Shown: piece after piece, positions 1-41,516 of the stretch
Layout of the letters: every line of letters starts with the position of its first letter
Position numbering within the stretch: the first letter of the stretch is position 1
From: Candidatus Binatia bacterium
GTDB lineage: Bacteria; Desulfobacterota; Binatia; Bin18
Direction: 5' to 3'
NCBI GenBank assembly: GCA_041487975.1
Contig: JBGPOI010000001.1
Location: 1-41,516 of the forward strand
Length of the DNA: 41,516 nt
Notes under the pieces: model-generated
Told to the model about the DNA's origin: nothing
Databases searched by the model: none
The model's input: only the letters and a program-made list of their open reading frames with translations
Translations under genes and position numbers: made by a program

Positions 1-443
1 CGGGTCACCACACCATGCGGCGCCTGGCCGAGCAAAGTTACCGAGAGCATAAGACACGGCGCCGCGCTCATATTCCCGCCAATCAACGCCGCCCCACAGG
101 CTCCGGCAGCTCGGACAAAGCCGTCAAAGAAGGCGTCCAGGTCTTCCACCTCGCATTCCTGCGGCACCCCCAGGCTAAGCAAGGCAAAGGTCGGTTCTCC
201 TCCCATCGCCGCGATATCGCTGGCGTTCACCGTGAAGGCTTTTTCTCCGAGGACGGAGAATGAGGTCCACTCACGACGGAAGTGGACATTTTCAATCATG
301 GCATCAGTGGTCAGCAGGGTGGTCCCAGAGAGAGACAGGACGGCACAGTCATCGCCCAGGCCCAATAGGACGCGGGGATCCGAAGGCACCCAGCCGCGGA
401 GACGGCGCAAGAAGGGAAACTCGCCCAGGTCGCTTAGCTTCAT
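1..443 (-). CDS. thiL: Thiamine-monophosphate kinase ThiL, N-terminal part; gene continues past the left edge
   Basis: Absent from the ORF track because it is truncated by the window edge. Reverse translation from ATG 443..441 gives MKLSDLGEFPFLRRLRGWVPSDPRVLLGLGDDCAVLSLSGTTLLTTDAMIENVHFRREW...VNASDIAAMGGEPTFALLSLGVP. The GEF, GDDCAV, D-x-x-x-E-x-VHF and DIAAMGG motifs are typical of ThiL (PurM/AIR-synthase-related fold). It starts 15 nt after the dnaJ stop. Confidence 0.8.
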   Translation of the reverse strand, partial: MKLSDLGEFPFLRRLRGWVPSDPRVLLGLGDDCAVLSLSGTTLLTTDAMIENVHFRREWTSFSVLGEKAFTVNASDIAAMGGEPTFALLSLGVPQECEVEDLDAFFDGFVRAAGACGAALIGGNMSAAPCLMLSVTLLGQAPHGVVT

Positions 444-458
444 CACTTGACCACGTTT

Positions 459-1571
459 TCAGCCGAAGAGTTCTTTGACCTTTTCAAAAAACCCTTTGCT
501 CATAGGGTGTACGTCCGCGCCATCGAGTCGGGCAAATTCTTCGAGCAATGCACGTTGCCTGGGGTTGAGCTGACGTGGGGTCTCGACCACAACGCGCACC
601 AACTGGTCCCCGCGGCCGCTGCCCCGCAAGCTCGTAATGCCTTTGCCACGCAGGCGAAAGACCTTACCCGACTGGGTCCCCGGGGGAACCTTCATCTTGA
701 TCTTACCTTCAAGGGTAGGAACCTCGATCTCAGCACCAAGCGCGGCCTGGGGAAACCGGATAGGGATCTCGCAAACGATGTCGGCCCCTTGTCGCGTGAA
801 CAACGGATGCTCACGCACGTGAATGAGAATGTACAAACTCCCGGCTGGTCCCCCCGTCACACCGGCATCGCCTTCACCACGCAGTTTAAGGCGTGCGCCG
901 CTATCCACGCCGGCGGGAATTTTTACTTTCACGGCGGCTGTCGTTCGCACCATTCCCCCTCCCCGGCAGAAGGTGCAGGGATCGGTGATGATCGTCCCTT
1001 GTCCCCCACACTGATTACAGGTGCGGGCAATGGTGAAGAACCCTTGCTGGAAGCGGACTTGACCACTGCCCCGACAGGTTGAACACGTTTTGGGCGAGGT
1101 CCCGGGCTTGGTTCCTTTCCCGTGGCAGGTTTCGCACATGGTCGTGCGTGGCACGGAAATCGTCTTCTCGGCGCCAAACGCCCCTTCTTCAAAGGAAAGC
1201 TCTAAATTATAGCTGAGATCTTCCCCACGTTGGCCCGCGTGCCGACTGCCTCGTCCACCAGCAAAAAAGTCACCGAAAATATCGCTGAAGATATCCTCAA
1301 AGTTCGTGAAATCGAATCCGCCATTAGAACCGGCTCCGCCCTGTGCGAAGGCGGCATGGCCATAGCGGTCGTATTGTGCGCGTTTTTCCGCATCCGATAG
1401 GACCTGATACGCCTCGGAGAGTTCTTTAAACTTCTCTTCGGCAGCTTTGTCGCCAGGGTTGCGATCCGGATGGCACCGCATGGCCGCCTGTCGGTACGCC
1501 TTCTTCAGTTCTTCCGCACTCGCGTCGTGACTGACACCCAGCAGTTCATAGTAATCGGCTTTTGTTGCCAT
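459..1571 (-). CDS. dnaJ: Molecular chaperone DnaJ (Hsp40)
   Basis: J domain with HPD ([11 protein letters not shown]), a G/F-rich linker, and four CxxCxGxG repeats ([32 protein letters not shown]). The ORF track gives 459..1586. I prefer ATG 1571 ([13 protein letters not shown]), which is preceded by GGGGGG. Confidence 0.97.
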
Positions 1572-1596
1572 ATTCCCCCCGCTCATCCCCTATAAC

Positions 1597-1636
1597 AAAA
1601 AAACCCCCGCTCTTCCAATCGAGGGAAGAGTGGGGG
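1597..1636 (-). terminator. Intrinsic terminator/attenuator between dnaK and dnaJ
   Basis: The minus-strand RNA reads CCCCCACUCUUCC, a 7-nt loop, GGAAGAGCGGGGG, then U7. The stem is 13 bp with one A/C mismatch. It lies about 35 nt after the dnaK stop. Confidence 0.7.
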
Positions 1637-1671
1637 CAAAAACGGGGAGACGGTGTGACATTCTCTACTGG

Positions 1672-3585
1672 TTACTTCACTTCTTCAAAATCAGCGTCTA
1701 CCACATTTTCCTTTCCCTGTGCCTGTCCAGCCCCTTTACCCTCTTCAGTCTCGGCACCCTTGGTAGCAGCCTGTTCCTTGGCTACGCGCGCGTACATCGC
1801 TTCGGCAAGCTTGTGGGAAGCCTGGGTCAGTTCCTCACTGGCGGATGTGATCACGCCCGCGTCTTCGCTCTCCATCGCTTTCTTGGCTTTTTCCAAAGCT
1901 GTCTCGATGTTGCGGGCGGTTGCGTCGTCAGCATCACCACGGTGGTCTTTCAGCGATTTCTCGGCCGAGTAGATCAGCGAGTCGAGGTGGTTACGCGCCT
2001 CGACTCGCTCGCGTTTGTGCTTGTCTTCCTCCGCGTGCGCTTCCGCATCTTTGACCATCTGCTTGATCTCTTGCTCTGAGAGCCCACTCGAGGCAGTGAT
2101 GCGGATCGACTGCTCTTTTCCTGTCCCGAGATCCTTCGCGTTGACGTGGACAATGCCGTTTGCGTCGATGTCAAAAGTCACTTCGACTTGCGGCACTCCA
2201 CGCGGCGCAGGCGGAATGCCGACCAAATCAAACTGTCCGAGCAGTTTGTTGGAGGCGGCCATCTCACGCTCGCCCTGAAAAACTCGGATCGTCACCGCGG
2301 TCTGGCTGTCAGATGCAGTCGAGAAAATCTGACTCTTCTTCGTCGGGATGGTAGTGTTCTTATCGATCAGCCGTGTGAACACCCCACCCAACGTCTCGAT
2401 GCCCAAGGACAGGGGGCTAACATCCAGGAGTAGGACATCTTTCACCTCTCCTTTCAGCACCGCTCCTTGGATTGCCGCGCCGATAGCGACGACTTCGTCG
2501 GGGTTGACTCCCTTATGCGGTTCTTTGCCGAAGATTTTGCGTGCGCGTTCTTGTACCGCAGGCATGCGGGTCATACCACCAACCAGCACGATCTCGTCGA
2601 TCTGGCGTGCGGACAACCCTGAATCTTTCAGGGCCGTGAGGCAAGGAGCTTCGAGTCGATCAAACAGATCCGCGCACAGAGCTTCCAGCTTGGCGCGAGT
2701 GAGTTTCATCGTGAGATGTTTGGGACCACTCTGGTCAGCCGTGATGAACGGCAAATTGAGTTCGGTCTCCATCGAAGAAGACAGCTCAATCTTGGCTTTC
2801 TCCGCCGCCTCCTTGAGACGTTGGAGGGCCATACGGTCTTTACGCAGATCGAACCCCTGGTCTTTTTTGAATTCATCGGCCAAGTAGTCGATGACCCGCT
2901 GATCAAAATCGTCGCCACCAAGGAAAGTATCGCCGTTAGTGGCTTTCACCTCGAACACGCCATCGCCAACTTCAAGGACGGAGATGTCGAAGGTGCCACC
3001 ACCCAGGTCAAAGACCGCAATTTTTTCATCCTTCTTCTTGTCGAGTCCATAAGCCAGTGAGGCGGCAGTCGGCTCGTTGATGATGCGCAAGACATTCAGC
3101 CCGGCGATCCGCCCAGCATCCTTAGTCGCCTGGCGCTGTGAGTCATTGAAGTAGGCCGGAACAGTAACCACTGCATCGGTCACCTTCTCGCCCAGGTAGT
3201 CTTCCGCAGTCTGCTTCATCTTTTGCAGGATGAAGGCAGAGATCTCCGGCGAGCTATAGCTTTTCCCGCGGATCTCGACCCAGGCATCGTTGTTGTCTGC
3301 CTTCGTGATTTTGTACGGCAGCACCTTCGCGGCCTTGCGCACCTCAGCCTCCTCGAAGCGGCGGCCGATCAAGCGCTTGATAGAAAAAATAGTGTTCTCA
3401 GGGTTGGTGATCGCCTGGCGTCTGGCGATCTGGCCGACCAGACGTTCCCCACTCTCGGTGAAAGCCACCACGGAAGGAGTAATGCGATTGCCCTCAGCAT
3501 TAGTGATGACTTTTGGCTCGCCTCCTTCCATCACTGCCACGACCGAGTTGGTCGTCCCTAAGTCGATACCGATAACTTTTGCCAT
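1672..3585 (-). CDS. dnaK: Molecular chaperone DnaK (Hsp70)
   Basis: 637 aa with the Hsp70 signatures [18 protein letters not shown] and [20 protein letters not shown] upstream of ATG 3585. Confidence 0.99.
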
Positions 3586-3667
3586 ACCTGTTCTCCTTAC
3601 GAAAAACCTCTACCCCTACCACCCCGTGTCAAAGATCTGTAACCATCCGTTTCTCGGTTCGCAACCT

Positions 3668-4246
3668 TCATTCCTCGAATTTCTTTTCACTTGCCGGTGC
3701 TTTGGCGACAGTCACCAAAGCAGGCCGTAGCAACCGGCCATGCAGGAAGTAAGCCGGACAATACTCATCGACCACTGTGTTAGGCGCTACATTTGCGTTC
3801 TCGGCTTGCGCCATTGCCTCATGCCGGGTGGGGTCAAACAGTTCGCCTTTCGCTGTCACACGTGTCACCCCGTACTTTTTCAGGGTTTCCAGAAACGAAC
3901 GCACGACTAAAGCAACTCCTTCGAGCAGAGGTTGGCCATTGCCGCCACCCTGGGCATGGCCAACGGCTCGTTCAAGATTATCAATGACCGGCAGGAGATC
4001 GCGGATCAACGGCTCGTTGGCAAACCGGAGAGACTCGGCCTGTTCGCGCTGCATGCGGCGTTTAAAATTTTCTAACTCGGCCCGCTCGCGCAAAAAGAGA
4101 TCATAATTCGCCTTGGCTTCTTCTTCTTTCTCCGCTAATTTGACCAGTAGCACAGCCTTTTCTTCCCCAGGCTCGTTTTCTTGAACTTCAGCGTGTTCGC
4201 TTGATCTCACTGCCGAGTCATTACGGTCTGGCTTCTCCACATCCAT
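3668..4246 (-). CDS. grpE: Nucleotide exchange factor GrpE
   Basis: Acidic/coiled N-terminal region and a conserved C-terminal beta domain (GELFDPTRHEAMAQ). Sits directly upstream of dnaK. The ORF track starts at TTG 4291. I prefer ATG 4246 (MDVEK), preceded by GGTAGGAAG. Confidence 0.93.
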   Translation of the reverse strand: MDVEKPDRNDSAVRSSEHAEVQENEPGEEKAVLLVKLAEKEEEAKANYDLFLRERAELENFKRRMQREQAESLRFANEPLIRDLLPVIDNLERAVGHAQGGGNGQPLLEGVALVVRSFLETLKKYGVTRVTAKGELFDPTRHEAMAQAENANVAPNTVVDEYCPAYFLHGRLLRPALVTVAKAPASEKKFEE

Positions 4247-4311
4247 GCTTCCTACCCCTTGTGAAAACCTGAGTCTTTTTATTCTACCCAAAGAGACAAT
4301 ATCTTTGATAG

Positions 4312-4340
4312 AATGTAAGAACCACCTCTTACCATGTCAA
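4312..4340 (-). promoter_or_regulatory. sigma70-type promoter candidate for grpE-dnaK-dnaJ
   Basis: Minus strand reads TTGACA (4340..4335), a 17-nt spacer, then TACATT (4317..4312), about 60 nt upstream of the grpE ATG. No CIRCE inverted repeat (TTAGCACTC-N9-GAGTGCTAA) is visible. Confidence 0.5.
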
Positions 4341-4347
4341 GGTAAAG

Positions 4348-5145
4348 ATGATTGAAGAACGCACCCCTGCCATTGTTCTGCGCAGCCGCGTATACGGCGA
4401 ATCGGACAAGATCGTTATTTTTTTGACGCAAGATTGGGGGAAAGTGACTGGCATTGCCAAAGGAGCCAAGCGATCGCGCCGTCGCTTCGTCAATGTGTTG
4501 GAATCTTTTACCCACGTGCAATTGCGATTTCGGCCGGGCCGGACCGACGAATTGGCTTTTATCTTCGGCTGTGACTTGATACAGAGTTTTCGCGGTCCGA
4601 GTCGTGACCTGCAACGGTTTGCTCTGGCCAGTTACATCACAGAGTTGATCGACGCCATGGTGGCAGGTCGCGAGTCAGGACGGGAAACTTATGAATTACT
4701 CTTGCATGGTCTGACGACGTTAGAAGAGCAAAGTCTACTCTCGCCCCTGTTCTTGCCGGTATTTGAGTTGTTTCTGCTGACATATGTGGGTTATGCGCCA
4801 CACCTCACCGGCTGCCAGCAGTGTGGCGCCAGCTTCGGCGAGGACGAGACACCGCTCATTTTTTCTCCCGGTCGTGGCGGCCTCCTGTGCCGGAACTGTC
4901 GCGGCCAGGGGGGAGTCACCCTGCGGCTTTCACCTGAAACGCTGCGTCTGTTGCTCAGCCTCAGTAATTCAGCAGTGGACACGTTTTTGAAGATCACTGC
5001 GTCTCCTCGCGTATACCGCGAAACGCGTGCACTGGTCTCCGGTTTGCTCTCTCGCCACTTGCTGAGACCATTGAAATCGCAGGCGTTCCTTGAGCAGGCG
5101 GGAGTATTCAACGATTCTCACGTTGACGGTTCCCAGGAGGAATGA
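4348..5145 (+). CDS. recO: DNA repair protein RecO
   Basis: N-terminal OB-fold region (AIVLRSRVYGESDKIVIFLTQDWGKVTGIAKGAKRSRRRF) and a CxxC...CxxC zinc motif (CQQCG...CRNCRG), as in RecO. Confidence 0.9.
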   Translation: MIEERTPAIVLRSRVYGESDKIVIFLTQDWGKVTGIAKGAKRSRRRFVNVLESFTHVQLRFRPGRTDELAFIFGCDLIQSFRGPSRDLQRFALASYITELIDAMVAGRESGRETYELLLHGLTTLEEQSLLSPLFLPVFELFLLTYVGYAPHLTGCQQCGASFGEDETPLIFSPGRGGLLCRNCRGQGGVTLRLSPETLRLLLSLSNSAVDTFLKITASPRVYRETRALVSGLLSRHLLRPLKSQAFLEQAGVFNDSHVDGSQEE

Positions 5146-5160
5146 TATGGCTTACTATTC

Positions 5161-6477
5161 ATGTCGGTGACCATGGACAAGATCGTCAACCTGTGCAAAC
5201 GGCGCGGGTTTGTTTTCCCCTCGAGCGAGATCTACGGCGGCTTTGCCAGCACTTGGGACTACGGTCCGCTCGGCATCGAACTCAAACGAAACATCCGCGA
5301 GACCTGGTGGCGCTACATGGTGACGGCACGCGAGAACGTCGTCGGCATCGAGAGTGCCGTGCTCATGCATCCGCGGGTGTGGGAGGCTTCAGGTCATATC
5401 GCTGGATTTTCTGATCCCTTGGTGGACTGCCGCGTTTGCAAACGGCGCTTTCGCGCTGACCAGATCCCTGCCAAGGAAGAACGGCAATGCCCCAAAGGCA
5501 TGGAGTGCGATCTGACCGAGGCCAGGCAGTTCAACCTGATGTTCAAAACCTTCGTTGGTCCAGTTGAGGAAGACGCAGCCGTAGCATTCCTCCGCCCCGA
5601 GACTGCGCAAGGTATGTTTGTGAACTTCCTCAACGTCCAGCAGTCCGGCCGCCTCAAACCGCCTTTCGGCATCGCGCAGATCGGCAAATCGTTTCGCAAC
5701 GAGATCACACCCGGCAACTTCATTTTCCGCACGCGCGAGTTCGAGCAGATGGAAATGGAGTTCTTCGTCAAACCCGGCACTGACGAGGAGTGGTTCGATT
5801 ATTGGCGCGAGCAGCGTATGAATTGGTACACCACACGGCTCGGTATCAAGCCTGCCAACCTCCGCTTTCATCACTACGAGAAGCCCGATCTTGCCCACTA
5901 CGCCAAGGCCTGCTCGGATATCGAATACCAGTATCCCTTCGGCTGGGGCGAACTCGAAGGCATTGCCAATCGTACTGACTTCGACCTGCGGCAGCATGCC
6001 GAGCACAGCGGCAAGGATCTGACTTTCTTCGATGAAGAGACGCGCGAACGTTATCTGCCGTATGTCATCGAGCCGGCAGTGGGGGTGGACCGCCTCCTGC
6101 TCATCATACTCCTCGATGCCTACGAGGAAGATGTACAGGAGAATGAGTCTCGCGTCGTCTTGCGCTTGCCTCCGCGTCTTGCTCCGATTAAAGTTGGGAT
6201 CTTTCCGCTCCTACGGAAAGACGGGCAGCCGGAGAAAGCTCTAGCGATCCGTGATCTCCTCAAGCAGCGATTCGCCGTTTTTTACGATCAGGCGGGTTCG
6301 ATCGGCCGGCGCTACCGCCGCCAGGACGAGGTCGGCACGCCGTTCGGCATCACCGTGGATCATCAAACTATGCAGGACGATACCGTGACCCTGCGCGACC
6401 GCGATTCTCTCCAACAGATCCGTTTACCGATCGACCGGCTGATTCCTGAGTTAATCAGTCGGATAGAACCGTTCTAG
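5161..6477 (+). CDS. glyQS: Glycine--tRNA ligase, dimeric class II (GlyQS type)
   Basis: N-terminus KIVNLCKRRGFVFPSSEIYGGFASTWDYGPLG and class II motif 2 (FRNEITPGNFIFRTREFEQMEMEFF). The 438-aa length fits the GlyQS type. Confidence 0.97.
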   Translation: MSVTMDKIVNLCKRRGFVFPSSEIYGGFASTWDYGPLGIELKRNIRETWWRYMVTARENVVGIESAVLMHPRVWEASGHIAGFSDPLVDCRVCKRRFRADQIPAKEERQCPKGMECDLTEARQFNLMFKTFVGPVEEDAAVAFLRPETAQGMFVNFLNVQQSGRLKPPFGIAQIGKSFRNEITPGNFIFRTREFEQMEMEFFVKPGTDEEWFDYWREQRMNWYTTRLGIKPANLRFHHYEKPDLAHYAKACSDIEYQYPFGWGELEGIANRTDFDLRQHAEHSGKDLTFFDEETRERYLPYVIEPAVGVDRLLLIILLDAYEEDVQENESRVVLRLPPRLAPIKVGIFPLLRKDGQPEKALAIRDLLKQRFAVFYDQAGSIGRRYRRQDEVGTPFGITVDHQTMQDDTVTLRDRDSLQQIRLPIDRLIPELISRIEPF

Positions 6478-7760
6478 AAGCTCCAGCGAAGCTCGGTATA
6501 AGCGGTAGAGTTGTCGTGTAGATTCTCAAAAAAGGACGGGCGCGGTCCACGGAAAATGTCGGCTCCGGCTACTATCTTCCATCGGTCAGTTAACGCATAG
6601 GTGACCTTGGGACGTAACGCGTAGCCACCGCGAGTGAATGCAAAAACCCCGACCACCTCTCCTTCAAGTGTCTCGTTCAACCATCTGTCACTGAGCCGGA
6701 GCGAGGCTCCATGCTGGGCTCGGTCCAACTGATTCGTTTGCACAGCCTGCTGGATCGCCACCCCCTGCTGCAGAGGATCCTGAAATCGGAAAGGACTCTG
6801 ATAATGGACCACCAGCCGGAAAATGTACTGAATATTAACATTCAGGTACTCAAAGAAAGTCCGGTCGCCGCCTAGGACCATGAAGAAGAACGGGTTCTTC
6901 ACAGCGGGATTGCCACCCCCGGTGTCTGTCGTGAAAGTGTAAGCAGCCTCTCCACGCAACCCGTAGCGGCCGAATGTGGTTGCAGTGTCGGCTCCGATCA
7001 CCCGGATACGATGGTTGCGCAGATGTAGGTCTACCCCGGCAGCGCCGATCCGGTCGATCCCCAGATCTGGAAAGGGATCAAAGCCGTCAAAGTATGAGGC
7101 AGACCAGTCAATCATACTCCCCGTTTGCTCAAGCTTGGCTGCCCACTGCTGCAAGGCTCTCTCCGGCGCTTGTTCATGCAGGGTGAACAGTGCAGGGGGC
7201 TGCTTGATCGGAATAGTGTCAGACTCGAAGGCAGGCAGCCACACGCCGGTCAGTGAGAGTCCTCCCAAGTAGTAGGTCGCCTTGACGGCTACCGTGCCCA
7301 GCCGCTGGTCGTCGTCCTCAGGAAAGAGCAAAGTAAAGTTTTTTGCCGTAAGATTGTCGGTTGGGTTAATCCGATCGGCCCGGCCCCAGACAATAAGCTG
7401 CTTGCCGACGCACAGGTCCACCGGCCCGAGGCTCACATCCAGATAGGCTTCCCGGAGTTCTCCGTTGGTCTCCCGCTCCCGAAAGAGTTCCTGGTTCATG
7501 ACCCACCCTTCGACGAAGAGCGTGGTTGTAGACCCGAGTCTTGACGTGGCCTTGAGCCAAAGAGAGGCGACAGCCCTGTGCTCGCGGTTGTCGAGGTCTC
7601 TGGAGGAACTCCAGTATCCTTCACGGAGAGACCCAGTCAGTTCTGTTCGCTGGGTCGCGTTTGCGAGCGAATCAATGAAATCGGGAAGCCCTGTGGCAAA
7701 AAGAGGTGTCGTCCCGAGCAGAATGGTCCAGGCACACACTCCCAGGGCAACGACCTTCAA
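6474..7760 (-). CDS. Outer-membrane beta-barrel protein, DUF1302/alginate-export-like
   Basis: Signal peptide (MKVVALGVCAWTILLGTTPLFATG), alternating beta-strand pattern, and a C-terminal aromatic residue (ELRWSF). The REAYLDV...GKQLIVWGRADRINPTDN motif is one I associate with DUF1302/alginate-export barrels. The TTG start overlaps the stop of the upstream transporter (TTGA, 7757-7760). Confidence 0.7.
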   Translation of the reverse strand: MKVVALGVCAWTILLGTTPLFATGLPDFIDSLANATQRTELTGSLREGYWSSSRDLDNREHRAVASLWLKATSRLGSTTTLFVEGWVMNQELFRERETNGELREAYLDVSLGPVDLCVGKQLIVWGRADRINPTDNLTAKNFTLLFPEDDDQRLGTVAVKATYYLGGLSLTGVWLPAFESDTIPIKQPPALFTLHEQAPERALQQWAAKLEQTGSMIDWSASYFDGFDPFPDLGIDRIGAAGVDLHLRNHRIRVIGADTATTFGRYGLRGEAAYTFTTDTGGGNPAVKNPFFFMVLGGDRTFFEYLNVNIQYIFRLVVHYQSPFRFQDPLQQGVAIQQAVQTNQLDRAQHGASLRLSDRWLNETLEGEVVGVFAFTRGGYALRPKVTYALTDRWKIVAGADIFRGPRPSFFENLHDNSTAYTELRWSF

Positions 7761-10700
7761 GGCTCTCGCTCCATGTAACGAGCTGTGAAGAACTCGTCTG
7801 GAATCTGTTGATTGACTTTGAAGTTCTCGAACTGGATGATGGTCCGGTGTCCCGTCTGGCTATTGGTAGCCTCCAAGCGCATCGGGCGCCATCTTCCCCT
7901 GTCAGGGTCAACAAGCTGGACATCCTCCCCTTTGCAGCTCTTGAGGGGCTGGCCAGCACGGTCCCAGAACTCTTCCTTGATTGTGACGAAGTTGTCCTTA
8001 CGGATCCAGGCGTTGTGCTTCGAGTAGCCGCTACTCGCCTTCACCGACTCATCTCGCGGGACGGACTCGATCACGTAGCACGGCTGACCATCCACCTCCT
8101 CTTCTCTCAGCAGAATATGCTGCCAGTCCTCGACCTTGTGGCCAATCACATCTCCATATGAGAAGTCCGTGCCAGCGAAGCTGTCTTTTTTGTTCGTGGC
8201 AACCAGCCGGCGGACTTTCTTGAGCGCCGGCAAATAGACCCAAATGTCATCGTCTTGGTCCGTATGCTCGATCGTGAGGATGGCTGTTCCTTTGACGTCG
8301 GGCGGAGAAAGGAACCGCACCATCTGCGTGTTATCCATGCCATTAGATTGGAGCTTTGAGACCGTCAGGGTCTTTCTCACCCGCTCCTGACCTGCCGTGT
8401 TGATTAAGGTGAAGGTGACGTCCGCAATGGAATCCAGGACCCGTGTGACGGCGAAGTTCTTCTCCATGATTTCCCTAGCCGTCGATGGATCTCCCCACGC
8501 TTCACCAGTTTGGCAAAGACCAAGCCCCAGGACGAAGAGGAAGGCCGTAGTGATTTCAGGAACGGTCGTGAGGCGTTGGCTGGCTGCTCCGAAAACGAAA
8601 CGAGGTCGCAGGGTGAGGATCAAGCTGGGCAGGATCGTCAGCGCCCCCAGGGAACTCACCAGCATGGCTGTTGCGATCAAGATCGCGAACCACATGTGAA
8701 TGTAGTACCCGTAGGAGAAGAGCAGCACCCCGTAGCCACCGGCTACCGCCGAGGCGACGAAGAGGATTGCCTTGCCGGCCGTGGTGAGGGCAGTATGGCA
8801 TGCCGTTCGTTCGTCCACGCCACGGCCTAGTTCTTCCCGAAGGCGATAGATGAGGTAGATGGCGTAGTCAGCTCCGATCCCCACCGCCATAGCGGAGATC
8901 AGAGAAGTCCCGATGTTCAACTGAATCCCAAGCAACCCCATGAGACCAAAATTGGCGAGCACGGCCAGTAGCAAGGGGACGAGCACGAGTAATCCCGCCA
9001 GAAGGGAGCGGAAAACCACCGAGGTAATGAACAGAATCACTCCACTGATTTGGATGATGTTGAGGATCTTCCCGTGAACCATCACTTCGTTGAGGGCGGC
9101 TGTTTGTGCCACGCTCCCGCCAATTCTGATCCGCATGTCATCACCGAACTGGGTCGGGAGAAAATCATCCAGCCTGGCGATCAACTCCTGGAGGAAAGTG
9201 CTGCTGTCGGTCTTAAGGAAGACCCAGATGTTAGCGGACTGGTAGGTGTAGTCCACATAGGAGTCAAAGTCCCCTGGCTCTCCAGAGAGGGAGTAGAGGA
9301 GCAGGTACTGGGAGATCAATTCCTGGCTCTCTGGTATCCGATCGTAGGATGGGTCATCGTTATGCATCGCCTGGTTCATCCGCTTGATGAAGTCTACCAG
9401 GGACAGGGTCTTCCCAACGTGAGCTTGTCGATTGAGGAACTGTTGGGTTGCTTCCATCGCCCGGAGGACCTGGGGGTCCTTAATCGCATCTCCCCGGGGT
9501 CCTTCGACCAGCAGGTACAGTGTATTAGTCCCACCGAGATGCTCGTTGAGTAGTCGGTCATCCTGCTGGAAGGAAAGGTGCTGAAAGAAGTAGCTCTTCA
9601 CGGAATTGTCCATTCTGACTCGCGTCAGCCCACTGCCCCAGAGCAAGAGTAAGCAGGCGACTCCCGCGTAAAGACGCCACCGGCTGGGGCCGGTCACCCA
9701 GCCGGCAATCGTCTCGGTGATCCGATCCCACACGCGCCGCTCGCGCTCGCGGCGGCTTTCTCTCTGTCCCGGCGCGGGGAGCAGAGACCGGAGCGCCGGA
9801 ATAAAAGTTATTTCTAAAATGAGGGCGCTCAGAATCCCCAGTCCAGTGAAAATACCGAACGTGCGAATGGTCGTGACCTCAAAGACGACCAGGGAAAGAA
9901 AGCCGAGTGCGGCGACGCTACCGGCTGTGAGCATCACCGGTCCGATCCGCGTCACCGACTCTACCACTGCAGCCCGGTTGGCCTCGGTTGGGGTGAGGGA
10001 TGTAGTCTCTCTGAGCCGATGGTATTCCTCGTAATAACGCTTGAGGATCTGTACCGCGTGGCCGGCCGCCACTGCGAGGATCAGGATCGGGGTCGTCCCG
10101 TTGAAAACATCCATGGGAACACCAGCGAGGCGCATGATCCCTAGCCCCCAGACGACCGCCAAGAGCGCGGTGACTAACGGGAGAATCAGCCCTTGGATCG
10201 TGCGGAAGGCTTCATAGTGGATCAGCCCCATGATCAGAACAGCGAGGACGAAGAGGATCGCCATCCGCTGGGAATATGCTTCGACCCGATCGAGGAAGAT
10301 CGGCAGACCGCCAAGAGCGATGTCTACGGAGGCATCACGTTCCCGCTCCACGAGGGGGCGGACCTTCTCCACCATACCCTGAAAGCCGCCCGCATCCTCT
10401 CTGAACTCGGCGAGGATGGCTGCCGTACGCTCATCTTTGGAGATAATCGTATTCACGTAGGCAGGGTTCGCGCGGACAGCCTGTCGCAGCGACTCGATCT
10501 CTGCCACTGTCTGCGGGACAGTCTCCATCAACGGCCGTACCTCGATACCGTCTGCCGTTCCCACGATGTTTTTGGCGCGCCGGGCGGCAAGGCTGAGGAT
10601 GTTCCCTTTCACCACGCCAGGAGTGTCGAGAATAGCTGTAGTCAGGCGCTGAATTTTGCTCAACACCGGCACACTGAAGGCATCGCCCTCCTTGGGGGTG

Positions 10701-10909
10701 ATGCCGATGATGATGACATACTTCGACCCGAATACCCGCTCGACCCAGTTTGTCGCTACGACATACGGGTGCTCTTGGGGGAGCATGGTGTTGGGGTCGA
10801 TAATGACCCGGAGGTGGGTGATTTGAAAGGCTAACACTCCCGTAATGAGTCCCGTGAGTCCAATGAGGAAGAACCTGTAGCGGAGAATTCCCTCTACGTA
10901 GCGCCTCAT
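7757..10909 (-). CDS. MMPL/RND-superfamily (lipid) transporter fused to an extra TM helix and a C-terminal periplasmic LolA-like domain
   Basis: 1050 aa. Shows a 2 x (1 TM + large loop + 5 TM) MMPL topology with GIGADYAIYL-type motifs. After TM12 comes another hydrophobic helix (EITTAFLFVLGLGLCQTGEAW). A 245-aa domain follows, with the DSFAGTDFSYGDV motif typical of the LolA_like 'outer membrane lipoprotein-sorting protein' family. Confidence 0.85.
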   Translation of the reverse strand: MRRYVEGILRYRFFLIGLTGLITGVLAFQITHLRVIIDPNTMLPQEHPYVVATNWVERVFGSKYVIIIGITPKEGDAFSVPVLSKIQRLTTAILDTPGVVKGNILSLAARRAKNIVGTADGIEVRPLMETVPQTVAEIESLRQAVRANPAYVNTIISKDERTAAILAEFREDAGGFQGMVEKVRPLVERERDASVDIALGGLPIFLDRVEAYSQRMAILFVLAVLIMGLIHYEAFRTIQGLILPLVTALLAVVWGLGIMRLAGVPMDVFNGTTPILILAVAAGHAVQILKRYYEEYHRLRETTSLTPTEANRAAVVESVTRIGPVMLTAGSVAALGFLSLVVFEVTTIRTFGIFTGLGILSALILEITFIPALRSLLPAPGQRESRRERERRVWDRITETIAGWVTGPSRWRLYAGVACLLLLWGSGLTRVRMDNSVKSYFFQHLSFQQDDRLLNEHLGGTNTLYLLVEGPRGDAIKDPQVLRAMEATQQFLNRQAHVGKTLSLVDFIKRMNQAMHNDDPSYDRIPESQELISQYLLLYSLSGEPGDFDSYVDYTYQSANIWVFLKTDSSTFLQELIARLDDFLPTQFGDDMRIRIGGSVAQTAALNEVMVHGKILNIIQISGVILFITSVVFRSLLAGLLVLVPLLLAVLANFGLMGLLGIQLNIGTSLISAMAVGIGADYAIYLIYRLREELGRGVDERTACHTALTTAGKAILFVASAVAGGYGVLLFSYGYYIHMWFAILIATAMLVSSLGALTILPSLILTLRPRFVFGAASQRLTTVPEITTAFLFVLGLGLCQTGEAWGDPSTAREIMEKNFAVTRVLDSIADVTFTLINTAGQERVRKTLTVSKLQSNGMDNTQMVRFLSPPDVKGTAILTIEHTDQDDDIWVYLPALKKVRRLVATNKKDSFAGTDFSYGDVIGHKVEDWQHILLREEEVDGQPCYVIESVPRDESVKASSGYSKHNAWIRKDNFVTIKEEFWDRAGQPLKSCKGEDVQLVDPDRGRWRPMRLEATNSQTGHRTIIQFENFKVNQQIPDEFFTARYMEREP

Positions 10910-10915
10910 AGCGAC

Positions 10916-10937
10916 CGTCCTTGTCGCCGTAAGGACG
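10916..10937 (-). promoter_or_regulatory. Hairpin that sequesters the Shine-Dalgarno of the MMPL gene
   Basis: The minus-strand RNA reads CGUCCUU-ACGGCGAC-AAGGACG-GUCGCU-AUG. The only SD-like sequence (AAGGA, 8 nt before the ATG) forms the 3' arm of a 7-bp stem. Confidence 0.35.
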
Positions 10938-11064
10938 CGAGTGCCTGCCTGACCTTGCTTTTTCCTGCAGGCCAGAGACGAACAAAAAGAGAGAGATTAT
11001 TAACGTATAGTGACGCTGTGATCTCGCACGGTCGCATACGGAGATGACTCATCCAGACGCCTCT

Positions 11065-12198
11065 TCAACGGGGCTTCACCACTTGGGGGATGGTAACGGC
11101 CAGGCGTTCGGCCAACATGTGCGAGAGGTTCAGCAGTACCTTTGCAGCAACGGTAGGCTCCTGGGCAATGACTCGATTGAGGAATTCGCCCGAAAGCACG
11201 ATCATCTCGCACGGCGCTTTAGCCACCACATTGGCAGTACGTGGCTTCGCCGTAAAGAAGCTGATCTCGCCGAAGGTATCACCAGCGCCCAGGACCGCCA
11301 GGGGATGGTCGGGTACTTCGGCCAGCACCACTTCCGCAATGCCCGACAGGAGCACAAACACCGCGTTGCCCTGCTCACCCTGCCTCACAATATGATCGCC
11401 CGGCTCCGCCTTGATGAGAGTGGCCTTCGCGAGAAACCGTTCGGCTTCCACGCGGTCGAGACCGTATAACAGCCGCAAACCGTGCAACGGGTCGGTCGCA
11501 ACACGATCGCACAGCATGTCGAAGAACACCCCTTCTGGAAGGAAGGATGCCGTCTCGAAGGCCAGATACTCAGGGTAGGCGCGCTCAAACCATGCCCGTA
11601 CCTCTGGGTCATCGGGATAGCGCGTCGCAACCCGCAGCAGAGGTGACCGGACTCGCTCGAACCGTTGCCGGTCCCGCACGAGCATCAGAATCAAGATCTT
11701 GAAGCCATAGGTAGTGTCATTGTACGCCTGTCTGTAGCGCCGGTAGCCCATATGCTCGTAGAACGGGAGCAGATGCGGGCTGCAATCGCCGTAATTTAGC
11801 CGGACACCACGAGCCATCGCCTCCTCGTATGCAGTCTCCATCAACCGAAGGATCGCCGTGCCGTGACGAAGCCGAGGATGGAGGATGAACCGGCTCGTCG
11901 TGCCAATGGCGGAGCGACCCAGCGCCTCGATCGCCAGCTCCAGCCCGAACTTTTCGACAAGGGGCGTGGGATCGGGCACATCGTCGAGGACTGTGGTCCG
12001 CAGAGACCCCACCACCTCTCCCTCATCGAGGAGAGCATGGGAGACGCTTACGTCATCGAGCGGGTCCCAGAGCCGCTTGCGCGTGTGGTCTGCCTCAGGC
12101 GGCGAAAGCCCTAATTCTTCAACGTAGGCACGATAACGGAAAGCGAAGATTTTCTCCCGCTCCCCTTCCGAACGCCCTGGTGCAACGGTCAATCCCAT
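11065..12198 (-). CDS. GNAT-fold N-acyltransferase (LuxI/FeeM/OlsB-like N-acyl amino acid synthase family) fused to a C-terminal cyclic-nucleotide-binding domain
   Basis: The N-terminal half (EREKIFAFRYRAYVEELGL...WDPLDDVSVSHALLDEGEVVGSLRTT...PFYEHMGYRRY) resembles N-acyl amino acid synthase/autoinducer-synthase-like GNATs. The C-terminal half is a canonical cNMP-binding beta-barrel (GDHIVRQGEQGNAVFVLLSG...GDTFGEISFFTAKPRTANVVA), with the FGE and R-T-A phosphate-binding cassette. Confidence 0.75.
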   Translation of the reverse strand: MGLTVAPGRSEGEREKIFAFRYRAYVEELGLSPPEADHTRKRLWDPLDDVSVSHALLDEGEVVGSLRTTVLDDVPDPTPLVEKFGLELAIEALGRSAIGTTSRFILHPRLRHGTAILRLMETAYEEAMARGVRLNYGDCSPHLLPFYEHMGYRRYRQAYNDTTYGFKILILMLVRDRQRFERVRSPLLRVATRYPDDPEVRAWFERAYPEYLAFETASFLPEGVFFDMLCDRVATDPLHGLRLLYGLDRVEAERFLAKATLIKAEPGDHIVRQGEQGNAVFVLLSGIAEVVLAEVPDHPLAVLGAGDTFGEISFFTAKPRTANVVAKAPCEMIVLSGEFLNRVIAQEPTVAAKVLLNLSHMLAERLAVTIPQVVKPR

Positions 12199-12848
12199 CG
12201 TTGTTGTTCCTCGCCGATTTCCCGGAACATCCGCGTGTATAGGTCGGCCACCACGTCGGCCACGTGGGAGACCGCCATGCAGTCCTCGTCTCGCCGGACA
12301 TACTTCTGGATGCAGTGTGTCATATCCTTCGTGTGATCCACGTCGCTGTCGCCGTGGCGCGCTACGAAGCGCACCCCCTTCCCCGAGAGTCCCGTTACTG
12401 TTTTAAGCTGCTTGGCGACGAGCGCCCCAAGGTCACTGCCCACTACCTCAAGCACATACATCCACCCGAACAGCCCTACAGGGTTCGCGTATCCCGCGAC
12501 GTAGTGCATATAGCCGATCATGGCCTCACACGCCGGAACCGGACGCGCTGCTCGGACCTGCGCCTCGCTCACGTTCAGGTCGCGTAAGTCCTCAAGTGCC
12601 CAAAGGTCATGTCCATGCTCCTCGTCGGCGTGGTGCAGGAGATAGGTCGCGAGTTCCGGGTGTGTGCCCATGCACCGTGCCGCGGCCAGGGCCATGACCT
12701 TTGGGCTGTGCTGCGCATAGTTATAAGCATTGATGAGGTATCGGACATATGCGCTCGGCTCAACGGTCCCGGCAAAGAGAGCTTTGGTGATTTTGGTATC
12801 AGTCAGCTCTGTGATGACCCGCTTACGAACTTCGAGCAGATGTTCCAT
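12189..12848 (-). CDS. Heme-oxygenase-like diiron oxidase / iron-containing redox enzyme family protein (CADD/PqqC/TenA-like fold)
   Basis: The ORF track gives 12189..13040. I prefer ATG 12848 (MEHLLEV), preceded by GGGGAGGAG. The product is a 219-aa all-helical protein. Candidate metal ligands are E65-x6-H72, E134 and H165-x3-D169-x2-H172. Its stop overlaps the downstream acyltransferase start by 10 nt (ATGGGATTGA). Confidence 0.7.
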   Translation of the reverse strand: MEHLLEVRKRVITELTDTKITKALFAGTVEPSAYVRYLINAYNYAQHSPKVMALAAARCMGTHPELATYLLHHADEEHGHDLWALEDLRDLNVSEAQVRAARPVPACEAMIGYMHYVAGYANPVGLFGWMYVLEVVGSDLGALVAKQLKTVTGLSGKGVRFVARHGDSDVDHTKDMTHCIQKYVRRDEDCMAVSHVADVVADLYTRMFREIGEEQQRWD

Positions 12849-13148
12849 GTTTACTCCTCCCCAGATGATGCCGATAGTGAACGCGATGGGAAATCTTCGG
12901 AAAAGCGACAGCAATATACTAAATACTAACGAACGCCGCGATGTGCCATATGCAAATGGAAGAGGGTCGGCAGATGTCTGAGAGCAAGCTGGCTGTTTTT
13001 CGGCCTCGTGCAGGGGGCTTCGCAAATCCAGTCCGTTCATTTATGAATGGGTCGCGAGGCAGCGGGTTTTTTCCTCTGACGTACTTCTGCTACCCTGACT
13101 GCAATATTGGGGAGAATTTTTGAGAAGGAGATATTCAGCACGAGACCT

Positions 13149-15980
13149 ATGGAAGCATCACAACAGAACGGGCACACGGCGACCAAAATACGCGGCAAAC
13201 GTTACGTCTACTCTTTTGGCGGAGGCAAAGCCGACGGCAACGCCGGGCTGAATTGGCTGCTTGGCGGCAAAGGCGCGAATCTCGCCGAGATGGCTGGCCT
13301 GGGGCTCCCGGTGCCGCCCGGCATGACGATTACTACTGAAGTATGCACCTCTTACTACGCGCATCAGCGCAGCTATCCGCTCGAGCTGGAACAACAGGTG
13401 CGCGCGGGGCTCAAAAGGATCGAGAAGATCATCGGCCGGCGCTTTGGCGATCCTAAGGACCCGCTACTGCTCTCCGTGCGCTCCGGTGCGCGCGTGTCGA
13501 TGCCCGGGATGATGGACACCGTTCTCAACCTCGGCCTCAATGACGAGACGATCCAGGGTGTGATCAAACAGTCGGGCAATCCCCGCTTCGCCTACGATTG
13601 TTATCGCCGTTTCGTGCAAATGTATGGGGACGTGGTTCTGGGGCTCAAGCCTGAAGCGAAAACCGAGCGTGACCCTTTTGAAAAGATCCTCGAAGACAAG
13701 AAAGCCGCCCGCGGCATTGAATTGGACACCGAATTCACCGCTGATGACTTACGCGAGTTGGTCGCCGAGTTTAAGGCTGTGATTCAGGACAAACTTCACC
13801 TCACCTTCCCGCAAGATCCGCAGGAGCAGCTCTGGGGCGCCATCGGCGCGGTGTTCGGCTCGTGGGACAATCCGCGTGCAGTCACCTACCGTAAGATCGA
13901 GAACATCCCTGGAGAATGGGGCACTGCGGTAACCGTGCAAGCCATGGTCTTCGGTAACCTGGGAGAAGACTGTGCTACTGGCGTCGCCTTCACCCGTGAT
14001 TTCTCGACCGGGGCGCAAGAACTAAACGGCGATTTTCTCATCAATGCCCAAGGCGAAGACGTTGTCGCCGGCACCCGCACTCCGCAACAGATCACTCTTG
14101 CTGCCTCCCGCGAGCGCGCCGCGCGTGAAGGTCGTTCCGAAGAAGAACGCCAGGCTTCTTATCCCTCTCTGGAAGAACGGATGCCCAGTTGCTTTGCCAA
14201 GCTCCAGGAAATCGCCCACACGCTGGAACGGCATTACAAAGATGCTCAGGACATCGAGTTCACCATTCAAGGAGGGCACTTGTGGATGCTGCAGACGCGG
14301 GCTGGCAAGCGGACAGCCGCGGCGGCAGTAAAGATCGCCGTTGATATGGTACACGAGGAACTCATCGACGAACGCACAGCGGTTTTGCGAGTCGTACCAG
14401 CACAGCTTGAGCAGTTCCTCCACCCTATTCTTGACCCTAACGCGACGAAAGAACGTCTCGCGCGCGGTCTCCCGGCCTCTCCCGGAGCAGTGAGTGGGGA
14501 GGTGGTATTCTCGGCTGACGATGCGGAAGCCGCGGCCCAGGCAGGCCGTAAGGTGATCCTAGTCCGTGTGGAAACCTCACCCGAAGATATTCACGGTATG
14601 CATGCCGCCCAAGGAATCCTCACTGCGCGCGGTGGGGCAACCTCGCACGCTGCCCTAGTCAGCAGAGGTATGGGCAAGTGCGCGGTTGTGGGCTGCGAGG
14701 CGTTAGAAATTGACTACGAGCGTCAGCAGTTCAGCGTGCGAGGGGCAGGGGTGGAGATTCGCGCGGGTGAATGGATCACTCTTGAAGGGTCCACTGGAGA
14801 AGTGTTCCGTGGTCAAGTATCGACGCGTGACCCTAATCCGGACACTTCCGAATTCAAGGCGTTTATGAGTTGGGCGGACCGCTTCCGGCGGCTGCGGGTG
14901 CGTGCCAACGCAGACACGCCGCATGATGCCGAAGTCGCCCGGGCATTCGGAGCCGAGGGGATCGGTCTGTGCCGCACCGAACATATGTTCTTCGAGGGTG
15001 ATCGTATCGATGCCGTGCGTGAGATGATCCTCGCCGAAGACACGGCCGGGCGCATCCGCGCGCTCGACAAAATCGTCCCGATGCAAAAGGGCGACTTTGT
15101 CGGCATTCTTCGCGCAATGGCTGGACTGCCTGTGACGATCCGACTCCTCGACCCGCCGTTGCACGAGTTTCTGCCTCACACCGAAGAAGAGATCGCCGAT
15201 TTGGCACTCAAGCTCAGCGTGCCCGCCGAACGGCTGCGCGCCAAACGCAACGCGCTGCACGAATTCAACCCGATGCTCGGGCACCGCGGGTGTCGTCTGG
15301 GCATTACCTTTCCCGAGATCTACGAAGCGCAAGCCCGCGCGATTATGGAGGCGGCCTGTGAACTCGCGCGCGAAGGGGTACAGGTGATCCCGGAGATCAT
15401 GGTGCCGTTGGTGGGATACAAAAAAGAACTGGAGATGCTGCGTGAGCGCATCATAAGAGTCTGTACGGAGGTGGCCAACACCTGTGGGGTGACAGTGCCC
15501 TACACGGTCGGCACTATGATCGAGGTCCCACGTGCGGCTGTGGTAGCCGACACCATCGCCGCGGCGGCGGACTTCTTCTCTTTCGGCACCAATGACCTGA
15601 CCCAGATGACGCTGGGACTGAGCCGTGATGACGCCGGCAAGTTCTTGGCTGATTACCTTAATCAGGGCATCTTCCCACAGGACCCGTTCGTTTCGCTCGA
15701 CCAGAGTGGCGTGGGCCTGCTGATCGAGTTGGCGGTGCGCAAGGGACGCGCAGCGCGATCTGATCTGAAGATCGGGATCTGTGGAGAGCACGGCGGAGAT
15801 CCGGCCTCTGTCCATTTCTGTCACCAAGCGGGATTGGACTACGTGTCGTGTTCCCCCTATCGAGTCCCGATTGCTCGCCTGGCTGCGGCGCAGGCGGCGC
15901 TACGCGCCACCACAGCGAAGGCCCGCCGTGTCACCCGGACCAGCCGCGTCGGCACCTCTTTAGCTCCGGCAACCGCTTAG
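13149..15980 (+). CDS. ppdK: Pyruvate, phosphate dikinase
   Basis: N-terminal ATP-grasp region (GGKGANLAEM), central phospho-histidine motif (GGATSHAALVSRGMG) and a C-terminal PEP-utilising TIM barrel (GICGEHGGDP). The track start is TTG 13107. ATG 13149 gives a typical N-terminus, but the start is uncertain. Confidence 0.97.
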   Translation: MEASQQNGHTATKIRGKRYVYSFGGGKADGNAGLNWLLGGKGANLAEMAGLGLPVPPGMTITTEVCTSYYAHQRSYPLELEQQVRAGLKRIEKIIGRRFGDPKDPLLLSVRSGARVSMPGMMDTVLNLGLNDETIQGVIKQSGNPRFAYDCYRRFVQMYGDVVLGLKPEAKTERDPFEKILEDKKAARGIELDTEFTADDLRELVAEFKAVIQDKLHLTFPQDPQEQLWGAIGAVFGSWDNPRAVTYRKIENIPGEWGTAVTVQAMVFGNLGEDCATGVAFTRDFSTGAQELNGDFLINAQGEDVVAGTRTPQQITLAASRERAAREGRSEEERQASYPSLEERMPSCFAKLQEIAHTLERHYKDAQDIEFTIQGGHLWMLQTRAGKRTAAAAVKIAVDMVHEELIDERTAVLRVVPAQLEQFLHPILDPNATKERLARGLPASPGAVSGEVVFSADDAEAAAQAGRKVILVRVETSPEDIHGMHAAQGILTARGGATSHAALVSRGMGKCAVVGCEALEIDYERQQFSVRGAGVEIRAGEWITLEGSTGEVFRGQVSTRDPNPDTSEFKAFMSWADRFRRLRVRANADTPHDAEVARAFGAEGIGLCRTEHMFFEGDRIDAVREMILAEDTAGRIRALDKIVPMQKGDFVGILRAMAGLPVTIRLLDPPLHEFLPHTEEEIADLALKLSVPAERLRAKRNALHEFNPMLGHRGCRLGITFPEIYEAQARAIMEAACELAREGVQVIPEIMVPLVGYKKELEMLRERIIRVCTEVANTCGVTVPYTVGTMIEVPRAAVVADTIAAAADFFSFGTNDLTQMTLGLSRDDAGKFLADYLNQGIFPQDPFVSLDQSGVGLLIELAVRKGRAARSDLKIGICGEHGGDPASVHFCHQAGLDYVSCSPYRVPIARLAAAQAALRATTAKARRVTRTSRVGTSLAPATA

Positions 15981-16000
15981 CCGGCCGAGGAAAAACCTCT

Positions 16001-16031
16001 CGTTCGCCTCGCGAAAGGTTTGGGGCGAACG
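16001..16031 (+). terminator. Hairpin after ppdK (weak terminator candidate)
   Basis: CGTTCGCC, a 15-nt loop, then GGCGAACG, 20 nt after the ppdK stop. No U-tract follows. Confidence 0.3.
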
Positions 16032-16116
16032 GGGGAAATCTGAAATCGCGGATGACTTTTCGTTCATGCTGAGCTTGTTGCAGCGTCAAAACTACCTCCT
16101 CAGCATTCTCCTAGAT

Positions 16117-17004
16117 ATGTCAACCCCGCCAATCAATGGGCAGACTCGGGTAGTCGGAATCTTCGGCGATCCGATCGCTCACACTCGTTCACCGGCAATG
16201 CACAACGCCGCGTTTCGCGCGCGCGACTTGCCCTACGTGTACATCCCATTCCTCGTGCGACCCGCTGATCTTTCTAGAGCAATCCAGAGTGTCCGTGCTC
16301 TTAACCTGGCCGGAGTGAACGTCACGGTTCCTCACAAAGAGCGCATCGTGCGCTACCTTGATGTACTCAGTGCTGAAGCCGAGTTGTGTGGTGCGGTGAA
16401 CACTGTAGTGCACCGCGAAGGCACTTTGTTCGGCGACAACACCGACGGCCGTGGTTTTCTGGTCTCTCTGCAGGAGCGAGGACTCTCCCCGCGGAGACGG
16501 GAGGTCGTGCTCATCGGCGCCGGCGGGGCAACCCGAGCAGTGTTGGTGTCTTTGATCCGTGCCGGCAGTGCGCGAGTTACGATCGTGAATCGCACTTTGG
16601 CCAAATCCCAAGCTCTGGTCCGTAAGTACGGTTCACTTGGCAAGACCCAGCTGGCAGCTCTTCCGTTTGCTGCTCTGCAAGAGCCAGCTCCGTTTAAAGA
16701 CGCGGCTTTGGTTGTCAATTGCACCTCGGTCGGCCTCCACGGTGAAGACTTTCCTCCGCTTCCCTACGCTGCTACCCCGCGGAGTTGTTTGTTCTACGAT
16801 CTACTCTATCGCCCAGGACAGACCTCCTTTTTGCGGCAAGCACGCCAAGCGCGCCGTCCGATTCTCGACGGCCGGCGCATGCTCTTGCACCAAGGAGCTT
16901 TAGCCTTTTCTCTCTGGACGCGCACGCCAGCACCGATCGAGGTCATGGCGCGGGCCCTGGCCCGTGCCCTCCAACCCGAACCGGCTAACCACAGACATCG
17001 TTGA
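16117..17004 (+). CDS. aroE: Shikimate dehydrogenase
   Basis: Carries the motifs GDPIAHTRSPAMHNAAF, NVTVPHK, NTDG and GAGGATRAV. The track start is 16066. ATG 16117 gives the usual short N-terminus. Confidence 0.93.
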   Translation: MSTPPINGQTRVVGIFGDPIAHTRSPAMHNAAFRARDLPYVYIPFLVRPADLSRAIQSVRALNLAGVNVTVPHKERIVRYLDVLSAEAELCGAVNTVVHREGTLFGDNTDGRGFLVSLQERGLSPRRREVVLIGAGGATRAVLVSLIRAGSARVTIVNRTLAKSQALVRKYGSLGKTQLAALPFAALQEPAPFKDAALVVNCTSVGLHGEDFPPLPYAATPRSCLFYDLLYRPGQTSFLRQARQARRPILDGRRMLLHQGALAFSLWTRTPAPIEVMARALARALQPEPANHRHR

Positions 17005-17194
17005 CAACGCCTCACGCCCTATAGAACTGACGAGAGCCAGCACGTCTAGCAGCCCGAAGAAGGATAGTCTAAATTTAGCTGGTGATCTGCCGATTCCAAG
17101 GTAGGACCTTGAAAAGGGTCCTGGGATAACCTGCCTGGGAAAAACTCTCACGAGTTTTAGCTGACTGAGTGTAGTGAAAGGAGAAACAGCCCGC

Positions 17195-18889
17195 ATGTCT
17201 ACTCGCCTGGGTGAGTTGCTAGTGCGCAAGGGGTACATCACTCCTGAGCAGTTACGCAAAGCGATCGAAGAACAGCGGGTACATGGAGGACCTCTCAATG
17301 AGCATTTGGTCAAGCTCGGGTGTTTCACCGAAGACGTCCTGCTCGCCTATTTGCAAAGAGAGTATCGCCTGTCTACCGCCGATCCCGCTAATTTGGAAAT
17401 CTCTGGCGAAGTCATTCAGTTAGTTCCGCATGCGCTGGTAACGAAGTATCACCTGATCCCAATCTCTCTGAACGGCTCCAGCCTGACTCTTGCCATGGCT
17501 GATCCCTCTAATATGGTCGCCGTGGACGAAGTCAAGTTTCTCACTGGGGCTGACATCAAGATCGTTCTGGCGACGAGTTCCTCCATCAAACGGGCAGTTG
17601 AACGGTTCTATGACCGAGCCATGAAGTACGATCACGTGCTCAATGACCTGAGGGGCCAGGAGGTGGAGGTCGTCCGGGATCAAGGCGAAATTGATCTTCA
17701 GGAGTTGGAGCGGGCCACCGAGGACGCACCGGTTGTCCGACTGGTAAACGCTATTTTCACCGATGCGCTGCGGAAGCGGGCGAGCGACATTCACATCGAG
17801 CCCTATGAGCAGATCTTTCGGGTGCGCTTTCGTATTGACGGGGTGCTGTCCGAGATCCTGCAGCCGCCGCTCGCGCTCAAGGCCGCCGTGGTTTCGCGCC
17901 TCAAGGTCATGGCTTCCCTTGATATTGCCGAGCGCCGCTTGCCCCAGGATGGTCGCATCAAGATCAAATTGGGCCCAGCTGATGCGATGGATATCCGCGT
18001 CTCTGTATTGCCCACCTTGTTCGGCGAAAAGATCGTCATGCGTCTTCTCGACAAATCCCAGTTGCAAACCGATATGCTGAAGCTGGGATTTGAAGAACAG
18101 GCGCTCAAGGACTTTAAGGAAGGGATTTATAGACCCTATGGGATGGTGTTGGTCACCGGCCCCACGGGGTCTGGGAAGACCACAACATTGTACTCAGCTC
18201 TGTCCGAACTGAATAAGATTACCACGAACATCTCGACTGCCGAGGATCCGGTGGAATTCAACCTTCCCGGTATCAATCAGGTCCTGGTCAATGAAGACAT
18301 CGGTTTGACGTTCGCCGCCGCTCTCCGCGCTTTCCTGCGCCAGGATCCGGACATCATCATGGTGGGCGAGATCCGCGACCGCGAGACCGCTGAGATCGGC
18401 GTCAAAGCGGCGCTCACCGGCCATTTGGTCCTCTCTACCGTACACACGAACGATGCCCCTTCCACGATCAACCGGCTACTCAACATGGGGGTCGCACCCT
18501 TTCTCGTCGCCTCCTCAGTCAACCTGATTGTGGCTCAGCGTCTTGCCCGGAGAATCTGCTCCAGGTGTAAGGTCGATCAGCCGATCACGCCCCAAGCGCT
18601 GCTCGATCTGGGGGTGCCTCCGGAAGAGACGAAGACGTATGATTGCAAGCATGGTCTTGGCTGCCCTGATTGTGGAGGCTCCGGTTATCGTGGCCGCGTG
18701 GCTCTCTACGAGGTCATGCCGCTGTATGAAGAGATCCGAGAACTGGTGCTCTCTGGCGCCTCAACCCCGGAAATTAAACGCGCGGCCATGAGCCGGGGAG
18801 TGAAGACGCTACGCCAGAGTGGGCTCAGCAAAGTGCGCGAGGGCGTTACCACCCTTGAAGAGGTGATGCGAGTGACGATGGCTGATTAG
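17195..18889 (+). CDS. pilB: Type IV pilus assembly ATPase PilB (GspE family) with an MshEN-type N-terminal domain
   Basis: Walker A (GPTGSGKTTT), Walker B/Asp box (DPDIIMVGEIRD), His box (TGHLVLSTVHTNDA) and a tetracysteine motif (CSRCK...CPDCGGSG). The N-terminus is RLGELLVRKGYITPEQLRKAIEEQ. AAAGGAGA RBS before ATG 17195. Confidence 0.95.
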   Translation: MSTRLGELLVRKGYITPEQLRKAIEEQRVHGGPLNEHLVKLGCFTEDVLLAYLQREYRLSTADPANLEISGEVIQLVPHALVTKYHLIPISLNGSSLTLAMADPSNMVAVDEVKFLTGADIKIVLATSSSIKRAVERFYDRAMKYDHVLNDLRGQEVEVVRDQGEIDLQELERATEDAPVVRLVNAIFTDALRKRASDIHIEPYEQIFRVRFRIDGVLSEILQPPLALKAAVVSRLKVMASLDIAERRLPQDGRIKIKLGPADAMDIRVSVLPTLFGEKIVMRLLDKSQLQTDMLKLGFEEQALKDFKEGIYRPYGMVLVTGPTGSGKTTTLYSALSELNKITTNISTAEDPVEFNLPGINQVLVNEDIGLTFAAALRAFLRQDPDIIMVGEIRDRETAEIGVKAALTGHLVLSTVHTNDAPSTINRLLNMGVAPFLVASSVNLIVAQRLARRICSRCKVDQPITPQALLDLGVPPEETKTYDCKHGLGCPDCGGSGYRGRVALYEVMPLYEEIRELVLSGASTPEIKRAAMSRGVKTLRQSGLSKVREGVTTLEEVMRVTMAD

Positions 18890-18927
18890 TGCTCTGTCAA
18901 CATGATTTTGATACATCCACTACCGTC

Positions 18928-18993
18928 ATGCCCGCGCAGGCGGGCATCCGGAAACCCTGCCCCGTCGCCCTGGATTCCCGCTTTCGCGGGAAT
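18928..18993. repeat. Two short perfect hairpin modules (A: ATGCCCGC-gcag-GCGGGCAT; B: ATTCCCGC-tttc-GCGGGAAT)
   Basis: Module A is at 18928-18947 and module B at 18974-18993. Both recur inverted and in swapped order at 22688-22731. Confidence 0.85.
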
Positions 18994-19032
18994 GACGCAG
19001 CAACTGCCTATGAATGTGTCTCAATCCCGCCC

Positions 19033-19106
19033 GTAGGGGCGAATCTTGTATTCGCCCTGCTGCTGGCGGCCTGTGTGTGCTGGGCGATCACAAGGATCGC
19101 CCCTAC
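19033..19106. repeat. REPIN-like inverted doublet of GTAG-headed palindromic units
   Basis: GTAGGGGCGAAT-cttgt-ATTCGCCC (19033-19057) faces GGGCGATC-acaag-GATCGCCCCTAC (19082-19106). Confidence 0.8.
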
Positions 19107-19229
19107 AAGCGTACCACCCAAGGGACACGTGCAATTGAAATCTGCTGTAGTATCCCCTAAAGGTCAGGGATGCGCCTGCCGATATAATACGAGCAGTAGA
19201 ACGTCATCACAATATCTTGAGGCAAGAGC

Positions 19230-20450
19230 ATGGCGATCTTTCGTTGGCAAGGGATCGGTTCCCGCGGAGAAACGATTCAAGGAGAGATGGAGGCGACTAC
19301 GCGTGAGGCGGTGATCTCGCGTCTGCGGAATCAGCGTATCAGGGCGCTCCCAGATCGTATCCGTGAAAAAGGCAAAGGATTCGACAGGGAGATCAAGATC
19401 CCGGGATTCGGCGAGAAAGTCAAGCCGAAGGACGTCATGATCTTCACCCGCCAGCTTGCCACCATGATCGATGCCGGCCTGCCCATCGTGCAGGGACTCG
19501 ATATCCTTGCCCAGCAGACCCCTAACAAAACGTTCGCCAAGATCATCAGACAGGTCAAACAAGACGTGGAAAGCGGCTCGACATTCGCGGAATCCTTGAA
19601 GAAGCATCCCAAGGTGTTCGACGACTTGTACACCAACATGGTAGCCGCTGGAGAGGCCGGCGGAATCCTCGATAACATCCTGACCCGTCTGACCCAGTAC
19701 ATAGAAAAGTCCGTCAAGCTGAAGTCCAAGATCAAGGGGGCCATGATCTACCCCGCCAGCATCGTCATCGTGGCTGTAGGAGTAACCGCCATTTTGCTCA
19801 TCTACGTGATCCCGGTCTTTGCCGACATGTTCTCCAGCTTCGGCAAGGCGCTACCCCTACCCACACAAATTGCCATCAATCTCAGCTATATCACGATCGC
19901 TTATTTTCATTATATTATCGCCGCGGCGATCAGTGCTGTCTTCGGCCTACGGATGAGCTATCGTACCGAGAAAGGTCGGTTTGCCATCGATGGCATGATA
20001 CTCAAGCTCCCCATCTTCGGCGACCTTTTTCGCAAGACCGCGGTGGCACGCTTCACGCGCACTCTCAGCACTTTGCTCTCGTCCGGGGTGCCGGTACTCG
20101 ACGCCCTCCTCATTACTGGCAGAACGGCCGGCAACAAAGTGGTCGAGAAGGCGGTATTTGATGCGCGTCAGAGCATCAGTGAAGGGAAGACTCTCTCTAC
20201 CCCTCTCGCGGAAAGTCGGATATTCCCTTCGATGGTGTGCCAAATGATCAACGTCGGCGAGACCACCGGCGCGCTTGACTCCATGCTCATCAAGATCGCC
20301 GACTTCTATGACGAAGAGGTGGACAACGCCGTCGCCAATCTTACCGCCTTGATGGAACCAGTGGTGATAGTATTCCTCGGTGTTGTTATTGGTGGCCTGG
20401 TGATTTCGATGTACTTGCCGATCTTCAAACTCGGCTCCGTCCTGTCATAA
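19230..20450 (+). CDS. pilC: Type IV pilus inner-membrane platform protein PilC (GspF family)
   Basis: Two GspF repeats (AAGEAGGILDNIL and VGETTGALDSML) and three TM segments; 406 aa. Confidence 0.95.
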   Translation: MAIFRWQGIGSRGETIQGEMEATTREAVISRLRNQRIRALPDRIREKGKGFDREIKIPGFGEKVKPKDVMIFTRQLATMIDAGLPIVQGLDILAQQTPNKTFAKIIRQVKQDVESGSTFAESLKKHPKVFDDLYTNMVAAGEAGGILDNILTRLTQYIEKSVKLKSKIKGAMIYPASIVIVAVGVTAILLIYVIPVFADMFSSFGKALPLPTQIAINLSYITIAYFHYIIAAAISAVFGLRMSYRTEKGRFAIDGMILKLPIFGDLFRKTAVARFTRTLSTLLSSGVPVLDALLITGRTAGNKVVEKAVFDARQSISEGKTLSTPLAESRIFPSMVCQMINVGETTGALDSMLIKIADFYDEEVDNAVANLTALMEPVVIVFLGVVIGGLVISMYLPIFKLGSVLS

Positions 20451-20459
20451 GGAACCGTT

Positions 20460-22472
20460 ATGCTGGAAGCTGAGAACGACTTGCGTCGGCGGTTGGAGTG
20501 GTTCCTGCTGCTGCGAGTAGGGATCACGACGGGCCTGCTCGGCACGTCAGTTTGGCTCTATTACTACTCGTTCGGCGGGGTTGACACGTCGTCCGGCAGG
20601 GTCGTGCTGAGCGCGATCGCCGTCATCTACTTCATCTCTTTGTCATCCGCCCTTCTCCTTTCCCGGGTGCGCGATCTGACGCTGTTCGCGTACGGGCAGG
20701 TCGTCCTCGACACCTTGTTTATTACCGGCATTGTGCTGCTCACGGGCGGGCTCGATAGTCCCTTCTCCTTTTTTTACAACCTGTCCATCCTGAACGCCGC
20801 GTTCCTGTTGTACCGGCATGGCGCGCTGGTGGCCGCGTCTTTGGCCGCTCTCTGTTACGGGGGCACTATCGATCTCCTGTATTATCGGATCCTCCCGCCC
20901 ACGGGATTCATGCCGCTCTCATTCCTGGGTACGAGTTCTGCTCCCAATATGCAGCTCACTATCAGATTGGTGGTGAATTTATCCTCGTTCTATGTCATCG
21001 CGTTCCTCGGCAGTTACCTCACACAGCGGCTCTCAAAGGCTGAAACCCTGCTCGCCGAACGGGATGTGGCGCTCGGCCGTCTCTCCTCGCTCTATCAAGG
21101 TGTGATAAAAACCCTGGATAAGGGTGTCTTGATCGCCGATGCCAACGGCATCATCGAATATGCCAACGGCTCTATAGCGGAGATCGTCGGCTCTACGCCG
21201 AGCGCACTGACCGGGCAACTGGTGGACGACATTCTCCCTGAACTGGATCTGAGCCAACCCAGCTATACACCGCTCGAGTTTACCTTCCAGAGAGAGGACA
21301 GCAACACTGAACGAACCTTGCGCGCTACTCTTTCACCCCTGAACGACACCTACGGCAACCGCTTTGGCGCGCTGTACAGCGTGCAGGACGTGACCAGCGT
21401 CAAGGAGATGGAACGCGGCTTGCGAGAAGCCGAAGAACTGGAACGCGCGACCGTCCTGGAAGGACCGGTGGAACTCGACTCGTTCGCCGGTCTGATCGGG
21501 CGAAGCGAGGCCATGCGTAAGGTGTATCGGGTTATCACCAAGGTTGCTGAATGCACCACCACCGTGCTGATCACCGGTGAGAGCGGTACGGGCAAAGAGC
21601 TGGTCGCGCGCGCGATCCACGACAAAGGTCCACGCGCCGCGCGCCCCTTTGTGCCGGTCAACTGCGGCGCCATCCCGGCTGCTTTAATGGAGAGCGAGAT
21701 ATTCGGTCATGTCAAAGGCGCCTTCACCGGCGCGGTGAGTGACCGGACCGGACTGTTTCGTCAAGCCGATGGCGGCACCTTGTTTCTCGACGAGGTCGGC
21801 GAACTGCCGTTGACGCTCCAGGTCAAACTCCTGCGTGTGTTGCAAGATCATGAGGTCGTCCCGGTCGGCGGGAGCAAGGGAGCCCGGGTGGATGTCCGCG
21901 TGCTGGCGGCAACCAATAAAAACCTGGAAAAGGAAGTCGCCGCCGGGCGCTTCCGCGAGGATCTCTTTTACCGTCTCAATGTCATTCGTATTGCCTTGCC
22001 GCCGCTGCGTGAGCGCGAGGGCGACCTCCCCCTTTTACTCCGTCAGCTCATCAACCGTTTTGCCGAAGCGAACGGCAAGATCATCGACAAGATCTCGCCG
22101 TTGGCCATGCGCGCGCTCCTCGACTACCCCTACCCCGGCAACATCCGCGAGTTGGAAAACGTGATCCAACTGGCTGTGACGATGGCGGAAGCAGAGACGA
22201 TTCAGCTCGCTGACCTGCCTGCCCGTCTGCAGCAAGACTCGGCTCAGTTCCGTCCTGATTTGTCTGTTGCCGGGAGCCCGCAAAGTCAAAGCGCCGATCC
22301 CGACTTCTTCAGCAAAGGGGTCAGCCTCGATGCCGAACTAGAGGCCTACGAGCAGAACATTCTGCGCGCAGCCCTGGAAAAATCCGGCGGGATCCAGAAA
22401 AAGGCGGCCGAGTTCCTCGGCATCAACTACCGCTCATTGCGACACCGCCTGCAGAAATACAACCTCTCCTGA
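20460..22472 (+). CDS. Membrane-anchored sigma54-dependent activator: PilS-like 6-TM sensor + PAS + AAA+ (GAFTGA) + Fis-type HTH, with no HisKA/HATPase and no receiver domain
   Basis: Residues 1-200 contain six hydrophobic helices. A PAS-like segment follows (GVLIADANGIIEYANGSIAEIVG). The sigma54-interaction domain has GESGTGKELVARAIH, ESEIFGHVKGAFTGA and GGTLFLDEVGEL. The C-terminal HTH reads KKAAEFLGINYRSLRHRLQKY. The gene occupies the pilS-pilR position between pilC and the pilin genes. Confidence 0.85.
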   Translation: MLEAENDLRRRLEWFLLLRVGITTGLLGTSVWLYYYSFGGVDTSSGRVVLSAIAVIYFISLSSALLLSRVRDLTLFAYGQVVLDTLFITGIVLLTGGLDSPFSFFYNLSILNAAFLLYRHGALVAASLAALCYGGTIDLLYYRILPPTGFMPLSFLGTSSAPNMQLTIRLVVNLSSFYVIAFLGSYLTQRLSKAETLLAERDVALGRLSSLYQGVIKTLDKGVLIADANGIIEYANGSIAEIVGSTPSALTGQLVDDILPELDLSQPSYTPLEFTFQREDSNTERTLRATLSPLNDTYGNRFGALYSVQDVTSVKEMERGLREAEELERATVLEGPVELDSFAGLIGRSEAMRKVYRVITKVAECTTTVLITGESGTGKELVARAIHDKGPRAARPFVPVNCGAIPAALMESEIFGHVKGAFTGAVSDRTGLFRQADGGTLFLDEVGELPLTLQVKLLRVLQDHEVVPVGGSKGARVDVRVLAATNKNLEKEVAAGRFREDLFYRLNVIRIALPPLREREGDLPLLLRQLINRFAEANGKIIDKISPLAMRALLDYPYPGNIRELENVIQLAVTMAEAETIQLADLPARLQQDSAQFRPDLSVAGSPQSQSADPDFFSKGVSLDAELEAYEQNILRAALEKSGGIQKKAAEFLGINYRSLRHRLQKYNLS

Positions 22473-22504
22473 AGGCCTTACCTGGCGGTACAGCTCCTCA
22501 AACG

Positions 22505-22524
22505 CTCGGCGATCAATCGCCGAG
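22505..22524 (+). terminator. Hairpin after the activator gene (weak terminator candidate)
   Basis: CTCGGCGA-tcaa-TCGCCGAG, a perfect 8-bp stem 32 nt after the stop. No U-tract follows. Confidence 0.3.
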
Positions 22525-22600
22525 CTACACAACAGCGCTCTCTTAGAGCAGTTTGCAATTGCGTCTACCCTATCAGCAGGCACTGGCGTCGACCCTGGTG

Positions 22601-22642
22601 GCGCAGGCCGCTGGCCTGCGTGCGCAGCCGAGCCGGTTGCGC
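22601..22642. repeat. Hairpin modules D (GCGCAGGCC-gct-GGCCTGCG) and E (GCGCAGCCG-agc-CGGTTGCGC)
   Basis: The two modules are adjacent here and recur at 24263-24331 in the order E...D. Confidence 0.85.
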
Positions 22643-22687
22643 CACTACAGCTTCACGGAGAGAACCCAGCTTCCCCTTTCCCCTGAA

Positions 22688-22731
22688 TGCCCGCCTGCGC
22701 GGGCAGACGTCATTCCCGCGAAAGCGGGAAT
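22688..22731. repeat. Second copies of hairpin modules A and B
   Basis: TGCCCGC-ctgc-GCGGGCA (22688-22705) and ATTCCCGC-gaaa-GCGGGAAT (22712-22731). Both loops are reverse complements of the 18928-18993 copies. Confidence 0.85.
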
Positions 22732-22739
22732 CTAGAGCC

Positions 22740-22788
22740 GTAGGGGCACATGGCCAGTGGAAAAGCCAGGCCGAAGCCATGCCCCTAC
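22740..22788. repeat. REPIN-like inverted doublet
   Basis: GTAGGGGCACATGGC ... GCCATGCCCCTAC, with GTAGGGG/CCCCTAC heads on the outside. Confidence 0.75.
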
Positions 22789-22861
22789 CTGGCATGCACA
22801 GAAAATAGCAGCGTGCAGGGGAGACGTGCGCACAGCGCACGCTACGCTTCTTGTGGGTGCC

Positions 22862-22969
22862 GTTTTGTAGGGGCTTGATTCATCAAGCCCTTTGGCGGGT
22901 CCGATGAATCGGACCCCTACACCTTCCGGAACGCGAATCCCTGTGCTGGAGTCAAACTGAACCACTACC
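22862..22969. repeat. 108-bp repeat, left copy (IR-L), containing a GTAGGGG...CCCCTAC doublet (22867-22920)
   Basis: My by-eye alignment to the reverse complement of 25774-25881 gives 101/108 identical positions, with the first 60 nt identical. Confidence 0.9.
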
Positions 22970-23031
22970 AGGAAGGCAGAGGCGCTGACTCTTGCCAAAC
23001 CGTCAAAGGATTAACAGCCAGGGACCGTAAT

Positions 23032-23084
23032 TTGTCATCATGGACGTTTCCGGCTCGTACGACAAAATTTTGCTCCGTTGTCAT
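23032..23084 (+). promoter_or_regulatory. Candidate enhancer (UAS) for the sigma54 activator: repeated TTGTCAT / TGTC motifs
   Basis: TTGTCAT occurs at 23032-23038 and 23078-23084, and GACA at 23061-23064. These lie 70-120 nt upstream of the -24/-12 promoter. An A/T-rich tract (23101-23150) follows and could bend DNA (IHF-like AATCATTTAATTT). Confidence 0.3.
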
Positions 23085-23151
23085 ATTCAGTTAAGCTGTT
23101 GAAATCATTTAATTTTCATCTTTTTTTCTGCGAGCGAAAAATTTTCCACTT

Positions 23152-23167
23152 TGGCACGCGCATTGCT
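23152..23167 (+). promoter_or_regulatory. sigma54 (-24/-12) promoter for the pilin genes
   Basis: TGGCAC-gcgca-TTGCT matches the TGGCAC-N5-TTGC(A/T) consensus exactly. It lies about 165 nt upstream of the pilin ATG. Confidence 0.8.
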
Positions 23168-23329
23168 CTTTCATCTGGCCAACAAAACCGACTTCCAGCG
23201 CGGCAACGCGCAAGCAAAATAAAGAAGAAAAGGAGGAAGCAGACCTCAAAAAAGAGCACGGTCGAGACGGGCACCAGTCGGCAACGAGGCGTATCCCCTT
23301 AACCCTAACCCTTGAAGGAGGAACATCGC

Positions 23330-23698
23330 ATGATTCGTAAGAATGAAAAAGGTTTCACCCTGATTGAGCTACTGGTCGTGATCGCCATCATCGGCATCCT
23401 GGCCGCCATCGCTATTCCGCAGTTCGCTGCGTATCGTAACACCGCGTTTTGTTCTCGACTCGAGTCCGACGTCACCAACGCCATGATCGCGGCAGAAGGC
23501 TACTATGCCCAGAATCAAACGTACCCGGCTGATACCACGGCGGCCAACTTCACCCCGAGTGGCACAGGAACAGAACAAAACTCAATCTCATTTGATGTGG
23601 GTCCCCCCTTTAAGGTCACTGGGACTGACGGTAGCGCAAATTGTCCCAAGGGCACTACCCTCACGTTTGCACAGGGCGGGTCACCAACGTATCCATAG
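23330..23698 (+). CDS. pilA: Type IVa pilin (probable major pilin)
   Basis: Class III signal MIRKNEKG|FTLIELLVVIAIIGILAAIAIPQF with Glu at mature position 5. GAAGGAGGA RBS 7 nt before ATG 23330. Two Cys residues in the globular part. Confidence 0.93.
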   Translation: MIRKNEKGFTLIELLVVIAIIGILAAIAIPQFAAYRNTAFCSRLESDVTNAMIAAEGYYAQNQTYPADTTAANFTPSGTGTEQNSISFDVGPPFKVTGTDGSANCPKGTTLTFAQGGSPTYP

Positions 23699-23749
23699 TC
23701 TTCTTGCACCCATTCAGCAGCCGGTATGGTTCTTATCGTGTTAAGGCTA

Positions 23750-23777
23750 CCCACCGGGCCGAGAGAGGCCCGGTGGG
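23750..23777 (+). terminator. Hairpin between the two pilin genes (terminator/attenuator)
   Basis: CCCACCGGGCC-gagaga-GGCCCGGTGGG, a perfect 11-bp GC-rich stem, followed by CTATTCTT. Confidence 0.6.
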
Positions 23778-23803
23778 CTATTCTTAAGGAAAAAGAAAAG
23801 AAG

Positions 23804-24151
23804 ATGAGCAGCCGAGGCTTTACTCTGATTGAATTGTTGGTTGTGATTGCCATCCTGGGCATCTTGGCTGCCGTGGCGATCCCCCAGTTCAGCCAATACA
23901 GGGGCACAGCCTACTGCGCACAGATCACCTCCGAGGCTTCCCACGCCTTTACGGCCATGGAAGCGTACTATACGCAGCACTTAACCTATGGTTCTCTGTC
24001 TGATACCAACTTTACTCCCACCAAGGACATCAGCGTAGTCATCACCAGCAAAGATCCCCTCATCGTGCAAGCCTCCGATGATAAAGACCGCTGCCCGTCG
24101 GGCACCATCTACACCCTCGATCAACACCGAGGAAGAGGGACATGGAGCTAA
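23804..24151 (+). CDS. Type IVa pilin paralog
   Basis: Signal MSSRG|FTLIELLVVIAILGILAAVAIPQF. Shares YY-x-Q-x-x-TY, NFTP and CP-x-GT motifs with the upstream pilin. Confidence 0.9.
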   Translation: MSSRGFTLIELLVVIAILGILAAVAIPQFSQYRGTAYCAQITSEASHAFTAMEAYYTQHLTYGSLSDTNFTPTKDISVVITSKDPLIVQASDDKDRCPSGTIYTLDQHRGRGTWS

Positions 24152-24262
24152 ATCCACAGGCGGCAAGCCTCCGCTTGTAGAACTGATCTTCCCTCTTTTA
24201 CTGTCTTCCCTGGTCGGTCTTATACCAAATCCCGAAAGATAGTTTTCTTTACCACCGGCCAC

Positions 24263-24331
24263 GCGCAGCCGAGCCGGCTGCGCCACCTGCTACCTGCTTG
24301 GCTTTTAGTGGCACAGGCCGCTGGCCTGTGC
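24263..24331. repeat. Hairpin modules E (GCGCAGCCG-agc-CGGCTGCGC) and D (GCACAGGCC-gct-GGCCTGTGC)
   Basis: Second copies of the 22601-22642 modules, in swapped order with a 27-nt spacer. Module D carries a compensatory G>A / C>T pair. Confidence 0.85.
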
Positions 24332-24367
24332 TGAGGTGAAGCCACACTCTCAAAAGGGGAGTTGGTC

Positions 24368-25768
24368 TTACCTGTTCAGGTCCTGCACCAACTCGAATAA
24401 GATCTGCGCGCCGTCGCGCAAACTGGCAAGCGGGATGCGCTCGTTGGTGCCGTGAACGCGACGCCCGTCTTCCTCAGAAAGCGCCAAACCGGTGAAGCCG
24501 TAACTCACGATCCCTTTGCGGCGGAAGTAATGCGAGTCGGTGAAGCCGCCGAGCACCGCCGGCACAACCGGCGCCTGGGGGTCATGCCGTTCGGCGATAC
24601 TGCGAATCGCGCGAAACAGCTCGGTGTCGGCCTCCGAAGCCAGAGGCGGGAAGTTCAGCAGAATAGAAAACCGTACCTCAGGGTCATCCACCACTTTTTC
24701 CAAGCCGGCAACGAACTGTTGCGGATCTTCACCCGGCAGCAGCCGGCAGTCGAGTTGTGCACGCGCATGGGCGGGGATGACGTTGGTTTTGTTGCTTCCC
24801 TCCAGCACCGTCGGGGAGATGGTGTTGCGCACCAGGGCGTTGTAGGTGGGGTTGGCAAGGAACTCTTTCCGAAACACCGGGTCGGTCAGCGCTCGTCCCA
24901 GGTCACGAAAACGCTCAGCCTTGGCCGGTTCTTCTTGTACAGCTAACGCGCTGAAGTAGGATTGCACGGCAGGAACGACTTTGACCTCGGTTTCGTAATG
25001 CAGGATTTTGTCGAGCGCTCGGATCAGGCGAGTGACGGCGGTCTCCGGCAAGGGCCGTGAACCGTGTCCGGCCGGACCGTTGGCTTCAAGCTGAATCCAG
25101 CAAGGTGCTTTCTCGGCGATATCGACATCGTACGACCGCTTGCCGTCATGGATGCGGATCGCACCGCCTTCAGTCAATAGAAATTCGGCATCGGCGATCA
25201 AGTCGAAATGATTCTCGACAAACCAGCCTGCCCCTTGGCGTCCGCCTTCCTCTTCGTCTGCCGTGCCGAGGAAGATGACGTCGCGTTTGAGCGGCGCCCC
25301 CAGACGTTTGAGCAAGACGAAAGCCATGAACTGCGTAGCGGCAACGCCTTTGCAGTCAATGGCGCCACGACCATACACATAGCCATCTTTGATCGTGCCG
25401 GCGAAAGGATCGACTTCCCAATCCGCTTTGACTGCGGGCACGACATCGAGATGGTGCAACAGAATAAAAGGCTTTTTCTCACCGGTGCCTTTGAGCCGGG
25501 CGTACACAACGCCGCGTCCGGGCTGTGACTCGAATACCTGTGCCTCCAGCCCCTCCTGCGCAAGCTGCTGCTTCCAGAAATTGGCGGCAGCGAGTTCGTT
25601 GCCCGGCGGATTGGTCGTGTCGATCTGGAGATAGTGGCTGAGCAGCTCACCGGCTTCTTTTTCGACCGCTACCCAGTCCGGCTCCGCAGGCCAAGCAAGA
25701 GACGCGGCAAAGAAGCAGAACAGCAAGAAGGCAAAGGGCAGAGGAATTTTTTTCAGCAGAGGTCTCAT
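24368..25768 (-). CDS. Secreted M20-family metallopeptidase
   Basis: Motifs LLHHLDVVPA, GRGAIDCKG and GTADEEEGG (M20 metal and catalytic residues). The track start is TTG 25786. ATG 25768 gives a clean signal peptide (MRPLLKKIPLPFAFLLFCFFAASLAWPAEP). Confidence 0.9.
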   Translation of the reverse strand: MRPLLKKIPLPFAFLLFCFFAASLAWPAEPDWVAVEKEAGELLSHYLQIDTTNPPGNELAAANFWKQQLAQEGLEAQVFESQPGRGVVYARLKGTGEKKPFILLHHLDVVPAVKADWEVDPFAGTIKDGYVYGRGAIDCKGVAATQFMAFVLLKRLGAPLKRDVIFLGTADEEEGGRQGAGWFVENHFDLIADAEFLLTEGGAIRIHDGKRSYDVDIAEKAPCWIQLEANGPAGHGSRPLPETAVTRLIRALDKILHYETEVKVVPAVQSYFSALAVQEEPAKAERFRDLGRALTDPVFRKEFLANPTYNALVRNTISPTVLEGSNKTNVIPAHARAQLDCRLLPGEDPQQFVAGLEKVVDDPEVRFSILLNFPPLASEADTELFRAIRSIAERHDPQAPVVPAVLGGFTDSHYFRRKGIVSYGFTGLALSEEDGRRVHGTNERIPLASLRDGAQILFELVQDLNR

Positions 25769-25773
25769 GGGCA

Positions 25774-25881
25774 GGTAGTGGTTCAATTTGATTCCAGTAC
25801 GAGGATTCGCGTTCCAGAAGATGTAGGGGTCCGATTCATCGGACCCGCCAAAGGGCTTGATGAATCAAGCCCCTACAAAAC
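25774..25881. repeat. 108-bp repeat, right copy (IR-R), inverted relative to 22862-22969
   Basis: Contains GTAGGGGTCCGAT..ATCGGACCC ... GGGCTTGAT..ATCAAGCCCCTAC (25823-25876). It begins only 5 nt upstream of the peptidase ATG. Confidence 0.9.
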
Positions 25882-25957
25882 ACCGCCACACAGGAAGCCG
25901 TGTGTCCTGCCGCCCGCATCTTTCTGTGCGCATGGCGCACGCTACTTTTCCCTTGTT

Positions 25958-26857
25958 CTACGAAGCCATGAGCGTCTCGCACTCAGCCCGGCCGATGGTA
26001 TATTGCTCGCCACAGAACTCACAGGTGACGGTCACCTGTCCCTCTGTCACCAGTAAGTCTTCAACCTCCGCCCGTCCCAGCGCGACTAACACGCCCAGCA
26101 CCCGTTCCAGGCTACAGCGACAGGTGAAGCGTAACGGCAGTTCAGCAATCACGGTCGGACCAAAACCATCGAGAACGTGCGTCAAGATCTCTTGGGGAGT
26201 CGCACCCTCGCGCACTAGCTGGCTGACTGGTCTGGCCTGGGCCACATTTGCTTCCAGTTGGGCGATCGTCTCCGTGCTTGCGCCCGGCATCACCTGAACG
26301 ACAAACCCGCCAGCCGCGGCTACGGTCTCGTCAGGTTGCACGAACACCCCGAGGCTCACTGCCGACGGAATCTGCTCTGAATTGAGCAGGTAATGGGCGA
26401 TGTCCGAGCCAATCTCACCCGAGACGATAGGCAGAATGCTGCGGTAGGGCTCTTTGGCCCAGGACTGCGTACGTATCACAGTCAGTGTCCCAGCGCCAAC
26501 CGCGCCGCCGACGTCGAGCTTCCCGCGCCGGATCGGGAGATGCGTGCGTGGATGATAGACAAATCCGCGGACCTCTCCTTGCGCATTTGCGTCCACCAGA
26601 ATGCCGCGCAGCGGACCGTTGCCAAGAAACTGGAGCGAGAGGGTCTCATCCTCCTTGAGCATGGCGCCAAGCAACAACCCGGCAGTGAGAGTCCGCCCCA
26701 GGGCTGCGCTCGCCGTCGGCGCGGTTTGATGACGTGCCCGCGCTTCATCAACCAAACTAGTCGTGACCGCGGTCAAAGCACGAACGGTCTTGTCCGCAGT
26801 CGTGGCTTTTACCAACAAATCGGAGGGCAGCATATGCGGCGCGCTACGCGGGGACAC
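25958..26857 (-). CDS. hslO: Redox-regulated chaperone Hsp33
   Basis: C-terminal zinc centre CRCS...CEFCGEQY and the Hsp33 N-terminal fold. The start is uncertain: GTG 26857 or ATG 26833. Confidence 0.93.
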   Translation of the reverse strand: MSPRSAPHMLPSDLLVKATTADKTVRALTAVTTSLVDEARARHQTAPTASAALGRTLTAGLLLGAMLKEDETLSLQFLGNGPLRGILVDANAQGEVRGFVYHPRTHLPIRRGKLDVGGAVGAGTLTVIRTQSWAKEPYRSILPIVSGEIGSDIAHYLLNSEQIPSAVSLGVFVQPDETVAAAGGFVVQVMPGASTETIAQLEANVAQARPVSQLVREGATPQEILTHVLDGFGPTVIAELPLRFTCRCSLERVLGVLVALGRAEVEDLLVTEGQVTVTCEFCGEQYTIGRAECETLMAS

Positions 26858-28082
26858 GGGGCGTGCGTGAATTCTTCTTCGCAGCGGCTGCCGGGCGATC
26901 CTGCACGGCCCCGTTCAGCGGCACGTATTCAACGATCTCCAACCCGTACCCGGTTAAACTTGCCAGCCGGCGCGGGGGAGAGTTGGTCAATAACCGCATT
27001 TTCCGCAAACCAATATCGCGCAGGATCTGGGCGCCGATGCCATAGTCACGAAAGTCATACACCTGCGTGCCAGGACTCGTGCTCGGCCGACGGGACTCAT
27101 CCAGATGGAGACGCTTGCCAGAGCGACCGACCTCGCGGAACAGTTGCGCTCCCTGCCCCTCCTGACGCAAATAGAGAAGAACCCCCTTGCCTTCGGCAGC
27201 GATCATCTCCATCGCCTGATGGAGGAGGGCACTCGTGTTGCTCTGTGTATAACCGAATACATCACCAGGCAGGTATTCAGCATGTGCACGCACCAGCACT
27301 GGCTCCTCGGGATTGATCGGTCCCTTCACGAGAACCAGATGCTCTTCCTCATCCACATCACTCGTGTAGACATGGGCGGCAAAGTCCCCGCCATAGCGGG
27401 TAGGCAAGCGGGCCTCAGCCACATGATGGACAAGAGAGTCATGACGTAAACGGTACTGGATGAGGTCGGCAATGGTAGCGATCTTGAGTCCGTAGCGGAC
27501 GGAGAACTCTTCGAGGTCTGGTAACCGCGCCATAGTCCCGTCATCCCGCATGATCTCGCAAATGACACCGGCAGGCTTGAACCCGGCCAGGCGCGACAGG
27601 TCTACCGCCCCTTCGGTCTGGCCGGTGCGGACGAGGACACCGCCACGACGCGCCCGCAGGGGAAACACGTGCCCTGGCACCACCATGTCCTCAGGCCGCG
27701 CATCGTCACGGACTGCGGTCAAGATGGTCGTGGACCGGTCCGCGGCTGAGACTCCGTGGGTGACTTGCCGGGCATCAATAGAGACCGTAAAGGCGGTACC
27801 GAGCGGGGCGGTGTTCTTCGATACCATCATCGGCAAGCCCAGCGCATCAATGCGTTCCTCAGCCATTGGCAGGCAGATCAACCCCCGGCCATACATCGCC
27901 ATGAAATTGATGGCCTCCGGGGTGACCTTCTCCGCGGCCATACACAGGTCTCCCTCGTTTTCTCGGTCTTCGTCATCCATGAGGATAATCATGCGGCCGG
28001 CGCGGATTTCCTCAATCGCCTCTTCAGTTGAAACCACGTAAGGGCTCTTACTTACGAGGGTAGGGGGGGGAACGGAAAACAT
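26844..28082 (-). CDS. ribBA: 3,4-dihydroxy-2-butanone-4-phosphate synthase fused to a GTP cyclohydrolase II-like domain (RibBA architecture; cyclohydrolase zinc ligands absent, RibBX-like)
   Basis: The RibB half is intact ([23 protein letters not shown]). The RibA-like half reads [24 protein letters not shown] where functional enzymes have VRVHSECLTGDVFGSxRCDCGxQL. The track start is 28211. ATG 28082 (MFSVPP) is preceded by GGAG. Confidence 0.93.
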
Positions 28083-28328
28083 CGCTCGTGTTTCTCCAAA
28101 TCGCAGGTCAAAGTGTAATGGTGTTATAACCTGCTGCCCCGCGTCCTGTAAAGTAGAGCGAGGAAAAAATTGAGACTTGACCCCTCGCCTCGGGACAGGT
28201 AGATATAACAATCATGCGCTCAGTCTGTAGAGGGGCAGACGGGGTGGCCTCTGGGAGTCAGTCTCTGAGGGGAAGTCGTGAGCAGGATACCCAGGGGAAA
28301 TTTTCCGGGTCCTGCAAGGAGAGGGCTG

Positions 28329-28742
28329 ATGCCAAACGTCACTATCGAAGGGCCGATTGATCTACGGCAGATCGTTATCCGCCGGCCGGAGATGTTCCTC
28401 CGTGACCCGGATGGAATCAAACGTGTCAGCGAATACTACATCAACACGGATTGCAGCAAACTCTTGCTCGAGGCCTTGGTCATTGAGCCTGGGAAAAAAC
28501 AGCAGTTTTTCTTCCAGGTATGCAAAAAACCCGAGGGCGCGGTCGTCCGGCTGGAGCCAATCTGTGAGGCAGAAAAAACACCTGGAGTCAAACGTCTGAT
28601 GGGGCAGGTGGCTTTTGCCATCCGCTCGCTTTTCCCAGGTTCGCGCTATGGCAAGACGAACATTGCCGATTTCCTGCCGGATAACGAAGGCGTGGTGAAT
28701 TCTTCACGTGGCAACGGTAAAAAATTGCGCGCCGTAGCGTAA
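28329..28742 (+). CDS. Hypothetical protein (137 aa)
   Basis: AAGGAGAGG RBS 4 nt before ATG 28329. Coding-like third-position bias. I recognise no motif. Confidence 0.55.
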   Translation: MPNVTIEGPIDLRQIVIRRPEMFLRDPDGIKRVSEYYINTDCSKLLLEALVIEPGKKQQFFFQVCKKPEGAVVRLEPICEAEKTPGVKRLMGQVAFAIRSLFPGSRYGKTNIADFLPDNEGVVNSSRGNGKKLRAVA

Positions 28743-28776
28743 CGGGAAAAAGACGGCTCCCGCTGTCAGCCGTTGC

Positions 28777-28968
28777 CTACTCTTGCTTTTTGCGGGGTCC
28801 CCAGCCTGTATCTACTTTCGGCGGCGGGTGGTCGGTGAGATACACGTCGGCGGTGTTCTGTAGCCAAGCAACGACAGACCCGAGCGTCTCGTCGGCGCAG
28901 CAAGTGAGCCATTGCACACCCGCCGCTCCCACAAGCAGTCCGCAGAGAAAATGGCGGAGTTTCTTCAT
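28777..28968 (-). CDS. Small hypothetical membrane protein (63 aa), doubtful
   Basis: MKKLRHFLCGLLVGAAGVQWL has one hydrophobic helix. It lies 40 nt downstream of the squalene-synthase-family gene. No clear RBS. Confidence 0.25.
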   Translation of the reverse strand: MKKLRHFLCGLLVGAAGVQWLTCCADETLGSVVAWLQNTADVYLTDHPPPKVDTGWGPRKKQE

Positions 28969-29008
28969 GTCCATACTGTGAAACAGTATCGGCACATGAG
29001 CGAAAAAC

Positions 29009-29992
29009 TCAATGCCGGCGCTGAAACGGGAGCCGCCCGCGAGCCCAGGCAAGGAATACGAGACCGATTTTGCCGGCAGTTGCCAGAGTCACCCGAGCAG
29101 CGAACACATTGAAGTGCCGAACCGCCAGCTTATCAAGGAGCCGGCGATAGATGAGGCGCATCGCCTCGGCTGCTGCTAAGGAGCGGCGGTCCTCGGCGGC
29201 CAGATGAGTGACCGCTCGGTTGTAATACTCTCGTGCCCGCGCTGCCTCGAAAGTCATCAAGCGGACAAAGGCAGCATTGTACACGCCAGCGCAAAGTTCT
29301 TGCTCGCTATAGCCGAACCGATCGAGATCTTCTGCGGGGAGATAGATCCGGTCGCGGCGTGCGTCTTCTCGTACATCACGCAGGATATTGGTGAGCTGGA
29401 ACGCCACCCCCAAGTTGACCGCATAATCGCGGGCACCGCAATTGTGATAGCCAAAGATCTCGATGCACACCAGACCGACCAACGAGGCGACGTGGTAGCA
29501 GTAATCGTAGAGTTCGGCGAAAGTGTGGTAGCGCGTCTGGCGTAGATCCATCTCAACGCCGTCGATTATGCCCGCCAGATGTTCCTGGCGGATGGGAAAA
29601 CGCCGCACCACGTCCGTTAAGGCTTGCGAGATGGGGTGATGTGGGTTTCCTTCGTAGCAGCTGCGGAGTTCTTCACGCCAAGTTTGCAGCAAGATCGCTA
29701 GCTTTTCCGTCTTGTTGTCTGTCTGTTTGTGCTCGACCACCCTTTCGGGCTGGTCAGCAATGTCATCCAGAAACCGGCAGAAAGCATACAGCGCGCACAG
29801 GGCATTGTGCCGCTCCGCGGGCAGTAAACGGAAGGCGTGGTAAAAGTTGGAGGAGCTTTTCTGCGTGACCCGACGACAGTAGGCGTACGCGTCGGCCAGC
29901 GTGAAGGACGAAGAAGAAGGAAAAGAGGGAGAGAATTCCAGTCCCCGCCGTGTTGCTTCACCCTGGTTCACGGTTTTCCCCCTTCTCCCCAT
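29009..29992 (-). CDS. Squalene/phytoene synthase family enzyme (HpnD-like presqualene diphosphate synthase or one-step squalene synthase)
   Basis: Asp-rich motifs YAFCRFLDDIAD and NILRDVREDARRDRIYLP, plus N-terminal SSSNFYHAFRLLP. Same strand and operon context as shc. Confidence 0.88.
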   Translation of the reverse strand: MGRRGKTVNQGEATRRGLEFSPSFPSSSSFTLADAYAYCRRVTQKSSSNFYHAFRLLPAERHNALCALYAFCRFLDDIADQPERVVEHKQTDNKTEKLAILLQTWREELRSCYEGNPHHPISQALTDVVRRFPIRQEHLAGIIDGVEMDLRQTRYHTFAELYDYCYHVASLVGLVCIEIFGYHNCGARDYAVNLGVAFQLTNILRDVREDARRDRIYLPAEDLDRFGYSEQELCAGVYNAAFVRLMTFEAARAREYYNRAVTHLAAEDRRSLAAAEAMRLIYRRLLDKLAVRHFNVFAARVTLATAGKIGLVFLAWARGRLPFQRRH

Positions 29993-30004
29993 GCCGCAAA
30001 GGGT

Positions 30005-31186
30005 TCAGGCAGAAGCCGCAGCACGAGGCTGGGTAATACCCAAGGCTTCGCGCACTTGGGTCCGGGCCCAACGATCCGCCTCCAGCAGATCACCGAGGTT
30101 AGTCACAGGCTGTGTATTGTGGGCATCCAGTACGCGCCGATTGAGCGCAGCAATATCGAGAAAGCGAAGCTGGCCGGCGAGGAAGCTTGCCACCGCAACC
30201 TCGTTAGCGGCGTTCAGAACCGTTGGGCACGTGCCGCCGCGCGCGAGCGCTTCGTAGGCGAGCCCGAGACAGGGAAACTTGGCGAAATCCGGCTGGAAAA
30301 AAGTCAGTTGCGCGGTGGCAGCCAAATCAAGGGCAGGTAAGTGAGTCAGCGGCAAGCGATCAGGGTAGGCAAGGATGTAAGAAATGGGGATTGCCATGTC
30401 GGGAATGCCAAGCTGGGCCAGCACGGAACCGTCCACATACTCGACCATCGAGTGGACGACACTTTGGGGGTGGATGATCACCGCTACCTGCTCTGGAGGC
30501 AGGTCGAAAAGCCAGCGGGCCTCGATGACTTCCAGACCCTTGTTCATCAAGGTCGCGGAGTCGATCGTAATCTTGTTCCCCATCTTCCAAGTCGGGTGCT
30601 GGAGTGCTTGCTCGACACTCGCCGTGGCAAGTTCCTCGATCGGGCGGCGCAGGAACGGGCCACCGGAGGCGGTCAGAATGATTCGCTTCACACCTTCGCG
30701 AGCATGCCCCTGCAACGCTTGAAAAATGGCATTATGCTCGCTATCGACTGGCAAGAGGCGTACCCCGTGCTGCTTTGCTTCCCGAGTCATCAGTTCGCCA
30801 GCAATCACCAATGCCTCTTTGTTTGCCAAGGCGATTGTTTTGCCTGCCCGGATCGCCGCTAGAGTGGGCGGCAAGCCAGCCGCGCCCACTAAGGCAGCCA
30901 TGACCATATCCGCCTCAGGGTGGGTCGCAACGGCGAGCAGTCCTTCTGCGCCACAGAGAATCTCTCCGCCAAATCCTGGAAGGTGCGCGCGGAGATCCTT
31001 TGCATCGGCCTCACTGGTGATCGACACAAGTTCCGGCTGAAAGAGGCGGACTTGTTCTTTGAGCTTCTCCAGATTCTTGCCTGCGGCCAGAGCCACCACG
31101 CGAAAACAGTCAGGAAACCGCTCCACAATGGACAAAGTGGTCACTCCGATCGAACCGGTGGCCCCCAAAACAGCCAGCTTCTTCAT
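30005..31186 (-). CDS. dxr: 1-deoxy-D-xylulose-5-phosphate reductoisomerase
   Basis: Motifs MKKLAVLGATGSIG (NADPH site), LLPVDSEHNAIFQ and HPQSVVHSMVEY. I prefer ATG 31186, which forms an ATGA overlap with the yjbQ stop. The track start is 31234. Confidence 0.96.
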   Translation of the reverse strand: MKKLAVLGATGSIGVTTLSIVERFPDCFRVVALAAGKNLEKLKEQVRLFQPELVSITSEADAKDLRAHLPGFGGEILCGAEGLLAVATHPEADMVMAALVGAAGLPPTLAAIRAGKTIALANKEALVIAGELMTREAKQHGVRLLPVDSEHNAIFQALQGHAREGVKRIILTASGGPFLRRPIEELATASVEQALQHPTWKMGNKITIDSATLMNKGLEVIEARWLFDLPPEQVAVIIHPQSVVHSMVEYVDGSVLAQLGIPDMAIPISYILAYPDRLPLTHLPALDLAATAQLTFFQPDFAKFPCLGLAYEALARGGTCPTVLNAANEVAVASFLAGQLRFLDIAALNRRVLDAHNTQPVTNLGDLLEADRWARTQVREALGITQPRAAASA

Positions 31187-31683
31187 TGCATCCCCCCGTT
31201 TGCGGGGAACTGCCGGCTGTCCTTTTTTTTCCATTCAGGCAGCTCGAGCGCAGCCCCCACTCCCATGAACTGCATTCGTAGCGAACGGAGGCGGGGACCG
31301 TCAAGCTCCGCAAAAACTATGCGCTGAAATTGGCCCAACACCAAGCGTCCGTTTTCAACTTGCAGTGCCAGGGAGCCGCCGAGCAAGATCGACCGCAGAT
31401 GCGCAGCCGCGTTCTGCCGATCGCAGTCAGAAAATCGTGGGTCGTTATGTTTGTACCCCGCGCGTTCTTCCACGAGATGGCGGAGAAACGCATCCACATC
31501 GTCCCACAGGGCATCCTGAACCTCGGTGAAAAACATCCCAGTGGTGGTGTGCAGCGTGGAAACTACGCCCATACCGTTCCATACTCCACTCTCAGCGAGG
31601 AATCCCTTCACTTCGTTGGTAAGATCAAAGAGTTGTACTTTCTCAGCAGTCTGAAGTTGTAGCGTCTTGGCTTTAATCAACAC
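31183..31683 (-). CDS. yjbQ: YjbQ/UPF0047 family protein ('secondary thiamine-phosphate synthase')
   Basis: Motifs HTTTGMFFTEVQD and AAAHLRSILLGGSLALQVENGRLVLGQFQRIVFAELDGPR, as in the YjbQ family. AAGGAGA is followed by GTG 31689 or GTG 31683; the second has proper spacing. Confidence 0.85.
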   Translation of the reverse strand: MLIKAKTLQLQTAEKVQLFDLTNEVKGFLAESGVWNGMGVVSTLHTTTGMFFTEVQDALWDDVDAFLRHLVEERAGYKHNDPRFSDCDRQNAAAHLRSILLGGSLALQVENGRLVLGQFQRIVFAELDGPRLRSLRMQFMGVGAALELPEWKKKDSRQFPANGGMQ

Positions 31684-31706
31684 TGTCACTCTCCTTCCCC
31701 CTTTAC

Positions 31707-33668
31707 TCAGCCTTCATCATTCCCCATATGTTCCCTCACGCGTGTGCGGAACTGTCCTAAAGCCATCAGCGGGAAATAGTTCCGGTACCCGTAGTAGCGC
31801 AGGTAAAAATGGCGAGGAAATCCTGTTCCGGTAAACAGCTCCTCAGGCCATGAGCCGACGGTTTCCTGCCGCGCTAGTAAATAAGCGATCCCCCGGAGGA
31901 CCACTGGGCTGATCTCATCTTCCGCGGCGAGCAGCCCGAGCACAGCCCAGGCGGTCTGGGATGGAGTACTCTCTCCTTTCCCTGCTTTGCTCTGATCCCA
32001 ATATGACAGGCAGTCTTCCCCCCAGCCACCGTCTGGGTTTTGCCGTTCTTTGAGCCAGGCCACGGCACGTTGAACGTAAGGACGATCCATATCCTCACCG
32101 ATCGCGCGCAGCCCAACCAAAACCGACCACGTACCATAAATGTAATTGACCCCCCAGCGTCCCCACCAGGAGCCGTCTTGCTCTTGTATCTCGCGCAGAA
32201 AATCAAGCGCTCTACGGGCTCGACGGAAGTCTCGGTCATACCCGAACGTTCCCATCATCTCGAGCAGCCGGCCAGTCAAATCAGCAGTCGGCGGATCAAT
32301 CATCGCCTTCATGTCGCCAAACGGCATCTGGTTCCACACGTCCAGAGTATTGTCAGTATCAAATGCCCCCCAGCCACCGTTACGACTCTGCATACCCAGG
32401 GTCCAATTCAGTCCGCGGGCAATTGCCTGGTCCTTCTTGCGCTCATCCACACTTGTCACGCGCTTGAGGGTGAAAAGGATCACCGCAGAGTCATCTACAT
32501 CCGGGTACCAATCATTAGCGAACTCGAAAGCCCATCCCCCGGGTTCCAATTCGGGGTTCTTAATTTGCCAGTCGCCAGTTTTGAAAATTTGGTTGTCGAT
32601 GATCCAGTTCGCCGCTTTGGTGACCACAGGGTGGTCGGTGGGAAAACTCGAGTCGAGCAGAGCCTTGATCGCCCATATCGTATCCCACAGCGGGGAGACG
32701 CACGGCTGGAAGAACAGGTGTCCACCAGTTTCCATGAGAAAATCTTCGATCGCCTGGATACCTTTTGCGACTGCGGGATGGTCATGCGGATAGCCAAGAC
32801 TACGCAGCGCCATCACCGAGTTGAGCATCGCCGGCTGAATGCCACCCCACCCACCGTTGACGTCTTGGTGGTCCACCACCCACCGTTCGGCTTTGCTCAA
32901 CGCCCGCTTCCGCAAAGGTTTCACTGGGCTTCTCGCCAAAAACTTCAGCAACTTGTCCACGACGATAAAGAAGTTTCCCCAGGAAACGAGTTGGGAAGAA
33001 TAGGGAAAGCTCAGGTCAGATTGTTCAGGCGGATCTTTCCAGAGTTCGGTCACGCCGCAAGAGGCAGGGATAGCAATGGAAGGCCGGTGGGCCAGTATAA
33101 TACTGAGCGGCACCACTGTGCCTCGAGCCCAACTGGACATTTCGTAAATATTAAGAGGGAACCACGCTGGTAGGAGCACAACCTCAACCGGGAGGGCGGG
33201 AACCCCATGCCAGGGAAACTGGCCAAAGTACGCAAGGAATATGCGGGTGAAGACCTGGGCTTTAGCTAGCCCGCCTTGGACTAAAATAAATTCCCGAGCC
33301 TTGACCAAGGCGGGATGATCGGCAGAGTAGCCGGTCAATTTAAGCGCAAAGTAGGCTTCAATAGTAATGCCGAGATGACCCGGCCCCTTGTCGAACAGCG
33401 ACCAGGCACCATCGTCCGCCTGGACCGCCAACAAGTGCTCACAGATACGCTTGTGCTTCTTCTCATCCACCAGGCCCATGAAGTGATTGAAAAAGATGTA
33501 CTCGGCGTCCATGGTGGCGTTCGCCTCGAGGGGATAGTACCAGTAGCCCTCAGGCTTTTGCTCACGACGGAAATACTCCTGAGCCCGCAGGATGGTGCTA
33601 TCCAGGCTGCGGAGAAGTTCGTCATCCCCAGCAGTTATTTTGGCAGGGAACCCCTCTTGTTGTGACAC
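31707..33668 (-). CDS. shc: Squalene-hopene cyclase
   Basis: Catalytic DxDD motif (WYPDVDDSAV) and multiple QW repeats (e.g. MQSRNGGWGAFD, IQEQDGSWWGRWG, RQNPDGGWGE). 653 aa with a GTG start preceded by GGAG. Confidence 0.97.
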   Translation of the reverse strand: MSQQEGFPAKITAGDDELLRSLDSTILRAQEYFRREQKPEGYWYYPLEANATMDAEYIFFNHFMGLVDEKKHKRICEHLLAVQADDGAWSLFDKGPGHLGITIEAYFALKLTGYSADHPALVKAREFILVQGGLAKAQVFTRIFLAYFGQFPWHGVPALPVEVVLLPAWFPLNIYEMSSWARGTVVPLSIILAHRPSIAIPASCGVTELWKDPPEQSDLSFPYSSQLVSWGNFFIVVDKLLKFLARSPVKPLRKRALSKAERWVVDHQDVNGGWGGIQPAMLNSVMALRSLGYPHDHPAVAKGIQAIEDFLMETGGHLFFQPCVSPLWDTIWAIKALLDSSFPTDHPVVTKAANWIIDNQIFKTGDWQIKNPELEPGGWAFEFANDWYPDVDDSAVILFTLKRVTSVDERKKDQAIARGLNWTLGMQSRNGGWGAFDTDNTLDVWNQMPFGDMKAMIDPPTADLTGRLLEMMGTFGYDRDFRRARRALDFLREIQEQDGSWWGRWGVNYIYGTWSVLVGLRAIGEDMDRPYVQRAVAWLKERQNPDGGWGEDCLSYWDQSKAGKGESTPSQTAWAVLGLLAAEDEISPVVLRGIAYLLARQETVGSWPEELFTGTGFPRHFYLRYYGYRNYFPLMALGQFRTRVREHMGNDEG

Positions 33669-33917
33669 GTCCCTGACTCCTCAACGCACCTGCCCCTCTA
33701 TTAACCGATCGGTCAGGCAAGGGGAAAAAAAGAGAGGCTTGCGCCTCCTGAACCCATCTTCCCCTTACCGAATAAGCCTTTCACATATAGAGCTTCACCC
33801 CACCGCTGTCAACGCGCTCCCTGGGGTGAAAAAGCGAGCATAGCGATTCTCGGCAGTTCAGCGGTTTCGCCGGAGCAGAAACTCTGTTATCGTCGCTAGA
33901 TATTGGGGAGTTTGCTC

Positions 33918-35189
33918 ATGTACTTGAAGCTTTTTAGCCGTGTGGTCTTGCTGATGCTCTGTCTCCTAGACACAGCGCCCGCATTCTCTAGCACGAACCT
34001 TATTGCTTATGTCGATGGAGCTGGTGACCTCTATACCATCCAATCTGACGGTACTGGCAAGCGTCAGCTTGCTTCTGGTGAGGTGCTGCAAACGATCGCC
34101 TTTTCTGGAAGGTTAGTCAAAAATGGTCGGGATTTCTACAGTTGGCCGGTGTGGTCGCCGGATGGCACGCGCTTGGCTTGTTTCCGGGTAGTTGCCGAGG
34201 AGGAGGAAGCGACTGACGGGCTCTACATCTTCGAGGTAGCGAGTTCCCAGGTGCTGAATTCTTATAAAGAGCCAGGCCTGCGCCCGATTTATGCCTACTG
34301 GGCACCGAATGGCCAGCATCTGGCTGTGCTCCTGAGCGGACCAGGGGCACTGTCGTTGGGCTTATGGCCCGCATCTGGCGGGCAACGACCTAAGACCGTG
34401 GCGCAAGGGGTGCCACTCTACTTTGACTGGCGAGCTGATGCTCGAGCACTTTTAGTCCACAACGGCGGCGACCCAGAAGCCAAAGAAGGGCATTCCGTCA
34501 GCTTGCTCGACGTCGAGAGCGGGAAACGGAGCCTGGTCTCACGTGCGCCCGCAGCTTTCGGTCCGCCTTCTTGGTCGTCTGACGGGAAGTGGCTGGCCTA
34601 CGGCGATGCTGGCAAGAATGGCGCAAAGACCGCTCTCATGATTGCCGCCGCAGATGGCAGCGCACCCAAGTCGTTTGGCGCGTTACCAGAAAAGCTTGCG
34701 CTGGAATGGTCACCAACCCAGTCGGTCTTGGCTGTGGCGACAAGTTCATTTGTGGGAGATCCTCTGCTAGATGAGCTACGGTTGATCGATATTTCCTCAG
34801 GCAAGATGCGCACTGTCCTGAAAGATCAGTTCGCTGCATATTTCTGGTCTCCCAACGGTACCCGCATTCTGTATGCAAAGCCTAAACGTGATACGGATCT
34901 GTGGACTTGGGCCGTACTTGAAGTCGGAAATGGAAAAACCTACGAAGTGGTGGACTTCGCGCCGTCACGCCCACTGCTGCAAGTCTTCCAGTACTTCGAC
35001 CAGTACGCGCTTTCGCACCGCTTGTGGTCACCAGATAGTCAGCATCTTGTCTTCACTGGGAGCGCCGGTACGGACGCTCATCCAGCCGCCGCGCTGCAGA
35101 ACCCAACTGTCTACGCCGTTGATGCAGTAGCACATGCTACTCCCAAGGCCCTATCAGATGGCCATATTGCCTTCTGGTCGCCACAGTAG
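33918..35189 (+). CDS. Secreted PD40/TolB-like beta-propeller repeat protein
   Basis: Signal peptide and repeated W(S/A)P(D/N)G motifs (WSPDGTRLAC, WAPNGQHLAV, WSSDGKWLAY, WSPNGTRILY, WSPDSQHLVF). Confidence 0.85.
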   Translation: MYLKLFSRVVLLMLCLLDTAPAFSSTNLIAYVDGAGDLYTIQSDGTGKRQLASGEVLQTIAFSGRLVKNGRDFYSWPVWSPDGTRLACFRVVAEEEEATDGLYIFEVASSQVLNSYKEPGLRPIYAYWAPNGQHLAVLLSGPGALSLGLWPASGGQRPKTVAQGVPLYFDWRADARALLVHNGGDPEAKEGHSVSLLDVESGKRSLVSRAPAAFGPPSWSSDGKWLAYGDAGKNGAKTALMIAAADGSAPKSFGALPEKLALEWSPTQSVLAVATSSFVGDPLLDELRLIDISSGKMRTVLKDQFAAYFWSPNGTRILYAKPKRDTDLWTWAVLEVGNGKTYEVVDFAPSRPLLQVFQYFDQYALSHRLWSPDSQHLVFTGSAGTDAHPAAALQNPTVYAVDAVAHATPKALSDGHIAFWSPQ

Positions 35190-35249
35190 GGGCTGAACCT
35201 TGGCCAACGCTCACTATGGTGGGAGTTCTGGCCACGTTTGTATGATCCC

Positions 35250-35837
35250 ATGAAAGCAACCCTCGTCCAGGCGCACAGAACCGCACTTCTCCAGACACCC
35301 CTCGCAACACCCGTGCTTATCGGCCTGGAGAAATCGCAGGAGGCGGCACTGGCCATACGAGTTACCGATCTCTTCTCTGTCCGCCGCCAGGGACTCCCGA
35401 TCACAGTCAGGGCGATAGGGTACCAAGGCAAAGAAGGCACTTGGATAGTGGCAGTCGCATTTCGTATCGCTGGGACTCCAGTCGCGCCGTTTGCAGGTGC
35501 TGCCTACGTCAATCCGCGGCAAGAAGACGGCCTGCGCTTGCTCCAGCGCCTCGCCACGCAAGAACGACTGCCCTTCCTCTTTTTGAGCCCTTCTCTGAGG
35601 GTCGTGGTCAGGCAAGAAGCCGGTTGGTCTGTTCACCACCGGCAAGAGGTACGTCTGCTCCTGGCGCAGATGGCTCATGTCCAGACGAATAAGAGACTAA
35701 CTGGAGGTGAGGATCTTGATTTCGAACGCGCCAAGAAGGAGTTTCAGGATCTCTACTCAATCAAAACTCTCCTCGTGGTTCACCCTCGAAGTGAGGTTCG
35801 TCTCTCGTCCCCCTTCCGCGGGGTAGTACTGGAGTGA
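35250..35837 (+). CDS. Hypothetical protein (195 aa)
   Basis: Long ORF with G/C-rich third positions and no recognisable motif. A competing antisense ORF (35214..35678) looks less protein-like. No clear RBS. Confidence 0.45.
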   Translation: MKATLVQAHRTALLQTPLATPVLIGLEKSQEAALAIRVTDLFSVRRQGLPITVRAIGYQGKEGTWIVAVAFRIAGTPVAPFAGAAYVNPRQEDGLRLLQRLATQERLPFLFLSPSLRVVVRQEAGWSVHHRQEVRLLLAQMAHVQTNKRLTGGEDLDFERAKKEFQDLYSIKTLLVVHPRSEVRLSSPFRGVVLE

Positions 35838-35863
35838 CGAACGCGAGGTTCGTACTTCCTCGC

Positions 35864-36556
35864 TCACCGTCGCACTGGAACACCGCTTCGCTCTAACCTT
35901 TCGGCTTGCCCAACGAGAGCGCTCAGGAGATCCTGCACATGCCGTAGTCGGTCGGCCAGGCAGTCTTTTTCCACGGTGCCGCGCGAGGCCAGACACCCGC
36001 GCTCAAGCAGTCCGACAAACGCCGCAGCCACGTCCTCCAGGCGGCCCTCGCCAGGGCTATACCACTTATGCAGCCAGCCACACATACCCATGATCGCGTA
36101 GACTACGAGTTTGGCATCCAGCTCACGAAATACCCCCTGTGCCATACCTTCGTGCAGTATACTTTCAAGGTCCGCCATAAAACGCCGGCGGACCTCTAGG
36201 ACCTCTGCCCGCAGCCTGGGAGGCAGATCCGCTTCCTCACTGTAGAAAACGGTGAACAGGGCGACATTCTCGCCCATATTCCGTACTAAATCTTGTACCG
36301 CCCGGCGCAGCTTTTCTTCAGGCGGCAGCGATGCGGCGAGCAGCGGCTGGATGCCGCGGGCGAAAGAGCCGGCTACTTTGAGAAAGATCTTGGCCAGCAG
36401 TTCTTGTTTGTTCTCGAAGTAGCGGTACATCGAGGCTTTGGCCACCCCGGCATGCCGGGCGATTTCTTCGAGGGTGGTCTGGCGATAGCCGGTACTGGCA
36501 AACCGTTTGGCCGCCACTTCGAGCAAGTGCTCTTCGATCACTTCCCGGCGTGACAT
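35864..36556 (-). CDS. TetR/AcrR family transcriptional regulator
   Basis: N-terminal HTH TTLEEIARHAGVAKASMYRYFENKQELL. GAAGGAGAGG RBS before ATG 36556; the track start is 36685. Confidence 0.9.
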   Translation of the reverse strand: MSRREVIEEHLLEVAAKRFASTGYRQTTLEEIARHAGVAKASMYRYFENKQELLAKIFLKVAGSFARGIQPLLAASLPPEEKLRRAVQDLVRNMGENVALFTVFYSEEADLPPRLRAEVLEVRRRFMADLESILHEGMAQGVFRELDAKLVVYAIMGMCGWLHKWYSPGEGRLEDVAAAFVGLLERGCLASRGTVEKDCLADRLRHVQDLLSALVGQAERLERSGVPVRR

Positions 36557-36759
36557 CGCTGCCGCCTCTCCTTCTGCCCGGTGGGGGCGGGAAGTTTCTT
36601 GTTCGCCAGAGGAACGACGGCGTGCTTTTCTTACTTGACTTAACGGTCTCAAAATTGTACCCTTGAAATGTCCAGAGAGTCTCAAAAATATACTACAAAG
36701 TCAGATGAAATAAAAGCGCGCCTCGGTTTCTTGCCGGGCGGTGCCGGGAGACAGATCTC

Positions 36760-38022
36760 ATGAAAAGAAAGAACGCCAGCTTGTCTGCTATGGTTGGCCT
36801 CCTCGTCTTTGCCTCGCTGGCCTTGGCCGAGCCCACAGTCCCAGAGCCAATTCGCTCAGTCTTTTATCCCTACAGTGTTGAGCCACTTCGTCTAGGGGGG
36901 ATCACGCCAGGCCTGACGATTGATCAGCGCAACTGGCAAGTGGCCGAGCAACTCCTCCCTCCTGAGATCGCGCATTTGGTGCAGGTCGGCGACTTCACCA
37001 TCACCGTGCAAGAAACCACGGACCTCCCGGTACGTGATTCTTACGTTACCGCCACCGCCGAGCATTTTCCCGGCGTATCGCTCGACGGCGGCTATAAGAT
37101 CGAGCACTACCAGGGTGGCCGTCCCTTCCCTATACTTGATCCAGCTGATCCACACGTCGGCGAAAAAGCCGCGTGGAATCTCCGTTACCGGGATGTCCCG
37201 GACACGATGGAAATGCGCGGCACGATGCAAGGAGTGAACAACGCCGGCACGATCGACCGCTCTAACGTCGGCCGCATGCGCATCCGCTACGGCATGTATC
37301 GCGTTGGCGATGAAGAAAACGACCCTGAGTGGGAAGCCCAAGGCATACGCGTGAAGGCAACGTTCGAATCTCTGGCCCCGTCCGATCAGGAAGGGAACAT
37401 GCGCATCACAACGATCTACGATGATGAAGCGCAGGCGTACGATGATCTGAGTTATAGCCCACAGAGTCGGCGCACCAGAAAGGGCTACATGAACATGCTG
37501 GCGCGCATGGGCGGAGGACGCTACGACGTGCTGTCAGAAGAGCAACCGCCATTCTTTTTCATCGGCTATCTCCACGAGTACGACTGGACGTACAAAGGCG
37601 AGCAGACAATGCTGGTGCCTGGCTTCCTTCAGGCCGGGCGTCTGACCTTTGGCGGCAAAAACGACTGGTATCCCAATACTCCGTGGGAACTGCGCCGGGT
37701 CGTTGTCTTAGAATCCACCCCGAAAGGGGCGCATCCTTACAGCAAGCGGGTCTTCTACCTCGATGCGCAGACCTACACGCCATTTTGTATCCTCAGCTAC
37801 GATCCCGCGGGAACTTTCGTGCGGCTTACGCTCATCGTCCACGGCAACCCGGACTTCGTGCCAGGCGCCCAAGGTGTACGCCTGCCTGTTCCGCTCGGAG
37901 CTACCTGGGTGAATTTCGCTCAGGACCATGCTTCACACATGATCGCCGACGCCCCGGGGTTCAAGCTGGGCTTCTCGCCGCGGCGGTTCGAGATGATGGA
38001 ATTGCTACGAAAGGGGAAATGA
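36760..38022 (+). CDS. DUF1329-like periplasmic (LolA-fold) protein
   Basis: Signal peptide ending ALA-EP. The Y-x-GG-x-PFP ... K-x-x-WN motif (HYQGGRPFPILDP...GEKAAWNLRYR) and the roughly 420-aa size fit DUF1329 as I remember it. Confidence 0.7.
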   Translation: MKRKNASLSAMVGLLVFASLALAEPTVPEPIRSVFYPYSVEPLRLGGITPGLTIDQRNWQVAEQLLPPEIAHLVQVGDFTITVQETTDLPVRDSYVTATAEHFPGVSLDGGYKIEHYQGGRPFPILDPADPHVGEKAAWNLRYRDVPDTMEMRGTMQGVNNAGTIDRSNVGRMRIRYGMYRVGDEENDPEWEAQGIRVKATFESLAPSDQEGNMRITTIYDDEAQAYDDLSYSPQSRRTRKGYMNMLARMGGGRYDVLSEEQPPFFFIGYLHEYDWTYKGEQTMLVPGFLQAGRLTFGGKNDWYPNTPWELRRVVVLESTPKGAHPYSKRVFYLDAQTYTPFCILSYDPAGTFVRLTLIVHGNPDFVPGAQGVRLPVPLGATWVNFAQDHASHMIADAPGFKLGFSPRRFEMMELLRKGK

Positions 38023-38075
38023 GCAGCCTGTGAGCAAGGCCGCAAGGGCGGAGTCATCTGGCTTCGGTAGGAAGT

Positions 38076-38100
38076 GGGCCGCGATTGTTTATCGCAGCCC
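38076..38100. terminator. Hairpin between the convergent DUF1329 and CoA-transferase genes
   Basis: GGGCCGCGAT-tgttt-ATCGCAGCCC (one mismatch). A T-rich stretch with a second small hairpin (ACCGC-...-GCGGT) follows at 38114-38136. Confidence 0.45.
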
Positions 38101-38194
38101 ATCTTCCGTCTTCACCGCGTTTCTTTTTTTGCGGTTGGTCACCTACCCGAGGATTTTGCAGAGCCGCTAAAGGATTTCAACGACTGGCATAGGG

Positions 38195-39397
38195 CTAGCC
38201 TACTACGCCCGTCACTTTAAGCCGTCGGATTTCTTCTCGACTCAGTCCCAGCCCCTTCAGGATCTCTTCGCTATGCTGTCCCAGCGTAGGCGGTGGGCTT
38301 TGGACCTTCGCCGCAGTGTCGGAGAAACGCCACACCGGACCGATTGTCTTGAACGTGCCGGCACTGGGATGGTCGATTTCCCGTACGATGTTCAGTTCTT
38401 GCACTTGGGGATGAGCAAAGAGCGTGCGATAATCCATGAAGGGCACCGCGTCACCGCTGAACTCATGCACCAAGCGCACGACTTCTTCGTTGCTCATCTC
38501 CTTGAACGCCTGCTCCCAAACGGGCTTCACCTCCGCTGCGTAGCGGCCAATGCTGGTGGCCTCGCGGCCGAACCCGGCAAAACGCGGGTCGTTGATGTAC
38601 TCCTCCAGCCCCAGGGAAATCATCAACCGATCCCAATCCTCGCTACTGCCGCGACGCAAACCGAAGAACACCTGGCCGGTTTTGGTTTTGTAGCCGTGGT
38701 CCGGGGGCTTGGTGTAGCTGTCGAGATGAAATCCATACCAGTCGTCGGGGTCAGTCATCGCTGTCCACATAATGCCACGCATGTGGAGCAGAGTACCGAG
38801 CATGCTCACCGCCACCCGCTGGCCCTGGCCGCTGCGCGCACGGTGAAACAGCGCTGCAGTAACTGCCTGTGAAGCAAAAATGCTGGTGTTGAGACTAGCA
38901 ACATCGGTCCCTAAGCGTACCGGTGGCTCGCCGATTCGGCCCAGGGAATTGGTGTAGTCGGCCATCGCCTGGATGACCAATTCCGCCCCCGGCAGAGTGC
39001 GCAGCGGCCCTTCTTCGCCAAAGGCGCTGATAGCACAGTACACCAGCTTGGGATTAAGTTTCCGCAGGTCGCCGTCGCCCAGGCCGAGTTTCTCAGCCTC
39101 CCCCGGCCCCAGGTCTTCAAGAAGGACGTCGGCCTGGGCAACAAGCCGGCGCACGATGTCCTGGCCTTCAGCCTTGTGCATATCGAGAGCCAGACTTTTC
39201 TTGTTGCGGTTGAGGCTGAGAAACACCGCACTCTCATCACCAACGAATGGTGGTCCCATCACCCGAGCGCAGTCGCCGGAGAGGGGCTCGATTTTGATCA
39301 CCTCTGCGCCAGCGTCACCGAGACGCATGGCCCCGAACGGTCCACAGAGACCCTGGGTTAAGTCGATAACGATGAAACCGGAGAGTGCGCCTGACAT
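38195..39397 (-). CDS. Family III CoA-transferase (CaiB/BaiF/Frc family)
   Basis: N-terminus GFIVIDLTQGLCGPFGAMRLGDAGAEVIKIEP is the family III Rossmann-like signature. 400 aa. Confidence 0.93.
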   Translation of the reverse strand: MSGALSGFIVIDLTQGLCGPFGAMRLGDAGAEVIKIEPLSGDCARVMGPPFVGDESAVFLSLNRNKKSLALDMHKAEGQDIVRRLVAQADVLLEDLGPGEAEKLGLGDGDLRKLNPKLVYCAISAFGEEGPLRTLPGAELVIQAMADYTNSLGRIGEPPVRLGTDVASLNTSIFASQAVTAALFHRARSGQGQRVAVSMLGTLLHMRGIMWTAMTDPDDWYGFHLDSYTKPPDHGYKTKTGQVFFGLRRGSSEDWDRLMISLGLEEYINDPRFAGFGREATSIGRYAAEVKPVWEQAFKEMSNEEVVRLVHEFSGDAVPFMDYRTLFAHPQVQELNIVREIDHPSAGTFKTIGPVWRFSDTAAKVQSPPPTLGQHSEEILKGLGLSREEIRRLKVTGVVG

Positions 39398-39409
39398 GGT
39401 AACCTCAAT

Positions 39410-39490
39410 GGGGAAGGAATCGGAGAATCGGGGACGGGGAGAAACGGAGACTTTTTCTTTCTCTCCGATTCGCCGATTCTCCGCTTCCCC
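39410..39490. repeat. Long imperfect hairpin built from tandem GAATCGG heptamers, between the two CoA-transferase cistrons
   Basis: GGGGAAG(gaat)CGGAGAATCGG ... CCGATTCTCCGCTTCCCC forms an 18-bp outer stem with a 4-nt bulge. CGGAGA...TCTCCG forms an inner stem. Confidence 0.6.
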
Positions 39491-39498
39491 GTTTCTTC

Positions 39499-40647
39499 CT
39501 AAATTATCCCCAACTCCCGCAACACTTCCTCGGTGTGCTCACCTTTCAGCCCACCCGCATGGATCGGCCCGGCCGGGGTCTTCTCGAACCTCCAGGGCAA
39601 GCCATCGACACTGAGCGTGCCCCAGTGTGGAGTGTCCAGGTCTGCAATATGTTGGTTCTGGACGACTTGGGGATGATAGCGCAACGCTTCGAAATCCACG
39701 ATACGGCTGTTCGGCACCTGTTCCTTGGTAAGACGAATAACCCACCAGGCCGCAGGCTTTGTGCGGAAGCGTTCTTGCAAAAGGGGGATCAATTCCGCCC
39801 GATGCTCGACTCGTTGGGGATTCGTCGCGAAACGCGGATCATCAATGATCTCTTCCAACTTGACGGCTCGGCAGAAGCGTGGCCACTGGTCTTCACTCAC
39901 CACACCCACGGCGATGTATTTCTCATCCTCGCAGAGGAATGCCTGGTGCGGCACGGTAGTTCCCGCGGCACTTCCCATTGGCTGGGGTTGCTTGCCGGTC
40001 GCGAAATATTCGGCCAAACGGCTGGTCTGCAGCGACAAGGCCGCGGCCAACATCTCGATCTCGACCTTCTGGCCCTTGCCCGTGCGTTCGCGCGCGAGCA
40101 GCGCCTGGAGCACGGCCTCGACGATCATCGTGCTGGTATTGATATCCAAATGCGCCAGGTGCCGGAACATCTCTCCTTGTGAGTCAGTCGGGCCGGTGAT
40201 ACTACACCAACCCGAGAATGCCTGCACGGTAGGATCAACCCCGGCTTCCTTGGCCATCGGCCCGGTGCGGCCGTAGGCCGAAGCAGAAACGTAGACAATC
40301 CTGGGATTGATTTGCGAGACGACGTCATATCCTAACCCCAGCCGCTCAACCGCGCCGGGTCGCATGTTCTGGATGAACACGTCACTCTTCTCGATAATCT
40401 TGAGGGCGATGGCGCGGTCCCCTTCTTGCTTAAGATCAAGCACGATGTGGCGCTTGTTAAAGTTGGCGGAAATATACAGGACCGCGGTCCCTTTGATCGG
40501 CGGCGGAATGTAGTGTGACAGTTCACCTTCCGGCGCTTCGACCTTAATGACGTCTGCGCCCAGTTCCCCCAGGAGTTTAGCGGCCCAGGGGCCGACCGCG
40601 GCGATGCTCAAATCAAAGACACGAATACCATCGAGAATGCCGGGCAT
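39499..40647 (-). CDS. Family III CoA-transferase (CaiB/BaiF/Frc family), paralog
   Basis: N-terminus GIRVFDLSIAAVGPWAAKLLGELGADVIKVEAP. GAGGAGGAAGG RBS before ATG 40647; the track start is GTG 40695. Confidence 0.93.
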   Translation of the reverse strand: MPGILDGIRVFDLSIAAVGPWAAKLLGELGADVIKVEAPEGELSHYIPPPIKGTAVLYISANFNKRHIVLDLKQEGDRAIALKIIEKSDVFIQNMRPGAVERLGLGYDVVSQINPRIVYVSASAYGRTGPMAKEAGVDPTVQAFSGWCSITGPTDSQGEMFRHLAHLDINTSTMIVEAVLQALLARERTGKGQKVEIEMLAAALSLQTSRLAEYFATGKQPQPMGSAAGTTVPHQAFLCEDEKYIAVGVVSEDQWPRFCRAVKLEEIIDDPRFATNPQRVEHRAELIPLLQERFRTKPAAWWVIRLTKEQVPNSRIVDFEALRYHPQVVQNQHIADLDTPHWGTLSVDGLPWRFEKTPAGPIHAGGLKGEHTEEVLRELGII

Positions 40648-40724
40648 GATGCCTTCCTCCTCTTGGTGGAGAGGCTGGCCTTTATCCGGGTTCACACTGG
40701 CACGGCCTGCCCTCTCCGGGCGAC

Positions 40725-40754
40725 AGAGTAGGACAGAAGGGAGCGGCGTGTCAA
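40725..40754 (-). promoter_or_regulatory. sigma70-type promoter candidate for the CoA-transferase pair
   Basis: Minus strand reads TTGACA (40754..40749), an 18-nt spacer, then TACTCT (40730..40725), about 75 nt upstream of ATG 40647. Confidence 0.4.
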
Positions 40755-41208
40755 CCAGAAGCGCCGCCCGATAGCCTAGGCAGCAAGGTTGCGTTGATGT
40801 GAGGCTCCGCTACGACGTGATGGCAGCCGAGCCGCGATAGGGCTGCTATAGAGAGAAAAGGGGCACCGCTCTCGCCCCGGGCAGTAGGTAAGAGAGATCC
40901 GCGAGGCGCACGAACGCATGGATGCCGCGGCATGGGCATAGAGGAAGCCATGAACGCAAATCAGCACGCAAGCCGAAAGCCAAAGTCATGGGTGTATAAG
41001 GAAGAGGCGGTAGCGGGAGAAGCCGAAGACAGCGTGAAAAGCCATGAAGGCTGCAACGTCCTCTAATCCTACTACGAAGCTGTCCCCACTCCTATGCAAA
41101 AAGAAAGACCTGACCTCTACTCCTTAACTTTCCCAGCACGGTCTGTTGCTGGAGTTTGCCTTTCGGTCACGTCAGCAGTATGGTGACAAGATCGATGAGG
41201 AGCAAGCA

Positions 41209-41516
41209 ATGAGTACGGCAACAGCTACCGATTCTTCCTATATCACTCGCAGCCCTGATGTGTGTGGTGGTCAGCCCGTCATCACTGGCACCCGCACGCC
41301 CGTGAAAAGCATCGTCGGCTATTACAAAATGGGCCTGAGCGTTGAAGAGATCCTTGAAGGCCTGCCGCACTTAACCCCAGCTCAAGTTTTTGCCGCGCTC
41401 AGTTACTATCACGATCATCAGGCTGAAATCGAACAAGACATTGAAGACAGCCGCGTGGAAAACCTCATTGCCCGGTACGGGCTGAAAGCACTCCCCGACG
41501 GTCGTCTTGTGCCTGA
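41209..41516 (+). CDS. DUF433 domain protein (antitoxin-like), 3' end beyond the window
   Basis: Not in the ORF track because there is no stop inside the window. GAGGAG RBS 7 nt before ATG 41209. Translation: MSTATATDSSYITRSPDVCGGQPVITGTRTPVKSIVGYYKMGLSVEEILEGLPHLTPAQVFAALSYYHDH, which carries the DUF433 signature (GG-x-P-x-I-x-GTR-x-PV ... EEIL ... P-x-LT). Confidence 0.8.
   Translation, partial: MSTATATDSSYITRSPDVCGGQPVITGTRTPVKSIVGYYKMGLSVEEILEGLPHLTPAQVFAALSYYHDHQAEIEQDIEDSRVENLIARYGLKALPDGRLVP

Follow-up and report, generated by a model that had tools for sequence, protein, structure and literature searches.

Organization of the locus

The window analyzed here is a stretch of 41,516 nucleotides from a Candidatus Binatia genome (assembly GCA_041487975.1, contig JBGPOI010000001.1). 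An earlier note on this sequence had described four consecutive, co-oriented genes on the minus strand as a candidate module, and the open reading frames confirm this arrangement (Table 1). In the order of transcription, the genes encode a heme-oxygenase-like diiron oxidase (HDO), a GNAT fused to a cNMP-binding (CNB) domain, an RND pump fused to a LolA-like domain and a candidate outer-membrane β-barrel. Every domain call of the note was recovered by HMM search above Pfam's own cut-off. We refer to the first two genes as module A (11065-12848) and to the last two as module B (6474-10909).

Table 1. Features of the four-gene locus in window coordinates.
Feature	Position	Strand	Description or basis
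Barrel gene	6474-7760	minus	ORF list; outer-membrane β-barrel candidate, 428 aa, short DUF1302 relative
Pump::LolA-like gene	7757-10909	minus	ORF list
LolA-like periplasmic lipid-binding domain	7766-8332	minus	Residues 860-1048, fused to pump
Extra hydrophobic segment	8516-8554	minus	ITTAFLFVLGLGL, residues 786-798
HAE3/MMPL-type RND pump core	8606-10909	minus	Two MMPL halves, residues 1-768
Intergenic gap between modules	10910-11064	minus	155 nt, without recognizable element
GNAT::cNMP gene	11065-12198	minus	ORF list; 377 aa
cNMP-binding domain	11089-11481	minus	About residues 240-370; Pfam cNMP_binding
Phosphate-binding cassette	11233-11283	minus	GDTFGE...PRTA
FeeM/LuxI-like GNAT domain	11644-12198	minus	Residues 1-185
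HDO gene as called	12189-13040	minus	ORF list
HDO, 219 aa	12189-12848	minus	Pfam Haem_oxygenas_2
HDO candidate ligands H165/D169/H172	12333-12356	minus
HDO candidate ligand E134	12447-12449	minus
HDO candidate ligands E77/H80	12609-12632	minus	Helix 1; H73-H80 stretch

The HDO reading frame is called with a longer N-terminus, and its true start is the ATG at 12848, which is preceded by a GGAGGAG Shine-Dalgarno sequence and coincides with the point at which the orthologues start (MEHLL). The module end given previously is therefore right. The two translationally coupled pairs that had been proposed can both be read directly in the sequence: the HDO stop codon and the GNAT ATG overlap in ATGGGATTGA (12189-12198), and the TTG start of the barrel gene overlaps the TGA stop of the pump gene in TTGA (7757-7760). 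Of 31 related loci, 25 share an HDO/GNAT stop-start overlap (10, 4 or 1 nt), and in four more the spacing is 30 nt or less. The overlap in the window is no accident of this one sequence.

The separation of the pairs was measured at 155 nt, as reported. Two elements previously described in this gap were not upheld, namely a palindromic-repeat remnant and a hairpin sequestering the Shine-Dalgarno sequence. The gap contains no inverted repeat of at least 8 nt, its fold is no more stable than those of shuffled controls (z = -0.52; equalled by 59 of 200 shuffles), and the closest relatives share neither its sequence nor the GTCCTT/AAGGAC stem. A search for promoter or terminator consensus sequences within the gap found none.

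The oxidase and the acyltransferase form a conserved cassette

HDOs are defined by a ligand set of three histidines and three carboxylates, and they are known to act on fatty and amino acids (PMC13108848). The window HDO matches Pfam Haem_oxygenas_2 with 64 bits (2e-17; cut-off 28.9). Its best solved relative is 3DDE (1.4e-22, residues 15-216), an HDO-type structure of unknown function, followed by MboA (9e-6). The 3-His/3-carboxylate pattern (ExxH; E; HxxxDxxH) is present, also in the distant partners, and H73, E76, E77, H80, E134, H165, D169 and H172 are invariant across 20 orthologues. The protein thus shares with UndA, BesC, SznF, MboA and 3DDE the heme-oxygenase-like profile and the invariant ligand set, as well as a small biosynthetic context (PMC13108848, PMC13185094). 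It differs from the solved HDOs in sequence, with identities of only about 30% or less, and in its partner, which is a FeeM-like GNAT rather than an ATP-grasp ligase, NRPS or redox partner.

The HDO gene lies directly upstream of the GNAT gene in all 28 genome loci, which represent more than 10 lineages and span Deltaproteobacteria/Binatia, Methylomirabilia, Planctomycetota, Nitrospirales, Alpha-, Beta- and Gammaproteobacteria, Acidobacteria and Holophagae. The pairing is kept down to about 30% identity and in either gene order: stand-alone GNATs at 48-52% identity retain the HDO (L112, from Mesorhizobium sp. M1300, and L113), and loci at 32-37% identity pair the two genes in reversed order (L116, L117 and L118). 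The identities of the two partners co-vary (50/52, 48/49, 31/37 and 29/33%). That GNAT and HDO are conserved, and diverge, together over such distances identifies module A as a unit.

The cNMP domain is fused, split or absent across the GNAT-HDO loci. In the split version (L115), the GNAT and a CNB protein of 122 aa are encoded by adjacent separate genes; the broader family also includes a FeeM::CNB protein (P0341) without an HDO neighbor. Among 91 ORFs flanking the cassette, no further neighbor family is conserved or enriched. The earlier note knew of no characterized system combining these components, and the literature searched likewise yielded no published account of the cassette or of the four-gene combination. 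The cassette is uncharacterized and occurs in many bacterial phyla.

A compacted transporter set

The pump matches Pfam MMPL in two stretches (165 bits, 2.6e-48) and scores 242 bits with the NCBIfam HAE3 model TIGR00921, below its cut-off of 352 bits. Its hydropathy profile fits an RND core of 12 spans with one additional hydrophobic segment. Where the operon is split, the pump carries ...KPRFVFG... at its end, and the product of the following gene opens with a signal peptide and then DIMEKNF; the window fusion reads RPRFVFG, hydrophobic segment, EIMEKNF. As judged from this comparison, ITTAFLFVLGLGL is a former signal peptide kept as a predicted 13th membrane span, so that the LolA-like domain would lie in the periplasm.

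The LolA-like domain matches Pfam LolA_like with 208 bits (1.2e-61) and DUF1329 at 5e-8; most relatives with identities of 50% or lower encode it in a gene of its own (about 265 aa). The barrel candidate has a signal-peptide-like N-terminus and the C-terminus ...ELRWSF. Its match to DUF1302 is partial in the window protein (31 bits over 48 residues), and DUF1302 matches are found in 16 of 17 members of the barrel family (best 4.6e-12). Almost every full-length locus, at identities as low as 41%, has the barrel gene after those for pump and LolA. The three components are conserved together, either as separate genes or as a fused two-gene set; elsewhere they form a three-gene operon, of which the first two genes are fused in the window.

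A comparable combination, in which an HAE3-family RND pump stands with a periplasmic protein of the LolA superfamily and an outer-membrane protein of the DUF1302 type, is found in AmeABCD of Castellaniella defragrans and in the DUF1302/DUF1329/BNR/RND set of Pseudomonas. Both have been linked to hydrophobic compounds (PMC6394551; bioRxiv 10.1101/2020.07.04.188060); AmeABCD gives tolerance to monoterpenes, and its deletion raised the net influx of Nile Red (PMC6394551). Module B differs from these sets in its LolA-like protein, which is of the PF17131 type and fused to the pump via the retained signal peptide, and in its shorter barrel (about 430 versus about 600 aa). No gene for AmeC (COG4447/BNR-like) was found in the block or its flanks, and the conserved three-gene sets at related loci have none either. 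By analogy, module B, a compacted fusion of a putative HAE3 RND pump and a LolA-like domain with a DUF1302-type barrel, would move hydrophobic molecules across the envelope.

With HpnN and MmpL3, the pump shares the MMPL family and a sterol-sensing-type domain. It scores 78 bits with the HpnN equivalog TIGR03480 (cut-off 752), 27 bits with NF052374 (cut-off 1100) and 27 bits with the MmpL3 equivalog (cut-off 1400). We rejected an identity as the HpnN hopanoid transporter on the TIGR03480 and NF052374 scores. For HpnN itself, function without dedicated partners in the periplasm or outer membrane has been reported (PMC6394551). Elsewhere in the window lie hopanoid genes, with shc 19 kb away, and a second DUF1329 gene.

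Linkage of cassette and transporter in one clade

All four genes occur together in about 9 loci, which group as one clade in the GNAT tree. In these loci, the genes are adjacent and co-oriented while the flanking genes differ, at GNAT identities down to about 69%. The two pairs therefore do co-occur in related genomes. Across the wider families, the transporter is absent beside the cassette in 19 of the 22 genome loci with at least 3 kb of downstream sequence; conversely, of 53 transporter loci with sufficient sequence upstream, no more than 5 have the cassette beside them, as does one further, partial locus. Since each pair is conserved separately, the quartet is not a general module, and since cassette and transporter adjoin only in this lineage, the four-gene module put forward earlier is real but lineage-specific. 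A functional link between cassette and transporter in this lineage is plausible because the four genes have been kept together in one clade with differing flanks.

Our preferred reading, which we regard as about evenly poised between right and wrong, is that two autonomous modules, a cNMP-controlled acylation and oxidation cassette and an export set, became neighbors in one lineage. Module B would in this clade probably export an amphiphilic product of module A.

A serious contender, though a clearly less probable one, is that the modules are merely neighbors, a mobile two-gene cassette having landed by a general-purpose hydrophobe transporter. The transporter would then serve another role, for example in hydrophobe uptake or efflux or in outer-membrane lipid traffic, and the product of the cassette would stay in the cell or membrane or leave by another route. 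The autonomy of each module is in keeping with such a history, as are the presence of the cassette within an integrase/AlpA island of Mesorhizobium and, in L117, next to IS66, and the mostly different, unrelated neighbors of the transporter set at other loci (for example acyl-CoA dehydrogenases with P450, or ABC-2 genes). The gap between the modules varies from 69 to 171 nt in the other quartet loci, is unconserved and never gives way to an overlap; one locus inside the linked GNAT clade (L003) lacks the transporter; and the hopanoid genes and second DUF1329 gene of the window would suit a transporter with a role of its own. However, the persistence of the adjacent, co-oriented quartet among differing flanks argues against mere proximity, as does L027, in which a different, unrelated MMPL gene follows the HDO-GNAT pair. 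Nothing ties the pump to hopanoids either, given the HpnN scores far below cut-off and the distance to shc.

Predicted product of the cassette

The GNAT domain matches FeeM (PF21926; 45.4 bits, 9.4e-12, residues 17-171; cut-off 27) and Acetyltransf_5 (PF13444; 25.3 bits; cut-off 22.4), and its alignment has 37 invariant columns. With NCBIfam TIGR03694, a model of exosortase context, it reaches only 19 of the 112 bits required. The AF2 model (pLDDT 76) has a GNAT fold; in a Foldseek search with this model, BjaI is best by TM-score (0.60) and TofI by identity (28%), yet generic GNATs reach equal or better E-values, and FeeM itself is absent from the top 50 matches. The two Pfam matches, together with a GNAT fold that may be related to that of LuxI, liken the domain to FeeM-type N-acyl amino acid synthases (NAS), and the locus resembles NAS clusters in being a small cluster with a tailoring enzyme (PMC7293339, PMC11631085). 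Unlike FeeM-type synthases, the window protein carries a C-terminal cNMP-binding domain and lacks the exosortase context, and where NAS clusters have other known or proposed tailoring enzymes, it has an obligatory HDO partner.

We also considered that the GNAT could be a LuxI-like synthase, with SAM or a similar acceptor, of an AHL-type autoinducer that the HDO then modifies in a cNMP-gated quorum-sensing system. Of the solved structures, TofI (3P2F/3P2H) matches best in sequence (E = 0.016) and also leads by identity, as BjaI (5W8C) does by TM-score. The RYR motif, D45, D48, R67 and S102-R103-F104 align with their TofI counterparts and are conserved, and some JGI annotations name relatives AHL synthetases. 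We nevertheless judge this reading improbable. Autoind_synth (PF00765) gives no match to the window protein at E ≤ 0.01 and is present in only 1 of 120 relatives listed, whereas FeeM passes its cut-off. The Trp of the TofI LGW stretch is replaced by Leu and the Glu of WELSRF by Thr; the latter Glu is regarded as catalytically important in LuxI-type synthases, and its replacement counts against the acyl transfer predicted for module A as well. A LuxR-type partner is neither enriched among the 91 neighboring ORFs nor present in the window.

The CNB domain matches PF00027 (69.6 bits, 2.3e-19) and the CNB domains of PKG, PKA and SthK, down to 1e-21. G306, D307, F309, E311 and A322 are invariant, with the Glu of FGE in 18 of 18 sequences and the Arg of PRTA in 16 of 18. 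This intact binding motif suggests that cNMP may gate acyl transfer. Against such control, no nucleotide cyclase is encoded in the window, and none is enriched among the 91 ORFs near the cassette.

Mycobacterial Pat (Rv0998/MSMEG_5458), in which a cNMP-binding domain is likewise fused to a GNAT, offers a precedent for cAMP as an allosteric regulator of acyl transfer (PMC5861322). The fusion could by extension be a cAMP-regulated protein acyl- or acetyltransferase modifying the HDO or other proteins. The NCBIfam Pat model (NF058543) does match the window protein (3.4e-7), but only over CNB residues 258-355 and with 29 bits against a cut-off of 460. Pat has the opposite domain order, a GNAT of another subfamily than the FeeM/LuxI-like one of the window, and protein substrates. 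Since stand-alone GNAT variants also keep their HDO partner, and the membrane PEMT/ICMT methyltransferase that joins the pair in L116 and L118 points to small hydrophobic substrates, we consider such a function very unlikely. An anti-phage or stress effector, in which a cyclic nucleotide made elsewhere (Pycsar/CBASS-like) triggers production of a toxic metabolite, is the least probable of all: PADLOC matches to the CNB domains of Pycsar effectors (PycTIR, 2e-15) and the patchy, island-associated distribution of the cassette would fit it, but the matches are limited to the CNB domain, no cyclase is adjacent in any locus, and the window cassette lies among housekeeping genes.

If the cassette is an acylation and oxidation unit, the most likely function of module A is to make, under cNMP control, an oxidatively tailored N-acyl amine or amino acid. 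The GNAT would acylate an amino acid or related amine at its amino group, the acyl chain probably being a fatty one donated by acyl-ACP or acyl-CoA, and the HDO would use O2 on this product or its precursor, for example in a desaturation, oxidative decarboxylation or N-oxygenation. Through the C-terminal cNMP-binding domain, acyl transfer would depend on cAMP or cGMP. A lipid-type chemistry of module A is supported only indirectly, by context such as the PEMT/ICMT methyltransferase of L116 and L118. AMP-binding and PP-binding genes adjoin a distant relative, and distant HDO relatives accompany T_hemolysin (Pfam PF12261) and AMP-binding genes.

A block of four co-oriented genes

Four successive open reading frames, all on the minus strand, encode a heme-oxygenase-like diiron oxidase (HDO), a FeeM/LuxI-like acyltransferase joined to a cNMP-binding domain (GNAT::CNB), a HAE3/MMPL pump fused to a LolA-like domain, and a DUF1302-type barrel. 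We refer to the first two genes as the cassette, or module A, and to the last two as module B. The domains that the earlier note had named for these products all score above Pfam's own cut-offs: Haem_oxygenas_2 in the HDO; FeeM, Acetyltransf_5 and cNMP_binding in GNAT::CNB; MMPL and LolA_like in the pump fusion; and, as a partial match, DUF1302 in the barrel. A GGAGGAG motif lies just before the ATG at 12848 and orthologues open with MEHLL there, which shows that the HDO had been delimited correctly. Direct reading of the sequence likewise gives the overlaps that had been described, ATGGGATTGA between the HDO and GNAT genes and TTGA between the pump and barrel genes.

The gap between the two pairs had been said to hold a palindromic-repeat remnant and a hairpin sequestering the SD sequence. 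It contains no inverted repeat of at least 8 nt and its folding does not stand out from that of shuffled sequences (z = -0.52), so this part of the description falls away. Neither a promoter nor a terminator consensus was found in the gap, and neither its sequence nor its small stem is conserved in related loci (aligned with 3, then 5 related gaps). Scanning the window with Rfam and for tRNAs gave no hits.

The window comprises a whole MAG contig, and its DnaK shares a 90% cluster with Candidatus Binatia. The block is set among housekeeping genes, with glycyl-tRNA synthetase-like, recO and grpE-dnaK-dnaJ genes on one flank and pyruvate phosphate dikinase, aroE and type IV pilus genes on the other. 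The interval of 22.5-23.3 kb, between the sigma-54 activator fusion and the pilin genes, holds no convincing ORF. A hopanoid/isoprenoid run lies about 19 kb away from the MMPL pump; the pump reaches 78 bits where the HpnN cut-off is 752, and an HpnN assignment was rejected on this score.

Coordinates of the four-gene block and of other features in the window
Feature	Position	Strand	Remarks
DUF1302-type barrel	6474-7760	-	module B
HAE3/MMPL pump::LolA-like fusion	7757-10909	-	module B
Gap between the pairs	10910-11064		155 nt
GNAT::CNB	11065-12198	-	module A, 377 aa
HDO	12189-12848	-	module A, 219 aa; open reading frame 12189-13040
Type IV pilus cluster	17174-24151		includes PilB-like ATPase and PilC
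PilS-like membrane domain fused with PAS and sigma-54 activator	20460-22472		in pilus cluster
Tandem pilin genes	23312-23698 and 23726-24151		in pilus cluster; motif GFTLIELLVV
Hopanoid/isoprenoid run	29009-33668	-
Squalene/phytoene synthase family gene	29009-29992	-	in hopanoid/isoprenoid run
DXP reductoisomerase	30005-31234	-	in hopanoid/isoprenoid run
Squalene-hopene cyclase	31707-33668	-	in hopanoid/isoprenoid run
DUF1329 gene	36760-38022	+	second LolA-superfamily gene, stand-alone (3e-39)
Two family III CoA-transferase genes	38195-39397 and 39499-40695	-	beside the DUF1329 gene

The HDO and the GNAT form a conserved two-gene cassette

About 250 proteins, nearly all metagenomic, are related to the 377-aa GNAT::CNB protein at 55-80% identity. 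A genome scan, taking one genome per species, gave 28 loci spanning Deltaproteobacteria/Binatia, Methylomirabilia, Planctomycetota, Nitrospirales, Alpha-, Beta- and Gammaproteobacteria, Acidobacteria and Holophagae. The HDO gene lies immediately upstream of the GNAT gene in every one of the 28, and in 25 of 31 loci the GNAT start overlaps the HDO stop, by 10, 4 or 1 nt. Identities of the two partners drop in parallel (50/52, 48/49, 31/37 and 29/33%). Among the 91 ORFs flanking the cassette, each Pfam family is seen three times at most, indicating that no further gene is conserved with the pair; a transporter, cyclase, LuxR or ACP gene as a third conserved member was found nowhere among these neighbours.

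More distant loci define the core of the cassette. Searching with a profile restricted to the GNAT domain recovered GNATs that lack the cNMP domain, and the stand-alone GNATs of Mesorhizobium sp. M1300 and of locus L113 are also preceded by an HDO. At 32-37% identity the pairing is kept with the gene order reversed (L116, L117 and L118), and L115 has separate neighbouring genes for the GNAT and for a cNMP-binding protein of 122 aa. Taken together, these variants show that the core is GNAT plus HDO, to which a regulatory cNMP sensor is often, though not always, added. The FeeM::CNB architecture itself comprises about 290 clusters at 50% identity (exhaustive HMMER search, E <= 1e-30), not one of which is characterised; one member lacks an HDO neighbour.

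Several loci carry additional genes. The Mesorhizobium sp. M1300 pair (L112, GCA_040318165.1, 1-6666) adjoins genes for a phage-type integrase, AlpA, HTH_17 and an N6/N4 DNA methyltransferase, and the pair of L117 (3407-5889) adjoins IS66 genes, contexts which suggest that the cassette is horizontally mobile. A PEMT/ICMT membrane methyltransferase gene, overlapping its neighbours, sits between or after the GNAT and HDO genes in L116 (5001-6987) and L118 (1247-3214), at 33-37% identity, hinting at a membrane-resident, methylatable product. In L121 (3231-5527) a 549-aa protein joins GNAT::cNMP to a DinB_2 domain; it is preceded by an HDO and lies downstream of TetR-family and DUF5996 genes.

Cassette members come nearly all from uncultured bacteria. 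Named organisms account for two loci only, one in the Mesorhizobium genome assembly and one on a low-coverage contig in the Brasilonema bromeliae assembly. In a MAG labelled Kerfeldbacteria (L027, 10001-12900) the cassette genes and the following MMPL gene are broken by frameshifts, which are probably long-read assembly errors; the taxonomic labels of this bin and of L002 ('Enterobacteriaceae') look doubtful.

The link between cassette and transporter is confined to one lineage

In 22 genome loci the sequence extends at least 3 kb past the GNAT gene on its downstream side; the transporter follows in 2 of them, an unrelated MMPL fragment in 1 and neither in 19. Seen from the transporter, the cassette is present in 5 of 53 loci with at least 1.9 kb upstream, plus one partial locus. 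The spacer between the modules measures 69-171 nt in all linked loci and is unconserved. That modules A and B are simply adjacent is a serious possibility, if one short of even. The transporter-linked loci all belong to one clade of the GNAT tree, which also includes a truncated contig and a single locus lacking the transporter. Within this clade the flanking genes differ (the window, L001, L029, L031 and L004/L042), which argues that the four genes have been kept together beyond general synteny. Our reading is that the link arose once and has been maintained in this lineage, compatible with product export. The four-gene module of the earlier note is thus real as an arrangement in one lineage, but it is specific to that lineage and lies outside the definition of the cassette.

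Module B recurs on its own. A metagenome scan with the 1050-aa pump::LolA-like protein gave 80 loci, and the barrel gene follows in nearly all full-length ones, down to 41% identity. Most loci at or below 50% identity have three genes with 4-nt overlaps, encoding a pump of ~800 aa, a LolA-like protein of ~265 aa bearing its own signal peptide, and a barrel of ~430 aa. Pump and LolA-like protein are split in most relatives (L077, L078, L089, L093 and others) and fused in the clade of the window and a few others (1050-1116 aa). Between RPRFVFG and EIMEKNF the fusion still contains the former signal peptide, now an additional hydrophobic stretch (residues 786-798) that would locate the LolA-like domain to the periplasm. 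This natural gene fusion argues that pump and LolA-like protein work together and, as a 'Rosetta stone', supports the idea of a substrate handover from HAE3 pumps to LolA-like carriers and DUF1302-type barrels, systems whose role is still debated (PMC6394551; bioRxiv 10.1101/2020.07.04.188060).

The barrel begins with a signal-peptide-like stretch, and its last residues are ...RWSF; 16 of 17 family members match DUF1302, and a profile search of solved structures gave no match. Neighbours of module B vary, including acyl-CoA dehydrogenases with P450 and FMN reductase, ABC-2 transporters and others. Its closest characterised analogue is AmeABCD, which combines a HAE3 pump, a DUF1302 outer-membrane protein and a DUF1329 LolA-like protein. 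AmeABCD gives monoterpene tolerance, and its deletion leads to higher net Nile Red influx (PMC6394551); related Pseudomonas genes are required on fatty esters (bioRxiv 10.1101/2020.07.04.188060).

Active-site and ligand-binding residues of the cassette proteins

In the HDO, residues H73, E76, E77, H80, E134, H165, D169 and H172 are invariant among orthologues. They contain the 3His/3carboxylate ligand set that is the defining feature of diiron HDOs, of which only about a dozen have a known reaction (PMC13108848). Among solved structures the nearest is 3DDE (1.4e-22), whose function is unknown, followed by the acetylenase MboA (9e-6). MboA exemplifies new HDO chemistry traced through conserved gene partners, the main route of discovery (PMC13185094).

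The GNAT half matches FeeM above the Pfam cut-off. Its top sequence match among solved structures is the AHL synthase TofI, with which it has RYR, Asp45, Asp48, Arg67 and Ser-Arg-Phe in common. A Foldseek search with the full-length AF2 model was dominated by CNB-domain matches and was therefore rerun with the GNAT domain alone, giving the highest TM-score to BjaI (0.60) and the highest identity to TofI (28%). Generic GNATs have similar E-values in this search, and FeeM itself lies outside its top 50. A LuxI-like signal synthase would fit the BjaI and TofI matches; we consider this reading improbable.

The cNMP domain is similar to those of PKG, PKA and SthK, and its phosphate-binding cassette is intact, with Glu in 18 and Arg in 16 of 18 sequences. 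A Pat-like protein acyltransferase would account for a GNAT joined to such a sensor; the HDO partner is kept where the sensor is missing, and we regard this reading as highly improbable. We give next to no credence to a cNMP-triggered (Pycsar-like) defence effector, since PADLOC matches are limited to the CNB domain and a cyclase is absent, with no cyclase gene in the window. A plasmid search with the GNAT::CNB protein returned CNB-domain matches only.

A candidate pathway for oxidised N-acyl products

We tentatively propose that the HDO and the FeeM-like GNAT constitute a widespread, horizontally mobile, cNMP-switched pathway for new oxidised N-acyl amine or amino-acid lipids or signals, with dedicated HAE3::LolA-like/barrel delivery in a Binatia-like clade. 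The GNAT would N-acylate a small amine or amino acid with an activated, probably fatty, acyl group, as its family membership and its PEMT/ICMT and transporter partners lead us to infer. The HDO, whose diiron ligand set is observed, would use O2 to oxidise the GNAT product or its precursor. Within HDO chemistry, desaturation would give an N-acyl dehydro-amino acid, oxidative decarboxylation an enamide and N-oxygenation a hydroxamate-type lipid (PMC13108848). Natural N-acyl dehydrotyrosines exist, their desaturation step being not experimentally established (PMC7293339). Overlapping translation suggests stoichiometric output of HDO and GNAT, perhaps as a complex. By analogy with Pat, cNMP binding at the observed motif would gate acyl transfer. 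For the four-gene arrangement we infer an export function: in the clade of the window the pump might extract the amphiphile and pass it to the tethered LolA-like domain for release via the barrel, a route that we rate as somewhat less likely than not.

Searches for HDO with NAS, for FeeM with cNMP and for 3DDE returned no relevant paper in the searchable literature, and as far as that literature shows the GNAT-HDO pairing and the cNMP-fused FeeM-like synthase are undescribed. Each part belongs to a known family, the transporter half being a compact form of a system type already described. If the proposal is true, the cassette would bring a new HDO reaction and a small-molecule acyltransferase gated by a second messenger, the first of its kind, and in the Binatia-like clade the HAE3::LolA-like/barrel route would take the product to the outer membrane or medium. 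Were cNMP binding to control acyl transfer, bacterial cAMP/cGMP signalling would act directly on the biosynthesis of lipids or signals, with no intervening transcription factor. The cassette is a solid lead towards lipid or signal synthesis controlled by a second messenger and, as a fixed two-enzyme unit with a clear partner and small enough to express, a lead for new HDO chemistry.

Distant HDO relatives in other gene contexts

Distant HDO relatives (25-31% identity) occur in a second recurring cassette, in Pseudoalteromonas sp. CF6-2 (L109) and Variovorax boronicumulans (L111), with T_hemolysin (PF12261), an AMP-binding enzyme, an SDR and a TPR protein, adjoining a two-component system. A literature search found no paper on this cassette, and BLASTP detected no similarity between T_hemolysin and the GNAT of the window. 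In L109 the AMP-binding enzyme is fused to the HDO. On the Xylella plasmid pXF-CO33 (L110) an HDO is found with DUF3419, an Asp/Asn beta-hydroxylase and a GNAT.

Follow-up and report, generated by a model that had tools for sequence, protein, structure and literature searches.

An RND/MMPL-type pump and a LolA-like periplasmic carrier joined in one reading frame by the carrier's former export signal in a Candidatus Binatia bacterium

The window, by which we mean the whole 41,516-nucleotide stretch of DNA analyzed, encodes on its reverse strand a pump and a periplasmic carrier in a single open reading frame, followed by the gene for a predicted outer membrane barrel. The features are as follows, with the evidence for each in parentheses.

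8606..10909, minus strand: RND/MMPL (HAE3-like) pump, residues 1-768 (PF03176, TIGR00921, Foldseek)
8555..8605, minus strand: cytoplasmic loop after TM12, corresponding to a signal peptide n-region, residues 769-785 (column conservation)
8513..8554, minus strand: hydrophobic h-region or "TM13," I786-C799, 14 residues (hydropathy peak)
8492..8512, minus strand: c-region with predicted type I signal peptidase site, Q800-T-G-E-A804-W-G806 / D807 (column composition)
7760..8491, minus strand: LolA-like (PF17131 / TP_0789-like) periplasmic carrier domain, residues 807-1050 (PF17131, PDB, Foldseek)
7757..10909, minus strand: the fused open reading frame of pump, internal signal peptide and LolA-like domain (ORF list, Pfam, homologous clusters, AlphaFold)
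6474..7760, minus strand: DUF1302-like predicted outer membrane β-barrel, 428 amino acids, with signal peptide (ORF, Pfam, homologues)

The fused open reading frame starts with ATG and runs as one uninterrupted frame of 1050 amino acids plus the stop. Pfam found MMPL (PF03176) in both halves of the pump as two stretches (165.1 bits against a cutoff of 20.5) and LolA_like (PF17131) at residues 860-1048 (E 1.2e-61, 208 bits against a cutoff of 30), the latter match spanning model positions 3-184 of 184. A sequence-only reading of the window had proposed an MMPL protein with a 13th hydrophobic segment and a LolA-like domain; frame and Pfam agree with it, and its coordinates are exact, as residues E785-W805 map to 8495-8557 and G806-P1050 to 7760-8494. 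The structural model used here was an MSA-based AlphaFold model (pLDDT 82.6 and pTM 0.72 for the whole fused chain), which replaced a single-sequence model with a pLDDT of 40. Residues 776-809 are the sole part of the MSA-based model with a pLDDT of <50, and no helix is formed there. The fusion is confirmed, with an inner membrane lipid-type pump and a periplasmic LolA-like carrier in one protein, joined by what was formerly the export signal of the carrier.

The pump half belongs to the MMPL family of the RND superfamily, with 12 transmembrane helices and large periplasmic loops between TM1 and TM2 and between TM7 and TM8. By hydropathy and AlphaFold, TM1 to TM6 span residues 12-30, 216-235, 238-261, 273-302, 307-342 and 346-374, TM7 to TM12 span residues 410-428, 599-633, 636-660, 666-694, 700-731 and 736-767, and the two periplasmic domains occupy residues about 32-215 and 431-598. 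Columns H284/Q287 in TM4 and D681-Y682 in TM10 are invariant and are candidate proton-relay residues. TIGR00921 (HAE3) scored 242.3 bits, which is below its cutoff of 351.9 and still makes it the top-scoring NCBIfam model. The best structural matches found by Foldseek were the mycobacterial lipid and siderophore exporters MmpL3, MmpL4 and MmpL5 (TMt 0.75-0.81), with which the pump shares a monomer-type RND organization, 12 transmembrane helices and two periplasmic domains, but a sequence identity of only 15-16%. Moreover, the C-terminal extensions of the MmpL proteins are cytoplasmic, their partners are MmpS and AcpM, and they have neither a LolA-like fusion nor an outer membrane barrel partner.

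The carrier domain has a predicted LolA-type open β-barrel fold, with β-strands across residues 826-1032 of the AlphaFold model. Its best match among PDB sequences was 9tp6 (E 8.6e-37), followed by 3bk5, 4z48 and 3buu, and the closest solved structure was again 9tp6, LolA3 (PGN0947) of Porphyromonas gingivalis (TMt 0.88, rmsd 2.4, 34% identity). LolA3 is soluble and periplasmic and loses its signal peptide by cleavage; it was solved in a form made without that peptide, does not bind LolB and lacks both the LolA Arg and the LolB Leu signatures (PMC13103446). LolA3 stands alone, whereas the carrier of the window is fused to its pump. Likewise, canonical LolA has a conserved Arg in its β2-β3 loop and works with LolCDE and LolB, but the genomic partner of the window's carrier is an RND pump and not LolCDE.

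The barrel gene is translationally coupled to the fused frame, as it initiates at a TTG inside the TTGA that overlaps the pump-carrier stop; its product ends in RWSF. The barrel matched DUF1302 (PF06980) at 31.4 bits against a cutoff of 23.2, a partial match confined to model positions 133-191 of 541, and 24 of 25 barrel homologues also matched DUF1302 weakly. A profile search with the barrel against PDB sequences gave no match. The gene order is conserved: the pump lies directly upstream of the carrier in all 80 of the fetched loci, and a barrel gene lies downstream in 73 of the 80, usually with a 4-nt overlap.

How the two halves are joined is seen best at the junction, where the internal segment has the pattern of a signal peptide: a basic n-region (R768/R770/R779), the h-region I786-C799 and small residues at -3 and -1 (A804-W-G806). 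The loop after TM12 begins R768-P-R770-F, continues through R779 and leads into the candidate TM13, and residues 769-785 read P-R-F-V-F-G-A-A-S-Q-R-L-T-T-V-P-E. P769 and F771 do not vary among 95 fused proteins, 90 of which keep R768. The h-region drifts in sequence across the same 95 homologues while its hydrophobicity is kept, and it is modeled by AlphaFold as coil with a pLDDT of <50. Conservation returns in the c-region, where the -1 column (G806) is A, G or S in 91 proteins (A 60, G 25, S 6), the -3 column (A804) is A, T, G or V in 81/95, and the -6 column is Pro in 60/95; the columns next to these vary freely, with an entropy of 3.0-3.7 bits. Moreover, the -3/-1 site is present at all 60 of the fused junctions among the loci, with Ala at -1 in 56, just as in the true signal peptides of split-form carriers. 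A rule-based scan for -3/-1 sites was dropped as evidence for cleavage because it was too permissive: on the controls TM1, TM3, TM7 and TM9, 74-85 of 95 control segments also scored, and 78-79 of the 95 proteins had sites after TM1 and TM7. For the cleavage site, the weight lies with column conservation.

Alignment shows that the h-region segment is homologous to the real N-terminal signal peptides of split-form carriers, which bears out the earlier identification of the segment as the signal peptide of a former partner. Periplasmic placement of the LolA-like domain is likewise backed, by topology logic, but the cleavage mark had been set at W805/G806, which would put Trp at -1; the alignment makes G806 the -1 residue and the site G806/D807. 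The linker after the hydrophobic core was not lengthened on fusion (median 12 amino acids in fused proteins versus 9 in split ones). Most fused relatives keep an internal start codon, but the window and most of its clade (here Rokuibacteriota, Manganitrophaceae and locus L015) have no in-frame ATG, GTG or TTG in the loop that spans 8555..8605 in the window. As there is no usable in-frame start in this clade, the carrier domain can be made only from the fused precursor, and the clade is therefore a clean test case for cleavage versus tethering. The small-x-small site nonetheless persists there.

The cassette of pump, carrier and barrel is distributed very widely, and the carrier domain alone as query retrieved 5453 clusters at 50% identity. 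The fused architecture of ~1050 amino acids recurs in at least 682 protein clusters at 90% identity, almost all of them 1044-1054 amino acids long and with cultured Ramlibacter among them. The fusion had been taken to be unusual; it is real but common, and it is already described in print for Thalassolituus TOL_3187 (PMC6304351). Among 81 species-representative loci, the junction was continuous in 60, including two Ramlibacter isolates, and split in 21. Split relatives carry the same three units in the same order, with an MMPL gene of 776-782 amino acids that abuts or overlaps a LolA-like gene of 263-271 amino acids, and the split-form carrier has an ordinary N-terminal signal peptide and its own SD and ATG. 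The lengths of the split genes sum to 1051 (780 + 271) against 1050 for the fused protein, and the locus thus reads, as had been suspected, as the relic of a fusion of two genes. In a tree built on the mature carrier domain from the 81 species, fused and split states changed at least 12 times, with at least 9 of the changes forced by well-supported branches; Nitrotoga strains MKT and CP45, for example, are fused and HW29 is split. At the junctions that were read, the shift between the frames lies no more than a few bases from the SD and start codon, and a small indel could thus convert one state into the other. We note that sequencing errors of the indel type could account for some of the switches in MAGs.

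The locus may encode a three-part envelope transport module for very hydrophobic cargo, in which a proton-driven MMPL/HAE3-type RND pump in the inner membrane would work with a LolA-fold PF17131 carrier in the periplasm and a DUF1302-like barrel in the outer membrane. The genes would have merged by loss of the pump stop codon and a frame change at a tightly abutting or overlapping junction. The 14-residue segment after TM12 would then be the former Sec signal peptide of the carrier and, judging from topology and homology, would reinsert N-in/C-out and carry the carrier domain across the membrane. Type I signal peptidase would most likely cut after G806 (A-W-G / D), a cleavage that we infer. 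Such a cut would free a carrier of about 244 residues to shuttle cargo from pump to barrel and would leave a short 13th helix on the pump. Perhaps, then, the fusion serves as a polyprotein precursor through which pump and carrier are always made 1:1, and not as a new tethered machine.

We give a slightly better than even chance to the reading that the fused frame encodes a precursor cleaved into pump and free carrier, and we favor it over a covalent tether from the sequence pattern and an evolutionary argument. Conservation of the c-region, frequent switching between fused and split states, a linker that was not extended and the low-confidence coil that AlphaFold models for the segment all favor continued cleavage. 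The solubility of LolA3, produced without its signal peptide, also counts for a free carrier. Part of the motif retention could reflect descent from ancestors that were split until recently rather than selection on fused proteins, and the cores of 20-22 residues in some fused homologues are enough for a stable anchor. The alternative, that the segment is a permanent TM13 and that the LolA-like domain is covalently tethered at the outer face of the inner membrane as a docked hand-off domain or lid and not a shuttle, is the less likely of the two and seems doubtful. The frame is continuous and conserved across homologues, loss of the internal start in the window's clade means that every copy of the domain is synthesized joined to the pump, the hydrophobic core of 11-22 residues in fused homologues overlaps real transmembrane helices (by our own measure TM1 16.0, TM7 17.3, TM13 15.1), and a whole-chain pTM of 0.72 is compatible with a defined domain arrangement. 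A mere anchor, however, would leave the conservation of Pro at -6 and small residues at -3 and -1 without explanation, and a linker of about 12 residues cannot span to the outer membrane barrel. Moreover, the 9 to 12 or more switches left linker length and domain sequence unchanged, an outcome hardly to be expected had fused and split forms differed in function, and the segment is not a helix in AlphaFold. Thus, of the sequence-only reading's proposal that a signal peptide now serves as a TM13 tether, the signal peptide origin stands and the permanent tether is doubtful.

A third account, in which an indel of 1-2 nt joined two genes by an assembly or sequencing artifact, is extremely improbable. 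The genome is a 669-contig MAG, and a small indel could indeed interconvert fused and split forms. The junction, however, has no fossil start codon or SD, both of which a falsely joined split locus should still carry, and the nearest relatives (L015 and L016-L021, at 78-68% identity) are equally continuous with different sequences. As 682 clusters, which share its length, and 60 of 81 loci have the same unbroken junction, the frame is not an assembly artifact. A hopanoid exporter functionally tied to shc is likewise very improbable, if not to the same degree. The pump is in the same RND superfamily as HpnN, and shc is indeed located in the window where the earlier reading had it, about 21 kb off at about 31746-32699. 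The suggestion of hopanoids as a possible cargo nevertheless fared poorly, as the HpnN models TIGR03480 and NF052374 fail (77.8 versus 751.85 and 26.6 versus 1100 bits), and contigs C45 and C4 of the same genome hold two much better full-length HpnN-like open reading frames (604 and 589 bits). The structural match to HpnN of Burkholderia multivorans (PDB 5khn; the same superfamily, HAE3-like branch), at a TMt of 0.62, is weaker than that to MmpL3/4/5, and HpnN functions with neither a carrier nor a barrel as partner (PMC6394551). Finally, a match to SQHop_cyclase_C was absent in four of five other module genomes, including a 6.1-Mb Ramlibacter isolate, and reached only 30 bits in the fifth, in what is a small co-occurrence sample of five genomes.

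Fusions like that of the window, in which the start and ribosome binding site of the carrier are gone, might be called hardened. There is perhaps an even chance that they are obligate bacterial polyproteins, predicted to be cut by type I signal peptidase at an internal Sec signal peptide that follows TM12, yielding an RND pump of 13 helices and a free carrier of the LolA-like type at a fixed 1:1 ratio, and that lineages toggle with the two-gene state by small indels. To our knowledge, bacteria have few natural polyproteins in which polytopic membrane proteins are processed by signal peptidase, and a literature search for bacterial polyproteins with internal signal peptides returned only viral papers. 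A precedent is FbcH of Bradyrhizobium japonicum, a membrane polyprotein from a bacterium with an internal signal peptide behind the last helix of its first protein. This cytochrome b-c1 precursor is said, from work of Thony-Meyer et al. in about 1991, to be cut at that peptide by signal peptidase into two mature proteins. The FbcH proteins are unrelated to the pump and carrier and serve as a precedent for mechanism only. If the carrier is released, the system would work as a Lol-type soluble-shuttle pathway, and if it is tethered, hand-off of the cargo must occur at the pump. Fused forms are a simple handle on how the cassette works, and the window's clade is the cleanest natural construct for a test. 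Confirmed cleavage would provide a useful example of a polyprotein and would leave the picture of RND transport unchanged.

Cassettes of similar build have been described. TOL_3187 of Thalassolituus oleivorans MIL-1 and its downstream porin-like gene resemble the locus in fused architecture and gene order. TOL_3187 was induced 42-fold on the n-C28 alkane, and Gregson et al. (2018) read the protein as a porin exporter and did not discuss an internal signal peptide or its cleavage (PMC6304351). By analogy, this induction of a protein of the same architecture is the sole experimental hint of cargo. In AmeABCD of Castellaniella defragrans and in co-fit DUF1302/DUF1329/BNR/RND cassettes, an HAE3-type RND pump, a LolA superfamily periplasmic protein and a DUF1302 outer membrane protein similarly form one unit, and the deletion phenotype concerns tolerance of hydrophobic compounds (PMC6394551; bioRxiv 10.1101/072470). 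The AmeABCD carrier, however, is DUF1329 (about 450 amino acids), there is a fourth, BNR/Ycf48-like protein, and the genes run barrel-carrier-BNR-pump, whereas the window has a PF17131 carrier (about 245 amino acids), the order pump-carrier-barrel and a fused pump and carrier. No BNR protein was found near the module in the seven loci with Pfam tables (L008-L014). Upstream of the fused frame, the window carries a FeeM-type acyltransferase + cNMP-binding gene and a haem-oxygenase-like gene. By tblastn over the 80 loci, a FeeM-like match was found in only 1 and a haem-oxygenase-like match in none, and these genes were rejected as a conserved cargo clue, their co-occurrence being too sparse to assign cargo. 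We note that FeeM also lies ≤5 kb from the module in three other fetched contigs (L008, L011 and L012), beside ThiF and PEP-CTERM genes.

The pump-carrier gene is a single open frame of 1050 aa on the minus strand (10909 to 7757). Pfam matched MMPL in both of its halves (165 bits), residues 860-1048 matched LolA_like PF17131 (E 1.2e-61), and the top NCBIfam model for the pump was HAE3 (TIGR00921) at 242 bits, under the 351.9 cut-off. Hydropathy and an AlphaFold model built on an alignment of 95 homologues (pLDDT 82.6, pTM 0.72) gave the pump the standard RND plan, with 12 TM helices and periplasmic domains between TM1-2 and TM7-8. A sequence-only reading had described an MMPL pump, a hydrophobic segment, and a LolA-like domain here, correctly and with exact coordinates. 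The features are as follows, with residues numbered in the pump-carrier protein.

Features of the pump-carrier locus
6474-7760, minus strand: barrel gene, with a TTG start inside TTGA that overlaps the pump-carrier stop codon
R768-P-R-F-V-F...R779, minus-strand ORF: conserved basic loop after TM12
I786-C799: hydrophobic stretch of 14 residues after the basic loop (h-region)
Q-T-G-E-A-W-G, directly after I786-C799: c-region
Residues 812-1046: beta-rich domain, confidently folded in AlphaFold
Within 11065-13040, minus strand: fusion of a FeeM-type N-acyl amino acid synthase and a C-terminal cNMP-binding domain, 377 aa
Within 11065-13040, minus strand: haem-oxygenase-like/iron redox enzyme gene, 283-aa ORF, upstream of the FeeM gene with a 10-nt overlap

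The FeeM and haem-oxygenase-like pair lies upstream of the pump-carrier gene across a gap of 155 nt, and housekeeping genes flank the region farther out, recO and glyQS at one end, PPDK at the opposite end. The barrel gene matched DUF1302 weakly (31.4 bits against a cut-off of 23.2, with a small part of the model covered), and DUF1302 matches were found in 24 of 25 homologues; no PDB sequence match was found for it or any of the 25. Its product is predicted to be an outer-membrane beta-barrel. The barrel gene and the plus-strand glyQS converge at 6474-6477, where their stop codons share four bases and leave zero intergenic space.

The cassette is widespread, and its fused state is both frequent and reversible. 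The fusion was known in print before: Thalassolituus TOL_3187 has the same pump and carrier architecture, and the porin-like gene directly downstream of it is expressed on n-C28 only (PMC6304351). The sequence-only reading had proposed a frequency search, and the fusion proved real and common, as 682 clusters at 90% identity share the architecture (search limited to proteins of 577-1837 aa and scored on residues 760-1050). Almost all of these proteins measure 1044-1054 aa and contain PF03176 and PF17131; their sources include Rokuibacteriota, Gallionellaceae, Nitrotoga, Zixibacteria, and Burkholderiales. Databases already name such proteins "outer membrane lipoprotein-sorting protein" (NCBI) or [quoted passage not shown] (JGI). 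When 1.84 billion cluster representatives were searched exhaustively with the carrier domain, 5453 matched; among the best 150, about 12 were full-length fusions, some at just 37-39% identity, and the rest were mostly stand-alone proteins of about 265 aa.

The idea that the gene is a fossil of a two-gene fusion is borne out by its split relatives. On long contigs, genes for stand-alone carriers (57-71% identity) lie directly after an MMPL gene (776-782 aa) and ahead of a DUF1302-like gene. The pump stop abuts or overlaps the carrier start, as ATGA or an 11-nt overlap, with the Shine-Dalgarno (SD) sequence GGAG within the last codons of the pump gene, and the split lengths sum to the fused one (780 + 271 = 1051, compared with 1050 aa). 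Moreover, the stand-alone N-termini (e.g., MKHNPLPMS.VVLALVFGLSMQP.N.WA|AE) line up position by position with the linkers of fused relatives (...FRRIAVKHNPLPMSVVVLALVFGLSTQPQNSWA|AD). Junctions read from DNA in 80 species-representative loci from named genomes plus the window were continuous in 60 and split in 21, with one split row (L039) artefactual because of Ns and a few more possibly due to indel errors; several split clades of 3-4 species each and large all-fused clades are solid. The pump was directly upstream of the carrier in 80/80 loci and the barrel downstream in 73/80, its start usually overlapping the carrier stop by 4 nt. On a maximum-likelihood tree of the mature carrier domain, fused and split states changed at least 12 times, at least 9 of them forced by well-supported branches. 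Several environmental MAGs with the module (L015, L047, L055, L057, L066, L068, and L090), titled "Enterobacteriaceae", "Bordetella parapertussis", or "Bifidobacterium", have carriers that group in that tree with Rokuibacteriota or environmental Burkholderiales, and thus their taxon labels look unreliable.

How the carrier is held or released turns on the hydrophobic segment. TM12 ends on the cytoplasmic side, near residue 767, and all stand-alone homologues are exported by Sec; therefore, the segment must span the membrane N-in/C-out, which upholds the earlier placement of the LolA-like domain in the periplasm. The segment had also been taken for a thirteenth helix permanently tethering carrier to pump; the crossing stands, but the tether is the less likely of two mechanisms and, in our judgment, doubtful. 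We lean, by a narrow preference, towards cleavage of the precursor after an internal signal peptide, which would release the carrier. Across 95 fused proteins, the h-region columns show hardly any constraint (2.2-3.3 bits each), whereas position -1, counted back from the predicted cut between G806 and D807, is A in 60, G in 25, and S in 6; position -3 is A, T, G, or V in 81; and position -6 is Pro in 60, with flanking columns at 3.0-3.7 bits. These c-region columns match the classical pattern of type I signal peptidase sites, and their conservation argues against a tether, although retention of the motif in fused forms could partly reflect recent ancestry. A rule-based scan for -3/-1 sites was too permissive, as control helices also scored, and was excluded as evidence.

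Fused junctions and split signal peptides were not distinguishable in hydrophobic core length (16.2 versus 14.3 residues) or in Ala at -1 (56/60 versus 20/21). Between the core and the first conserved helix lie a median of 12 residues in fused and 9 in split forms; thus, the linker is not lengthened, and about 12 residues fall far short of the outer membrane, which counts against a tether. So does the repeated switching, since frequent change between fused and split without any other change suggests that the two states are functionally equivalent. Finally, residues 776-809 are the sole low-confidence, non-helical stretch of the AlphaFold model, which is how AlphaFold usually renders signal peptides. 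The Bradyrhizobium cytochrome b-c1 precursor FbcH, a bacterial membrane polyprotein with an internal cleaved signal peptide, is a mechanistic precedent for cleavage.

Of 60 fused junctions, 42, mostly in Pseudomonadota, retain an ATG or GTG in frame, preceded by GGAG at 5-12 nt. These starts (among L022-L036 and L042-L093) lie some 26-31 codons ahead of the predicted cleavage site, the GGAG being encoded partly by conserved F-R-R or N-G codons, and in such organisms the carrier might also be translated alone from within the fused gene. No in-frame start was found in the junction region of the window or of L016, L017, and L019-L021; L015 and L018 have one GTG only, inside the h-region and without an SD sequence, and among the 40 closest protein clusters, just 6 have a Met in the n-region. 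Judged from these junctions, the feature specific to the window is loss of the internal start in its clade. The small-x-small site persists there (A-W-G, T-W-A, A-S-G, A-L-G, A-R-A, A-A-A, and G-W-G), and the clade, having no internal start, is the cleanest natural test for precursor cutting.

Hopanoids had been suggested as cargo, and the suggestion found no support. The cyclase gene shc is indeed in the window (C-terminal domain match of 498 bits at 31746-32699, minus strand, in a 657-aa frame), with 21 kb of unrelated genes between it and the pump. As a hopanoid exporter the pump failed both HpnN models (77.8 against 751.85 bits and 26.6 against 1100 bits), and by Foldseek its fold is nearer MmpL3/4/5 (TMt 0.75-0.81) than HpnN (0.62). 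Two full-length HpnN-like RND ORFs elsewhere in the genome, C45:10815-13511 (+) and C4:17837-20521 (-), scored 604 and 589 bits against TIGR03480, below the 752 cut-off, and are better candidates for a hopanoid transporter than the pump here. Squalene-hopene cyclase had no match in four of five other module-carrying genomes, including a 6.1-Mb Ramlibacter isolate. The adjacent FeeM is a more tempting clue, as it would hint at an N-acyl amino acid lipid as cargo; its linkage is not conserved, with a tblastn match in 1 of 80 loci (L079) and none in the other 79. In three loci (L008, L011, and L012) FeeM also lies no more than 5 kb from the module, in another arrangement with ThiF and PEP-CTERM genes. 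Experimental hints for module-type proteins point to hydrophobic hydrocarbons only, as TOL_3187 is induced by alkane (PMC6304351) and the related AmeABCD cassette of Castellaniella defragrans confers monoterpene tolerance (PMC6394551).

The closest known systems combine an HAE3 pump, a LolA-superfamily protein, and a DUF1302 barrel, as in AmeABCD (PMC6394551) and the co-fit DUF1302/DUF1329/BNR/RND clusters (bioRxiv 10.1101/072470). The window's locus differs from AmeABCD-type cassettes in gene order, in fusing pump and carrier, and in having a PF17131 rather than a DUF1329 carrier; moreover, the BNR/Ycf48-like protein of those cassettes was found in none of seven module loci with Pfam tables. 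The nearest solved structure to the carrier domain is Porphyromonas gingivalis LolA3, which does not pair with LolB (PMC13103446). Six open frames of 412-461 aa elsewhere in the genome (L002-L007, on contigs C274, C321, C350, C33 in two copies, and C437) weakly resemble the carrier domain (29-35% identity across stretches of about 60-75 residues). Such lengths are compatible with DUF1329-type LolA-like proteins, and thus AmeB-like cassettes may be present in the genome as well.

Follow-up and report, generated by a model that had tools for sequence, protein, structure and literature searches.

The 41,516-nucleotide window analyzed here, from a contig of Candidatus Binatia bacterium (JBGPOI010000001.1), encodes on the same strand a heme-oxygenase-like diiron oxidase (HDO) and a two-domain protein in which a FeeM-like acyltransferase domain is followed by a cyclic-nucleotide-binding (CNB) domain (FeeM::CNB, hereinafter the fusion). 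Judging from genome comparison, these two genes make up a widespread two-enzyme cassette that probably makes an oxidized fatty-acyl amide under second-messenger control. Our preferred reading, to which we give about an even chance of being correct, takes the fusion to be an N-acyl amide synthase that is gated by cNMP and acts together with the diiron oxidase.

Table 1. Features of the cassette and of the genes downstream of it, in window coordinates.
Feature	Position	Strand	Description and basis
DUF1302-like putative outer-membrane protein gene	6474..7760	-	PF06980, 31 bits
RND (HAE3/MMPL-type) transporter fused to a LolA-like domain	7757..10909	-	Pfam MMPL and LolA_like, NCBIfam HAE3
FeeM-like::CNB fusion gene	11065..12198	-	377 aa plus stop; Pfam FeeM and cNMP_binding; >250 homologous clusters with identical architecture
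C-terminal cyclic-nucleotide-binding (CNB) domain	11068..11448	-	Residues 251-377; PF00027
Phosphate-binding cassette (PBC) FGEISFFTAKPRTA	11233..11274	-	Residues 309-322; translation
Conserved helical linker, motifs VRSPL and DDxEARxWF	11449..11673	-	Residues 176-250
N-terminal LuxI/FeeM-clade GNAT-fold acyltransferase domain	11674..12198	-	Residues 1-175; AF2 model, Foldseek
Stop/start overlap of the HDO and fusion genes, ATGGGATTGA	12189..12198	-	10 nt; sequence
Heme-oxygenase-like diiron oxidase (HDO) gene	12189..12848	-	219 aa; PF14518, 64 bits

The fusion is a real, selected gene rather than a chance open reading frame (ORF) because more than 250 clusters of homologs (at 90% identity) share its length and two-domain layout, with 55-80% identity to it. 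In Pfam searches, the ORF matches FeeM (PF21926) over residues 17-171 (45.4 bits against a cutoff of 27), Acetyltransf_5 (25.3 bits against 22.4) and cNMP_binding (PF00027) over residues 263-346 (69.6 bits against 27.5). The motifs on which the initial annotation had based the same domain assignment, namely, FRYRAYVEELG, DPLDDVSVSHALL and the PBC, are all found in the ORF as quoted. Within the linker that joins the two domains, P186, L187, W203, F204, L229 and R232 are invariant (alignment A1), and residues 217-239 are modeled with low confidence (pLDDT < 50); the pTM of the whole model is 0.68, so that the mutual placement of the two domains is only moderately confident.

Because matches to the CNB domain dominated a Foldseek search with the whole protein, the N-terminal domain was modeled on its own (AF2, pLDDT 94.4). 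The best structural matches of this model are TofI, BjaI, FeeM, RpaI, MesI and LasI, with generic GNAT acetyltransferases trailing closely (4e-8 vs 2e-9), and the best sequence matches of the N-terminal half in the PDB are the acyl-homoserine lactone (AHL) synthases BjaI and TofI. The structure of FeeM (2G0B) superimposes on the model with a TM score of 0.71-0.77 (E=3e-8), that is, the two share the GNAT/LuxI-like fold; however, FeeM is only about 15% identical to the fusion, and the C-terminal CNB domain, the motifs EADH and LNYGDCSP and the obligate HDO belong to the fusion. The invariant or nearly invariant positions of the N-terminal domain are R21, Y22, Y25, D45, D48, R67, S102-R103-F104 and LNYGDCSP at 134-141, with EADH and LNYGDCSP being invariant motifs specific to the fusion family. 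The initial annotation had placed this half of the protein in the LuxI/FeeM branch rather than among protein acetyltransferases and had proposed profile and structure searches as a check; both types of search bear out that placement, with FeeM above its cutoff, Acetyltransf_1 below its own, and AHL synthases and FeeM as the nearest folds.

The sequences in the PDB that best match the CNB domain are the CNB domains of PKG and PKA-R (E=1e-21), and its fold matches include the CNB domains of SthK, HCN, GlxR and CRP (E about 1e-10 to 1e-11). As the initial annotation had it, the PBC is intact: Gly-Glu and Arg-[Thr/Ser]-Ala are present with PKA-like spacing. Close relatives show no variation at G306, D307, F309, E311 and A322, and 31 of 35 retain R320. 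The picture in the more distant family members, on which that annotation was silent, is one of PBC degeneracy: when alignment columns were read out with hmmalign for 118 representatives of the wider family, the full G-E...R-[TS]-A signature was found in 50 CNB domains, and both the Glu and the Arg in 73. True homologs of full length, P0360, P0362 and P0363 among them, can have degenerate cassettes, and two loci (L030 and L033) lack the CNB domain altogether; cNMP control therefore appears to be dispensable or to have been lost repeatedly. The host genome carries about 80 matches to class-III cyclase domains (PF00211) and a single FeeM gene. A class-III cyclase lies beside the cassette in only one of 33 loci (L021), where a CHASE2-cyclase receptor is encoded directly upstream of the HDO and the fusion.

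The HDO gene lies directly upstream of the fusion gene, on the same strand, in all 35 loci that we compared, which span more than 10 phyla (Binatia, Methylomirabilia, Planctomycetota, Nitrospirales, Alpha-, Beta- and Gammaproteobacteria, Myxococcales, Acidobacteriota and Actinomycetes are represented). No neighbors other than these two genes are conserved among the 33 non-redundant loci. The stop of the HDO gene overlaps the start of the fusion gene by 1-16 nt in 24 of the 30 loci where this could be measured (by 10 nt in 11 of them and by 4 nt in 8), and the two genes are, by this arrangement, apparently translationally coupled. The HDO is, on the same comparative grounds, the apparent obligate partner of the fusion. 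The initial annotation makes no mention of the HDO partner. The HDO gene starts at the ATG at 12848, which is preceded by the Shine-Dalgarno sequence GGAGGAG, and the longer ORF that extends up to 13040 is probably not translated; the HDO homologs are 216-221 amino acids long.

To our knowledge, function has been established for only about a dozen enzymes of the HDO superfamily. The superfamily is defined by a 3His/3carboxylate set of dimetal ligands on its core helices, and the characterized members act on fatty acids or amino acids (PMC13108848). The partner HDO shares this set with UndA, BesC, SznF, CADD, AetD, HrmI, PolF, MboA and the protein of structure 3DDE, and its six diiron ligands (E77, H80, E134, H165, D169 and H172) are invariant across 30 sequences. 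It differs from these proteins in that its subfamily is defined by pairing with FeeM-like acyltransferases. Of the PDB entries, 3DDE is nearest to it (E=1e-22); MboA matches at E=9e-6, and no other characterized HDO matches it in sequence at E<=10.

The pairing of a FeeM-like protein with an HDO recurs independently in a sister cassette, which is present in cultured Shewanella, Pseudomonas, Lysobacter, Corallococcus and Chitiniphilus and consists of a stand-alone FeeM-like gene coupled to a gene for a 3DDE-type HDO. The small FeeM-like protein is homologous to the N-terminal domain of the fusion (hhalign probability 96%, E=3e-9). A DUF3419/BtaA-like gene adjoins the sister cassette in all five contexts, and an AdoMet decarboxylase gene does so in Chitiniphilus. 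Some members of the family carry an additional C-terminal domain (SAM-methyltransferase, B12/radical-SAM or DinB); such additions are typical of small-molecule pathways, and the methyltransferase and radical-SAM domains point to metabolite synthesis.

In the Binatia genome, the cassette is followed by two more genes, of which the one for the RND::LolA-like transporter starts 155 nt downstream of the fusion gene and the DUF1302-like one overlaps the transporter gene by 4 nt. The 155-nt gap contains neither a terminator-like site nor significantly structured RNA (z=-0.6), so that these genes may be co-transcribed with the cassette in this window. Across the 33 loci, the RND::LolA-like gene comes after the cassette just in L005, L008 and, in part, L034, and the DUF1302-like gene accompanies it only in L005 and L008. 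A four-gene core module that includes both genes was considered as the general rule and rejected, given that they adjoin the cassette in only 3-4 of the 33 loci; by their distribution, both appear to be lineage-specific accessories.

The leading place of BjaI and TofI among both the sequence and the structure matches raises the question of whether the fusion might be an AHL-type (LuxI-like) synthase, which would transfer an acyl group to S-adenosylmethionine; the product would lactonize, and the resulting signal would be an acyl-homoserine lactone or a similar compound derived from SAM, with the HDO modifying the acyl chain or the head group and cNMP gating the output. The LuxI signature, which we take to consist of R24, F28, W34, D45, D48, R68 and an acidic residue followed by S-R-F, is largely shared between the fusion and the LuxI-type enzymes (the CoA-dependent BjaI, RpaI and MesI, and TofI), with R21, Y25, D45, D48, R67 and S102-R103-F104 as the equivalents, and the DUF3419/BtaA-like and AdoMet decarboxylase neighbors of the sister cassette are SAM-related as well. 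However, in the alignment with BjaI and TofI, the W34 column is occupied by the variable L31, and the acidic residue (Glu) before S-R-F is replaced by the invariant T101. The fusion protein, which unlike the LuxI-type enzymes carries a CNB domain, does not match Autoind_synth (PF00765) at E<=1, whereas FeeM scores above its cutoff, and no LuxR-type gene is conserved nearby in the 33 loci. Taken together, an AHL-type activity is quite unlikely. A protein lysine acyltransferase or acetyltransferase regulated by cNMP, an MtPat with swapped domains that might have the HDO or further proteins as its targets, is highly improbable. It would follow the logic of MtPat/KATmt (Rv0998), which likewise links a CNB domain covalently to a catalytic domain of the GNAT superfamily, and generic GNATs and protein acetyltransferases are found among the Foldseek matches of the fusion. 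In MtPat, however, the cNMP domain is N-terminal and precedes a C-terminal Pat-type GNAT domain from a different GNAT clade, an inversion that the initial annotation had recognized correctly, and the MtPat model (NF058543) covers only the CNB part of the fusion, with 29.4 bits against a cutoff of 460. The fusion is not a rearranged relative of MtPat and arose independently of it, a point that the initial annotation does not mention. Furthermore, Acetyltransf_1 stays below its cutoff, the closest folds and sequences are those of small-molecule synthases, and metabolite chemistry is favored because of the methyltransferase and radical-SAM fusions together with the obligate oxidase partner.

A further alternative concerns the C-terminal domain, which might no longer sense cyclic nucleotides and instead serve as a dimerization or autoinhibitory module or bind another ligand, for example, the product of the pathway, in which case the enzyme would not be under cNMP control. 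Effector domains of the CRP/FNR type bind varied ligands, and both the degenerate PBCs of many full-length homologs and the existence of CNB-less versions are compatible with such a loss of function. Nevertheless, this protein and 31 of its 35 close relatives have Gly-Glu and Arg-Thr-Ala, by which the ribose and the cyclic phosphate are held, the best matches of the domain are bona fide cNMP binders (PKG, PKA and SthK), and cyclases are very abundant in the host genome. For the protein in the window, we regard this alternative as unlikely, although it carries some weight.

If the fusion is indeed a cNMP-gated N-acyl amide synthase, as we prefer to think, it can be compared with the Oxz (OxzA/OxzB), Tyz (TyzA/B/C) and Trz (TrzA/TrzS) systems (bioRxiv 10.1101/2020.06.11.147165; PMC10404671; PMC12856293), in which a FeeM/BjaI-like N-acyl amino acid synthase is likewise combined with an O2-dependent oxidase. 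In acyl-oxazolone pathways, by definition, the N-acyl amino acid synthase gene has genes for a ThiF cyclase and for a flavin oxidase of the nitroreductase type next to it (PMC10404671). In Tyz, the oxidase paired with the synthase acts on the N-acyl amino acid, and an MmpL gene adjoins the cluster (PMC10404671); the Trz pathway is related to Tyz (PMC12856293). In contrast to these flavin enzymes of the nitroreductase (NTR) superfamily, the oxidase that accompanies the fusion is a diiron HDO; the Oxz, Tyz and Trz systems also require the ThiF cyclase and have no cNMP domain, and neither a ThiF nor an NTR gene is conserved beside the fusion in the 33 loci.

Starting from the features that are directly observed (domain identities and folds, intact residues of the catalytic and ligand-site type, strict pairing and coupling, and the large cyclase complement), we infer what the two enzymes use as substrates, which of them acts first, which way cNMP control works and whether the product is exported, as follows. 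With acyl-ACP or acyl-CoA as the donor, the FeeM-like domain would attach a fatty or short acyl group to an amino acid, at its amine, or to a related amine, and the diiron HDO would use O2 to tailor the N-acyl product or its precursor by desaturation, hydroxylation or oxidative decarboxylation. The CNB domain is covalently joined to a GNAT-superfamily domain, which implies that a second messenger controls the enzyme directly and allosterically, with cAMP or cGMP presumably switching the acyltransferase on or off. In the Binatia lineage, the RND::LolA-like transporter and the outer-membrane protein may export the amphiphilic product. More tentatively, and as a possibility that we hold to be rather doubtful, the cassette could be a self-contained, horizontally mobile module in which an intracellular cyclic nucleotide directly gates the production of a new class of oxidized N-acyl amides, the product being a lipid-like signal or an envelope lipid that some lineages would export through an RND/LolA-like system. 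Such a module would be a direct enzymatic relay, of a kind not known to have been described, from a second messenger to a secreted or membrane lipid signal, and the wider HDO/FeeM-like pairing would then represent an unexplored route of biosynthesis that exists in Pseudomonas, Shewanella and myxobacteria in culture.

The initial annotation had allowed that the architecture might turn out to be common and already characterized; common it is, with hundreds of clusters, whereas no description was found in the literature, where we came across no paper on the fusion of a FeeM-like and a CNB domain or on its pairing with an HDO. Neither the review of the HDOs nor the MboA paper mentions a GNAT or acyltransferase partner. 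We know of few bacterial enzymes under direct allosteric control by cAMP or cGMP, transcription factors and channels aside, with MtPat being the textbook case. If our interpretation holds, the fusion would be a second, independently evolved combination of a CNB domain with a GNAT-superfamily enzyme, and it would show that second messengers can gate the production of a lipid or signal molecule at the enzyme level. The chemistry is directly testable because the sister cassette has cultured hosts and a crystal structure is available for an HDO that belongs to it (3DDE). The strict pairing with FeeM-like acyltransferases gives this HDO subfamily a likely substrate class, the N-acyl amides.

The fusion protein consists of an N-terminal FeeM domain followed by a C-terminal cyclic-nucleotide-binding (CNB) domain, that is, the order opposite to that of MtPat, the mycobacterial cAMP-regulated acetyltransferase, as proposed in the initial annotation. 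All motifs quoted there were found in the protein, and the phosphate-binding cassette (PBC) is indeed intact, with the Glu and Arg in place. In the Pfam search, Acetyltransf_1 scored under its cutoff; among the NCBIfam models, CRP, mycobacterial Pat and other CNB-containing models matched the C-terminal part alone, with the Pat model (NF058543) scoring 29 bits against a cutoff of 460.

Features of the FeeM-like::CNB cassette, its neighbours and two related loci
Feature	Position	Strand	Evidence or remark
FeeM-like::CNB fusion ORF, 377 aa	11065..12198	(-)	ORF + Pfam
FeeM domain (PF21926) of fusion	residues 17-171		45.4 bits, cutoff 27 (Pfam)
Acetyltransf_5 in fusion			25.3 bits, cutoff 22.4 (Pfam)
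cNMP_binding domain (PF00027) of fusion	residues 263-346		69.6 bits, cutoff 27.5 (Pfam)
PBC FGEISFFTAKPRTA	11233-11274	(-)	translation
Heme-oxygenase-like ORF (HDO)	12189..13040	(-)	PF14518, 64 bits
64 extra 5' residues of the called HDO ORF	12849-13040	(-)	without homolog support
Pyruvate phosphate dikinase gene	13107-15980	(+)	divergent from HDO
RND (HAE3/MMPL-type) with C-terminal LolA-like domain	7757-10909	(-)	LolA-like, 208 bits
DUF1302-like putative outer-membrane protein	6474-7760	(-)	overlaps RND gene by 4 nt
CHASE2 + class-III cyclase receptor, locus L021	L021:3156-5198	(+)	~130 nt upstream of HDO-FeeM::CNB pair, same strand
FeeM-only ORF, locus L030	L030:2073-2846		CNB absent; HDO and FeeM-like domain intact

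Searching the PDB with the single N-terminal sequence yielded only two weak matches, one to a GNAT and the other to TofI, an AHL synthase; a 21-sequence N-terminal profile matched BjaI (E=4e-4), TofI, MesI and RpaI, all AHL synthases. For the AF2 model of residues 1-200 (pLDDT 94.4, pTM 0.88), the top Foldseek matches were TofI, BjaI, FeeM (2G0B, TM 0.71-0.77), RpaI, MesI and LasI, with generic GNATs close behind. Compared to BjaI and TofI, the LuxI signature positions R21, Y25, D45, D48, R67 and S102-R103-F104 are kept; however, the column of LuxI W34 is variable in the fusion family (L31 here), the acidic residue preceding the S-R-F motif is replaced by an invariant Thr, and PF00765 did not match in the Pfam search. 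Thus, the domain belongs to the LuxI/FeeM branch, in agreement with the initial annotation, and counts formally as a member of the FeeM family rather than as a canonical AHL synthase. The family has its own invariant motifs, EADH (35-38) and LNYGDCSP (134-141), the latter located where beta-5 ends and alpha-4 begins in the AF2 model. In GNAT folds, this is the acyl-donor cleft, where the model would place LNYGDCSP.

Among solved structures, the CNB domain is closest in sequence to the cNMP-binding domains of PKG and of PKA regulatory subunits (E=1e-21), and next to SthK, Epac, HCN and proteins of the CRP family. The full-length AF2 model (mean pLDDT 81.6, pTM 0.68, residues 217-239 low-confidence) resembles the CNB domains of SthK, HCN, GlxR and CRP in Foldseek. 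Among 35 close relatives (54-80% identity), G306, D307, F309, E311 and A322 are invariant, and the PBC arginine R320 is retained in 31; one small clade has FAE...PCTA, and one sequence has PQPA.

At E-value cutoffs of 1e-30, 1e-10 and 1e-3, the N-terminal profile matched 274, 1,656 and 3,091 clusters, respectively, in a library of representatives at 50% identity, and the CNB domain is present in 118 of the best 150 representatives. According to the hmmalign columns, both the Glu and the Arg of the PBC are found in 73 of these 118, and the full G-E...R-[TS]-A signature in 50. The proteins with a degenerate PBC are genuine full-length homologs, which rules out frameshift artefacts as the source of the degeneration. 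The initial annotation named a common and already characterised architecture as a potential objection; FeeM::CNB is, indeed, common in uncultured bacteria, and no characterisation of it was found in the literature searched. Both the original observation and its interpretation hold.

We collected 35 loci (31 taken from named genome assemblies, the other 4 retrieved through two exact-protein look-ups), and in all of these, an HDO (heme-oxygenase-like diiron oxidase) ortholog lies directly upstream of the fusion on the same strand. When all flanking ORFs were clustered, HDO and the fusion were the sole genes conserved over the 33 non-redundant loci. The two genes overlap by 10 nt here (ATGGGATTGA) and by 1-16 nt in 24 of the 30 measurable loci; their sequence divergence is correlated (r=0.82), part of which shared ancestry would yield. 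Given the strong GGAGGAG Shine-Dalgarno sequence in front of it and the length of the homologs (216-221 aa), HDO almost certainly starts at the ATG at 12848; the DNA upstream of it within the called ORF probably constitutes an untranslated leader or a promoter region common to HDO and the divergent pyruvate phosphate dikinase gene. Across 30 HDO sequences, E77, H80, E134, H165, D169 and H172 are invariant, corresponding to the 3His/3carboxylate set diagnostic of diiron HDOs (PMC13108848). In the PDB sequence search, the nearest structure is the structural-genomics protein 3DDE (E=1e-22); MboA follows at a considerable distance (E=9e-6), and the other characterised HDOs gave no match at E<=10.

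3DDE is a TENA/THI-4 protein of Shewanella denitrificans OS217, and its subfamily is also represented in Pseudomonas, Lysobacter, Corallococcus, Chitiniphilus and other cultured genera. In all five contexts inspected (one from each genus named), a small gene of 180-264 aa is followed by HDO and DUF3419 (BtaA-like), and then by variable extras: HlyD + RND in Shewanella, AdoMet decarboxylase in Chitiniphilus, and Asp/Arg hydroxylase, Acetyltransf_6, ATP-grasp, AONS-like aminotransferase or AMP-ligase in the rest. The FeeM HMM matched two of the five small proteins (28.9 and 24.9 bits), and an alignment of all five matched the N-terminal profile of the fusion (hhalign probability 96%, E=2.8e-9). 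Because the small proteins are homologous to this domain, the pairing of FeeM-like proteins with HDO, which comes in two gene orders, predates the CNB fusion and is more widespread than it.

At two loci, L030 (Methylomirabilis) and L033 (Planctomycetota), HDO is followed by a FeeM-only ORF. The Methylomirabilis lineage also includes a protein with a degenerate PBC (P0360, FGGTGFFSGDEWRFT), and L030 looks like a recent CNB deletion inside a lineage where the PBC was already degenerate. Conversely, some homologs carry C-terminal additions to the FeeM::CNB core (P0425, P0441, P0476, P0452, P0034 and P0436), namely, a class-I SAM methyltransferase (three representatives), B12-binding radical-SAM, DinB or a second CNB domain; such additional tailoring domains speak for the synthesis of small molecules and against the acylation of proteins.

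L005 and L008, the closest relatives, are the sole other loci where the cassette is followed by both the RND::LolA-like and the DUF1302-like gene, and L034 has this arrangement in part, so that a four-gene module is not the general rule but is specific to the host lineage. No terminator-like site or significant RNA structure was found in the 155-nt gap between the fusion and the RND gene. Similar transporter genes adjoin the Shewanella sister cassette, and mmpL9 adjoins the tyz cluster (PMC10404671); such neighbours would fit an amphiphilic product.

The host is probably a member of the class Binatia; its DnaK shares a 90%-identity cluster with Candidatus Binatia sequences. The class-III cyclase domain PF00211 is matched about 80 times in the host assembly (5.1 Mb, 89% complete), many of these matches lying in open frames of ~1,000-1,200 aa, which is an unusually large cNMP-signalling complement; the assembly has a single FeeM-family gene. 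Full-length fusion homologs were detected in just 3 of 40 relatives and not in the same-genus genome (88% complete); thus, the cassette is patchy and accessory, and may be horizontally mobile. The closest homolog (83-84% identity) comes from a contig labelled 'uncultured Enterobacteriaceae bacterium' (L006, CAZAYE010000612.1), probably a binning or naming error because its genome (G007) and that of the Binatia-like host are assigned to one family. A class-III cyclase adjoins the cassette in one of the 33 loci, from an alphaproteobacterial MAG (L021), where receptor and cassette could be a complete sensor-cyclase-effector circuit.

We propose that the fusion would be a cNMP-gated N-acyl amide synthase, the product or precursor of which would be oxidised by the coupled HDO; which substrates are used, which reaction comes first and whether cNMP switches the synthase on or off are all inferred. 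Characterised HDOs act on fatty acids or amino acids (PMC13108848). The Oxz, Tyz and Trz pathways are the closest working analogues: in Tyz, a FeeM/BjaI-like synthase makes N-acyl-Tyr, which an O2-dependent oxidase then desaturates (PMC10404671), and in Trz, TrzA N-acylates L-tryptophan (PMC12856293). These pathways, however, have their own flavin nitroreductase-type oxidase and ThiF cyclase, neither of which is conserved at the 33 cassette loci. MtPat is the regulatory analogue, but differs in domain order and catalytic clade. The fusion would thus combine two known themes, a cNMP-regulated GNAT-superfamily enzyme and the pairing of an N-acyl amino acid synthase with an oxidase.

Follow-up and report, generated by a model that had tools for sequence, protein, structure and literature searches.

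A predicted integral-membrane sigma-54 activator that joins a PilS-like sensor to an enhancer-binding output beside pilin genes

A fusion gene between pilC and the pilin genes

The window (the whole stretch of DNA analysed here, 41,516 nucleotides) contains a type IV pilus cluster with the local order pilB-pilC, fusion gene, two pilin genes:

17174..18889, plus strand: pilB, type IV pilus assembly ATPase (Pfam T2SSE, 3e-144, and an MshEN N-terminal domain)
19230..20450, plus strand: pilC, platform protein (two Pfam T2SSF domains, 3e-71)
20460..22472, plus strand: fusion gene, predicted membrane-integral sigma-54 activator with a PilS sensor and a bEBP output (Pfam, motifs, AlphaFold2, family conservation)
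23330..23698, plus strand: major pilin candidate and predicted target, prepilin MIRKNEKG/FTLIELLVV... (N_methyl, 2e-11)
23750..23777, plus strand: GC hairpin between the pilin genes, 11 bp of which 10 are G-C, terminator- or attenuator-like
23804..24151, plus strand: second pilin gene (MSSRGFTLIELLVV...; N_methyl, 6e-10, and translation)

The fusion ORF encodes 670 aa and has an ATG start and an AAGGA ribosome-binding site. It begins 9 nt past the stop codon of pilC, and the two genes are probably co-transcribed. A preliminary description of this DNA had assigned the gene to the pilS-pilR slot, and its location after pilC and before two pilin genes agrees with that assignment. The order pilS-pilR-pilA that the description took as its model is not universal, since related lineages show pilR-pilS-pilA as well as pilC-pilS without an adjacent pilR; the slot between pilC and the pilin nevertheless holds here. 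Orphan pilS genes with no pilR beside them were seen at L014 and L016. A second pilS or pilR, against which the description had cautioned, was absent from the 20 largest other ORFs scanned in the window.

Pfam searches of the fusion protein returned the domain order 6TM_PilS, PAS, Sigma54_activat AAA+, lid and Fis-type HTH, and gave no match to HisKA, HATPase_c or Response_reg even at E <= 1. The ATPase and sigma-54 contact motifs are intact (Walker A GESGTGKE at residue 373, ESEIFGH at 411, GAFTGA at 420, Walker B FLDEV at 442), and the NCBIfam models PrdR and DhaR align to the protein from the PAS region onward. With six TM segments, an HTH_8 domain and no two-component core, the protein is a transmembrane one-component regulator as defined in PMC10269533. 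An assembly or frameshift artefact was ruled out, as many independent assemblies carry the same ORF. Pipelines label members of the family 'response regulator PilR', 'ZraR' or generically 'sigma-54 interacting regulator', and the JGI annotation calls them PilR.

Sensor, junction and output modules

The modules of the protein map to the following positions:

20472..21050, plus strand: 6TM_PilS domain, aa 5-197 (Pfam PF25323, E = 4e-16, above the gathering score; hydropathy, AlphaFold2 helices, invariant columns, positive-inside rule)
21090..21404, plus strand: cytoplasmic PAS domain, aa 211-315 (Pfam PAS_4 and PAS, both above the gathering score; AlphaFold2; colinearity with the kinase PAS)
21393..21491, plus strand: fusion junction, aa 312-344 (BLASTP, PilR/bEBP alignment, pLDDT, residue scan)
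21492..22247, plus strand: sigma-54 interaction AAA+ domain and lid, aa 345-596 (Pfam Sigma54_activat PF00158, residues 345-511, E = 6e-72; AAA_lid_14, residues 517-596, 4e-24; motifs; Foldseek)
22338..22460, plus strand: Fis-type HTH_8, aa 627-667 (Pfam, 8e-12; alignment with PilS-partnered PilRs versus NifA and FleQ)

Hydropathy and an AlphaFold2 model of the protein (mean pLDDT 77.5) place six TM helices at about residues 14-36, 44-67, 73-95, 101-119, 122-141 and 165-188. Lysine and arginine counts are 9 in the cytoplasmic loops and 1 in the periplasmic loops, so that the positive-inside rule fits an N-in/C-in topology, which is compatible with a cytoplasmic output. Near-invariant residues (R19, Q80, D84, G96, S100 and P101) lie inside the TM bundle or at its edge, and near-invariant TM columns are common to the fusions and the PilS kinases, including the Arg of TM1 (R19) and the Asp of TM3 (D84). 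In the model a single helix (164-218) runs from TM6 into the PAS fold at 222-310, which displays the pattern beta-beta-alpha-alpha-alpha-beta-beta-beta. Past the PAS domain, a 22-residue helix (312-333) is followed by a low-confidence joint of 10 residues and then by the AAA+ domain. The TM6-to-PAS and PAS-to-linker helices are continuous in the model and conserved across the family. Thus the PilS-like six-TM region and PAS domain that the description had seen joined to an AAA+ domain and Fis HTH were recovered by Pfam, hydropathy and structure prediction alike, and the junction peptide it quoted lies at residues 316-352.

We located the junction by following homology from both sides. Aligned to a single PilS kinase (P0127) by BLASTP, the sensor shows 35% identity over residues 3-327 (E = 5e-46), colinear including the PAS domain, and the homology ends at the start of the HisKA/DHp helix of the kinase. 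Up to residue 327, the signalling helix 312-333 is therefore homologous to the first part of the DHp helix of PilS. PilR/bEBP homology begins at about residue 342, corresponding to residues ~133-143 of PilS-partnered PilRs, past REC. Between the two, the joint at 330-339 has pLDDT below 50, is not conserved and differs in length among subfamilies. The preliminary description had reported neither H-box and HATPase nor receiver, and had named a cryptic receiver or HisKA between residues 200 and 340 as one possible objection. Such a domain was ruled out: beyond the empty Pfam scan, the model has a single helix here with no DHp hairpin and no space for a receiver, and a residue scan found no His in the 35-residue PAS-AAA+ linker (311-345).

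Foldseek aligned the AAA+ core to ZraR, FleQ, LuxO and NtrC1 with a target-normalised TM-score of ~0.9 and an rmsd of ~2 A, while each solved structure covers at most one third of the fusion model. In an alignment that included NifA and FleQ, the recognition helix of the fusion protein, INYRSLRHRLQKY, is similar to the PilR helix ISFRSLRYRLxKY.

The pilin control region

Three features lie between the fusion gene and the first pilin gene:

22473..23020, no strand assigned: GC-rich spacer with small dispersed repeat elements (repeat copies)
23023..23084, plus strand: candidate upstream activator sequence, GCCrTAATTTGTCAT block (phylogenetic footprint, 8 loci)
23152..23166, plus strand: sigma-54 promoter TGGCACgcgcaTTGC with -24/-12 elements (consensus match, recurrence in related loci)

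The promoter is the single exact match to TGGCAC-N5-TTGC in the window and lies 178 nt 5' of the pilin ATG. It stands 680 nt past the fusion stop codon, close to the distance of about 700 nt given in the description. In relatives the gap between gene and promoter is only ~170-400 nt. The unusual length here is due to the dispersed repeats in the spacer, which have copies elsewhere (22862-22969 with 25774-25881, 108 nt at 94%; 22708-22738 with 18967-18997; 22622-22645 with 24263-24286); the spacer is outside the regulatory logic.

Seven distinct related loci carry the same promoter element 5' of the pilin, and two others have a TGGCCT variant there. Upstream of it, TGTCAT at 23033-23038 (-119 from the -24 element) forms part of a conserved TTTGTCAT-type site; the background frequency of TGTCAT is 2.5e-4 per nt. 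Further TTGTC-type half-sites are present at 23060-23073 (minus strand) and 23078-23084. The layout of promoter and upstream site at about -120 is found again at nine other loci, and TTGTCA-type sites also occur in canonical pilR-pilS-pilA loci and in a distant subfamily. GTCT/TGT elements are hallmarks of PilR sites, according to PMC6058289. In silico, the pilin promoter is thus predicted to be under sigma-54 control through TGTC-type candidate upstream sites. Judged by its sequence the fusion protein is a bEBP, as it carries a Sigma54_activat AAA+ domain with Walker A/B and GAFTGA motifs and an HTH, with a candidate upstream site near a -24/-12 promoter. We detected no sigma-70-like promoter in 20300-24400, no consistent IHF consensus match in the stretch from the upstream site to the promoter, which is simply AT-rich, and no Rfam match in the window. 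The window carries no rpoN gene.

Distribution and origin of the family

More than 130 protein clusters, at 43-100% identity, have the same architecture with intact ATPase motifs (at least 117 with the full architecture in one search and ~35 more in another); they come from Binatia, Thermodesulfobacteriota and Methylomirabilota MAGs. The architecture whose distribution the description had proposed to chart is hence not unique, and the idea of such a fusion has a precedent in Rsp of N. gonorrhoeae. Among 35 family members, each module contains invariant residues; within GAFTGA, F422 and T423 are invariant, and each of G420, A421, G424 and A425 shows full or at least 90% conservation. A profile built on a 5-sequence N-terminal alignment and scanned against a genome collection yielded 10 loci, all in MAGs, and all family members are from uncultured organisms. 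Synteny is maintained across the family, with the fusion gene between pilC and pilin or inside the pil cluster; the latter applies to L001 and L003, where no adjacent pilin was recognised. Neither a REC-type bEBP nor a PilS kinase was present within ~20 kb of the family loci examined. Together these data describe a conserved, uncharacterised family beside pilin genes in uncultured bacteria, with Rsp as its precedent.

The nearest relatives of the sensor are histidine kinases. Among the 142 nearest 50%-identity representatives, typed by motif classification with a Pfam spot check, 112 are 6TM_PilS-PAS-HisKA-HATPase kinases. In a bootstrapped neighbour-joining tree of the sensor, a single clade among PilS kinases takes in 41 of the 42 fusions, and in the C-terminal half the fusions form a clade in 100 of 100 bootstraps. 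This clustering among PilS kinases indicates that the main family arose once, and on sequence grounds its origin is single.

The ancestry of the output half is less clear-cut. The C-terminal half scores 308-328 bits against four PilS-partnered PilRs and at most 281 against NifA, FleQ, ZraR or any solved bEBP. In contrast, a tree of the AAA+ core with NifA, FleQ and ZraR as outgroups gives no order beyond a three-way split in which the main family is its own clade and not inside PilR, and core identities are close (52-56% to PilRs, 51-52% to the outgroups). The 'PilR' half of the preliminary description therefore stands in part: by sequence, the DNA-binding helix, the target sites and the gene position are PilR-like, while the AAA+ core leaves PilR ancestry undecided.

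A further lineage (P0191, P0394 and possibly P0395) has the same domain order and likewise lacks a kinase core and a receiver. Its PAS domain runs straight to ...FQNLTPFSEEEQIFPEFIG..., without the linker helix of the main family. The P0191 sensor falls outside the main fusion clade. In 198 of 200 bootstraps the AAA+ core of this lineage groups with the canonical REC-PilRs, to which it is 67% identical, versus 56% to the main family. By these trees the P0191 lineage probably represents an independent, younger fusion. Elsewhere the same sensor module is fused to an unrelated output, a beta-lactamase-fold domain (P0257). Three entries (P0015, P0068 and P0070) have no TM region and are indistinguishable from truncated gene calls.

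Proposed mechanism and alternative explanations

The fusion is, in our view, probably a functional one-component integral-membrane sigma-54 activator that senses the pilin pool and autoregulates the adjacent pilin gene or genes. By homology with PilS, whose near-invariant TM1 Arg and TM3 Asp are kept, the membrane bundle would gauge how much unassembled pilin the inner membrane holds. The PAS signalling helix itself would then allow or block assembly of the AAA+ ring, replacing the kinase/phosphatase switch; that direct coupling may have taken the place of the phosphorelay, as the description had proposed, is a sound inference. NtrC1, DctD, NifA and DmpR are kept inactive by N-terminal domains and coiled-coil linkers, and the gating of ring assembly may be likened to repression in these proteins. 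When membrane pilin is low, rings would form at the inner membrane face and bind the site at about -120; the bound ring would loop the DNA to the sigma-54 holoenzyme at 23152-23166, opening the pilin promoter. Accumulating pilin would switch the activator off. One may speculate that the constant placement of the regulator gene directly 5' of its target holds the enhancer near the membrane-anchored activator. We know of no bEBP ring built from protomers with six TM helices. PMC6058289 states that the six TM segments of PilS permit direct interaction with PilA and pilin autoregulation. Beyond Rsp, the literature covered here (subscription journals lie outside it) describes no PilS-PilR fusion family and no membrane-anchored bEBP.

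The same membrane activator might instead set pilin transcription in response to another cue (lipid state, redox or a small PAS ligand, for example). Conservation of the PAS domain would fit such a role, as would the P0257 fusion, where the sensor module appears able to serve other pathways; we nonetheless consider this doubtful, because the TM bundle retains the near-invariant residues of PilS kinases and because the linkage to pilin genes is tight and persistent, as expected for a pilin homeostat. It is quite unlikely that the TM module is only a tether, with proteolysis at the joint (~330-344) or past TM6 freeing a soluble PAS-AAA+-HTH or AAA+-HTH protein. Some membrane-bound transcription factors do work by regulated proteolytic release, the joint is predicted with low confidence and varies in sequence and length, and a soluble hexamer would sidestep the geometry of a ring with 36 TM helices. 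Yet no protease gene is linked at any locus examined, the conserved and continuous TM6-PAS and PAS-linker helices are what conformational signalling would require, and the TM-less entries that might represent the released form cannot be told from truncated gene calls. Moreover, membrane-tethered AAA+ rings exist elsewhere, FtsH being an example from another family. According to PMC10269533, one-component transcription regulators anchored in the membrane are frequent and can work on DNA from there.

Two further explanations concern whether the fusion regulates the pilin at all, or does so by itself. As an accessory modulator it would act on a canonical PilS/PilR pair encoded elsewhere, through mixed rings or competition for sites. 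The window shows 41.5 kb of the genome, the orphan pilS genes at L014 and L016 indicate that pil regulators can be dispersed, and the recognition helix is PilR-like; we still regard this as very unlikely, given that the fusion itself fills the regulator slot, that the examined family loci have no canonical partner gene within the distance scanned, and that the protein carries everything required for activation alone. A decayed pilS-pilR remnant without a regulatory role is extremely unlikely. Its appeal comes from Rsp, a published fusion of this kind that is regarded as a remnant not controlling pilE. More than 130 diverse clusters with all catalytic motifs invariant, and an adjoining sigma-54 promoter and upstream site that are conserved and recur at related loci, are not expected of a decaying gene, and the pseudogene reading was strongly disfavoured on these grounds. 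We therefore retain autoregulation of the pilin by a membrane-integral activator as the preferred explanation.

Implications

Activators that form rings and loop DNA are taken to be soluble. A conserved family that is integral to the membrane raises the question of how a hexamer assembles, binds its enhancer and contacts sigma-54 polymerase at the membrane. We see an even balance for and against the broader proposition that no family of integral-membrane sigma-54 activators has been recognised before this one, that pilin occupancy gates the AAA+ ring, and that recurrent independent fusions mark an easily reached solution. If true, a two-component phosphorelay has collapsed to a conformational relay from TM bundle to PAS, former DHp stem helix and AAA+ domain, obligatory placement of the gene beside the target promoter may bring the enhancer to the membrane, and independent fusions would have recurred in the main family, the P0191 lineage and Neisseria Rsp.

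The junction, located to ~15 residues, marks a shortening from two-component to one-component regulation that apparently happened more than once. It suggests that the output of a PAS/DHp stem can drive an AAA+ domain, which would be of use in sensor engineering. The fusion is also a minimal system, provided by nature, in which to test pilin sensing by the PilS membrane domain, with transcription as the output and free of kinase/phosphatase balance and cross-talk. Current annotation labels conceal both the absence of a receiver and the presence of a membrane domain.

Comparison with known systems

The closest known system is PilS-PilR of Pseudomonas aeruginosa, Myxococcus xanthus, Geobacter sulfurreducens and Desulfobacterota MAGs. 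It shares with the fusion the six-TM and PAS sensor, the sigma-54 AAA+/Fis-HTH output with a PilR-like recognition helix, the type of target (a pilin with a -24/-12 promoter and TGTC-type upstream sites) and the genomic neighbourhood. PilS-PilR consists of two polypeptides, whereas the fusion is a single, membrane-tethered activator. It lacks the DHp/H-box, the catalytic ATP-binding domain and the receiver Asp, and therefore has no phosphotransfer or phosphatase switch; its AAA+ core forms a clade of its own outside the PilR clade.

The gonococcal RpoN is non-functional. According to PMC6528607 and PMC10269533, which refer to Carrick et al. 2000, Rsp of N. gonorrhoeae is a fusion of nps/npa (pilS/pilR): the PilS membrane region makes up its N-terminus, and its C-terminal part is PilR sequence with the DNA-binding domain. 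Its presumed origin is a two-component system by which piliation was formerly controlled. The same papers describe Rsp as a remnant without control of pilE and, elsewhere, as a repressor of pilA expression. In contrast, the present family is old and widely distributed, shows clear constraint and is accompanied by intact sigma-54 promoters. Compared here by its description only, Rsp almost certainly arose from an independent fusion event, because of the taxonomic distance.

ToxR, TcpP, CadC and the classes of Demey et al. 2023 (PMC10269533) likewise unite one or more TM segments with a DNA-binding domain in a single chain and, like the fusion, act on DNA from the membrane. The same survey proposes two-component systems as a possible evolutionary source of such regulators and cites Rsp. 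The main text of that survey makes no mention of a sigma-54 AAA+ activator. Known transmembrane regulators are mostly single-pass proteins with sigma-70-type winged-helix/HTH outputs, whereas the fusion has six TM segments and a sigma-54 output, and must form an ATPase ring and act remotely through DNA looping.

One-component bEBPs (NifA-GAF, DmpR/XylR-V4R, NorR-GAF and PrdR/AcoR/DhaR-PAS) resemble the fusion in the succession of sensory domain, helical linker and AAA+ domain, and their AAA+ fold is essentially identical by Foldseek. By analogy with these proteins and with coiled-coil-linker repression in NtrC1 and DctD, control would presumably be exerted on ring assembly or ATPase activity in the fusion as well. 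The one-component bEBPs named here are soluble; in contrast, the sensor of the fusion is an integral-membrane bundle, and its linker helix is inherited from the DHp stem of a histidine kinase.

A single protein joins a PilS-type sensor to a sigma-54 activator

The preliminary description had read one 670-aa protein as a PilS::PilR chimera, in which a PilS-like six-helix membrane region and a PAS domain run directly into an AAA+ domain and a Fis-type HTH, with neither kinase nor receiver. The ORF listing returns the gene at exactly the coordinates proposed, 20460-22472 (+), with 670 codons and an ATG start. It carries an AAGGA ribosome-binding site and begins 9 nt past the stop of the preceding gene. 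Pfam finds the domains in the order described.

Pfam domains of the fusion protein
residues 5-197: 6TM_PilS (4e-16, over the curated cut-off)
residues 211-315: PAS_4/PAS (over the cut-off)
residues 345-511: Sigma54_activat (6e-72)
residues 517-596: AAA_lid_14
residues 627-667: HTH_8

HisKA, HATPase_c and Response_reg gave no Pfam match in the fusion protein even at E <= 1. NCBIfam models for NifA, NtrC and similar proteins cover the C-terminal half only, all under their equivalog cut-offs, and the PAS-containing PrdR and DhaR models alone extend back to about residue 200.

We modelled the protein with AlphaFold2 from an alignment of 35 family members (mean pLDDT 77.5). The predicted structure has the six membrane helices expected, TM6 being a single long helix (164-218) that runs into a canonical PAS fold at 222-310. 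One 22-residue helix (312-333) and a 10-residue low-confidence joint then lead to the AAA+ domain, and disordered residues 594-616 lie between it and the HTH. In this model a DHp hairpin or a receiver physically has no room, and the 35-residue linker contains no histidine, bearing out the lack of both modules. A cytoplasmic AAA+ domain requires an N-in/C-in topology, and the loop charges fit it (9 K+R in cytoplasmic vs 1 in periplasmic loops). In a Foldseek search the AAA+ core matched ZraR, FleQ, LuxO and NtrC1 (target-normalised TM-score ~0.9, rmsd ~2 Å); no solved chain that it found covers more than about one third of the model.

The fusion gene precedes a predicted sigma-54 pilin promoter

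The genes run in the order PPDK, aroE, pilB, pilC, fusion gene, pilin, hairpin, second pilin, and past the second pilin lie unrelated genes on the opposite strand.

Features around the fusion gene
17174-18889: pilB
19230-20450: pilC
23033-23038: TGTCAT, candidate upstream site
23060-23073 (minus strand) and 23078-23084: TTGTC-type half-sites
23330-23698: pilin
23804-24151: second pilin

The fusion gene does sit between pilC and a pilin gene, as had been noted; the pilS-pilR-pilA order invoked for that slot is, however, not universal in these lineages. Two related loci (L014 6370-8067 and L016 7001-8686) carry canonical PilS kinase genes after pilB-pilT-pilC with no adjacent pilR, i.e. an orphan pilS, and four others (L015, L017-L019) have the order (greA)-pilR-pilS-pilin.

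The anticipated pilin promoter is present. The exact element TGGCAC-N5-TTGC occurs only once in the window, at 23152-23166, 178 nt 5' of the pilin ATG, and no sigma-70-like promoter was found around the locus. Exact TGGCA[CT]-N5-TTGC also lies 90-230 nt 5' of the pilin gene in the 7 distinct related loci whose sequence extends far enough downstream, all with pilins of the GFTLIELLVV type downstream of the fusion gene. The most distant subfamily has a variant, TGGCCT-N5-TTGC, before the pilin gene (L020 ~9225-9239, L021 ~9243-9257). When the upstream regions of eight loci were lined up on the -24 element, a block GCCrTAATTTGTCAT-N6-CATTTTTTGTC appeared ~120 bp upstream in 8/8, within flanks that are otherwise unalignable; the background frequency of TGTCAT is 2.5e-4 per nt. 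Likewise, canonical pilR-pilS-pilA loci of Desulfobacterota have TTGTCA/TGACA sites of the same type 110-220 bp 5' of their pilin sigma-54 promoters. PilR sites have been described as TGT-N11-AGA and GTCT elements (PMC6058289).

From the fusion gene to the pilin control region is 680 nt, close to the distance first estimated and unusually long, relatives having ~170-400 nt. Most of this spacer (22473-23020) is GC-rich and built of small repeats also seen in other gaps between genes in the window; it is filler with no regulatory architecture. A 108-nt repeat (22862-22969) has an inverted copy at 25774-25881 (94%), the hairpin motif CGTCATTCCCGCGAAAGCGGGAATC occurs at 22708-22738 and 18967-18997, and a 24-nt repeat is paired at 22622-22645 and 24263-24286. 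These dispersed repeats resemble MITE/REP-type elements and lengthen both the pilB-pilC and the fusion gene-pilin spacers; Rfam gave no match. Between the two pilin genes, a strong GC-rich hairpin of 11 bp with a T-rich tail after it (23750-23777) could be a terminator or attenuator fixing the ratio of the two pilins.

Elsewhere in the window, a 1050-aa protein (7757-10909, minus strand) consists of an MMPL/RND-type transporter, which includes a sterol-sensing-like region, and a LolA_like/DUF1329 domain at the C-terminus. Another DUF1329 protein is encoded on its own at 36760-38022, and hopanoid/isoprenoid genes are nearby (squalene-hopene cyclase 31707-33668, squalene/phytoene synthase 29009-29992, DXR 30005-31234). 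A 377-aa protein (11065-12198, minus strand) shows an unusual pairing of a FeeM-like N-acyl amino acid synthase with a cyclic-nucleotide-binding domain.

The architecture is widespread and its gene context is kept

Among 5.8 billion proteins searched, at least 117 clusters (90% identity) show the full architecture, all of 650-720 aa and down to 43% identity; they come from MAGs of Binatia, Thermodesulfobacteriota, 'Deltaproteobacteria' and Methylomirabilota. A second search added ~35 further clusters. Pipelines label the members 'response regulator PilR', 'ZraR' or 'sigma 54-interacting regulator'. Three loci (L004, L008, L009) bear this Binatia/Methylomirabilota-type gene in public MAG records titled 'uncultured Enterobacteriaceae bacterium' (binchicken co-assemblies), a title that is almost certainly a taxonomic mislabel.

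Synteny is kept over the breadth of the family in two orders: recO/PPDK/aroE, (pilB), pilC, fusion, pilin, YfhO; and a Myxococcus-like one of pilB, pilT, pilC, fusion, ABC-transporter genes, pilD and minor pilins. On one 4.3-Mb contig (L001 12007-18611) the fusion gene is followed, in place of the pilin, by a 513-aa ORF with no annotation and by IS-type transposase genes, and this locus seems rearranged. A large YfhO-family membrane protein gene stands directly 3' of the pilin in L002 (12778-15237), L020 (9805-12186) and L021 (10609-12303), and L020 has PMT/glycosyltransferase genes as well, which hints at pilin glycosylation; the window lacks this YfhO-family gene.

Ancestry of the two halves

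Searching residues 1-340 against 1.84 billion representatives without a word index gave 4,780 matches. The best 142 of these comprise 112 proteins of 500-635 aa with H-box and G-boxes, 7 fusions and a remainder of mostly fragments; the nearest are 6TM_PilS-PAS-HisKA-HATPase_c by Pfam and named PilS by JGI. Fusion and nearest kinase are colinear over residues 3-327 (35% identity, pairwise E = 5e-46). The alignment ends where the HisKA of the kinase starts, so the linker helix is a retained piece of the DHp stem, its opening turns. Another non-kinase output of a PilS-type sensor is seen in P0257 (751 aa), where 6TM_PilS and PAS are fused to a beta-lactamase-fold domain and DUF3471.

The activator half was compared with four PilRs whose genes adjoin PilS kinase genes. 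Residues 335-670 score 308-328 bits against these vs at most 281 bits for the C-terminal half against solved bEBPs, and the alignment sets in at residue 342, PilR residue ~133-143, just past the receiver. The DNA-recognition helix INYRSLRHRLQKY resembles PilR ISFRSLRYRLxKY, whereas those of NifA and FleQ are unlike it. AAA+ core identity is 52-56% to PilRs vs 51-52% to NifA, FleQ and ZraR, a marginal gap, and the core tree is an unresolved three-way split. The PilR ancestry implied by the chimera reading thus rests on the DNA-binding domain, sites and context, which support it in these comparisons; for the ATPase core it is not proven.

In the sensor-module tree, which includes 112 kinases, 41 of 42 fusions group in a single clade free of kinases (all 41 together in 15/25 bootstraps, at least 38 in 21/25), and in a tree of C-terminal halves the main family is one clade in 100/100. 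The main family had one origin, with probably at least one repeat fusion besides. The outlier, P0191, belongs with P0394 (85% identical, on a separate contig) and possibly P0395 to a second 6TM_PilS-PAS-bEBP lineage. Its junction lacks the linker helix, and its AAA+ core falls among canonical PilRs (198/200 bootstraps), to which it is 67% identical, vs 56% to the main family; together these features point to a probably independent, younger fusion.

Proposed mode of action and alternatives

N-terminal domains often keep bEBPs such as NtrC1/DctD, NifA and DmpR inactive via a helical linker. The membrane bundle of the fusion protein would report pilin occupancy, and the PAS/stem helix would pass that signal on directly by allowing or barring assembly of the AAA+ ring. 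Membrane-tethered throughout, this ring would bind the -120 site and remodel the sigma-54 holoenzyme at the pilin promoter; abundant membrane pilin would switch the system off. Speculatively, the constant adjacency of regulator and target genes may ease the search problem of a membrane-bound activator. The six TM segments of PilS let it contact PilA directly for pilin autoregulation, and PilA loss hyperactivates PilR (PMC6058289).

R19, Q80, D84, G96, S100 and P101, polar or Gly/Pro residues inside the membrane bundle or bordering it, are invariant or nearly so in the 35-member alignment; that the protein answers to a signal other than pilin is unlikely. Proteolytic release of an active part, in place of permanent tethering, strikes us as rather improbable. 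There is a slim chance that the protein has an accessory role next to a canonical PilSR encoded elsewhere; of the other ORFs in the 41.5-kb window, the 20 largest were scanned and include no kinase or receiver-type bEBP. A decayed remnant is hardly credible: the protein retains intact Walker A, ESEIFGH, GAFTGA and Walker B motifs, and the family alignment has invariant residues in each module.

Relation to known systems

Full-text literature searches outside the subscription journals found no description of this fusion family or of membrane-anchored bEBPs. A family of predicted integral-membrane sigma-54 activators that is conserved, evidently functional and linked to pilin promoters appears undescribed. 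A 2023 survey, as far as its main text goes, mentions no sigma-54 activator; it shows one-component transcription regulators bound to the membrane to be common, and suggests that they may derive from two-component systems (PMC10269533). The analysis supports the preliminary description, in its observation and its interpretation alike. Even so, other proteins share this build, and the idea of such a fusion has a precedent, the sole one in the literature as far as our sources extend: N. gonorrhoeae rsp, in which nps (pilS) and npa (pilR) are fused and whose product represses pilA according to one source (PMC10269533).
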